Assembly (NCBI GenBank): GCA_032718475.1
Contig: JAUCBJ010007106.1
Coordinates: forward strand, 1-47,799
Reading direction: 5' to 3'
Length of the DNA stretch: 47,799 nt
Source: Nemertoderma westbladi
Taxonomy: Eukaryota > Animalia > Xenacoelomorpha
Shown: piece by piece, positions 1 through 47,799 of the stretch
Numbering within the stretch: position 1 is the stretch's first letter
How the letters are laid out: the number at the start of each line of letters is the position of its first letter
The notes under the pieces: model-generated
Told to the model about the DNA's origin: nothing
The model's input: only the letters and a program-made list of their open reading frames with translations
Databases searched by the model: none
Translations under genes and position numbers: made by a program

Positions 1-136
1 GGCTCGACGCTTCGTCCGCCCTCTTACGACGTCAACCTGTCTCTCTCTGCTCGGTCGCACGCCGCTGGGGATACTCGCAATCCCCCTATTACTTTCCGTC
101 GCCGGTTGTTGCGGTTTACCTATTTCGGCCCTCGCA

Positions 137-2497
137 TTATCCGCTGACGGCTGTGGGACACTCTCTGCCCCCCCCCCTTTCGCCGCTAACTCGCTGTTGT
201 GGGGTTCTCGTAGCCCCCCCCCCCCATTCGCCACATCTAACTTCGCTACTCCTCACCCCGCTACTATATCCCTCTCCAGTCGACACATCAAGCCTACCGC
301 GGTCGGGTCTATTCACCCCCGCCCCTCCCTCTGCTATTGCGTGGCCTACCAGGCCCTCTACTCCCTGCCTACCAACTATGTGGCCTACCAGGCCCTCGCT
401 GGGTCTACCTAACCCAGCCACTCCCTGCCTACCAACTGCGTGGCCTACCAGGCCCTCGCTGGGTCTACCTAACCCAGCCACTCCTTGCCTACCAACTACG
501 TGGCCTACCAGGCCCTCGTCTGTCTGACCATACACGCCCGACGTATTTACATTAATAGCACCCGTATTGGAAACGGAATTAATTTGTCCGTTCGAGATAA
601 AATCACTTGGATTATATTGCGCGACTACACTATCTGAATTATTTTGTAAATTCGGGCTTGGATCATTATTTAAATTATTTGGATTATTCTGCGTAATCGC
701 GTTATTTAAATTATTTTGTAAGTTCGAATTTGGGTTATTACTTTGATTAATTGGATTATTTTGCGTAGCTACATTAATATTAGAATTATTTTCTACATTA
801 ATACTAGGGACGTTCTGATTTAAATTTAAATTACTACCACTAGGTAAAGTATTTCCTGCAATAAAGGTTTGATTAGAGTTGTCCCATACGGTACTATTAA
901 TATTAACCACGTCTACTGTACCATTATCATTATTACCCCCCCCCCCCCCCCCCCCGCCCGTACGGTCGCACCAGTTTTGAGTCTGTCGTGCGGTCCCTGT
1001 CAGTGGGGTATCAATAAATGTATCTACGGCCCCCGGCTCCCCAAAAATACTCGAGCCGGCCCCGCTTTCAGACGGCGACGCTTGCACCAGTTGCAACTCG
1101 TGCGCCCGTCTAATCTTATCTTCCGCAAGCACATTCTGGCGTCTCTTTAATTCCTTTTGCTCTCGTTCAGCCTCTGCCATTCTCCTCTCACACTCCTGGG
1201 TGTCCCGGGCGGCCGACTCCGCCACACTCCTAATGCTCTCCCTTCGTCTCACCTCGCGCTCCTTGCGTTCCTTTTCCCTTCTCGCCTCATATTCCTTGCG
1301 TTCCGCCTCACGCTCTTTGCGTTCCGCCTCACGCTCTTTGCGTTCCGCCTCACGCTCTTTGCGTTCCCTATCCTCCCTCGCCTCACGCTCCCTACACTCC
1401 TTTTCTTCTATTTCCTCACACTCCCTAAGGCTTCTCAAAGCCCTTTCGGCCCTCTCTCCGGTTTCTCTAATCAATGCCGCTTCCCTCGCTAACCGCACTC
1501 TCCCCTCCTCTAACCGTTCCTCCATTTCCCTCTGACCTTGTTCTACCATGCTGAGACGGTATGCGGCACCTATCTCTCTCACCACTCTTTCTTTCGCGGA
1601 GGATGTAGCAGACTTATCGGTTACAGCGGACCCCCTCCGCCTTCCCGACCTACTAACTTTCCCCCGCTTCCCGGAACTTTCTCCGACCGACGAGGCCGAA
1701 TCCTCGGGGTTAACCTCGGATCCGCCCCCCTCGGGTCCCCTCCAACCCACTAATTTTACTCCCCGGGCATCGACCAAGTATGGCCCTATGTACACTGGCG
1801 CTACGCTAGGTTCCATACTCCCACACTCCCATAGTTCAAACAGTTCGCCGGCAACCCCTTTTGCTCTCTCCTCGGCTAGTTCTCTCTGCCCAAAACGTAT
1901 TAGGTAATTAAAGTGTCTATCCGACTCACCTAGTCGCTTTCTCAGTCTCACCTCGTCTACCTTCGCCCCTTCCTTCTTGGCGTCCTTCATCAGCTTCCGG
2001 GTCGCGTTGTAGGCCCGTCGAAGTCGCTCTGAAACCCCGACGTCCTCGTCGCCGACCTCTCCTCCGTCCCTCCGGGTTCGACGTCGTACCGGCGGCTCCA
2101 CCGTTGCCGTTCCGGTGGGCCGTCCGTCGCCCTCGGCCTGTAGCTGGCCGGCGACATCGGTACCGATGCCTCCTCCGTCTCTTCGCGTCCGGCGTCGCAC
2201 CGTCGGCCCCACCGTCGCCGTTTCGGTGGGCCGCTCGTCGCCCTCGGCCTGTAGCTGGCCGGCGACATCGGTGCGCCGATCTCCGTCCCGTGTCGACTCA
2301 TCTCCGTCTTCCTCCGTCTCGCTCTCCCTTCCTCTCGGCTCGACCTCTTGTTCCAGGCTCCCCTCGTCTTGAACTTCCGGTTCGCCCGTTATCGATGGCT
2401 CCGGTGTCGTGGGTCTGTATCGCCTGGTTGCGGCCTCACGGATCGTTTGGTCTTCGTCCGGGGTCCGCGTCGGTGTCGTGTCACCTGACTGACTCAT
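137..2497 (-). CDS. Gag/ORF1-like low-complexity protein of a retrotransposon (family unresolved)
   Basis: 786-aa intronless, GC-rich ORF with an E/R/K coiled coil (REAERKE repeats), an Asn-rich segment and internal tandem repeats (111-bp x2, 21-bp x4, 60-bp x3). It probably continues past 137 through a frameshift at the C-run near 168-177. No diagnostic domain is visible. Confidence 0.45.
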   Translation of the reverse strand: MSQSGDTTPTRTPDEDQTIREAATRRYRPTTPEPSITGEPEVQDEGSLEQEVEPRGRESETEEDGDESTRDGDRRTDVAGQLQAEGDERPTETATVGPTVRRRTRRDGGGIGTDVAGQLQAEGDGRPTGTATVEPPVRRRTRRDGGEVGDEDVGVSERLRRAYNATRKLMKDAKKEGAKVDEVRLRKRLGESDRHFNYLIRFGQRELAEERAKGVAGELFELWECGSMEPSVAPVYIGPYLVDARGVKLVGWRGPEGGGSEVNPEDSASSVGESSGKRGKVSRSGRRRGSAVTDKSATSSAKERVVREIGAAYRLSMVEQGQREMEERLEEGRVRLAREAALIRETGERAERALRSLRECEEIEEKECREREAREDRERKEREAERKEREAERKEREAERKEYEARREKERKEREVRRRESIRSVAESAARDTQECERRMAEAEREQKELKRRQNVLAEDKIRRAHELQLVQASPSESGAGSSIFGEPGAVDTFIDTPLTGTARQTQNWCDRTGGGGGGGGNNDNGTVDVVNINSTVWDNSNQTFIAGNTLPSGSNLNLNQNVPSINVENNSNINVATQNNPINQSNNPNSNLQNNLNNAITQNNPNNLNNDPSPNLQNNSDSVVAQYNPSDFISNGQINSVSNTGAINVNTSGVYGQTDEGLVGHVVGRQGVAGLGRPSEGLVGHAVGRQGVAGLGRPSEGLVGHIVGRQGVEGLVGHAIAEGGAGVNRPDRGRLDVSTGEGYSSGVRSSEVRCGEWGGGATRTPQQRVSGERGGGRECPTAVSG
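341..518. repeat. 60-bp coding tandem repeat (GLVGHxVGRQGVAGLGRPSE)
   Basis: gtggcctaccaggccctc recurs at 341, 380, 440 and 500. Confidence 0.9.
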
Positions 2498-2667
2498 CCT
2501 CTTCTGCAGGTTTCGGTGGCTAGTGGTTATCGAGTTTTATCTGGGGCGGCAGCTGGTTTTAGTTACTTTTACAGTTTAGCTAGGGCGGCAGCTCGATTTT
2601 AGTTACTGTGACGGGATCCAGGAGGGATCCCGATTTATCCGGTATTTTAGTTTACGCGTCCCCGCCG

Positions 2668-3135
2668 TGTATAAAGAGTAAACGAAACGGTGAATGAGTT
2701 CTGATGTTCGGTGTATAATAATCGATGGGTATAGATATAGATATAGATATGTGGAAGGCGGGATACGGTAACTAAAAGTCCCGTGCTCCCCTATCTAAAC
2801 TAACTAACCTAAGCTAGCACTACTGCACTTGAGATAACTGAATTACTGATTAATAGGTTACTGATTATATTACACGGTTGGCCTAATTACTACCTAATCG
2901 ATGCCTTGCCCCCCTCTGATTGGTTGATACCCTTGTTGGCGCCCCGTGGAGTGTTCCCGTTCACTCCACCTGTTCTCTCTGGGTTAGGGGTTTGGCCCCT
3001 GACCCTCTATTGTGTGCTTCCTTCCCACTCTTATTGGGATGGCACGAGTTGGTTAACTATCCAATCTCGTGGCTCCCAATATTGCTTATCGGCTTACAAC
3101 TTTGTGGGGTGTTAGCGGGATTGGATAAGCTAACA
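2668..3135 (-). repeat. Possible 5' LTR/leader of the Gag-like element
   Basis: On the minus strand the segment starts TGTTAGC (3135) and could end ...TATACA (2668). No partner LTR is in the window and the PBS is non-canonical (CGGCGGGG). Confidence 0.25.
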
Positions 3136-3181
3136 CATTTGCGACCAATTTATGCTGGACATAACTTATTTTCAATTACGT

Positions 3182-3601
3182 TCAACATCCGCCTCTATCT
3201 GAAATCACTATTGTAGTGACCTTTGTGGTAACCATAGCAACATTATTCAATTCTATAATACATTATAAAACTAATAATAAAACAAATCTCGAAATCTGTG
3301 CATGTATAACCTATAATGGCCATCTAATGGGAGTGTTGGGTGCTTTCGTTTTAAACAGTATCCTATTAACGTCGTCATGCATTTCCCCACCAACCTTACA
3401 TACATGATCGTCAATCATTTTTTCAATGTACTTTCCCACGGCTCTCATTGCTCTGGTCGCGTCCGATTGTGCCTCTAAGTCATGTCGTCGGTAACGATCA
3501 GGCAACCTATCACTCAACCCAGACGAATGCGTCCGGAGTGCGTGGACTACATAATCAGTGACGATATCCCGTGTCGTTAGTATCGGACTTACCTCAGCCA
3601 T
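3182..3601 (-). pseudogene. Intronless Bcl-2-family-like pseudogene
   Basis: BH4-like TRDIVTDYVVHAL, BH3-like AMRAVGKYIE and divergent BH1-like ILF...IRWPL. Reading through two in-frame stops (3311, 3263) gives a hydrophobic helix VIHAQISRFVLLLVL and BH2-like VISDRGGC. Confidence 0.6.
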
Positions 3602-3783
3602 TTTATATATTCTTTACGATTTCAATTTATTAAAACATTGTTCTTCATTGTTCCCAATTTATAATTTGAGGTTGCTTTATTTTTTTAATTAAATCACTTT
3701 GCAGCTCATGTGTGATCCAATGTGGCTGGCCTCAGTTTGGTTCACAGCGGTATTTGATTATTTATTAATAATACTCTTGCGAC

Positions 3784-5072
3784 TAGTGTTGAGAACTGAA
3801 TCAATTTTGACTAATTTCAGTTACAGTTACAGTTTCAGTATTCAAAGTTTTGCATTTCAGTTACAGTTACAGTTTCAGTATTCAAAGTTTTGCATTTCAG
3901 TTACAGTTACAGTTTCAGTATTACAAAATTGAGCATTTCAGTTTCAGTTATAGATTCAATATATATGATCTCATGTAGTAAGCAGTCATCTGAAACTAAA
4001 AATGAGGCACTTTAATATATTACTGATATATATGCTAATAATAATGTTCATTACGAAACGTCCTCTTTCTAGAGCTAATAGGTAGTTGTTGTAGGAAATT
4101 GGACCCACTCTATGGTAAGATTTTGTAACTAATATACTGATAGTAAGTAATGAAAGTGGCACGTCACAAGATCACACTAAGCACCCACATTTTATTGTAC
4201 ATCTTGTTTCAGTGCTTGTACAGTACTGTTATCATTTATTGTTTTGGTTATAAAGCCATGCTTCTGAATCCTGCTCATTTTCCTTAATTCGTAATTTGTT
4301 TTAGTAATCATATATTTATTGTTTTGGTTAGACCCACCTCGATAAGCTGCTCCTTTCACTTTTAAGTTTAATTTTGTAATTTATAATGGTAAACTTGATC
4401 AAAATTTAATTTCCATTGTGCCTCTAGTGTGATTGTGATATTAATAGTACCGGTAACATTAATAATTAATAATGTAAAATATATATCCGTTAATATCCCT
4501 CTACCATTAGGCCTAACTTTTCTTTGTTTATCTAAAACATTTACATTTAATATGAAGCAAAAGTGGTGATAAGGCTGATAATAGTCTAATAGCTGAGACA
4601 GATAAACATAGACTATATGCTACTGTAGATCTTCGTTCACTACTTGACTCGCCAAATAAATCACATTTGAGCTAAGTGGGCAATGGGTTTTGATTTTATA
4701 TTGTGTAATATTATGGTTTTGTTCAGAAGTGGAAAAAATTAGACTGTTTTTTTATAACAATGTTTTAAAAATGATACCTATGGTAACCACTGTTATTCAT
4801 TTATTAAACTATACTTTTTACTTTATTACAATACTGTTTTAAATGCTCATTCATGTTAATTGTGTGATTGAGAACTGAATCTGATTTTGTTAATTTCAGT
4901 TTCAGTTACAGTTACAGTATTCAAAATTCGTAATTACAGTTTCAGTTACAGTTACAGTATTCAAAATTCGCAATTACAGTTACAGTTATAGTTACAGTAT
5001 CAAAAAAATCATCAAAACCATTCAGTTACAGTTGCAGTTACAGTATAATTACAGTTACAGTTCTCAACACTA
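3784..5072. mobile_element. Non-autonomous hAT-type DNA transposon (MITE)
   Basis: 15-bp TIRs TAGTGTTGAGAACTG / CAGTTCTCAACACTA, a perfect 8-bp TSD CTTGCGAC (3776-3783, 5073-5080) and subterminal CAGTTA arrays. Confidence 0.9.
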
Positions 5073-5332
5073 CTTGCGACTACTTAATATGAGTTTATGT
5101 ACTGATATTTACTAGTTAGTTTTTGATAATTAATAAAGTGTGGCAGGATTGAGTTGGCTCGGCTCCCGACTGTGGACTGTTAGGCTGTTTGTTAACTACT
5201 CGCTAGCTTAGCTTCTATCACTGTTGGGTCCCGGTTATACATATGTATGAGAATCAGTTTTGTTTTCCTGTTCTTTAATAGCTATACTGTAGGATAGCAC
5301 AATATGCAACTGAACACTGACCGGTAACATAT

Positions 5333-5705
5333 ACTACTACTAGTATCGTCATGCTGCATTGCAGCTGCATTTTTAAGAATGCTGTGCCGGCTTGTCGACA
5401 AAATTGCGCCGCCACAACTCCCTATCTCCCATGACATTTGCTAGATCATCCGCATCTTCAAGACCAGTGTCCTTTAAGATGCGTCTCAAGAAAGTCATGG
5501 GCTGTCCACCATGCTTATTCACTCCATGAGACTGCCAAAGTCTTACAAGATTATGCACTGGCTGGTCCTCACGGCGAAAGCAATGTTCTGCAAAGCGGAG
5601 GCGATTTTGTTCTAGTGTTAAGCTTGGGGGAACCAATGAGACACCTCCAATGTTATATAGTGTCTGGTTGGAGATGTGTGCATTGTACTTGACACAATGA
5701 ACCGG
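5333..5705 (-). mobile_element. RTE-clade LINE family A, 5'-truncated 3' fragment
   Basis: RTE C-terminus (RLRFAEHCFRR...DKPAQHS), short 3' UTR and (TAG)n tail; near-identical to 7231-7600. Confidence 0.85.
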
Positions 5706-7230
5706 ATGACTGGGAGAAACTCAGAACTGACAATGCTGTAAAGGATGCTTATACAGTAGAAGTTCAAAACCGCTATGAAGCACTTCAGTCAATGGATGAA
5801 GACCAATCCACCGATTCAATATACCAGAATATAATAACAGCCCACAAGGAATCAGCTAAGAGGCATATCCCCCAGAAACCTAAACGAAAACAGTATGTGC
5901 CATGGCAAAACTCTGAGGTTACTTGTAAGAGAGAAGATCTTAAGATAGCCTACAAAGTTAAAACCGAACAACCAACAACCGAAAACATTAACAAGGTTGA
6001 GAAAGCTAAGGACGATCTTAAATTGGCCTACAACATCAGCCAGGAAAAGTACATACAGGATAAAACTGAAGCAATTACAACTGCTCACATACAGCAACAA
6101 TCAAGACTTACCTGACAAACTGTAAATGAGGTATCTGGTCGGAAAAGTTGTGCAAAGGGGCGCCTCAAAGCCGATAGTCCTGAAGAACGTGTTGGGAAGT
6201 GGAAAAATCACTTCAGCAACTTGCTTGGGCAGCCACCAAACATCGAGGTCAGCCCTACAAGGAAAATATATGACAAGACACTACCTATAGAAACAGGGGA
6301 CTTCACACCTGCCGAACTCCAAAGAAGCATTAAAAGCATGTCCAATAATAAAGCGAGTGGATTAGATGAAATCCCAGCGGAGGTATGGAAAACCGGAGTG
6401 CTAAATAGACCATTATTGAATGTTTGCAACCGGATGTTAAAAGGGGAAAAGCCACCACCAATTTGGACTAAAGGTCAACTAAAGCCTCTCCCCAAGAAAG
6501 GAGACCTCGGCATACCAACAAACTATCGTGGGATCTGTCTGCTTGTGGTAGCTGCCAAAATATACAATAAAATGATTCTATATAGGATTAGGCCTCACAT
6601 AGAGAAACTACTGCGTAAGAGCCAAAACGGATTTCGACCAAGTAGATCAACAATAGCTCAGATACTTGCACTACGGAGACTGATTGAAGGATTCAAGTCA
6701 AAGAATCTCCCCGCAGTCATGACTTTTGTGGACTTCAAGAAGGCATTCGACTCCATCCATAGAGGTAAAATGCTTGAAATCCTAAGAGCTTATGGAATAC
6801 CAGAAGTAATTGTTGCTGGCATTGGATTGCTATATTGTGACACAGAAGCGCAGGTACTCTCACCAGATGGTGAAACTGAGTTTTTCTCAATCCTGGCTGG
6901 CGTACTGCAAGGTGACACATTAGCACCATTACTATTTGTAATTGTGCTGGATTACGCAATGAGGACGGCCACAAAGGGTGAAGATCTGGGATTCACACTT
7001 CAAGAACGCAGAAGTAGTAGATATCCGGCAACTACAGTCACAGACACCGACTTTGCGGATGACATCGCCCTGCTCTCTAATACGCTAGCAGATGCACAGC
7101 TTCTACTAAATAAAGTGGAGAGGGCTGCTAAGGAGGTTGGATTGCATATAAATGCTACCAAGACCGAATTCATGACCTTTAATGTTGATGGAAACTTGAC
7201 AACCATTGATAATAATCAACTAAGGCAGGT
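5706..7230 (+). mobile_element. RTE-clade LINE family B internal fragment (RT domain)
   Basis: RT motifs NYRGICLL, QNGFRP, FVDFKKAFDS, GVLQGD and FADD; near-identical to the full-length copy at 14529-18074; in-frame stop at 6113-6115. Confidence 0.9.
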
Positions 7231-8320
7231 CTACTACTAGGATCGGCATGCTGCATTGCAGCTGCATTTTTAAGAATGCTGTGCCGGCTTGTCAACAAAA
7301 TTGCACCGCCACAACTCCCTATCACCCATGACATTTGCTAGATCATCCGCATCTTTAAGGCCAGTGTCCTTTAAGATGCGTCTCAAGAAAGTCATGGGCT
7401 GTCCACCATGCTTATACACTCCATGAGGTTGCCAAAGTACAAGATTATGCACTGGCTGGTCCTCACGGCGAAAGCAATGTCCTGCAAAGCGGAGGCGATT
7501 TTGTTCTAGTGTCAAGCTTGGGGGAACCAATGAGACACCTCCAATGTTATAGAGTGTCTGGTTGGAGATGTGTGCATTGTACTTGACACAATGTACCCGG
7601 CGTAGCATTCTTGTGAATGTGCCATCCAGAGATTTGGTGTCCTCAGCAGTTAGAGCCCAGCATGGACTCCCATAGAGGAGTACTGGAACTACTGCTGCTC
7701 TAAATAATCGGACCTTAAGTTTCCGATTAATTCTCGGTGACTTCCAAATCCTGGAAAGCCTATTCAAGGCTGCCTATGCCTTTCCCTTACGTATTCGAAG
7801 GTCCTCACCTGACTTCCGGATCCATGATCCCAGGTAACAGAAGTCGTCCACATGCTCAAGCATACCATCCTTTGAGCTTATGCTCATCCGATCAGAGACT
7901 TGCTGAGAACTTTCAAAGTTAACTGTCAAAATTTTGGTCTTTCTGGAGTTAATAAAAAGACCAACACTAGAAGCAGCATGTTCTAATGAGCTGAGGAGCC
8001 GTTGGGCTCCCTCTAGTGATTCTGAGAGTACTCCTAAGTTATCTGCAAAGTCTAGATCAGTTAGGTACTTGGCAGGATTTCCTCGACTTCTGGAGCCAGT
8101 AGATGGAGTTATCATCATCCCATCATCATTATGATGATCTAAGGACATGCGTAGAACATAGTCAACAACAATTATGAACAAGAATGGTGCAAGTGTGTCT
8201 CCATGGAGGACGCCCCATAACACTTCAAATGGTTCTGTGTCACCGTCAACAGTAGACACAAATGTTGTTGAACCATCGTATACTGATGATTGCTGCAATA
8301 ATTTCATCACGATCTCCTCA
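7231..8320 (-). mobile_element. RTE-clade LINE family A, 5'-truncated (RT C-half)
   Basis: GVLHGDTLAPFLF, LDFADN, YLGS and RLRFAGHC; in-frame stop at 7774; (TAG)n tail at 7231-7240. Confidence 0.9.
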
Positions 8321-8334
8321 AATTCTGTCCATTT

Positions 8335-9750
8335 GCTAGAGACATCGGTGTTTTAATTGACGAGCATCTTACTCTCGAGAAACAAATCAGTAAAGTTGTG
8401 CAGACTTCTTTTTATCACTTGAGAAATATTTCTAAGGTTAAACGGTTTTTCCCAGACGTGATCTTGAAATTTTAGTTCATGCGTTTATTTCCAACAAGTT
8501 AGATTACAACAATGCACTATATTATGGTCTACCACAACGGAGTATTAGGAAACTACAGTACGTACAAAACACTGCTGCTCGATTACTCTGCAATGTTCAT
8601 AAAAGAGATCATATCACCCCTGTGTTGAAAAAACTACACTGGTTGCCAGTTCCTTACAGAATCAAATTTAAGATTGTGGTACTGGTATTTAAATGTCTTA
8701 ATGGAATGGCGCCTACATATCTTATTGAATTAATATCTTTGTACTGTACTGTCCAACCCGTAAATTACGTTCTAGTAATACAATGTTATTGTCTACACAA
8801 CGTTACAATCTTGAAAATTTCGGTAGACGTGCATTCTCTGTAGCCGCCCCTTTGGTATGGAATTCATTACCGAATGACATCAGAAACACTTCCAGTTTAT
8901 TGTCCTTCAAACGTTTGTTAAAAACTCATTATTTTATTGAAGCTTTTAGTTAATATTTTATTGCCTCTGATTTTATTTATTTCATTTCATTTCGTTTTAT
9001 TTATATATTTATTGGTTTTGTAATTTGGTAAATTATTTATAAAATTAATCTTTAAGAAAAAATTAAAAGAGCCGTTTAATTGTTTTATTTAAAAAAGTTT
9101 CTTCGGCCGCTAGGCCAGGGATTACGCACAAAGTCTGACGACTTATTTCCAGTGCGGTCCCCCCAGAACTTTACTCCCCAGAGGAAACTCCAGTACTCAC
9201 TTAGCTACCACTTAAGGATACAAGGCAGAGATGCGCCCTGGCTGGTCCCTTTAAAGCATTCGTGCCGAAACGAAACTGCCCTGACCCATGTGAGGATCGA
9301 ACCCACGACCTGCAGGAGATGCAACCACTACACCAAGGTGGAACCTTGGTGTATTTATGTATCATATATATATATAACATTTTTATTTACTTAATATTGA
9401 TATTGTTTTTCTCGTATTATTGATTTTTAACCATAGAATGATTGTTGTTTTACTTATATGTACTGGATTTTATGTTCTCATGTATGTTTTTAATACCCAT
9501 AGGATGGAATATATACTAAAATCTCAATTTCGTAACAATTTTTATTTTATTATGAACTACATATTTTTACTGCAAATCTAGTGCAATCTATTAAATATTT
9601 TATATTATAGTCAGTTTTTATGCAATTCATGTTACATTAGTATGGTGTATTCTACGTATATTGATGTTCATATTTTCTTTGTACCAAAGCGCCTAGAACA
9701 TCGCGTATAGGCGCATTATAAATATATATTATTATTATTATATTATTATA
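8335..9750 (+). mobile_element. L2-clade LINE 3' fragment with 3' UTR
   Basis: ARDIGVLIDEHL..SFYHLRNI, LHWLPVPYRIKFK and WNSLP..FKRLLKT motifs; terminal hairpin GCGCCTA...TAGGCGC followed by a (TAT)n tail at about 9689-9750. Confidence 0.8.
9090..9345 (-). mobile_element. tRNA-derived SINE inserted in the L2 3' UTR
   Basis: Minus strand has A box TGGTGTAGTGG and B box GGTTCGATCC; the 3' boundary is approximate. Confidence 0.7.
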
Positions 9751-11625
9751 TACTAGCTAGTAGAAAAAGTTATTTTCGGAAAAAAAAATCCATATAAAAA
9801 GTTTATTAATGTAATTTCCATAGCATCAAGATGTTCTAGAATATATGTTTTAGGGAGTTTTAGTGTGTTTTTATGAACAACCAAATAAGAAAAACACTAG
9901 CTAGTATAATATTATTGTAATGTATGAAAATACTACTGTAGCTACCACATGACTCAGTAATGTAAGTTTAAGTACTATAAAACATATGACCAATAATATC
10001 CAAAGAAAAAAAAACAAATAAAAAAAACGCTAGCTAGTATAAAATTATTATAATATATAAAAATACTATATACCACAAATTCAAGTACTAAAAAAATATT
10101 TTTTTTTCGTTTTTGACTAGCTAGAAAAGTAGTACTACCGTAGCTACCATCAGAATGTCACATGAAGAAAAAAAACGGTTTCTAGAACAAAAAACTCATG
10201 ATAAAAGCTATTTCTGTATTTAGGCATGTAAAATTTTGGTCAAATAGTGGGTACCCAGGCCATAGGCCTACTAATTCCTTGTCATATTCTACAGCTGCGT
10301 ACCGGTACCTACTGTATATTGCTTGACTGCCTCATATTGTTGGTTATAGTAGGCCCTATATAGTAGAGAGAGTGACTACTGGCTGTCTGACCATATGGTT
10401 TCCCTCAATTGGTAAAGTGATCGTTTATTGTGTTGGTTAGAAAAGCCCGTTTCTGTAACCCTTGGTAAAGTGGCCGTTTATTGTTTTAGTTACAGTAGAA
10501 AAGCATGCCTCTGTAACCTGCTCCTTTCCCTCAATTGGTTTATGACGTGTGGTACTTATTTATGATTTTTTTTTAAATGTTTCATAAAATAAGCATTAGG
10601 CCCTATATATAATAGTGTTTCATATAACGGTCCCCAAAGTAATTATACCCAAAAAAATTATATTAGTATTCTACTTATATTTCTAATTTGTGATAATATT
10701 AATTGATACGGATTGTGATCAGTTTTACTTGTTTGTATTTTACATATGTTTCTACTGTAATTTGTGATAATAAATAGATTAGTTTTTCTAGCAGTCTCGG
10801 TGAACTCTCAATTAAAGAGGCAAGAAAAGCAATTAAAGAGGCAAAAAGGAGTATTAAAAAGAAGCACGAAAAATAACTGCCTTACTATTATTATAGCCGA
10901 CTTTAGCTAATTGTCAACTGAGAATTGATAATTGCGCCAATGGTGGCATTAGAGTTAACTCATTGGTTACTTAATATCACACCATAATGTCCCCTTGGGC
11001 TTTATTGGATTTTGCATGTGCTGCGAGTGAGCCAATTAGCGAATTCACTAGCCTGATGTTTTCTTTCAGGCCAGTATTGGTAAATTGGTTCACTGACACA
11101 CTTTGTAATATTAAGTTAAAAGTAAACACAAGAGTCTTACACCCCTTAAACTACAAAAAAAACTTGTAATGTACTCGAACACTTTGTAATGGGAGCGCAT
11201 AGCGGACTGAGTCCGCTAACAAAAACTAATACTTAGTGTACTGTACAGTATGTATTATGTATTGTATCAGGGTATTGTTTGTATCAGTACGCTATTGTAT
11301 TGTACTGTATGTATATTATAGAGTATCATAGTAATTGTTCGAAAATACTGTATAAAACAAATTCAATTATAATACACTATCACTCTTAATATAAAAACTT
11401 TTTTTTTGTAACCTGCGTTTTTAGTGAAAACCTGGTATTTTTCACATATGGGGGTAAACAGCAGAAATATAACAGCAGAAATCTGTTATATTTCACATTA
11501 ACCCTTTAATTTTTAAAAAATGCTGAGAAATTTGGTATGATGATAACGCGACACCACTGCTGGCTGGCCTGGTCGGAATTTTCAGTTTGCCAATTATTTA
11601 TCTACACCAAGCCGTCAAAAAATTG

Positions 11626-12157
11626 GCACTTGTGTCAAATAGGGGACCCTCCTAATCCTGAAATCCAGCTGATACTATGAACTTGTACTTTATTCTTTAT
11701 ACTATTAGTTTTTTCCCTGTATATTTATTATATATTTTATTTTTACTGATCTTGGGCAGATCAGATAATTTGATATATTGGTACAGTACATAAAGTAAGT
11801 CTCCTTCTACTCACTCACACAATGCGTAAAACAGTACCGGTACATCAGTAGGCCTAGGCCTATTTCAGAACAAATCGCTGTGCACAATAATAATTAAATA
11901 AACAAAATTCCAGAAACAGAAGATACCATGGCAACAAATACAAATAAACTCTACTCATCCGAAACACACTTTCGTGTGGATGTTTAACAAAGATTGTAAT
12001 TGAATAACTCAAGTCACTAGTGCCCGATTAGTAAAGGGGCAGGTTACAGAGGCGAGTTGAAAGGAACCAAAACAATAAACGATTGTTAGGAATATTGTTA
12101 TCACCTGCTAAATTTCAGGATTAGCAGATTAGGAGGGTCCCCTATTTGACACAAGTG
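11626..12157. mobile_element. MITE-like segment bounded by about 30-bp inverted repeats
   Basis: cacttgtgtcaaataggggaccctcctaatc and gattaggagggtcccctatttgacacaagtg are inverted; the segment contains a reversed, diverged 68-bp satellite monomer at about 12030-12085. Confidence 0.55.
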
Positions 12158-12665
12158 TCAAAAAATGTATTTTTTAGCAATACCGTACTTAGACACCTCC
12201 GTCGGATTTATTTTTAGGCTTTAAACTGTAATCAAGATATCATTAGAACCGCCTTCGGTGAAGTCAGTGAAGAAGAATAGGGGTACGGAACGATTGTCTA
12301 AAATACTCCTATTTGCTATTAGCTACAAAGATCTACTGTACCTAAGAAAACCGCAGTAGCTACCCTAAAATTTAGCACAAATACAGCACAGGAACAAAAC
12401 AATTTTCTAGAACATTATATTGTGATCCTGGATTCATTCTACATGTACTTGAATTGGAAAATGGTGATCTACTAAGTTCACAATTACAGTACATGTAATT
12501 ACAGTATCTTTCACATGATGAGTATTATTTTAATTTCTAACAACCGGTTGCAATGACTTAGCGTCGACGGACCCTGAAAAGGACGCTATAAAACCTGCAA
12601 CTTTCAAACCATCGCATTTTAGCTATTCCGAATTCCGCAACGAAATATTTTTATGTAATTTTATT

Positions 12666-13251
12666 GATCTCCGGACAATTCGTACCCGGTCAATTCGTAC
12701 CCGGACAATTAGTACCGGGCACTTCGTACCCGGATAATTTGTACCTACAATTTTTTTTGACGGGTACGAATTTTCAGGATACAAATTGTCCGGATACGAA
12801 TTGTCCGGATACTGATGACCAGTGAAAGTATGCTATATAATTTTTTTTATACTAGCTAGTTCTTGCTAATTTTTTATAAATGTTATAGAACACGTGTTAG
12901 CTATCAATTATGATGAATATTTTTGTTCTAGAACACATTTTTTATTTTTTATACTAGCTAGTTTTTTCTACTTTAATTTTGATAAATGTTTTTATTCTAG
13001 AATACATTTTTTTACACTAGCTAGTTTTTTCGACCTTTTTATATAAATGTTATACTGTAGAACACGTGTTAGTTATCAATTTGGATAAATATTTTTGTTC
13101 TAGAACACAGTTATTTCTAAAACATGTTTTTGAAAAAAATACCATACTGTTACTGTAGAAGGTCAAATATGTCTGTATTTGTTGTATATTGTTAAATGTG
13201 TTCATATATTGTCTGGACCGAATTGTCCGGGACCGAATTGTCCTACATCCC
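12666..13251. repeat. MITE-like element with 15-bp subterminal repeats
   Basis: ccggacaattcgtac tandem at 12671-12745, with inverted copies (gaattgtccgg) at 12762-12810 and 13213-13245. Confidence 0.5.
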
Positions 13252-13505
13252 ATTTTGACATGTCATAATGTCATTTTAAATTGACTTGGACATTTTGACA
13301 TGTCATAATGTCAAAATGTCATTTTCAAATTGACATTTAGACATGTCAGTATGTCAAAATATCATTTTCAAATTGAAATTTTTCCATTTAGACATGTGAT
13401 TATGTCAAAATGTCATTCTTAAATTGACATTTTGACATGTCATTATGTAGAAATGTCATCTTCAAATTTACATTTTCATATATCATTATGTCAAATGTCA
13501 TTTTA
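13251..13505. repeat. About 43-bp palindromic minisatellite
   Basis: Units of cattttgacatgtcataatgtcaaaatgtcattttcaaattga, about 6 diverged copies. Confidence 0.8.
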
Positions 13506-13919
13506 AATTTTTAAAAATTTGAAAACAAATTTGGAGGGAATTTCAAACATGTTAATTTACAATTGTGTGCATACATGGTGAGCTTATGTTCTATTTTTCA
13601 CTTTTTTATCGCAATAATTTTTATTGTCCGTTTAAATCCTTTTTTTGTCCTTTTTTTTATTTTTTATGTCCTCCAAAAATCTAATGTTAGGTTCCATGCT
13701 ACCAGTTTCTCTACTGCTGTTCTCTCAGGCTATCAGTACCGGTATTAGTATATATAGCACTATTTTGCTGTATTGTATGTACAGATGTACTGTAGGTATA
13801 AAGCAGGTATTTCTGTATTTTAGTACCGGTACCGGCACCGGTACTGCTGTAGGCCTACTGTGTAGCCTACCATTTAAATACGGTACTGGTAGGCCTAACG
13901 GCTGACCGGTTGTTTTGAT

Positions 13920-14528
13920 TATAAAATCCCGCCTCTGTAGCCTGCTCCTTTCCCCCGCCTCTGTAACCTGCCCCTTTCCCTCAATTAGTTAAATGATCGT
14001 TTATTGTTTTGGTTAGAAAATCCCGCCTCTGTAACCTGCTCCTTTCTCTCAATTGGTAATGTTATCGTTTATTGTTTTGGTTAGAAAATCCCGTCTCTGT
14101 AACCTGCTCCTTTCCCTGATTTGGTAAAGTGACTGTTTATTGTTTAGGTTAGAAAATCCCGCCTCTGTAACCTGCTCCTTTCCCTCAATTAGTTAAGTGA
14201 TCGTTTATTGTTTTGGTTAGGAAATCCCGCCTCTGTAACCTGCTCCTTTCTCTCAATTGGTAATGTTATTGTTTTGGTTAGAAAATCCCGTCTCTGTAAC
14301 CTGCTCCTTTCCCTGATTTGGTAAAGTGACTGTTTATTGTTTTGGTTAGAAAATCCCGCCTCTGTAACCTGCTCCTTTCTCTCAATTGGTACTGTTATCG
14401 TTTATTGTTTTGGTTAGAAAATCCCGTCTCTGTAACCTGCTCCTTTCCCTCAATTAGTTAAATGATCGTTTATTGTTTTGGTTAGAAAATCCCGCCTCTG
14501 TAGCCTGCTCCTTTCCCTGATTTGGTAA
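13920..14528. repeat. 68-bp satellite array (continues at 18075-18160)
   Basis: gaaaatccc anchor at 14016, 14084, 14152, 14220, 14281, 14349, 14417 and 14485; related monomers at about 10400-10540, 12030, 22760 and 25960. Confidence 0.92.
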
Positions 14529-14537
14529 CTACTACTA

Positions 14538-16760
14538 CTAGGTCGAGCGAACTCGGACAGTGGAAATGAGATCCTTCCAGGCTTCCCGATTCTCCATAGT
14601 TGTCGCAATTTCGTTTCTCCTAAGTTCAGTATCCCTTTCAAGTTGATCTATATATGTTATGGCCAGTCGTCCACGACTACGCTTTCCATGAGTTGGTTGC
14701 CAGAAAAGTAGATCTGGTATGACCTCGTCTTTACTTCACCAGCAGTGCCCACTGAATCTTAATCTGCGTTCACGGAGGGTGGTTGATACAGGTGGTATAG
14801 TACCATAAAGCTCGGCGTTTGTCATGTGTTGTCTCCAGCTGATGTTTAGGGCTGCCCTTAGTAGTCTTGTGTAGCAACCATCAATTCGTTGTTCAAGTGA
14901 TTTAGTCAGTGTCCAGGTCTCACCCCCATATAAAAATACACTTTCCACTGTGGCTCGAAAGAACTTAGTCTTCAGGTGCCTGGAGAGATCTGATTTCCAG
15001 ATGGTATCCATTTTTGATAGAGCTACCCAAGCCTTTGCTTTCCTAACTTCTATGTCCTTTTTGCTACTCTCTATCCATGATCCAAGGTACTGGAAGTCAT
15101 CGACCTTCCTTAGTTGATTATTATCAATGGTTGTCAAGTTTCCATCAACATTAAAGGTCATGAATTCGGTCTTTGTAGCATTTATATGCAATCCAACCTC
15201 CTTAGCGGCCCTCTCCACTTTATTTAGTAGAAGCTGTGCATCTGCTAGGGTATTAGAGAGCAGGGCGATGTCATCCGCAAAGTCGGTGTCTGTGACTGTA
15301 GTTGCCGGATATCTACTACTTCTGCGTTCTTGAAGTGTGAATCCCAGGTCTTCAACCTTTGTGGCCGTCCTCATTGCGTAATCCAGCACAATTACAAATA
15401 CTAATGGTGCTAATGTGTCACCTTGCAGTACGCCAGCCAGGATTGAGAAAAACTCAGTTTCACCATCTGGTGAGAGTACCTGCGCTTCTGTGTCACAATA
15501 TAACAATCCAATGCCAGCAACAATTACTTCTGGTATTCCATAAGCTCTTAGGATTTCAAGCATTTTACCTCTATGGATGGAGTCGAATGCCTTCTTGAAG
15601 TCCACAAAAGTCATGGCAGCGGGGAGATTCTTTGACTTAATTCCTTCAATCAGTCTCCGTAGTGCAAATATCTGAGCTATTGTTGATCTACTTGGTCGAA
15701 ATCCGTTTTGGCTCTTACGCAGTAGTTTCTCTATGTGAGGCCTAATCCTATATAGAATCATTTTATTGTATATTTTGGCAGCTACCACAAGCAGACAGAT
15801 CCCACGATAGTTTGTTGGTATGCCGAGATCTCCTTTCTTGGGGAGAGGCTTTAGTTGACCTTTAGTCCAAATTGGTGGTGGCTTTTCCCCTTTTAACATC
15901 CGGTTGCAAACATTCAATAATGGTCTGTTTAGCACTCCGGTTTTCCATATCTCCGCTGGGATTTCATCTAATCCACTCGCTTTTTTATTGGACATGCTTT
16001 TAATGCTTCTTTGGAGTTCGGCAGGTGTGAAGTCCCCTGTTTCTATAGGTAGTGTCTTGTCATATATTTTCCTTGTAGGGCTGACCTCGATGTTTGGTGG
16101 CTGCCCAAGCAAGTTGCTGAAGTGATTTTTCCACTTCCCAACACGTTCTTCAGGACTATCAGCTTTGAGGCGCCCCTTTGCACAACTTTTCCGACCAGAT
16201 ACCTCATTTACAGTTTGCCAGATAAGTCTTGATTGTTGCTGTATGTGAGCAGTTGTAATTGCTTCAGTTTTATCCTGTATGTAGTTTTCCTGGCTGATGT
16301 TGTAGGCCAATTTAAGATCGTCCTTAGCTTTCTCAACCTTGTTAATGTTTTCGGTTGTTGGTTGTTTGGTTTTAACTTTGTAGGCTATCTTAAGATCTTC
16401 TCTCTTACAAGTAACCTCAGAGTTTTGCCATGGCACATATTGTTTTCGTTTGGGTTTCTGGGGGATATGCCTCTTAGCTGATTCCTTGTGGGCTGTTATT
16501 ATAGTCTGGTATATTGAATTGGTGGATTGGTCTTCATCCATTGACTGAAGTGCTTCAAAGCGGTTTTGAACATCTACTGTATAAGCATCCTTTACAGCAT
16601 TGTTAGTTCTAAGTTTTTCCCAGTCATATTTGATTTGCTTGCTTGTCCTGGGTTTGCTGGCTCTCAAACTGAGTCTGATCTCACAGTCACAATTCTGTGG
16701 TCCGAACCAATTAGGTTGAACGAGCTGTATGCCTCGCAGTTGATCATGCTGTTTCTCCAC
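14538..16760 (-). pseudogene. RTE reverse transcriptase and C-terminal region
   Basis: 674-aa ORF with all RT motifs; past the TGA at 14736 the frame stays open to a TAG at 14538-14540. Confidence 0.9.
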
Positions 16761-16767
16761 TTTTTGT

Positions 16768-17430
16768 TTATGAGGATGTAATCCAGTTGTGCTTTGGTTC
16801 CATTAGGGTATTGAAAGGTAGCTTCCCCTTACTCTTTTCGAATGTGTTGTTTGTTGGTATCAATTTACATTCTTCCATTAGGTCTAAAAGTAAGTACCCA
16901 TTTATGTTAGAACTGGTGTTATAGGTGTAACCCTTGATGTCTTCTGGGCCAATTTGGGCATTCAGGTCACCAGCAATGACTTTAACATTGTGTTTCGGAA
17001 TGTCCTTTATAAGTCCAGTCAGTTCTTCATAAAACTTGACTGCTTGTTCTGGCTCTGAGGCATTGGTTGGACTGTAGCAACATATAACTGTTGCCTTGGG
17101 ATTCCCATCAAATGTTGCGATCACAACCCTGGAATTTATAGATTCGATGTTGTTTAGGGTCTTAAGTGCAAATGGGCTTAGCAGAATTCCTACTCCACCA
17201 ATTGATGCATTGGCCGAGTTTCTTACTGCTGAGCTTGTTACTAACGTCCATCCATTTCCAATGTCATTGTACTTCATGGCAGTGTCTTCATGACAAATCC
17301 GATGTTCTTGGATGCAGATGATGTCGATGTTATATTCCATTGCCAGAGCGACCATGTCACCCTGTTTGGTATGTGCTTTCAGCGTGCGTGAGTTCATTGT
17401 AGCAATCTTTAGTGTCTTTTTACATTTCAA
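16768..17430 (-). pseudogene. RTE APE endonuclease domain
   Basis: KIATMNSRTL, DIICIQEHR, GGVGILL, CYSPT and AGDLNAQIG. Confidence 0.9.
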
Positions 17431-18382
17431 CAGGTTGGTTCTTCTTTCTTCTCGGTCTTCTGTTCAAGTAGCCAATTTATCGACCCCAGCCTGGTGTACC
17501 ACTGGGGGACGCGGTCCTTTTTGACCCGGGCGACGACCGAGCCGGTATTTCTCCTGGAGGGTTCTCATACTCATATCTTTCAGTTGCGGGAGTAAACCGC
17601 TTGTGGTCGCAACTCCTACAAGCGTTTTCGCAGTAGATCGCCGTTGGTTGATTACCTTCCGCCGACCTTGTCAGCATGTATAGCCGTTGGTTGATTTCCT
17701 TCCGCCTATCCATGGCCTACAGCCCTGCTGCCGACTGTAGGGGTCCTTTTGTTACACCCTGAACCAAGTGTGCCTCCTGGGTTAGGTTACCTAACACTGG
17801 TAGAGGGGCATCCAGTATAGACAGGGCGGGGCGTGTATCATCTCTAATGCAGATGCGTATCAAGCCTTTGCCTTCAATGGTGCCCTAGGCGCTATAGCCC
17901 TCAATGACTTATTTAGTTGACGGGGCTGAACCAACCCACTCTTGATCAACTAAATAATGAATAGGCTATGCTTATCGGGCCTGCCCTACTGGGCTGGCAG
18001 CTACAGGTAGTACCACATTACTGCCATAGTGGTAGCAGGATCTGGGGACCTGACCTGACCTGAAGATGATGATTTGATTTGGTAAAGCGACTGTTTATTG
18101 TTTTGGTTAGAAAATCCCGCCTTAACCTGCTCCTTTCCATCAATTGGTAATTGTTTTTGGCTATAAAATGAGTGTTTTGCTACGTCATGTGGTAATCGAT
18201 TATCGACAACAACCACAAACTATTAAATTTAGAGTCTTTTACCACAGGCGCATATGGAATTCTATCTCATAGTCTATAAATCATGGAATCATGGAATGTT
18301 TTGGCACAGGCATAGTGACAGAGCCCGACATAGTCCGACAGACCAGAAATCAACAAATTTTGAATGTTTTGGCATAGATACT

Positions 18383-21300
18383 GTAGATAGATTTATTTAT
18401 ACATTATGTAAAAACAATAACAAATACACCAAACAATGTACCGGTATAAAGGTATTGTCCAACATAACATATAGGATTACCCCTAAAGCTTTGCAGCTTA
18501 TTTCCAAGGGGGTCCTTTATGTTACTTGGTTACAAATACAATATTACACTACGCTAACCTAAAACCAATATAAAACGTAATTACACTATGTACATGTACA
18601 ACTTTACCGAGAGCGTGACAATGCCCGACTCAACGATAAAGATGTAATGTACAGAACAATTAAAAAACGTAATTATAAAACGTAATTATAAAACGCAATT
18701 ATAAAACGTAATTACAGTATAAATAGTAAATAATTAATAATCTAATAACTTACTGTAGGACTATTGTACCTATTTTTACATTGCACACGGAGATGAGATT
18801 TAACTGCAGATTTAAAAGAATGTTGATTATTTAGGTTTTTAATTTCATTAGGCAGAGCGTTCAAATTTTTTATGCCGTTAAAAAAGAAAGTATCAGATTC
18901 AAAGGATTTACAATTCGGGAGGTAGAAGTTTGAAGCACTAGCTCTGGTACTGTAAGAGTGTGTATCGCGTACTCTGTTGAATTTTTGTTTTAGGTAATTG
19001 GGACATTTACCATTATACACTTTATGCACATGGTTAAGGCGTAGCTGCTTAACTCTACTATCTAAGTTAAGTAGTCCAGATTCAGAAAAGTCATCTGGAG
19101 TTAGGTGGTGCCTAGGTTTGTAGTCTTTAATAAATCGTACTACTTTATTCTGAGCTACTTGTAATTTACATTTAAGCTGTTTGGTTAAGCCTTCATACCA
19201 AGAAGAGCACGCATAGTCCATGTGACACTGTATTAAAGAAGAGCAAAGTAACTTGCGGGAGTCGGTGTTCAAACTATTTTTATTTCTGTATAGAAACCTA
19301 AGCCTACTGTTAACTTTCGAGAAAATATTTTTCACTGTACTTTCTCCTGATAAGCAGTTATCCAATGTGGCGCCTAAATATTTAACTTCCTTTTTATTTT
19401 CCATCTTATGTCCATTACTAGTGACTTCAAACTTAGTTACCTTCTTTAACTTTCTTTTGGAACCAAACAAAATACTTTCAGTTTTACCGTAGTGAATGGA
19501 TAGCTTATTATCAACCAACCACTCATTACAGGATTCTAGAACTGCACTTAACTTTTGGGAAATATGGATAGGATCTTTATGAGAGAAAATAAGAGCACTG
19601 TCGTCGGCATATAAAATGAGTTTAAAATCGGGATCTATACTACTTATCATATCATTTACATAGCATACAAAAAGCAGAGGACCTAATATACTACCTTGCG
19701 GTACACCACAGGTAATCTCTTGTACAGTAGACTGCGATTTGCTAATGACTACAGTTTGACCTCTGTCTGACAGGTAGGACTTGAACCAGTCTATAGAACC
19801 TACACCCATCAGGCCTAACTTACCAAGCAGAATTTCGTGATCTACAGTATCGAAAGCCTTTTGTAGGTCCAACATTACCATACCAGTATATAAACCCTTT
19901 GCGTTATTACATCTAATTGTATCAGTTAAGTTAATAAGGCAGGTGTCTGTAGAATATGATTTACGAAAACCGGACTGAAGTTCATAGATCAGATTTAGCC
20001 TACTAAGATGTGCCTCCAGCTGTAGAAAAACAGAACGTTCTAGAATTTTAGATACAATACTTAAGATACTAACAGGTCTGTAATTACAGGGTTCTACTTT
20101 ACTATTCTTTTTTTACAGAGGAACAACCTTAGCTAATTTCAGTTCGTCTGGTACTACATTATCTACGATAGAGTAATTAATAATAAAAGTAATAGGCACT
20201 TTAAGTACTTCAGCACCATCCTTAAAAAAACGGGCAGGTATTAGATCTAGACCGGTACTTTTTGAGGCTGATAGGCTAAGTAGATTTTTAAAAACGAAAT
20301 CCTCAGAAACGGGTTTTAAAAATAACTTTTCTGAATTTTGTAACTTTTCTAAATAAAAATTATTTAGAGTTTCGGACCCTATACTATATTTATTACTTGA
20401 TAACGGTAACCTCTTAACTAAATTAGAGGCAACATTAGTAAAATAATTATTAAATAAATTACTAACTAGAGTATGATCATGAATCAGCTCACCGTTATCT
20501 TGCAGAACAATATTCGATTTAGATTTAAGGTTTTTATAACCTAAAGATTTTAGGGTAGACCATAGACTTTTAGGATTATCTTTATTCTCACTTATTTTGT
20601 TGTACAAATATTCAGATTTAGCTTTTTTTATTTCCCGTTGGACAAGGTTTCTATATTTGCAGTAATTATTATAATCAGCTAAAACACGGTATTTCCTAAA
20701 TTTATACAAATAGTTATCTCTTTCTCTGATATTACTAAGAATACCCGAGGTCATCCAGGGCTCAGTGCGTTGTTTAAGACTAATTTCTTTAATTGGTGCT
20801 ACAGTATTAAGTGCCTTTAAAAATATATCTTTAAAAACAGTGTACGCAAGGTTAATGTCAGCGGCCTTAAAACAGGGTTCCCAGTCAGAATTAACTAACA
20901 AACTTAAAAAGCGTTCCTTGCTGTAATTTTTCATAGACCTAACTGTTACTGTTTTATGATCCCCGAAAAAAGATTTTTGTGTCTTTCTTGTGCAAAAAAC
21001 TATAAAATGATCGCTTAGACCTATAGGTAAAACCCCAGATTGAGAAATAATATCGGTATTATTACAAAGGATGTGATCTAGTAAAGTAGAAGTTTTACTG
21101 GTAATTCTGGTAGAATCTCGAATAATTTGTTTTAAACCAAACAAATTTAAAATACTTTGGTACTGTTTACAGATGGGGGATGCTTTGTGATGGTAACAGA
21201 TATTAAAATCACCTAAGAAATATATTTCACAGTCTGACCTAAGATTACATAAAATTGTATTTTCAAAATTTTGCAAAAAATCTGATTGTTTAGGGGGCCG

Positions 21301-22020
21301 ATATAAAGTACCGATTAAAATAGGTTTAGTTTTAGGAAGTAAAAGTTCCACCAGTAAAACTTCGTCACAAGTCTCTAAATCTTCCCTACGATTAAAAGCT
21401 AAATCACATCGAATGTAAGTACAGACACCACCACCGTGTCTGTCCCTATCCTTACGTAAAACTACGTAATTCTGTAATTATCAATATAAATTTCTCCATC
21501 AGAAACACTATCATCGAGCCAAGTTTCAGAGATTGTTAAAACTGCTGGGTTGGATTTATTGATTAAAATACGAATTTCGGAAAGTTTTGGAAGCAGAGAT
21601 CGTGCGTTTAAGTGCAAAAATGCAGACCTTTTTTCTTAAAAAAATTAAAAGTTTCACTCTCAGCATCACTTGGAGTTTGCAGAGGCGATGTGAGAAATGA
21701 ATCGTCGGTTTCTGATTCTAAAATTGTATCATGAAAGGGAAGTTCGGTAAAAATACAGCTATTGCAGAGAAAACTTGGTTCAAGATTGTTTCTGGTGGAG
21801 AATAAATTACTGCGTTTCCTACGGTAACATTTTAAATGTACAAATGTGTCACAACTCTCGCATTGGACGATCTTACTCCGAGAGTTTGTTCCTCGTTGAC
21901 AGACGGGACAGTTGATCTTCGGGGCCCGCGTCCTGCTGGGTCCTGGGTTGGTCTCAATATCCATAGGCATAGGCATGTTGAAATCAACTGTCTGACAGTC
22001 CAGAAATCAGCAGTCTGACA
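18383..22020 (-). mobile_element. CR1-group LINE ORF2 (2A-like motif, PHD, APE, RT), frameshifted
   Basis: DIETNPGP; PHD CPVC..CESC..H..C..CNSC; APE YRPP, GDFN, LDHI and SDH; [21 protein letters not shown] and YADD. The 3' UTR has a ggaccccc..ggaaataag..ggggtaatcc stem and AATAAA near 18395. Confidence 0.9.
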
Positions 22021-22197
22021 GTTTGAAGAAATACATACACATACATATAATTATCATTAAAAGGACAACAAAAGTCATTAAAAGGACAACAAAAGTCATT
22101 ATGCACAATTCGTAAAAAAAGGAGGACAAAAAAGTCAAATAAAAGGACATAAAAAATCACTGCCCTTTTTTATTTCAATAGGCCTACCTGCAACAAC

Positions 22198-22284
22198 TAC
22201 TACTACTACTAGGATCGGCATGCTGCATTGCAGCTGCATTTTTAAGAATGCTGTGCCGGCTTGTCAACAAAATGGTGTGTCGGC
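22198..22284 (-). mobile_element. RTE family A extreme 3' fragment
   Basis: (TAG)n tail and family A 3' end, with a 12-bp TSD ACCTGCAACAAC (22186-22197, 22285-22296). Confidence 0.9.
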
Positions 22285-22669
22285 ACCTGCAACAACGCTT
22301 TAGGTAACACATGAAGTGCGAGGAAAAAAATATTCTGGTTACGTTTGTAGAAGAGGGTACAATTACAGTAGAATAGTGTAAGTGTATTACAGTATTATTG
22401 TAAGTGTAACTTTGTACCTTATAATTTACTCAGGTACTGCAGTGCACACTACAATAGTATACTGTACCAGTACCAGTCAGCCAGTACTATGTACTGCAGT
22501 AAATTATACCAGACCACACCTAAAGCATTGTTTCAGATAGCAGGTAGGTCTATTGAAATTGAAAAGTTAAAAATAGAACATCACGAACACCTCACCATGT
22601 ATGCAGACATTGTAAATTAACAGTTTTCGAATTTTTGAAAATGACATTTTTACATATTGACATGTTCGT

Positions 22670-22837
22670 GCGCCAATGTGAAGAATACCAGGATTTCAAT
22701 TAGCATTCGACGTTTTGTTGGAATTTTATATACTGTATGAAGATTTTTTTATACTAATTCGTTTATTGTTTTGGTTAGATTCAGCCCTTCTGTAATCTGT
22801 GTTTTTGGTGTAAACCTGGTATTCTTCACATGGGCCC
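22670..22837. mobile_element. Small MITE carrying one diverged satellite monomer
   Basis: IRs atgtgaagaataccagg / cctggtattcttcacat, flanking direct repeat gttcgt and internal tcgtttattgttttggttag. Confidence 0.6.
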
Positions 22838-23689
22838 GTTCGTGGCGCCCATCTCAGTTTTGAGATACAGATTAATATTGAGAGATTATACTGTATCACA
22901 AACTCGTTATCTAAGAACTTTAACCAAACACCACTAAATCAAAGAGAGGAAAAAGCCCCCCCCCCCCCTTAATTATTTAAAGATCGCATATTATTTAATT
23001 TATTTAATCAACAAAGAAATCAATAAACAAATGTTATTGGTAACATGTTAAACTCAAAGTAATACTGTATATTAAATATTTTAGGTGTGGAGGCGACCAA
23101 ATTTGTAAGAAATATAAAACGTACCTTATGCCGATTGTACTGATACTGAGATATTAATTTATCATGTCAACACCTCAACGAAATTATTTAGGTATACCTA
23201 ATTAATTTAAACTATAATAAACTGTAATTATTCTGAAGAATCATGATTAAGTACTCGGCCAATCATTTTGTAAGCTAAACACAATAACCAAGCTGGCTTA
23301 TTAGTCAGGCTCATTAGAATGCTGCCTTTGAGTAGAAGTGATGTGTGGTTGGACTGGTTCCCCTTCCAAGCTAGGCTAGGCATGCTTGCTATTGCAAGCA
23401 TGTCAACGAAGGAGGTCAGCTATAGCTGGAGGCTGGGCATTTTAATAAGTTAATTACGTTTAAATCAATTAAAAACACATTTCTTAAAGCAAATCTCTTG
23501 AACTAATTAAAAAATATAATTAATATATAACAGTTGTATAATTGTTAAGTATAAATATTTAAATCTTATACTAGAAAATAATTAATATCCTTTAAGAGGC
23601 AGGTTGAAAATGCTGTTTTTACCCTAATCAACTTAATTAACTAATTAACTGCTTTTATCTTAGCTTCTCGAAGGCCACACGGAAATTCA

Positions 23690-23860
23690 ACTTGGAAAAT
23701 TTCTAAACTTTTGACAGACCATATGTGTACCAAGTTTGGATATATTTCATTAACATTTGGCTGAGTTATTAACGTTTAAAATTAAACACAACAGAACGAC
23801 AGACATACCGATTGAGTTAGTGGTATGCTAAGCTGGCTTACTTTCGTGGCTCGCCCCACA
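23690..23860 (+). mobile_element. Helentron/HINE-like non-autonomous element 3' end
   Basis: ccaagtttg core, short GACA-type microsatellite and terminus ttcgtggctcgccccacat shared with 27569-27588. Confidence 0.5.
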
Positions 23861-24253
23861 TGTCAAAATGTTAAAGTTAGTATTTGAATCAGTGTATGTA
23901 GATTGACCAGAAAAGTTAAAAGTTTATTTTATGCTGTAATGTTTAGAAAAACTAAAATTAGCGGGCCGGGCCGGGCCGGGCCGGGCCGTGAAATACCCGC
24001 CCCTGTCTATCTCTGGTTTGGGAAATTTAAAAGCCCGCGAAATTTAATTTTCAAAAAAAATACGACTTAATATGTTTCTTGGGAATATTTTATTGACATT
24101 TAAGCGGAATTACAGGGAGGGGTCAAAGCAAGCGACACACCCCGACTTCATAACTTTAAACTACCACTACCACTACATGAATATACTCACATGCCACTGG
24201 CTGAAATTTGGTCCGTGAACATGGGATAGATGGTTTTTTCATATTGTAACCAG

Positions 24254-26452
24254 AAGCCGTATTCACGAAAGTATGTACAGTATTACCCAGCTACAGTAGG
24301 TAGATACTAGCTGGGTATTATCTACTGGCAAACAACTCGCCCAAAGCCATATTCACGAAAAGCAAACACATGGTAAATACCTAAAACATAGCTCTTTTGA
24401 TAGAGGTGTTTAATAGGTAATTACTGGACATGATTGCCAGTAAACACGTTGTACTGTATGTACAGTAGGCCTACCTACTGTAATGATATTCACAAAACGA
24501 AAAGTAGGTAATACCCACGTGTTTGCCGCTAGGAAATACCTAAATTTGCTGGAGGAGGGGTAGGGCGCTACCAGCATTTGGCAAACACCTCATCTTTTAG
24601 CTTTACTTAATTATTAATTATATGAATTACTGTATGTCATCAATTATTAGTACATTCTATTCCCCCCTTAGTGATTTCATTTGGTTGAATTTCGATGTAC
24701 AGTAAAGAAACTACAGAAACAATTACAAACACAGTCAAAAATTGTAGTGACGGGAGGCGGTAAACAGCTGGCAAACACCTTACGTAGTAGTGGTACCGTA
24801 CTAATCAGTACTTTGAAAATGAAACATTATTTCTGCAGTTTGCTACCAGTACTGTACCGTGTACAGGTACATTGAAATTGAAACATTATTCAAAGTACAG
24901 CTACCTTTTAAACCGTTATACTGTACCTGCATATTGCTACCGGTACTTTACCGGGTGGCTTATTTCCAATTGGGGTGTCATTTCATAACATGGAAGTATT
25001 TCTGGGCTTCTAATTTGCTGTTCCTTAATTAAATAAGCTCACCTCATTGGTTAACACTAATTAAAATAAACTAATAAACTTAAATAAAATAATAAGTATA
25101 ATTACAGTACTTACAAATAAACTTACTGTACTTTACACTTAGATTTTGCATTTTCAGTTACTTTATATACGCTTATACTGGTATTCTTTAATTATTAATT
25201 CTGGAAATGCTTTTGCTTCATAAATACATACGGTATAATAGGCCTATATAGTGGATATAGAAATAAATATATATCTATCATAGAGTATATCATACAGTAT
25301 GCACTCTCCTATTTACCTATAGCCAAAGGGTGTGTCGGTTCGGCCTAAGAAGGGGTGCAGGTTGGGGAAAAGTACTTTTCTTGCTTGTCGATTTTACTTA
25401 CTGCTGTATTAAACAGGTAAATTATAATTATTTTTATTTATTTGCATGGAATTAATTTCGCACTATTTCGCACTGTCGCCACGGCGACATATTTTCTAAC
25501 TTTACATCGCAGTGCGACATTATTTCTCACTATATCCCTACGCCATACAGTACATTTTACTACGTATTTCCAATATATCCAGTATGTCACCGACTCATTA
25601 TTTGGTTGTTCTAGAAAGTTTAAGAAAGAAAGTTTTTTTATTTAATAATGCTTCCCCTACTTAAATTATAACACCAAATATTAGAAGCCCAGAAAACTTT
25701 GATAAGCTATAAAACGACACCCCAATTCGAAATATGCTTACCGGTGTCACAGTGCCCCCCACCCACGGGCCCCCGCCCCCCTCTCCCCCCAGCAGCCCCC
25801 CCCCCTCCCCCCCACCCAAGAATTTAGCTCCCATTAGAGAAATCCTCCCTTAGGAGAAGTTGCCTGATGACACAGTATGAGTAGTGATGATTGAAAACTT
25901 TGTGCGTTTATAATATATGGATCACATACTGTATATACAATATATACTGTACTAGGCCTATCGTTTATTGTTTCGGTTAGAAAATCCCGCCTTTCCAACC
26001 TGTGTTTTTCCCTTAAGTACCGATATTAATGTTATTCAAGGAAATTATGTCGGTAGCAAGATCGTTGGTACTCAGTCAGTAACTGCATATTGTTTTCGTA
26101 TGGGAAATAATGGGTTTAAGTGCGCCGGTGCTTTCTTTAAGTGCGCCGGAAGGTGTTTGACAGCAGACCGCATCACGCTAGGCCTACTAGAAATTATTTT
26201 GACTATGTTTCTGTAGCTCCTTTATTGTACATCAAAATTCAACCAAATGACATCATTAAGGGAGAAATACGGTGTACTAATAATAAATTGATGACATAAT
26301 TCATATAATTAATAATCATAAATACAGCTTAAAAATTCGGTGTGTGTAAAATACTGATAAGGCTCATGTCCAGTAATTACCTAGTAAACACATCTAGCAA
26401 AGACCTCTATCAGTGGTATTTACCACGTGTTTGCCTTTCGTGAATACGGCTG
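24254..26452. mobile_element. Non-autonomous PIF/Harbinger-like element
   Basis: TIR AGCCGTATTCACGAAAG at both ends, putative 3-bp TSD CAG, and long imperfect inverted arms at about 24344-24725 and 26205-26452. Confidence 0.65.
24949..25746. mobile_element. Nested mariner-like MITE
   Basis: Inverted ends taccgggtg..aattggggtgtc..tttctgggcttctaat and attagaagcccagaaa..gacaccccaatt..accggtg. Confidence 0.5.
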
Positions 26453-26724
26453 CAGGTTTCTATGATTGGAGCTGTACGTACATCATACAGTAGTTAGCCA
26501 GGTCCATTGCGGGGGGGGGGGGGGGGCGACACACAAAAACCAATAGTTAGTTAGATAGTTTATTGGCCAAATACCCGGGTATCAAGTCTAAAATAGCAAT
26601 TACACGAAGTGGGGCCTTCGCGCAGCACGTGACTTAAATTTAATTTAAGTACTAATTCGAAAGTATTACTGTATTAGCAAATTTTAAGCAGATTTCGCCT
26701 AATCACTTTTTACCTCTTTCATTT

Positions 26725-27588
26725 CTATTCAGACATTTCTGACTCTAGCGGTATAGTGAGAACTGAAGATGGATTAGGGTCTCCAGCCCCACAAAGACAC
26801 AGCCTATGGATGAATAGTACATACGTACATCGGCCAAGTTTCATCTTGAATAACGGATAACGAAATGAGAGACGGATCTCACTTTCAGAAATTTCGTCGT
26901 ATAGCGGCAGACCGATTAAATCCCCCCCCCCCCCCCCCCCCCCCCACAAAGACGCAGCATGTGGTCCAGAATATATGGCAAGATTCAGCTTAAACTGATT
27001 AAAATCAATGAGACGGGAGAATCTATTCACTTTCAGGCATAAAGTAGTCCTATAGCGGGTGACTGTTGAACTGATTTTCAACAAAACAAATTTTCAACTT
27101 GGCAGCTTTAAATTCGACAAAGTTATAAGCATGTCAATATCATAACGACGACAACGATTTCACTTTCAGACATTTGGCCCTCTAGCGGCAGACTGTAGAA
27201 CTGCAGATGGATTCGCCTCCTTTGAAAGTCACAGCTAATGGTCTAATACATATCTGCCAAGTTTCAGCTTAAACGGATTAAAAGCAAAGAAATGGGAGGG
27301 CATTTAATGTTTAGACATGTGGCCCTCTAGCGGGAGACCATTGCACTGATGGTGTCTGAAAGTCTCTCAAAAATCTCAACTTTTGCTCATATTGATACCT
27401 ACAAATTTTCAACTTGGCAGCTTTAAATCCGACAAAGTTATTAGCATGTCAAAATCGTAACGACGACGACAACGACGACGACGACGACGACGACAACGAC
27501 GACGACGACAACTATTTGCATAAATTGACCCACCCCCTAACAGTGTCAATTCGCTAAGGCTCCGCCAACTTCGTGGCTCGCCCCACAT
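26725..27588 (+). mobile_element. Helentron/HINE-like element with about 150-bp core repeats and a (GAC)n microsatellite
   Basis: cagacat...tagcgg unit at about 26729, 26886, 27034, 27168 and 27312; ccaagtttca motifs; (GAC)n at 27460-27510; same 3' terminus as at 23860. Confidence 0.6.
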
Positions 27589-30500
27589 ACAGTACATATA
27601 CATCATAGAAAAGCAAGGTAAAGAGAATGCACAGCACGATATCATAGTTACTAGTTCACCGGCACCAGTATACATAATGAACACTAAACGTAAACAGTTT
27701 ATAACTACCGGGTGTTCCATAATGATTGCCCCCCCCCCCCCCCCCCTGGCCAGCCAAAACTGCCAGACATGCACCTTAGTGTAATATACACTATCATTCG
27801 AAAGAGAATTTAATTCTGAGTTTGAATGCAAAAATTTAGGTTCCAATAAAAAAGTATAAAAATTTTATAGGCTATTCTTTAAAACAATCTTATTTTTCGT
27901 TATTTTTGATTTAATCACAATTAAAAAAATATAATTTATCCAGCGTTAGTCATCAGCTTTACAGCCATGCTTCCCCTTTGTAGCACGGGGAGCTCCTCGA
28001 TAGTGGCAAAGGATGTTGGCCCTTAAAATGGCCGTTTTGGTTTGAGTTCATTTTGATTATGCCACAGAATAACGACCCTCTCTAAAATTAACATCTCTGA
28101 TCCTGTCAACCATACGTTTTTCTTCAGAGTCATTGAAGATTGCACTGGAACTTGTTCGCGCTTTCAGACCTTTGGCAGTTTAACCCGCCAAATTAAGGTG
28201 TCTTCTAGATATTAAATCGCTTTTTAGCCTATGACAAGTATTTGATTCACTACACTAGTCGAAACCAATCTGTGCGCGATCATTCACCCGCTGGATATTC
28301 CCGGGAGATTGGGTTCGACGGTTTAATTTTATTGCTATGTAAGCCTAATGTATTATTCGACTGACAGTATTATATAATCTCTGACAATATTATTCACCTT
28401 CGGGAATATTAACAGTTCCTTTAGGACGTGGCGCTTTATCTATATAAACAGAGTTATGACTTAAACTACTCACAACGATATGGCTTAATTATAATTCACA
28501 TATATGGCGCATTCTTTAGGAATTGCTTCTTTAACAGACTCACTCATACACAATGCTGCACAATACTGCACACTAATCTGCCAATCTTCACTGATTTTAG
28601 TCACATATAAAAGGAACACAGACTGACTCATGTAGGGTCTATCAAATAACATTAGATTCACTTCAAACCACTTTAACATAAGTCACAATCGTTATTGGTA
28701 ACCTTTCTCTCTTACCTTCGGTATATCAAGAATATTGGGTTTTCGGGGTTATTTCTCGTTATTCCAAATATAATAATTCATCAACCATATTATGAAGAAC
28801 TGACAGTAAATAGCAGTATAACAATATAAAAGTATGCACAGTGTTACACAGTATGCAGTGTATGCAGTACCGCAGTATGCAGTGATTACGAAATTGCAGA
28901 GTGATATTTACAGAGTTAAAGGATATATGTCCTTATAATTAAACCTACTAGTGTTGAGCTAAAAAGCAGAAAGCACAAAACACTACAAAGCCGTTCTTTC
29001 GTGGCTTTGAAAAACTCGTGACTACTGCTCTATACAAGGATACCAACTACCCTTATTCCACGAAGCTCCCGTTCAACACAGAGAAAGAGCAGTGAGATAG
29101 GAAAATTTCAGTTCAGTAGCTCTGTGATAGGTCAAAATCAAAGCTAACTCAAATTCTATTGGGAGATACAGAAAGTTGCAACGTGGCAATATCAGCCGTT
29201 AGCCGTCGTCATGGTAGCGACACTGTTTTCAAGAGTATCGAGCCTTTTACGTCACGAAATTACAGATTATGTCCTCTAAAGTACAAATACAGAAGAAATG
29301 GCTTTTATGTCCTCCAAAACACCAGTACAGCAAGGACACGGCCTTTTTATGCCTGGTAAACCAACCACAGAGTACTTTACGGGGATAATAACCGGCTAAT
29401 TACGCAAAGGCTTTTACACCGCTCCCAGAAAATGGGATTTAAGTCTATAAAATATACAAAATCACAATTTCTAATATACATAAATACTCTAAACAGTTAG
29501 TCTTTCTTGCGCGGACGGCGTTTACGCAGTTTTTTAAAGCTATCAAGAGTCATTTTCTCTTTGGGGGAAGCCACTTTACTAGGAGGGCCATAACTCCTGG
29601 GTGAAGGGTGCAATATGATTGCATTAAAAGGTTTGGGTTTACGGTCGGTGTCTCGTCCATTTCGATATGCTTCTCCTCGAGCTGATTTTCCTCCGCTTGT
29701 CATGGGATACGTTCGTCCAAAACTCTCGCAGAGAATAGGGTTTTCTAAGCTTGATATCTTCTTAGAGATTCGAGATTTCCCAATCGAACTGAGATAAGGC
29801 CAATTCGTTTATCGATTGGACTTACTGTTATAACTTACGTTTATCTGAACAAACGCAGGTTTCTTTTTTGATCTTTATAGAATAGCGTTTAACTCGTTTC
29901 GTACAACGCTCTCCTTCACCTTGATGAAGGGTTGTATCGCGTTAAACGGGACGACCATACAATTGGATAGTGATATTAGGTGTCTGCGTCATAATCCAGC
30001 TAGGTAAGATGGGCGGCTAGCTAGAAATCACTGTCGGAGTGTTACCGATTAATTGTTAGGGTAGCACTAGATCTTGAACAGTGAATACCGTCCGCGAGGA
30101 TCCGCGACACCACCAGGATCGCAGGTCTGAGGTCCAACTAAGGAATGAGGAGGTTTGACCGAGTATTCCGGGACTCTGATCGTAGGTTTACTCTAGGATC
30201 GTTAGAGCCGAGTGAACATAGGTGATACGTCAACAAGTTTCGGTTTACGTGGATGTTTATGTCTTTCCGTTTATTAGTTGGGTCTAGGGCATTTATTGTA
30301 ATAATACCAAAGACGCACGTCTTGAAGGAGAAACGCGGGTGATATTTATTTGTTGTTACAATGCTTCTATCAAGAATTCCAGATATATGTTGGAGTTACC
30401 GCGTTTATTTGTTTCTTTAATGTCTTTTCTTTCGAATCGATTTCGAATAGGATTTTCGCATTAGAATTTGGTTTATCGTTTAGACTCCTCTGGGTAGGAT

Positions 30501-31841
30501 ATGTTCGACATAGACCGTATCGTGTAAGTCGATAGGATGATCAGTAGTTAAGAAGTCCATATACGTACCATTACGCTGCGTATATCGAGCAGCGAATTTT
30601 CTATAGGCCTAGTCCAACTCGCGCGAGCTGCTCTTGGGACATTGGCGGTTCGATATAACGACCATCGTCCTCCGCAGCAGTTGGACTAACGTCGCCGCGT
30701 ATTAAGCTATCAACAAATGCTTGCAAAGTAGAGTATATCGCTCCCCGATACCAAGACCATCTTCTATCAACTCCGTCATATCTGCTATATATGAGTTTAT
30801 CCATATTATAATGAGTTTATATTTAGGCGAGCGGGCGTCGCTGCCTACCCCAATCAACCCCCGGACAGTACGAGATCCTCAGCGCCGATGTGTCGTCGCC
30901 GCCGTACTTTCGCCAACGACGTAGCCGCACAACGACAACGACAACCGGCACAAGTCACTCGACTGTCCGTCCCAAAGGCTTAGATGTACTTCAGGTTTTC
31001 CTTGGAGAGTTAGGTTACTTTTACGATTGCGACTGGCTACTGTAAACACACCTTAGCAGTAACATTCACCTATAAACTCACAAATACCACACACACAACT
31101 TGTCACAAATTACACACATTCGGGCCATTTGTCCGTTAGTCAATGCCTTCCAGAATGTCACTGTATTAGTATGTATCCTTGGATACTAGTAGTGCGCTAT
31201 TTATTCCCTATGCTATTCAATGGGACAAGCTTTCTATTGTTCTTTTAACTCAATTCTAATTCTAGCGTGGTTGTTGCTATGGTGACATTATGCAAAGCTA
31301 GCGGTAGAATTAGGGTAGTTCCAATGCATACAGATCTGGGATGTTATTTAATAGTATTCTTTAATAGTCAATGTTCTGTTTTATACATGACTTTATGAAT
31401 TTTATCGGCTATTGACTATGTTTGGGAGACTTTCACACACTCATACGCATGATAAGATAAATCTCCGCTCTACCGTGGCTGATTGCGGCCAAAAAGCAGT
31501 TATGGTCATTTCAGAAAAAAACCTAAAAAAAAATAATTTCATTTCAATAAATATATATAATTTCATTTCAAATAAATGTAATTTCATTTCATTTCAAAAA
31601 ATGTATTTAATTTCATTTCAAATAAATGTATTTAATTTGATTTAGAATAAAAATGTAAATAATTTCATTTCAGAAAAGTATATTTAATTTCATCTCAGAT
31701 AAATGTATTAATTTTATTCTACTTAATTTTTGAAATCCGCTGTTCAGTCCATCCAACATTAACATGCAGAAAGGTGTCATAATAATTTTCATTTTCATTT
31801 GTGTTCTACCACATTTCAGTAGGCCTACATTTCATAATATT

Positions 31842-32974
31842 ATGGCATCATATAACTTGAATGAAAAGTTGACTAACTATTATTGGTGTGGATTTTCGCA
31901 CCAAGAAATAAAGTCTTTACTTTCTAAAGATGGCATTGAAACATCCACAAGATCCGTACGAAGGTTGTTGGCAGATTTGGGATTAACTAGACGATACAAT
32001 CCTAACAATTTCGACGACGTCTGTCTTGCTACAGTATTAGGAATGAACTTCATACTAAAGGAACTACGTCGGGATACAGACAGATGCAACAAACGTTGCT
32101 TTACAATTACAATATATATGTTCCTCGAACAGTAGTTGCACATATTCTGAATATATTGGACCCCATGTCTGTTGCACGACGAATAGATAACAGGGTGACT
32201 CGTCGGAGTTATTTTTCTAAAGGCCCAAACTATATTCATCACATAGATGGTTGGGATAAACTTAAACAATTTGGTCTAACTGTTCACGGGGCTATAGACG
32301 GTTACAGCAGAAAACTGATGTGGTTACAATGTGGCCCGAGTAACAATGACCCACGTGTTATAGCGAATTACTTTGTGGACTGTATCCAAACTCTAGGTGG
32401 TGTACCTCATGTTATACGAAGTGATCGTGGGACAGAAAACGTTAACGTGGAATTGTTGCAACGTTTCTTTCGGTTACAACACATTGATGGCCAGGCTTTC
32501 AACAACGCTGTTTACATTTATGGAAAAAGCACTAGAAATCAGAGAATAGAGGCATGGTGGTCTAAATTCCCCATTTTAGGAATGTCGCAATGGATTGAAC
32601 ATTTTACTCAACTAGAAATGCGTGGAATTATTGACACATCCAGTCCTATATATATTGAGCTTATCCGTTTCGTTTACCTGAACTACTTACAACGCACTCT
32701 AGATAATATTACTATAAAATGGAACAGTCATCATATTAGAAAGAGTGGTCTCGTCTCTCCTGGAGGTAAGCCCGATATTCTATTTCTTGATTTGCCTAAC
32801 TATCTACACCGTGTAGATCCCGATGATTTAGAGTCAATTCGACCATTCACTGAGCATGAACCCAAACTACATGCAGATTTATGTATGCTATCACTTGATT
32901 ACATCACTCAAGTTGACCATATTCGAACTCCAATGACCTGTCAATCATTGCGGACGACTGTGCAAATACATTAA
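31842..32974 (+). pseudogene. IS3EU-type DDE (integrase-core) transposase with N-terminal HTH; one 5-bp frameshift
   Basis: GPNYIHHIDGWDKLK..HGAIDGYSR, RSDRGTEN, NQRIE and WNSHHIR motifs. Removing CAGTA at 32032-32036 fuses ORFs 31764 and 32084 into about 375 aa with AIRNEL..GYRQM. Confidence 0.88.
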
Positions 32975-33050
32975 CTTACCTTTTAGATAATCTAATAAAT
33001 GAATTATAATATATTGTTGTATATTAAAATAAATTAATAAATATCTTTTG

Positions 33051-33240
33051 TTCGTTCCAGATAGCTGGCGCAGGGGTCACTCGCTTTTTGCATATAGCTG
33101 TGAGGTCCCGGGTTCGATCCCGTGCTGTGCCAGCTACAATTTCGGTGCGCAAGTTACGTAAAGCGATAAAGAAAAGGGTTGGGTAGTTCACGCGGGGAGT
33201 TAGTCTGGCGCGAATTAAATTCATTAAAACCAATCAATCC
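33051..33240 (+). ncRNA. tRNA-Ala(TGC)-derived structured element (SINE or Pol III RNA) inside the transposon
   Basis: A box TGGCGCAGGGG (33066-33076), B box GGTTCGATCCC (33111-33121), TT-TGC-AT anticodon-like loop and a 12-bp stem at 33062-33073 / 33125-33136. Confidence 0.6.
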
Positions 33241-33569
33241 GTTACATATTATTCCTAGTTATCAACACTAAAAATTAGTAACAACAAAAAGTGTATAAAC
33301 TTTATACAGCAGAGTAACTTAATTATTATTTAAGGTCGTTTTAAATACAACATAATTATGTACTACAGTATTAAATAATAATTAATTTTACTCTGCTGTA
33401 TCAAATATGCATTATGATAAAAAACGATAAGGATCTTGAAGTAAACTTGAATCAATTTCAAAATGCAACTATAACTATAACAAACGGAAAATAACACTAA
33501 AACAGTATATATACATACTGTACATACAATATGAGTTGTTACTACAGTATCTACAAGAAACGGTTCAAT

Positions 33570-35738
33570 TTAAGGCATTCCAAATTCTTTACTGTTAAGA
33601 ATATCATCGAACAATATTTCAGCAAATTCTTTGGCCGATGGCAGTATATAGCGATCGTTTAATGGAAATCGAATAACTTTTCCACATGTATCCGCTCGCA
33701 CGCGTCTTCCAGTATCACCCACATCCGTTCGATCAAATTCTATGCGACCCTCCCCTTGAAAGGTTGGATATTGTGAACCGCTACCGAATTGCAATATATC
33801 TCCCAGAGATAGAACAACAGTACGAGAATCTCCATCATCATCAACAACAACTGTTGATAACTCCTGTTTACCGACTCGTTTTAAAAACTGGTAAAATTTA
33901 AATGTAATAATCGTCGTCTCCTTTTCACGCTCTCGCGATCGTTCTGTACTCAAGTAGTTTGGTACAAAGCACAGCTTAACTTCCTCGTAGGTGACCTCGC
34001 GATGGGCAAGTAACTTACAGCTTTCTTCAGGAAATGACGTCATTATATAATAAACACCATATGACTTGAGGCCTTCCCGAAAGCAGGCAATTTCTTCTGA
34101 GGCAGAACAGTAGACAATGTGGCGTGTGATTAATTGAACCACCTTTGTTTTATCCTCAAATGGTATATTAGCATTATTAATTCCCATATCGAAGCGTTCT
34201 GGGAAATCAGCCAAGCAACGAGTAAACGATTCAGCTGTGTCTGCCAAGTTCAGGGATGCTAGTTTTTGTAAACACTCTTCATCCTGAGGGATTTCATTTA
34301 AATCTGGATAAATTGGTAAATTCATTATCGCCCGGGCAGTTGATTGGCTAAAACAGTGTGGTCCGGCTTCACCATTAATTAAGGCCAGAGCAGCTAATTT
34401 TCCAAGGTTTTTGTATTTATCCAATTCACATTGATTGTGCCGAAAGAGGAAGTTCGGATACACTCCCCGAAATAACATCGGCGGTTGGGTAGAGAAAAAC
34501 AGCGAAAATAACTCTCTTAGGGGACCACCAGTGTCCACTGCCAATTCACCTATAAACTTTACCATCACTACTGGAGAAGTAATATCATCAGTTTCTAGAA
34601 ACTCATAAAGGTTGTCAACCAGTTGACATCGCGGCACCTCGATCACAGTGTGGGATGGATTTGCAACCTTCCAAGAATCATAAGTCTTTGAAATAGTGCC
34701 CTTGAAATCCGTGCTGTCGACTTCAAAGGTGAGGAGGTCTGCATTATCACTCACAACTATATATTGTGAAGGCTCTTGAACTTCAAGAATTGGAGAAGAA
34801 TCACTACTGGGTGGCTGTGTCTCCAAATTAAAATGTTGTGCACGTAAATTCCTGACATGTTCAATCAGTGGTAGAGGATCCGGATTATCTTCTTTTTGTA
34901 CCTCTGGAGGAACCTCTTCAACTTCATCAATATCATCGACATCCAGAATCTTGGCCGCATCTATTTGTTCTGATTCCTCAAAGTCTGCGAGTGTGCAGCA
35001 GCGAAAACAATACATTTCGTCTCTCGGCCGAGATGTTCCACATTCTGGACATATTAGACGCCTCAATGGTAGTTCTCGAGGGTTGATGTTCTTGTCACAT
35101 GATTCGTTACCATCAGATGGTTGAATATCGATAGAGGTTGATGAGATATCCTCACGTTTCAGTCTACAAATTATATTAATTTTAGGCATACCTACAATAC
35201 AACGTTCTTCTATATAATGATTGATTTGTATAGCTCTCAACACTATCATCTAAAGAATCAACGGCAGTAAATATATATTCATCCTTCATGTAGGGTTTGT
35301 TGAATTTTTTTAGGGTGTTGCAAATTCCATCAGGAAATACTTTGTTAACAATGAAATCCCTAATTTCATTCATTGGCAGATTCATTTGAAGTTGCAGTCG
35401 AACTAGATTTGATGCCCCCATCGGACTTATGAGCAATTGAGATCCATTGCCAGTGTCAACACTAATCCGACAGGTTACGATCTTTGTACCTACCCTCGGG
35501 CGACCAAGTCGTTTTTTGTTACGGCGAGGGGTATTACAGTAATTAGCTGCCTATTGCGGCTAACTGATGATAAAGTTGCAATGTCGTCAACACTCATTCC
35601 TTCACTTGCACTCGATGTATTGGTAGTCTCAGTTGGCGATCCTCTGACACTCGCAATATCATTGACTTGTGTAATGAAGCTTCGTCTTACATTTGCTAAT
35701 CGCAATTGATGAAGCTGATAGTCTGAGTTTGTGGACAT
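33570..35738 (-). pseudogene. HECT-domain E3 ubiquitin ligase (G2E3-like), transposon cargo; two frameshifts in the N-terminal part
   Basis: VKFIGELAVDTGGPLRELF (HECT N-lobe), ILQFGSGS, RADTCGKVIRFP (catalytic Cys motif), terminal EFGMP and a CxxC..CxxC zinc ribbon. ORFs 35490-35738, 35182-35436 and 33570-35249 join into about 720 aa. Confidence 0.85.
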
Positions 35739-37459
35739 CCTCCCTCACCCTCATCAATAATCAATAAAAGATGGGTGAGTCTATAGTAGTAGGTTTATTA
35801 TGTAATCTGAGAGTAAGGCTGTCAGACGGGCTATTCGGTCCGCTGTTTGCTCATTAGTGGATTGGATTAAATTACCATAGTGTCCAACCGAAACTGAAAC
35901 AATATGCCTATTGAAATATAAAATTCTGTAGGCCTAAGTGATAGGACTTATGCTACACAAGGACATTAAGATTAACTTGCCCTGTAACAGGCTGCAGGAA
36001 GACAGGGCTGTTTATAGGCCTATACAGTAGTTTAATCTTCACAAATGCAATGCAGTAAAGATACATACTTAACATTTAATTTAGTATCATTACAGTACGT
36101 TCATGTATTATTGGCATACTGGTACCGGTACCGGTACAGTAGCCTCTAAAGGCAACATAAGAACTGATAGGATAAGAAGAATGCAGGACTCAGGTATATG
36201 CTGTCTGTCATTCATTTTTTGAAATGAAAATAATTACATTTCCCTGAAATGAAATTATATACATTTTTTGAAATTAAAATAATTAGGCCTACATTTTCTG
36301 AAATTAAATTAAATACATTTTTTGAAATGAAATTATATACATTTTTTGAAATGAAAATAATTACTTTTCTGAAATTAAATTAAATAGGCCTACATTTTTT
36401 GAAATGAAATTATATACTTTTTTTTGTTGCTGAAATGAGCATAAATGTTTTTTGGCCGCAATCAGAAATGAAATTATATACTTTTTTCTGAAATGACCAT
36501 AAATGCTTTTTGGCCGCAATCAGCCACGGTACCGCTCCCTTGATCTATTAATTAATGGAATTTTGGGAACTTTATAAATTGCGTAAAAATGGCAATTTAT
36601 TAAATTCATTAAAAGGCATGAATTTAAATTTATTCCCTGAAATTTTATTATTTGATAATTAAATGGACATATTTTGATTCTAGAACATGTCTAGGGACAC
36701 AAGATCCTTAATTCTATGACAATTGTCTTTTTTAAGAATATCGGTAAATGCTACGATATCTTAATTGACTAGAATTGTTGAAGGATCTGAATTTTACAAA
36801 TTTTGATTTATTAGATTTGCAAATATTAAATAATTAATATTTGAGATGGGCACCGATTTATTCCAGAACTTGTCTGGGGACGTTAACCACTGATTCTAGA
36901 AATTGTCTTTCAAGTATATCGGTGGGTGCCGCGATATCTTAATCGACTAGAATTACAGATGGTCAAAGGGTTTAACAGATTTATTTTGCGTTATACGCTA
37001 CTGTTAAAGGGACATCACGCTACTATATGTATTATTTAATATACGGTATGAGAGCAATATCGCACGAAGCAATGTCAGTGTGAAGAGGCAAGTCGTTTCC
37101 AAGGTCTACCCAGAGCTTGGTTTAGCCGAGACACGAGGATCTGAACTTTGCATTCCTAATACTCTGCCTACCAATAATACTTAAATATAGTAGTGGCTTT
37201 ATTGTACTTTAATAAGTACGGCTATTTCATCTTACTGTAGTTACGTATTTATAATAGAATACGGGCAGTAAGGAAAGAGAAAAAATAATTATTTCTTCGC
37301 CGTCTCTCTAAATATAATATAAGTGATTACGTACGTAATAAACACGAACATATGGCACTATTCTACAAAATAATCGCTAAATAATATTCTACTAAATTAA
37401 ATAAAACGATTATAATAAAATTACATAGTAATACATACATAAATATAAAAATAATAATA

Positions 37460-39763
37460 CAGTCCAGCTCACCAACAGAGTGCCATCGGATCCGATCTGA
37501 ACCGATCGGATCCAACAGCTTCAAACACTTTCAGACAAACTCCAACAGTCCAACAACTTCAAACAGATTCAGACAGTTTCAAACAGATTCAGACAGTTTC
37601 AAACAGAATCAGACAACTTCCAACAACCTGTCAATCACTCCACCCACACTCAACCGCAACCCCAACTCAACTCCCATCTTCTTGCGCGCAGATAGAATGA
37701 AAGCGTTTGAAACTACTAAAGGAACTCCATTCATAAAGCCACAACAACGACAGAGTGGACTGGCCACTGGCGGCGCCCTTGAACATTCACACTGTAACTT
37801 AAGCCGACCTGAAGGAACAGCCCATTAGTGAGGTCGGTATTTCTCTTTATTCCTGCCGCTATCTTTGAATAACACAATAGCAGAAAGCTAACCAGTGGTC
37901 TACCCCCAATACAAGAAAGACAAGTTGGCTACCATTGAAATGAATGGGGAATGGAATTCTGTGTTCACATACTAATGTTGCTTTGGGTTGGTCTAGAGCC
38001 ATACAATAGAGCTTTACGGAAATACACTTCCAAAGAGCCAAGCAGTGGCGGTATAGGTCCAAAATGCCCATGTAGAATTTCTTCGAATAAGGCTCAATTT
38101 CTTTAAGTTACATTAATTAAAATACTGATAAATATATTTTGCTTTTCGCAGGAGGGACAGTATCCCCCTCTACAGTTAACATAGTGTTCGTACATGTGTT
38201 AGTTATATCGTTGCGTTTATTTATATTTATACAGGTTTGGATATGATCTCTACTAGTTTGATTTTTGTTTTGTCAATTAATTAATTGTGCGGTTAATTTG
38301 TCAATCACAGCCTTAATTGGCTACATTGCTTATTGTATGAATGAATATAATTTAGTTATTAAGACATTATTTTAATTAGTATCTGTTGTGATTAGGTCTA
38401 CCTTTTACATAACAACAGTACGTCAATGGCGGATATACTACTACTACTAAGTCGAGCGAACTCGGACAGTGGAAATGAGATCCTTCCAGGCTTCCCGATT
38501 CTCCATAGTTGTCGCAATTGCGTTTCTCCCAAGTTCAGAGATGGCGGATATACATTACATCATAATATGGCATGGCAGTCACGTGAAAACAAGGGCCTTT
38601 ACATTCCCAATTCTCTATCTAACGTAGGGCCCCGTCCCTACGTCCACCCTCCCTTGTGAAGGGCTAGGGGGGACTTTCGACCCATCATTACTAAAGGGTA
38701 GTGATAATATTCAAAATAAGTTTTCCCATGTATACGTAATTTTATTCTTAAATAGGTACTTGTTTGTTCCAAAATTCTGCCTAAATGCTGCCTTACGCAA
38801 TGTTAAATAATTTATTGTTCTCGAATATTTATTACGTAACTAGGGAACCGCTTAACTACAAACCAATATTGGATATGGAGTTCCGTTTCGAAGTTCGCCT
38901 TGCAGAGACTAAAGTTGCAATAACTTTTGAGTGTGTGAATGTAATTTACTCAAATAGGGCAGGTGCGCGAAAAAATAGTTGGGCTAGAAGTATTACGTGT
39001 AAACCTTTTCATTTCGATGCTCCTTCAACACAACTAATAAAATTAACCAAAAATATTTTTTTCACTCATTGTAATTATATTTACTGTTTGCTTAATCTGT
39101 TTGTGTTTATATCTGTTTATGTGCAGTATTTAGTGCCCTACGTCAAAGAAACTAATATATTTATAGAATTATTTACATTTCTAATTAAATTAAGGAATTA
39201 AAAACGTGTTGGTGTTATTATATTCATTTATCGGAATTTATATTATAGGAATTTATTATTCGTTTATGCATTCTAGTTAATTAATTGATATAATTAACGA
39301 CATAATTATGTAAATAAAAATTGTTAAATGAAACAAATCTTTGTTTCGGTTTATAATTGACAATAGCACACCCTCACAATCACTTCAAATTGAGAGTTAA
39401 AGAGATTGACATTTTGTTAATGAACTACGCTTTTGTAAGGCATTGGCAAATTCCAACAAATTCCGATGGCGTCAAACATCTTCAGACAACTTCAAACAGT
39501 TTCAGACAATTTCAGACAACTTCAAACAACTTCAGACAACTTCAGATAGCTTCCAACAACATCCAACAGAAATTTCAAACACTTTCAGACGGATTTCAGA
39601 CAGATTCAGATGGGCTCCAACAGACTAAACTTGTTGGAAATATTTTCTCCAACAGAATCAAACAGTACTAAATCTCCGTAGGTTAGCATTGTGCTTGTTT
39701 GAAGCTGTCGGAGTGTGTTGGATCCGATCGGATCCGATGGCACTCTGTTGGTGAGCGGGACTG
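37460..39763. mobile_element. Non-autonomous Tc1/mariner-type element
   Basis: TIRs CAGTCC(A/C)GCTCACCAACAGAGTGCCATCGGATCCGATC, TA TSD on both sides, and 10-bp ttcagacaac/ttcaaacag subterminal arrays. Confidence 0.85.
38439..38540 (-). mobile_element. RTE family B extreme 3' fragment
   Basis: Matches 14529-14628, with a 13-bp TSD ATGGCGGATATAC (38426-38438, 38541-38553). Confidence 0.92.
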
Positions 39764-39806
39764 TATAATATAAAATAATCGAGTCACACGCCCACTCCGA
39801 ACGATA

Positions 39807-41603
39807 TTAAGTTGGGGAGTCCCTAGATGTCGGTTGGATTAGGGAAGTGGTCGTGGGAAGAGTTTCTTGCCTTCCATAGTTTCCAGAGAGCTCTCTGTCT
39901 CTTTCCAGTAAACATAAACGACCCACTGGGCGATTGAGCTGTTGAGTCTCAAAGACTATCCCTGGTTTCTTAAAGTTCCGCCGCATGACGACGAGCTCTA
40001 CTGATCGCACCAAACCATCGCTCGAGATATAAGTCTCGATGATACGTCCTGTTTGCCATCGCTTACGTGGGAGATCGGGGTCCACAATAAGCACCATGTC
40101 TCCAGCGCTGACGTTTTCTTGCTGCGCAAACCACTTAGTTCGAAGTTGTAGAGTGGGCAGGTAATGTTTCTCGAAATGGTCAGCGAAACGACGGGATAGC
40201 AACTGCATAAGTTGCCAGGTTCGACGGCAGTACTCGTCTCCGTCTGTGATCTCCGATCGTGGGAGCATGGCTACGGGTTTCTTCAGTAGAAAGTGCGCGG
40301 GTGTTAGCGCTTCCAGGGAATCCGGACTTGAAGAGACTGGCATAAGCGGTCTTTCGTTGAGATAGGCGGCGATTTCCTCCATTAACGTCCGCAATAGTTC
40401 GTCGGTGAGATAAGCGCGACAAGGTACAATAAAGTGGAACGCAGTCTTCACGCTCCTAATCAATCTCTCCCAACTTCCTCCCCACCAAGGGGCGTCGGCG
40501 GCGTTGAAGGTCCAGCTAGACGCTGTTATCCTTAGCTGATCGTCCACCTGTCTTTTGTTCCAGTCCTTTACGTAAGCTTGAATTTCGTTGTTGGCGCCAA
40601 TGAAGTTCGTTCCCTTATCCGATCTCATCGTGTTACTGGTTCCGAAGCGAGCGATCTGTCGTCGTAAACTCAACACGAAGCTGTTGGTGGATAGATCGTT
40701 TACCATATCGAGATGGATAGCTCTACAAGTCATACAAACGAAGATGACACACCATCTCTTGACTATAGTCCGGGCACGATATACTTCAATAGGGCCAAAT
40801 AAATCCACACCGGTATTAGTAAAGGGTGGTTCATAGAAGCTTACTCTTTCCCTAGGTAATTCTGCCTCTCGCTGTGTTAAAGGCCTACTGAATGCTTTCC
40901 TACAGGGTATGCAGTTCCTAAGAACTTGGTTCAGAGCCCTACGGGGTTTATAAAAATAGTAGCGAGTTCGAATTTCGCTCAGAACTCGTTCTCTACCAGC
41001 ATGGTACAGTTTGCTATGAACATCTACAATTATCTTGATTTGTATGTCAAGATTTCTAATGAGGATGGGAAACTTAGTGTCAAAGGATAATGGGGCGTTG
41101 GTTAGCCTACCTCCAACACGTATTAACCCATCTATCATGGTACTAGAGAAGCGATCCCTTAAGCGCATCTGTGGATTTCTTAACAACAGGAAATACTTAT
41201 TGGAATCCTCATAGCATTGTAGAAGTCTCAGCATCTGTTTGTTGGTTTCATCATGCTCCTGGTAACTGATCTTTTCCTTTAGAAACCTGTCGGATATCTT
41301 GTATTTAGGAAGATCTTTAACAACATGGACTCGTGCAGATGTTGATGGAGCATCATCACTATTGGTCTTTGTCCCGGAGTAACGATGATGAAAACATTGT
41401 TTCAAATAGGTAACAGCTTTACAGAGCCGATTCCAGGAACTGTAGTGACGTATCGCTCGCTGCAAGAGAGGTGAGAGTCCTTGCGAAATATCTGGTATTC
41501 CAGATTTCCAATCCTTGTCACGGATTTCCAACGGATTTAGTCGTGGCGGTGGGTTTCTGATCCAAAGCATCCTCTCCGGAAGTAAATAATACCGATAGAT
41601 CAA
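39807..41603 (-). CDS. BEL/Pao integrase (HHCC zinc finger, DDE core, C-terminal DUF5641-like domain)
   Basis: LIRVGGRL, H..LYHAG..CIPC, GVDLFGP, RSDKGTNF, GGSWERLI, LNERPL, LTPAHFL and WQTGRI. Confidence 0.93.
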   Translation of the reverse strand: MIYRYYLLPERMLWIRNPPPRLNPLEIRDKDWKSGIPDISQGLSPLLQRAIRHYSSWNRLCKAVTYLKQCFHHRYSGTKTNSDDAPSTSARVHVVKDLPKYKISDRFLKEKISYQEHDETNKQMLRLLQCYEDSNKYFLLLRNPQMRLRDRFSSTMIDGLIRVGGRLTNAPLSFDTKFPILIRNLDIQIKIIVDVHSKLYHAGRERVLSEIRTRYYFYKPRRALNQVLRNCIPCRKAFSRPLTQREAELPRERVSFYEPPFTNTGVDLFGPIEVYRARTIVKRWCVIFVCMTCRAIHLDMVNDLSTNSFVLSLRRQIARFGTSNTMRSDKGTNFIGANNEIQAYVKDWNKRQVDDQLRITASSWTFNAADAPWWGGSWERLIRSVKTAFHFIVPCRAYLTDELLRTLMEEIAAYLNERPLMPVSSSPDSLEALTPAHFLLKKPVAMLPRSEITDGDEYCRRTWQLMQLLSRRFADHFEKHYLPTLQLRTKWFAQQENVSAGDMVLIVDPDLPRKRWQTGRIIETYISSDGLVRSVELVVMRRNFKKPGIVFETQQLNRPVGRLCLLERDRELSGNYGRQETLPTTTSLIQPTSRDSPT

Positions 41604-44600
41604 CCGCAGGTTTAAACAACTTCGATTTACTCGCTCGAGTTTTGGGTTTAACTTTCTCCGCTCCCTTGGCCTGTCTGATCTCTGCTGTTGTGAGATGAGG
41701 AGGCCATTCTTCTTCTTCCCTGTAGAGAAAGTCGGGTCCTCCTAACCATTCGGGAGTATTTACCAATTCCTTTGGAGTCGCTCCTCGGGACGCGATGTCT
41801 GCTGGATTAATCGTTCCGGGGCAATGTCTCCATTGGTCTATCGTCGTGCGACTAAGTATGATGGCTACCCTGTTGGTAACGAAGACGCTGAACTGACAGA
41901 CTTCATTGGTTATATACTCTAACACGAGTAAAGCTTCGGTCCAATAGACAGTTTTCTCTAATGGATAGTCAATCTGTTCGGTTACATTCCGGCCGATGGC
42001 TGTAGCGTATAGAGCCGCTTTTAACTCCGCTCGAGGAACTTTCAACTTGTTGTTGATTAATGCCTTAGAAGTAACCAAGGCGACTTTGATTCCATGCGGA
42101 GTTTCCACTCTTAGGTAGGCTACTATACCTATTCCCATATCGCTGGCGTCTCCAAACACATGGAGTTGATAGGAATACGTAGGGAGAACATGACCAAAAT
42201 ATGAACGGGAAATTATAAAATCCTCGATAGCCGGCAGAGAATCTTCCCATTCCATCCACTTCTTCAATAATTCTCCCTTAAGTGGATCGTCCCATGAGTG
42301 GTTTTCAAGCCACATTTGTTGTACCAAACTACGAGCAATCAATATAACTGGGCTAATAAATCCCAATGGATCGAAATAAGTGCTCAGTATACTTAAGCAA
42401 ATCCGTTTGGTTCGAACTGGATTATCTCGCTGTTTTAGCTGGAAAAACAGGATATCTCGCTCTGTGTCCCATTTCAAGCCGAGTGTCTTGGTTTCTGGCA
42501 GATCATCTTTGATCAAATCGAGATCTTTCGCTCCTCGATCCTCCGCAGGGATCGACTCCAGAAACTCACGGGAGTTGCTGGTGAATTTGGTTAATCGAAA
42601 TCCACCTCTTTTTAAGCACTCTACCGTTCCTTTAGCGACCTCAATGGCTTCCTCAACTGATGGGAGGGACTTCAGATTGTCGTCCATGTATATGTCTCTC
42701 TTGATGTTGTCGATCACTTCCTTAGAGAAGGCCTCTCTGTTGTCCTCTGCAGTGGTACGCACTACCGAACAGGCGTTGGAAGGGCTTGAGATTATCCCAA
42801 AGGCCTGGATGGTCATCCAGTACTCCACCGGTTTCTGGTTGAGGTCTCGTTCGGGCCACCACAGAAATCGTAGACTATCTCGATCCCTATCTAACACCTT
42901 GACTTGTAAGAACATGCCTTCTATATCGGAGGCGAAAGCAATCGAATATTGTCTCAATCTTAAAAGAATTCCCAACAAAGATTGAAGCAAGTTGGGTCCG
43001 GGTAACAATTCAGAGTTAAGGGATTGACCCATGTAAAGAGCGGAGCCATCAAACACTACTCTCACTTCGTGCGGCTTACCGGGTTTAGGAACGTAATGGT
43101 GAGTTAAGTAATACGTTCTTTCAGTCACAGGTGTTTCTTCCGGTACTCTCTCCGCGTATCCCTTACTAATAAATTTTTCCAGCTGTGTTTGATACATTGC
43201 TTTAGCTGAAGAATTAGCCGTAAGGCGTCGATGGAGTTGCGCGATTCTTTTTTCCGCTAAAGGTCTGTTATTGATGAACTTCGGTTCTTTCTTGCGGAAA
43301 GGTAGACCGACTTCATACCTACCTTGATCTTTGAGGAAACGTGTAGTTGTCTCTTGGATCTGCTTGGCCCTTTCCTCTTCCACCGACAAGGCTTTATCGT
43401 AGGAATTGGGCTCTACCGCCTCTTGCGTAAAGAATCGTACGGCATGTTCATCCCGAATCTTGGCATTGCAACGCTCAATGACGTCATTTAACTCGTCGTT
43501 ATAAGCTTCTCGTTCAGATTGATAGAGAAGTTGACATAAGTTAACTTGGTTTTGCCAAGTCTCGTTTTCTTTAAGGAGATCGATGGTATTCTCCTCATCA
43601 AAAAGCTGGTGAACGTCGTCGTTATCTGAGGAGTGTGGAATTCCCTCAGTTGAATCGTCTCCTTCACTAGTATCATCTTCCCATTCACTCATCTGGCAGA
43701 CTCTCTCTTGCGGTAGTCTTTCTCTGAGTGTTCTACGGGAAGGGCCAGTAAAGTACCAACCTACTCTAGCTCTTACCGCATAGGTCTGTAGGGGCTGCGG
43801 TTGAGCAGGCCGTTTCTCTAACGTCTCCAGCGCCTCATGCGCGTTTTGGCCGATGAGTATTTGCACTCCAGGATAATCAGTCTGGAATCGAGGTATGTTA
43901 AGATGTTGGATGCTCTCATCCTCGTCCCAATTATAAAGGTCTGCTTGAGTAGTAGCGAAGTTCTTTATAGCCACCATTTTCACTGACCTTATGCTATGTT
44001 CTCCTAGTTCGTCTTGTGGGGTGGACAACGCGCCTACATAATAATCAGCTGTTATTGTAGATTTCCAAACTTGCATAATGCCTGACATGTTGAGCTTAGT
44101 TTGGAACTTGGGTTGCCCAGCAAATATATCTTCGGCTAGTTCTTTGTCGATGAATGTTCCTGTACTACCGGAGTCAAGGAGGGCGTTCACTACATAACTC
44201 CTCTCAGGTCCGTGAACCCTTACTTGCACCACAGGAAACTCTCGGATCCCTACATTGGAAGATGGCTCTTTCCAAGATGGTTGTCGTTCAGAAGTAGTTA
44301 AAGTAAAGTCGTTGTCTGTATCTTTTTCATATGTGAGTGCTCGATACACTGCGGTATTTATCATGTAACAGGATTCGTTTTCGTCGGAGAACTCGTCTGT
44401 ATAGAATCCTTCCATCTCAGATTGATCAGTGTCGTTCACATCACTGAATTGGACATGTAGCTCGGAATCACTTACCTGATTCGGACTATTTCGATCGAAT
44501 TCAGCGTGCAACAAGATATGATGTTTCGCACCACACTTTGCACACCTTATGTCAGAGAAACAGGTTCGCCGTTGGTGTCCTTGTCTGAGGCAATTATAAC

Positions 44601-47600
44601 ATAACCGCTTATCCCACATGACTTCGCGTCTCTCCGTTAATGATTTCTTTAGAAATTCATCACACCTATTCAAATGGTGGATCCCGTCACACAGCGCACA
44701 TTTTGGTTTGATGTTACTTACCTTATTCTGAGTCACATTGTGTACACTGGCCTTTTCTTCGGGCTTTCTCACCTGAATTCTCTTGGGAGACGTGGGAGGG
44801 GTTTTTCTTACCTGTTCTCTCCTGTCATTTGCTCGAGACTTGAATTTACTTACCTGATCTTTAGGCATTTTATTGACATAATAAGATCTATCAGTGTCTT
44901 TCCCGCTATCTTCTCCTTGAGAAGTCTGGCTTTCGCCGTCGTCTGTATAACACACTGGTGTTACCTTTCTCCTAGAGAAGGGTTTTTCACTTACCTTGTT
45001 TTCCGGTGTCTTCTCTCGGGATTGCTTGAGGAGTTGCAATTTCACTTCTCCATCCAAGAATGACATGAGATCAGTCATGGTAGGGTCTCGTCGTTGTTGT
45101 TCCATCATATATAGTACTTTCTTATCCCAGCGTGTGCCTACCCCACCTTTCGGTAAAGTAGAAGCCACAGCTCCAATGACCATAGAACTTTGGTATTCAT
45201 GAGACTTACCTAACCAATCTAATTGTCTACAGATCTCTTGAATCTCATCGGAAAACTCTATTATCCCACTGCTGATGAACTTTCTGGGCGCTACCAATTT
45301 TGCATATAAATACTTAGCGATATTATTCCTATTACCATACCTGATGTTTAGTGTGTCCCAAACTTGTCTTAATCCGTCTGGATGTCCAATAAACTTTAAC
45401 GCCATTAACTTGGGAGATCCTTCCAAGCACTCGATGAGGTATCTAAGTTTTTCTCCATTAGATAGTACAGAGTTCTGTATGTTATCTTTATAATATTCAT
45501 TAAAAGGTAACCATTTCATCTCATCTCCATTGAATTTGACTATCTCTCCCACCTTCACCGCTTGCCGGGCTTCGGTTCTAGCCATTTGACGCGTAAAACT
45601 TTCTTGGGCCATCGTGTTATTTAATATCGAATTATCGGTATATAAATTTCTCGGATTATGATCAGGTCTATAGGGAATGTCATTATCAACAGGTCTATAA
45701 TTACCCTTAATAGGGTTCACTATAGGAGTTTCTACTTCGCTAGCAGTATATATGCGTGTAGGCTCCACACCTTGCGCATGCGATACTTCAGACCTAACAG
45801 GTTGACACATTGTTACAGAGGGTGGTGGTATACCCTTTTGGGTATTTACTAATTTATCACGTTCGAGCGCGATACTTTGCTGCACTTCTTGCAACTCTAG
45901 CCTACTTTCCCTTACTGTGCCCTTGAATTGCTGGACAGTCTCCTGCATCTGCCCGAGCAGGATATCCATCCCCCGCCGTCTCTCGTCCACCCATTCGACC
46001 GCCGAAGCGGGAGTCGCCAACGTTGTAGCGGGCGGACGAGGGACAACGGGCGACAAATTATGAATATTTCGCTCGGAGTCCAGGACCTGAACTGTCCCCT
46101 GGGCAATTCTACGGGGCACAGGTAGCTTAGTGCTATGCAGAGGGAATTTAGAGGTAGTTTCAGGGAGCACAGGTGTGTCTATCACCGAAGGGGTGATTTC
46201 AAGAACAGGCCTAATTATTTCAGGCTCATTTACTATAGTAGGAAGTCTTTCTATTTTAATTATTTGGTCTGTGGGCTCTGTACTACCTAAGTTGGTGTTA
46301 TTTAGTTGCCTTCTAACAGCTGGAGGCAAATCAGGCAATTTCTGACGGTGGAATGTTCTTTTACGTCTACTTAGACGAGATCTATTTCCCTTGCCTTCAG
46401 TATCGGTGGTATCGCCTTCCTCAGATGATGTATATCCCTGTCTTTTGGGAGTAGATCGATTCATCATCTGCATATTACTAGCTGTTAACTGTTTATTTAT
46501 GCAGTCTTGATTCTCCTGAATGTTTTCCAATTCTAATTGGGTGGTTTCTTCAGTCGCTCTCCGTTCGGCTTCTGCCACTGCCTCCGCCGCTTTTCTTTCC
46601 GCTACGGCCACCGCCTCTGCTGCCGCTTTTGCCTCTGCCGCTGCCACTGCCGCTGCCGCTTTTGTTTCTGCTTCGGCCGCTGCCTTTGCTGCTGCTACTG
46701 CCGCTTTTGCCTCTGCCGCTGCCACTGCCGCTGCCGCTATTGTTTCTGCTTCGGCCGCTGCCTTTGCTGCTGCTACTGCCGCTTTTGCCTCTGCCGCTGC
46801 CACTGCCGCTGCCGCTTTTGTTTCTACTTCTGCAGCTGCTACTGCTGCTGCTACTGCCGTTGCCTTTCTGTCTTCTATACGTTTTTTCTTTATTTGTTCT
46901 TCCTGGACTCGTGTGATGCGGAGTTGTTCATCAAATTTAGCCTGATTCGCAGCCCTCATTTCCACATCGATGGCATCCAACACAAACTTGGTTCCTTCAC
47001 TATTAGGGCTAAGTCCCTCTAACCTTCTCCTCAACTCGTCATCACCTAAAAAACGTTGATAGTCTGACAGATAAATGTCAATGGCATCCCTCTTATGCGG
47101 TTTCTCTGCCGTCGCTTCACTTTCCACTTGGGAAAAAGTAGCGTCTGTTGATTCTCCATGGGTTGATCGCTCCTCCAGCTGAGCTTTCCACTGAGCTGTT
47201 CCTTGAACCTGGAGACTCACCCGTTGAAACCAAGTCTTTACGGCAACTTGCAACGACGTGTCTTGTCTTCGTTTAGAAGCCTCCTCAAAGGCTGATAAGA
47301 TTAGCCTGATTCGTAGAATTCTTTCTCTAACTTGATAAAGCAGCAATCCCTGCTCTTGAGGTCCTTGAGGTTGTTGAAACAGTTGTTCTTTTAATCGCTC
47401 TATAGAGCTGAAGAATCCCTGTGCGTATCCGGCTGCGGACCTCTTCCACACAGCTGGATCGATGGTTTCCTTGGCTACTCCCATCCGGTGTATGTCTTCC
47501 CAGGCAGCTTCTGATAAATCAAACGGGAGTCCGGGTCCGGGGAAGTTCCATTGCGACTCGACCATGGACTTCAGTTCTTCCCTTGTGTATCCAGCATAAC

Positions 47601-47724
47601 TATCTCTAGTTGAACGCTGGCTTCTCGCCCAATCGATCTGGTGTTCTTCCACAGCGATCAATAACCTAGTGAGTACGGCTGCAGGAAGGATGAGAAGGGG
47701 ATCCGAATAAACCTCATCCGTCAT
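41518..47724 (-). CDS. BEL/Pao Gag-protease-RT-RNase H polyprotein
   Basis: 2068 aa: KFNGD..W capsid region, three zinc knuckles (CALC..H..C, CYNC..H..C, CAKC..HH..LH), ALLDSGS protease, RVVFDGS/YMDD RT, FDPLG, LHVFGDAS, PRAEL and NPADIASRG. Confidence 0.95.
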   Translation of the reverse strand: MTDEVYSDPLLILPAAVLTRLLIAVEEHQIDWARSQRSTRDSYAGYTREELKSMVESQWNFPGPGLPFDLSEAAWEDIHRMGVAKETIDPAVWKRSAAGYAQGFFSSIERLKEQLFQQPQGPQEQGLLLYQVRERILRIRLILSAFEEASKRRQDTSLQVAVKTWFQRVSLQVQGTAQWKAQLEERSTHGESTDATFSQVESEATAEKPHKRDAIDIYLSDYQRFLGDDELRRRLEGLSPNSEGTKFVLDAIDVEMRAANQAKFDEQLRITRVQEEQIKKKRIEDRKATAVAAAVAAAEVETKAAAAVAAAEAKAAVAAAKAAAEAETIAAAAVAAAEAKAAVAAAKAAAEAETKAAAAVAAAEAKAAAEAVAVAERKAAEAVAEAERRATEETTQLELENIQENQDCINKQLTASNMQMMNRSTPKRQGYTSSEEGDTTDTEGKGNRSRLSRRKRTFHRQKLPDLPPAVRRQLNNTNLGSTEPTDQIIKIERLPTIVNEPEIIRPVLEITPSVIDTPVLPETTSKFPLHSTKLPVPRRIAQGTVQVLDSERNIHNLSPVVPRPPATTLATPASAVEWVDERRRGMDILLGQMQETVQQFKGTVRESRLELQEVQQSIALERDKLVNTQKGIPPPSVTMCQPVRSEVSHAQGVEPTRIYTASEVETPIVNPIKGNYRPVDNDIPYRPDHNPRNLYTDNSILNNTMAQESFTRQMARTEARQAVKVGEIVKFNGDEMKWLPFNEYYKDNIQNSVLSNGEKLRYLIECLEGSPKLMALKFIGHPDGLRQVWDTLNIRYGNRNNIAKYLYAKLVAPRKFISSGIIEFSDEIQEICRQLDWLGKSHEYQSSMVIGAVASTLPKGGVGTRWDKKVLYMMEQQRRDPTMTDLMSFLDGEVKLQLLKQSREKTPENKVSEKPFSRRKVTPVCYTDDGESQTSQGEDSGKDTDRSYYVNKMPKDQVSKFKSRANDRREQVRKTPPTSPKRIQVRKPEEKASVHNVTQNKVSNIKPKCALCDGIHHLNRCDEFLKKSLTERREVMWDKRLCYNCLRQGHQRRTCFSDIRCAKCGAKHHILLHAEFDRNSPNQVSDSELHVQFSDVNDTDQSEMEGFYTDEFSDENESCYMINTAVYRALTYEKDTDNDFTLTTSERQPSWKEPSSNVGIREFPVVQVRVHGPERSYVVNALLDSGSTGTFIDKELAEDIFAGQPKFQTKLNMSGIMQVWKSTITADYYVGALSTPQDELGEHSIRSVKMVAIKNFATTQADLYNWDEDESIQHLNIPRFQTDYPGVQILIGQNAHEALETLEKRPAQPQPLQTYAVRARVGWYFTGPSRRTLRERLPQERVCQMSEWEDDTSEGDDSTEGIPHSSDNDDVHQLFDEENTIDLLKENETWQNQVNLCQLLYQSEREAYNDELNDVIERCNAKIRDEHAVRFFTQEAVEPNSYDKALSVEEERAKQIQETTTRFLKDQGRYEVGLPFRKKEPKFINNRPLAEKRIAQLHRRLTANSSAKAMYQTQLEKFISKGYAERVPEETPVTERTYYLTHHYVPKPGKPHEVRVVFDGSALYMGQSLNSELLPGPNLLQSLLGILLRLRQYSIAFASDIEGMFLQVKVLDRDRDSLRFLWWPERDLNQKPVEYWMTIQAFGIISSPSNACSVVRTTAEDNREAFSKEVIDNIKRDIYMDDNLKSLPSVEEAIEVAKGTVECLKRGGFRLTKFTSNSREFLESIPAEDRGAKDLDLIKDDLPETKTLGLKWDTERDILFFQLKQRDNPVRTKRICLSILSTYFDPLGFISPVILIARSLVQQMWLENHSWDDPLKGELLKKWMEWEDSLPAIEDFIISRSYFGHVLPTYSYQLHVFGDASDMGIGIVAYLRVETPHGIKVALVTSKALINNKLKVPRAELKAALYATAIGRNVTEQIDYPLEKTVYWTEALLVLEYITNEVCQFSVFVTNRVAIILSRTTIDQWRHCPGTINPADIASRGATPKELVNTPEWLGGPDFLYREEEEWPPHLTTAEIRQAKGAEKVKPKTRASKSKLFKPAVDLSVLFTSGEDALDQKPTATTKSVGNP
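46622..46862. repeat. 78-bp coding tandem repeat (Ala-rich, 26 aa) in BEL Gag
   Basis: AAAAVAAAEAKAAVAAAKAAAEAETK repeated about 3 times. Confidence 0.9.
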
Positions 47725-47799
47725 CCTTGCTCCGCGTTCGGGTGTCAGTTCTACCGTATCTTCACTACTGGAGCTATCGGGCCGTTGAGAAGTAAGTTC

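Follow-up and report, generated by a model that had tools for sequence, protein, structure and literature searches.

An IS3EU/GingerRoot-type transposon of Nemertoderma westbladi carries, convergent with its transposase gene, a gene for a predicted HECT ubiquitin ligase. Many related elements have this pair as well, and the ligase has therefore probably served the element for a long time instead of riding along by accident. At a probability of roughly 0.4, our main reading is that the ligase tags the element's own transposition complex for clearance by the host. The window analysed here is the whole stretch of 47,799 nt, contig JAUCBJ010007106.1 of assembly GCA_032718475.1, and the copy that it contains is a dead, decayed element.

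Boundaries and insertion site of the element

The transposon spans 31471..36531 (5,061 bp). Its ends and non-coding features are as follows.

31465..31470, unstranded: left target-site duplication CCGCTC (sequence; empty-site joint with six shared letters)
31471..31520, plus strand: left arm of the terminal inverted repeats (TACCGTGGC...), 50 nt, with 98% complementarity to its right counterpart
31534..31718, unstranded: AT-rich subterminal repeats of 25 nt in an array of 7.4 copies, with a mirrored counterpart at the right end (repeat search)
33062..33137, plus strand: intergenic hairpin containing a B-box-like motif (fold z -1.94)
36213..36465, unstranded: right subterminal array of 24-nt repeats, with part of the terminal repeat present again (repeat search)
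36482..36531, minus strand: right terminal inverted repeat, 50 nt, 98% complementary to the left arm
36532..36537, unstranded: right target-site duplication CCGCTC (sequence)

The near-perfect terminal repeats and 6-bp duplication described in an earlier note on this DNA are both borne out. The termini read TACCGTGGCT ... AGCCACGGTA, that is TAC..GTA, in keeping with the TA..TA (TAY..RTA) ends by which IS3EU/GingerRoot elements are in part defined (PMC10045372). Within the window, the terminal 10-mer is found only at the two element ends, with 0.16 occurrences expected by chance. The empty site was recovered from public runs X1, X3 and X4, where position 31464 is joined to 36532, 5,067 nt are skipped and six letters fit both sides; the duplication thus has the length typical of IS3EU/GingerRoot. 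The subterminal arrays are likely to represent putative transposase-binding sites. Regarding the intergenic hairpin, part of it recurs elsewhere in the genome, loose contig ends lie at 33104/33144, and its motif is present in one of 80 related loci and hence not conserved in relatives. It gave no tRNA or Rfam match, tRNA scans of 33 of those 80 loci found nothing, and it is probably a SINE remnant.

The transposase gene and assignment to IS3EU

31842..33009, plus strand: IS3EU-type DDE transposase gene, ATG at 31842 (reading frames, Pfam, alignment, run contigs)

The catalytic residues of the transposase are encoded at 32246 (D), 32423 (D) and 32549 (E), and correspond to D81, D140 and E182, which are conserved in the alignment. 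The protein matches Pfam rva_4 (E 1.6e-33), and 41 of 67 core residues, counted by eye, are identical to IS3EU-4_CGi, the sequence of which was taken from the supplement of PMC10045372. No HHCC motif was seen upstream of the core in the translated N-terminus, and the transposase profile had no match among viral contigs. Like the elements stated to encode two proteins in the part of PMC8232023 that cites Kojima 2019, the element has two protein-coding genes. With TA..TA ends, a 6-bp duplication and an integrase-like DDE core in addition, transposase and element are, on sequence, of the IS3EU/GingerRoot type, and the assignment made in the earlier note holds. Its second gene encodes a predicted HECT ligase, whereas the passages on IS3EU/GingerRoot consulted do not give the second gene that name, and no listing in the literature searches tied HECT to IS3EU. 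The structure and function of IS3EU are described as largely unexplored in the portion of PMC11934779 consulted.

The HECT ligase gene

33570..35738, minus strand: HECT ubiquitin-ligase gene; read-through with X gives 720 aa (reading frames, run contigs)
33573..34670, minus strand: HECT domain, both lobes; catalytic Cys codon at 33684-33686, terminal Phe in EFGMP (Pfam, profile, alignment, fold)

The HECT gene is the downstream neighbour of the transposase gene and convergent to it, and the 720-aa length claimed previously is reproduced on reading through with X at two breaks. Taken singly, the protein scored 22.2 bits against Pfam HECT (E 1.3e-4), just below the cut-off of 23.9, gave no match among PDB sequences and found no locus in metagenome contigs. 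The family profile matched 59 PDB sequences, the best being E6AP (4.5e-26) over both lobes. Both lobes were also modelled with a pLDDT of 92.6, and Foldseek aligned the model with HUWE1 (E 7.6e-14, TM 0.64). Profile and fold together therefore confirm the bilobed C-terminal HECT domain anticipated in the earlier note. The Cys of the motif ADTCG aligns with the catalytic Cys of E6AP and is invariant in 43 of 43 alignment rows, and the protein ends in EFGMP with the terminal Phe present, in agreement with the active-site motif and C-terminal FG proposed before. From these alignments and the model, the gene encodes a divergent HECT domain with the catalytic Cys, and its protein is predicted to be a working ubiquitin ligase. 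As regards nesting within a host gene clade, the comparison covered the six long host HECT proteins found, to which it showed 22-23% identity or no alignment.

Upstream of the HECT domain, two regions can be distinguished.

34950..35051, minus strand: CxxC-CxxC zinc ribbon, then acidic helix (weak Pfam; phmmer; motif listing)
35160..35517, minus strand: basic patch KKRLGRPR and probable ubiquitin-like (beta-grasp) domain, split by the 35224 frameshift (MAFFT alignment to relatives)

The zinc ribbon motif is present as claimed, and the ribbon and acidic helix recur together in relatives P0162 and P0270, although the scores are weak (Pfam E 0.02-0.09; phmmer E 0.02 to P0270). The AT-hook core is RGRP. 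Since KKRLGRPR lacks the R of this core, a nuclear signal is the likelier of the two functions previously suggested for the patch. The beta-grasp fold was obtained for a relative: the matching domain of locus L005 folds as ubiquitin-like (pLDDT 91.2), whereas the window segment aligns with it at 18% (MAFFT) and has no match to the domain HMM of the relatives. A ubiquitin-like domain in the window protein is a candidate by alignment. In fold, the L005 domain is matched best by Polycomb RAWUL/ULD domains (Z 9.1, rmsd 2.2, 78 aligned); unrelated ubiquitin-like domains come to within 1 Z unit of these, and generic ubiquitin folds tie with them. Complex prediction for the L005 transposase with this domain, run without alignments, gave uninformative scores of 0.01 and 0.00.

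The N-terminal domains of homologues are diverse, including SAM, CUE, RING and Neuralized; one matched only unnamed eukaryotic clusters (Atlas). No UBX domain was matched in the window protein; UBX matches lie upstream of HECT in four relatives, two of them just above the Pfam cut-off, and are a pointer to p97.

Decay of the window copy

32030..32036, unstranded: TACAGTA, site of the transposase frameshift (contigs of X1, X2 and X3 lack 5 nt here)
33516..33522, unstranded: TACTGTA, a second footprint-like 5-nt insertion, intergenic (sequence, run contigs)

The earlier note had called the transposon self-contained, which is wrong for this copy. Three frameshifts disrupt both genes, so that the transposase is spread over two frames and the ligase over three. 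At 32030 the transposase frame is broken by five extra nucleotides, those absent from the contigs of the three runs, and its last residues lie beyond a further frameshift at 32950 (2 extra nt). The ligase is broken at 35535 (5 extra nt, TACAGTA) and at 35224 (2 nt missing). We take TACAGTA at 32030..32036 to resemble a Tc1/mariner excision footprint. An intron was weighed as an explanation for the break at 35224 and dismissed, because the contigs differ there by 2 nt. Hence, of the claim of two convergent intronless genes, the orientation stands and the DNA requires no intron, but neither gene is open in the window copy.

Contigs of X1, X2 and X3 are without the frameshifts of the window copy, which implies that the family had open genes recently, and the species seems to have nearly identical copies that are open. 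The HECT gene has 14 and the transposase two of the sixteen coding differences that the three runs share; a single one of the sixteen is synonymous.

Pairing of transposase and HECT ligase in related elements

Pairing was counted from the transposase side only, in 80 related transposase loci on metagenome contigs, because the HECT alignment had diverged too far for a pattern scan. A HECT gene is present in 28, always downstream, convergent and on the opposite strand. Among loci with a downstream flank of 2.5 kb or more it is present in 17 of 21, and among those with 3 kb or more in 14 of 16. No HECT gene was found in 58 kb of upstream flank, compared with 149 kb of downstream flank. When loci were clustered at 90% transposase identity, 15 of 18 informative clusters contained the gene, and it held a fixed position and orientation in 24 of all 69. 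In loci L041 and L050 both genes are enclosed by TAC..GTA ends with a matching 6-bp duplication, and eight loci have the right-end motif on the far side of the HECT gene. Protein P0299, which combines HECT and rve, looks like a gene model joining neighbouring elements and was left out of the counts.

Four of the 21 long loci have no HECT gene, L023 comprises ends, duplication and transposase in 2.9 kb and lacks HECT, and in L048 a protein kinase occupies the usual place of the HECT gene. According to the part of PMC12730594 consulted, rust-fungal IS3EU elements carry an alpha-kinase at that same place, and TET/JBP genes too. All of this indicates that the ligase is not strictly needed. The fungal elements resemble ours in having a gene for a protein-modifying enzyme opposite in orientation to the transposase, and differ in that it is a kinase, with a dioxygenase, instead of a HECT ligase; the word HECT is absent from the text and supplement of that paper as examined.

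The catalytic Cys is kept in 26 of 28 HECT loci, at a median pairwise HECT identity of about 20%, and in 77 of the 79 aligned stretches covering its column (155 rows in all). An aromatic-Gly C-terminus, as in active HECTs, is found in 36 of 43 aligned homologues. Diverged pairs gave pS of 0.69-0.90 against pN of 0.25-0.40, with saturated synonymous sites. For the pair L014/L059, dN/dS was 0.30 for HECT and 0.22 for the transposase, so the ratio is not near 1. These substitution patterns indicate that the HECT gene is under purifying selection. With a HECT match and the gene present in other copies and related families, none of the refuting outcomes named in the earlier note turned up and its element-encoded accessory ligase is supported, and the HECT gene is very probably a selected partner gene of the element.

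The phylogeny of the HECT domain departs from the transposase clades (AU p 4e-7, 2e-6, 0.006), which indicates that HECT domains have been swapped between transposase lineages. The N-terminal domain type tracks the transposase clade, type 1 being found in L005, L007, L012, L050 and L059 and type 2 in L041, L053 and L066, a link of eight loci and one split that fits linkage to the right terminal repeat equally well.

Proposed role of the ligase

Should the HECT gene be a selected partner, we give nearly even odds to the element's own transposition complex as its target. DDE strand-transfer complexes need active removal, as of MuA by ClpX. The ligase would enter the nucleus through its basic patch, a host E2 would hand ubiquitin to its catalytic cysteine, and the N-terminal ubiquitin-like domain would bring it to its target, the first candidate being transposase that stays on the DNA once strand transfer is over. 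Host p97 or the proteasome might then take the tagged transposase away, allowing the 6-nt gaps to be repaired and limiting transposase levels. That the N-terminal type follows the transposase clade while the HECT domain does not was counted in favour of this target.

The same evidence of selection, namely the pairing, the kept Cys and dN/dS, would equally fit an anti-silencing function, in which the ligase would mark host silencing proteins, of chromatin or small-RNA pathways, with ubiquitin and thereby eliminate them to permit transcription of the element. Diverse N-terminal domains and HECT swapping suit a conflict with changing host targets, the fungal TET/JBP genes have been proposed to counter methylation (PMC12730594, in the part consulted), and Polycomb-type domains head the matches of the L005 domain. 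Nevertheless, that match hardly stands out from unrelated ubiquitin-like domains, no chromatin-reader domain was found in the window protein (Pfam), and the extra domains are mostly of ubiquitin- or p97-binding types and not substrate readers. Host silencing factors are a possible target, at odds well short of even, and the element's own complex is slightly favoured over them. A non-catalytic role, as transposase scaffold or as a trap for host E2 or ubiquitin in the manner of vertebrate G2E3, would suit the divergent HECT domain with its sub-threshold Pfam score, and database names of the homologues point to G2E3, the HECT of which is reported as non-functional in human and mouse (PMC3673628, sections consulted). 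It is unlikely in view of the Cys retained at about 20% identity, the aromatic-Gly termini and the confidently modelled lobes. GingerRoot elements do pick up host gene fragments (PMC6839031, part consulted), and the window copy is decaying with a single synonymous difference among 16, as might follow had the element picked up a host HECT gene once, passively, and without any use for it; such decay is however expected of any transposon gene in a single inserted copy. Passive capture is rejected as highly improbable because of the family-wide pairing at fixed position and orientation, deep divergence with saturated synonymous sites, the kept Cys and purifying selection.

Relation to known systems and meaning

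Helitron deubiquitinases (VTD, OTU; PMC9741609) are likewise ubiquitin-system enzymes on eukaryotic DNA transposons, but they take ubiquitin off and are encoded as domains within the RepHel open reading frame, whereas here a separate ligase gene resides in a DDE element. In the sections of PMC3673628 consulted, where "transpos" does not occur, the class IV divergent HECT families G2E3 and GL-Metazoa are treated as host genes with divergence as lost constraint, and vertebrate G2E3 is defined by three N-terminal PHD/RING-like fingers before HECT. In contrast, window-type HECT genes sit inside transposons and keep the Cys, and no PHD or RING finger was matched in any window frame scanned (Pfam), so the window protein lacks the three fingers of G2E3.

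Tentatively, and at rather less than even odds, animal IS3EU elements as a group may carry an active HECT ligase as an ancient, exchangeable module by which the transposition complex or host silencers are removed through ubiquitin and p97, with "G2E3-like" genes, GL-Metazoa and possibly the vertebrate G2E3 HECT being transposon genes or their derivatives. With a conserved HECT ligase as second gene of IS3EU, one can test directly in what way a eukaryotic DDE element exploits the ubiquitin system, whether for clearing its own complex or for disarming silencing, and the apparent open copies in the same species make the family usable for assays. The pairing may also account for "G2E3-like" genes that animals have in several copies: where "G2E3" is reported to have expanded as a host adaptation, as with the 20 copies of a hadal sea cucumber (PMC9700323, part consulted), the genes may be transposon copies.

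Element Structure and Insertion Site

The element under study is a 5,061-bp copy of an IS3EU/GingerRoot-type DNA transposon, and further mobile sequences are present in the window.

Mobile elements in the window
31471-36531: IS3EU/GingerRoot-type element, with ends formed by 50-nt inverted arms that are 98% complementary
33570-35738, minus strand: HECT ligase gene of this element, convergent with its plus-strand transposase gene
5693-8843, 14736-17463 and 18742-22006: LINE-type reverse transcriptase/endonuclease frames, judged by translation
137-2536 and 39807-47022: LTR-retrotransposon frames, Gag-like and BEL/Pao-type integrase, judged by translation

The arms start with TACCGTGGCT, and the 10-mer pattern is matched only twice, at the two element ends, against 0.16 matches expected. 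The target duplication CCGCTC stands on either side, and arrays of 24-25-nt repeats lie just inside both ends. In contigs of X1, X3 and X4, public DNA sequencing runs from two studies that share one organism label, an empty-site joint from 31464 to 36532 skips 5,067 nt, equal to the element and one copy of the duplication, and 6 letters are compatible with either side; in contigs of a further run under that label, X2, this continuation appears as a loose end. Summed contig depth reaches 10^5 to 10^6 in the flanks versus approximately 10^2 inside, implying that the element is inserted in a host repeat of very high copy number. Further copies of this repeat may account for the empty sites; whichever origin these have, the element boundaries are confirmed. 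An internal repeat of ~180 nt can be observed on the right side of the insertion-site repeat (31000-31470, 36532-37000).

The transposase matches Pfam rva_4 (E 1.6e-33), and D81, D140 and E182 of its main frame are conserved. Homologues numbered 299 among 547 candidates, those named being from cnidarians, a limpet, a brachiopod and a sponge. In a by-eye comparison with part of the supplement of PMC10045372, 41 of 67 core residues were identical to IS3EU-4_CGi; the same source, in the portion consulted, gives IS3EU TA..TA ends and 6-bp duplications and groups it with GingerRoot. The window element is a real, dead member of this family.

The earlier note had described the element as self-contained, which does not hold for the window copy, since its transposase is split over two frames and its ligase over three. 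Reading through with X at the breaks gives a ligase of 720 aa and a transposase of 62 + 304 aa, with no stops. The breaks are missing from contigs of all three of X1, X2 and X3 (three of the six runs listed; two samples, two studies), in which 5 nt are absent at 32030 and 35535, 2 nt are present at 35224 and 2 nt are absent at 32950. Neither X1 nor X2 has a stop among its listed differences. The X3 contigs have stops and indels of their own, so additional decayed copies exist, and contig joints revealed internal deletion derivatives. An intact full-length copy probably exists, although no one contig covers the whole element. The family has been recently active, its copies differing little.

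All three 5-nt differences (32030, 33516, 35535) are located on TACAGTA or TACTGTA, which we take to be the footprint of Tc1/mariner excision. There are 8 such motifs in the element, against 1.1 expected after shuffling, and 60 in the remaining 42.7 kb. At 68 per 47.8 kb these footprint-like motifs are dense, and they explain all three 5-nt insertions; together, density and insertions suggest heavy Tc1/mariner hopping in the N. westbladi genome. Between the two genes, a hairpin with a B-box-like motif (33062-33137) is partly repeated elsewhere in the genome; tRNA and Rfam scans of it gave no match.

The Second Gene Encodes a HECT Domain

The HECT domain proposed for the second gene was sub-threshold with Pfam alone (22.2 bits, cut-off 23.9), and the single sequence matched no PDB chain. 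A profile from 43 homologues, by comparison, matched 59 PDB sequences, all of them HECT ligases and led by E6AP (4.5e-26), with the Cys of ADTCG aligned onto the E6AP catalytic Cys. The structure model (pLDDT 92.6) matched HUWE1 (E 7.6e-14, TM 0.64), and the proposal is thus upheld. Near homologues are multi-copy: three 679-aa proteins of one 90% cluster, annotated as G2/M phase-specific E3 ligase, lie on separate Paramuricea clavata contigs.

The part of the window protein N-terminal to HECT includes a basic patch and probably a ubiquitin-like domain, followed by a weakly matching zinc ribbon and an acidic helix. The beta-grasp fold suspected earlier was recovered in a confident model (pLDDT 91.2) of the matching domain at L005, a metagenome locus with a related transposase, to which the window segment has 18% aligned identity and no HMM match; the fold is well supported in the relative and no more than probable in the window protein. 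A common layout was observed at L003, L005, L007, L012, L035, L050 and L059 (minus strand), consisting of a SAM-like start, basic patch, ubiquitin-like domain, acidic coiled coil, UBX-like domain and HECT. The UBX-like domain was detected in four relatives (E 1.5e-4 to 7.7e-3). Two remotely related N-terminal domain types (hhalign probability 70%) track the main transposase split at 8/8 typeable loci.

Transposase-HECT Pairing across Related Loci

A transposase profile run on metagenome contigs gave at least 538 relatives among at least 601 pattern matches, and the best 80 were analyzed for nearby HECT genes with an iterated HECT profile. A HECT gene was found at 28 of these 80, always downstream on the opposite strand and 425-2,633 nt beyond the stop codon of the transposase. 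The majority of loci without one are short contigs: the gene is present at 17/21 loci whose downstream flank reaches 2.5 kb and at 14/16 where it reaches 3 kb. After clustering at 90% transposase identity the figures are 24/69 overall and 15/18 among long-flank clusters. No HECT was found in the upstream flanks of the best 80 loci (58 kb). Pfam scored 8 of 10 frames taken from the 28 loci above its cut-off.

Complete elements, each with a transposase gene, a HECT gene and a matching pair of 6-bp duplications, occur at L041 (5.1 kb) and L050 (9.4 kb). At L053 the two ends are present but the flanks are unequal, and the right-end motif follows the HECT gene at five further loci. The second gene, previously described as intronless, is not generally so, being spread over separate, exon-like frames in several relatives. 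Four long loci lack HECT: L063 has a LINE, L075 a GPCR fragment, L026 nothing recognized, and L048 a protein kinase gene (2956-4352, minus strand) convergent to the IS3EU-type transposase, on the usual strand and side of the HECT gene. This placement resembles that of the alpha-kinase in rust-fungal IS3EU; no ends of an element were detected at L048. A complete 2.9-kb element without HECT, having ends, a 6-bp duplication and transposase, is present at L023:296-3180. It is related to the HECT-bearing L050.

Selection and Probable Exchange of the HECT Gene

The catalytic Cys is retained at 26 of the 28 HECT loci, the two exceptions are near-identical to each other and frame-broken, and their sister, L059, retains it. 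Among the 20 rows that reach 200 aa, median identity is 20% for HECT versus 43% for the corresponding transposases. Codon comparisons covered pairs of 80 codons or more with an identity of 45% or higher; among these, diverged HECT pairs had pS of 0.69-0.90 and pN of 0.25-0.40, with transposases similar. The dN/dS of L014/L059 is 0.30 for HECT and 0.22 for transposase; that of the near-identical pair L076/L078 is 0.56. The HECT gene of these elements is thus conserved, selected and at a fixed place, in line with the accessory role first proposed for it, and its passive capture is rejected.

The correlation between HECT and transposase distances is weak (Mantel rho 0.33, p 0.002). Trees of 18 rows, omitting those below 200 aa and the duplicates L040 and L078, are concordant at some tips and discordant deeper, and in AU tests the transposase data reject three HECT-tree clades (p 4e-7, 2e-6, 0.006), groups picked after inspection of both trees. 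HECT domains have likely been swapped between transposase lineages, stopping short of proof given these post hoc groups, the long branch of the window transposase and possibly chimeric metagenome contigs.

Proposed Function and Novelty

The product is predicted to be an active nuclear ubiquitin ligase; a non-catalytic role is less likely in view of the Cys. We slightly prefer the view that the ligase would target the element's own transposition complex. This is favored since the putative binding module keeps to its transposase lineage whereas the catalytic one has likely been exchanged, and since four relatives carry an additional UBX-like domain, which would bring in p97; linkage to the right terminal repeat would, however, explain the association of N-terminal type and transposase equally well. 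An anti-silencing role fits almost as well, consistent with the varied N-terminal domains and with the TET/JBP and alpha-kinase genes that fungal IS3EU elements carry, as reported in the part of PMC12730594 consulted.

According to the relevant portions of PMC8232023 and PMC10853768, citing Kojima 2019, IS3EU encodes two proteins, the second unnamed. The word HECT is absent from the main text of PMC10045372, PMC12730594, PMC11934779, PMC6839031, PMC10853768, PMC8232023, PMC4455052, PMC9741609 and bioRxiv 2021.09.26.461848. Transposons go unmentioned in the sections seen of the HECT surveys PMC3673628, PMC2837046 and PMC11353290, the first of which lists a divergent GL-Metazoa family alongside G2E3. 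In Repbase, names such as IS3EU-4_CGi_2p show a second protein to be annotated, and the pairing may therefore already be catalogued in that database. As far as this literature goes, Repbase and the 2019 review aside, the identity of the second IS3EU gene as a conserved HECT ligase is new, and the function of the ligase is directly testable.
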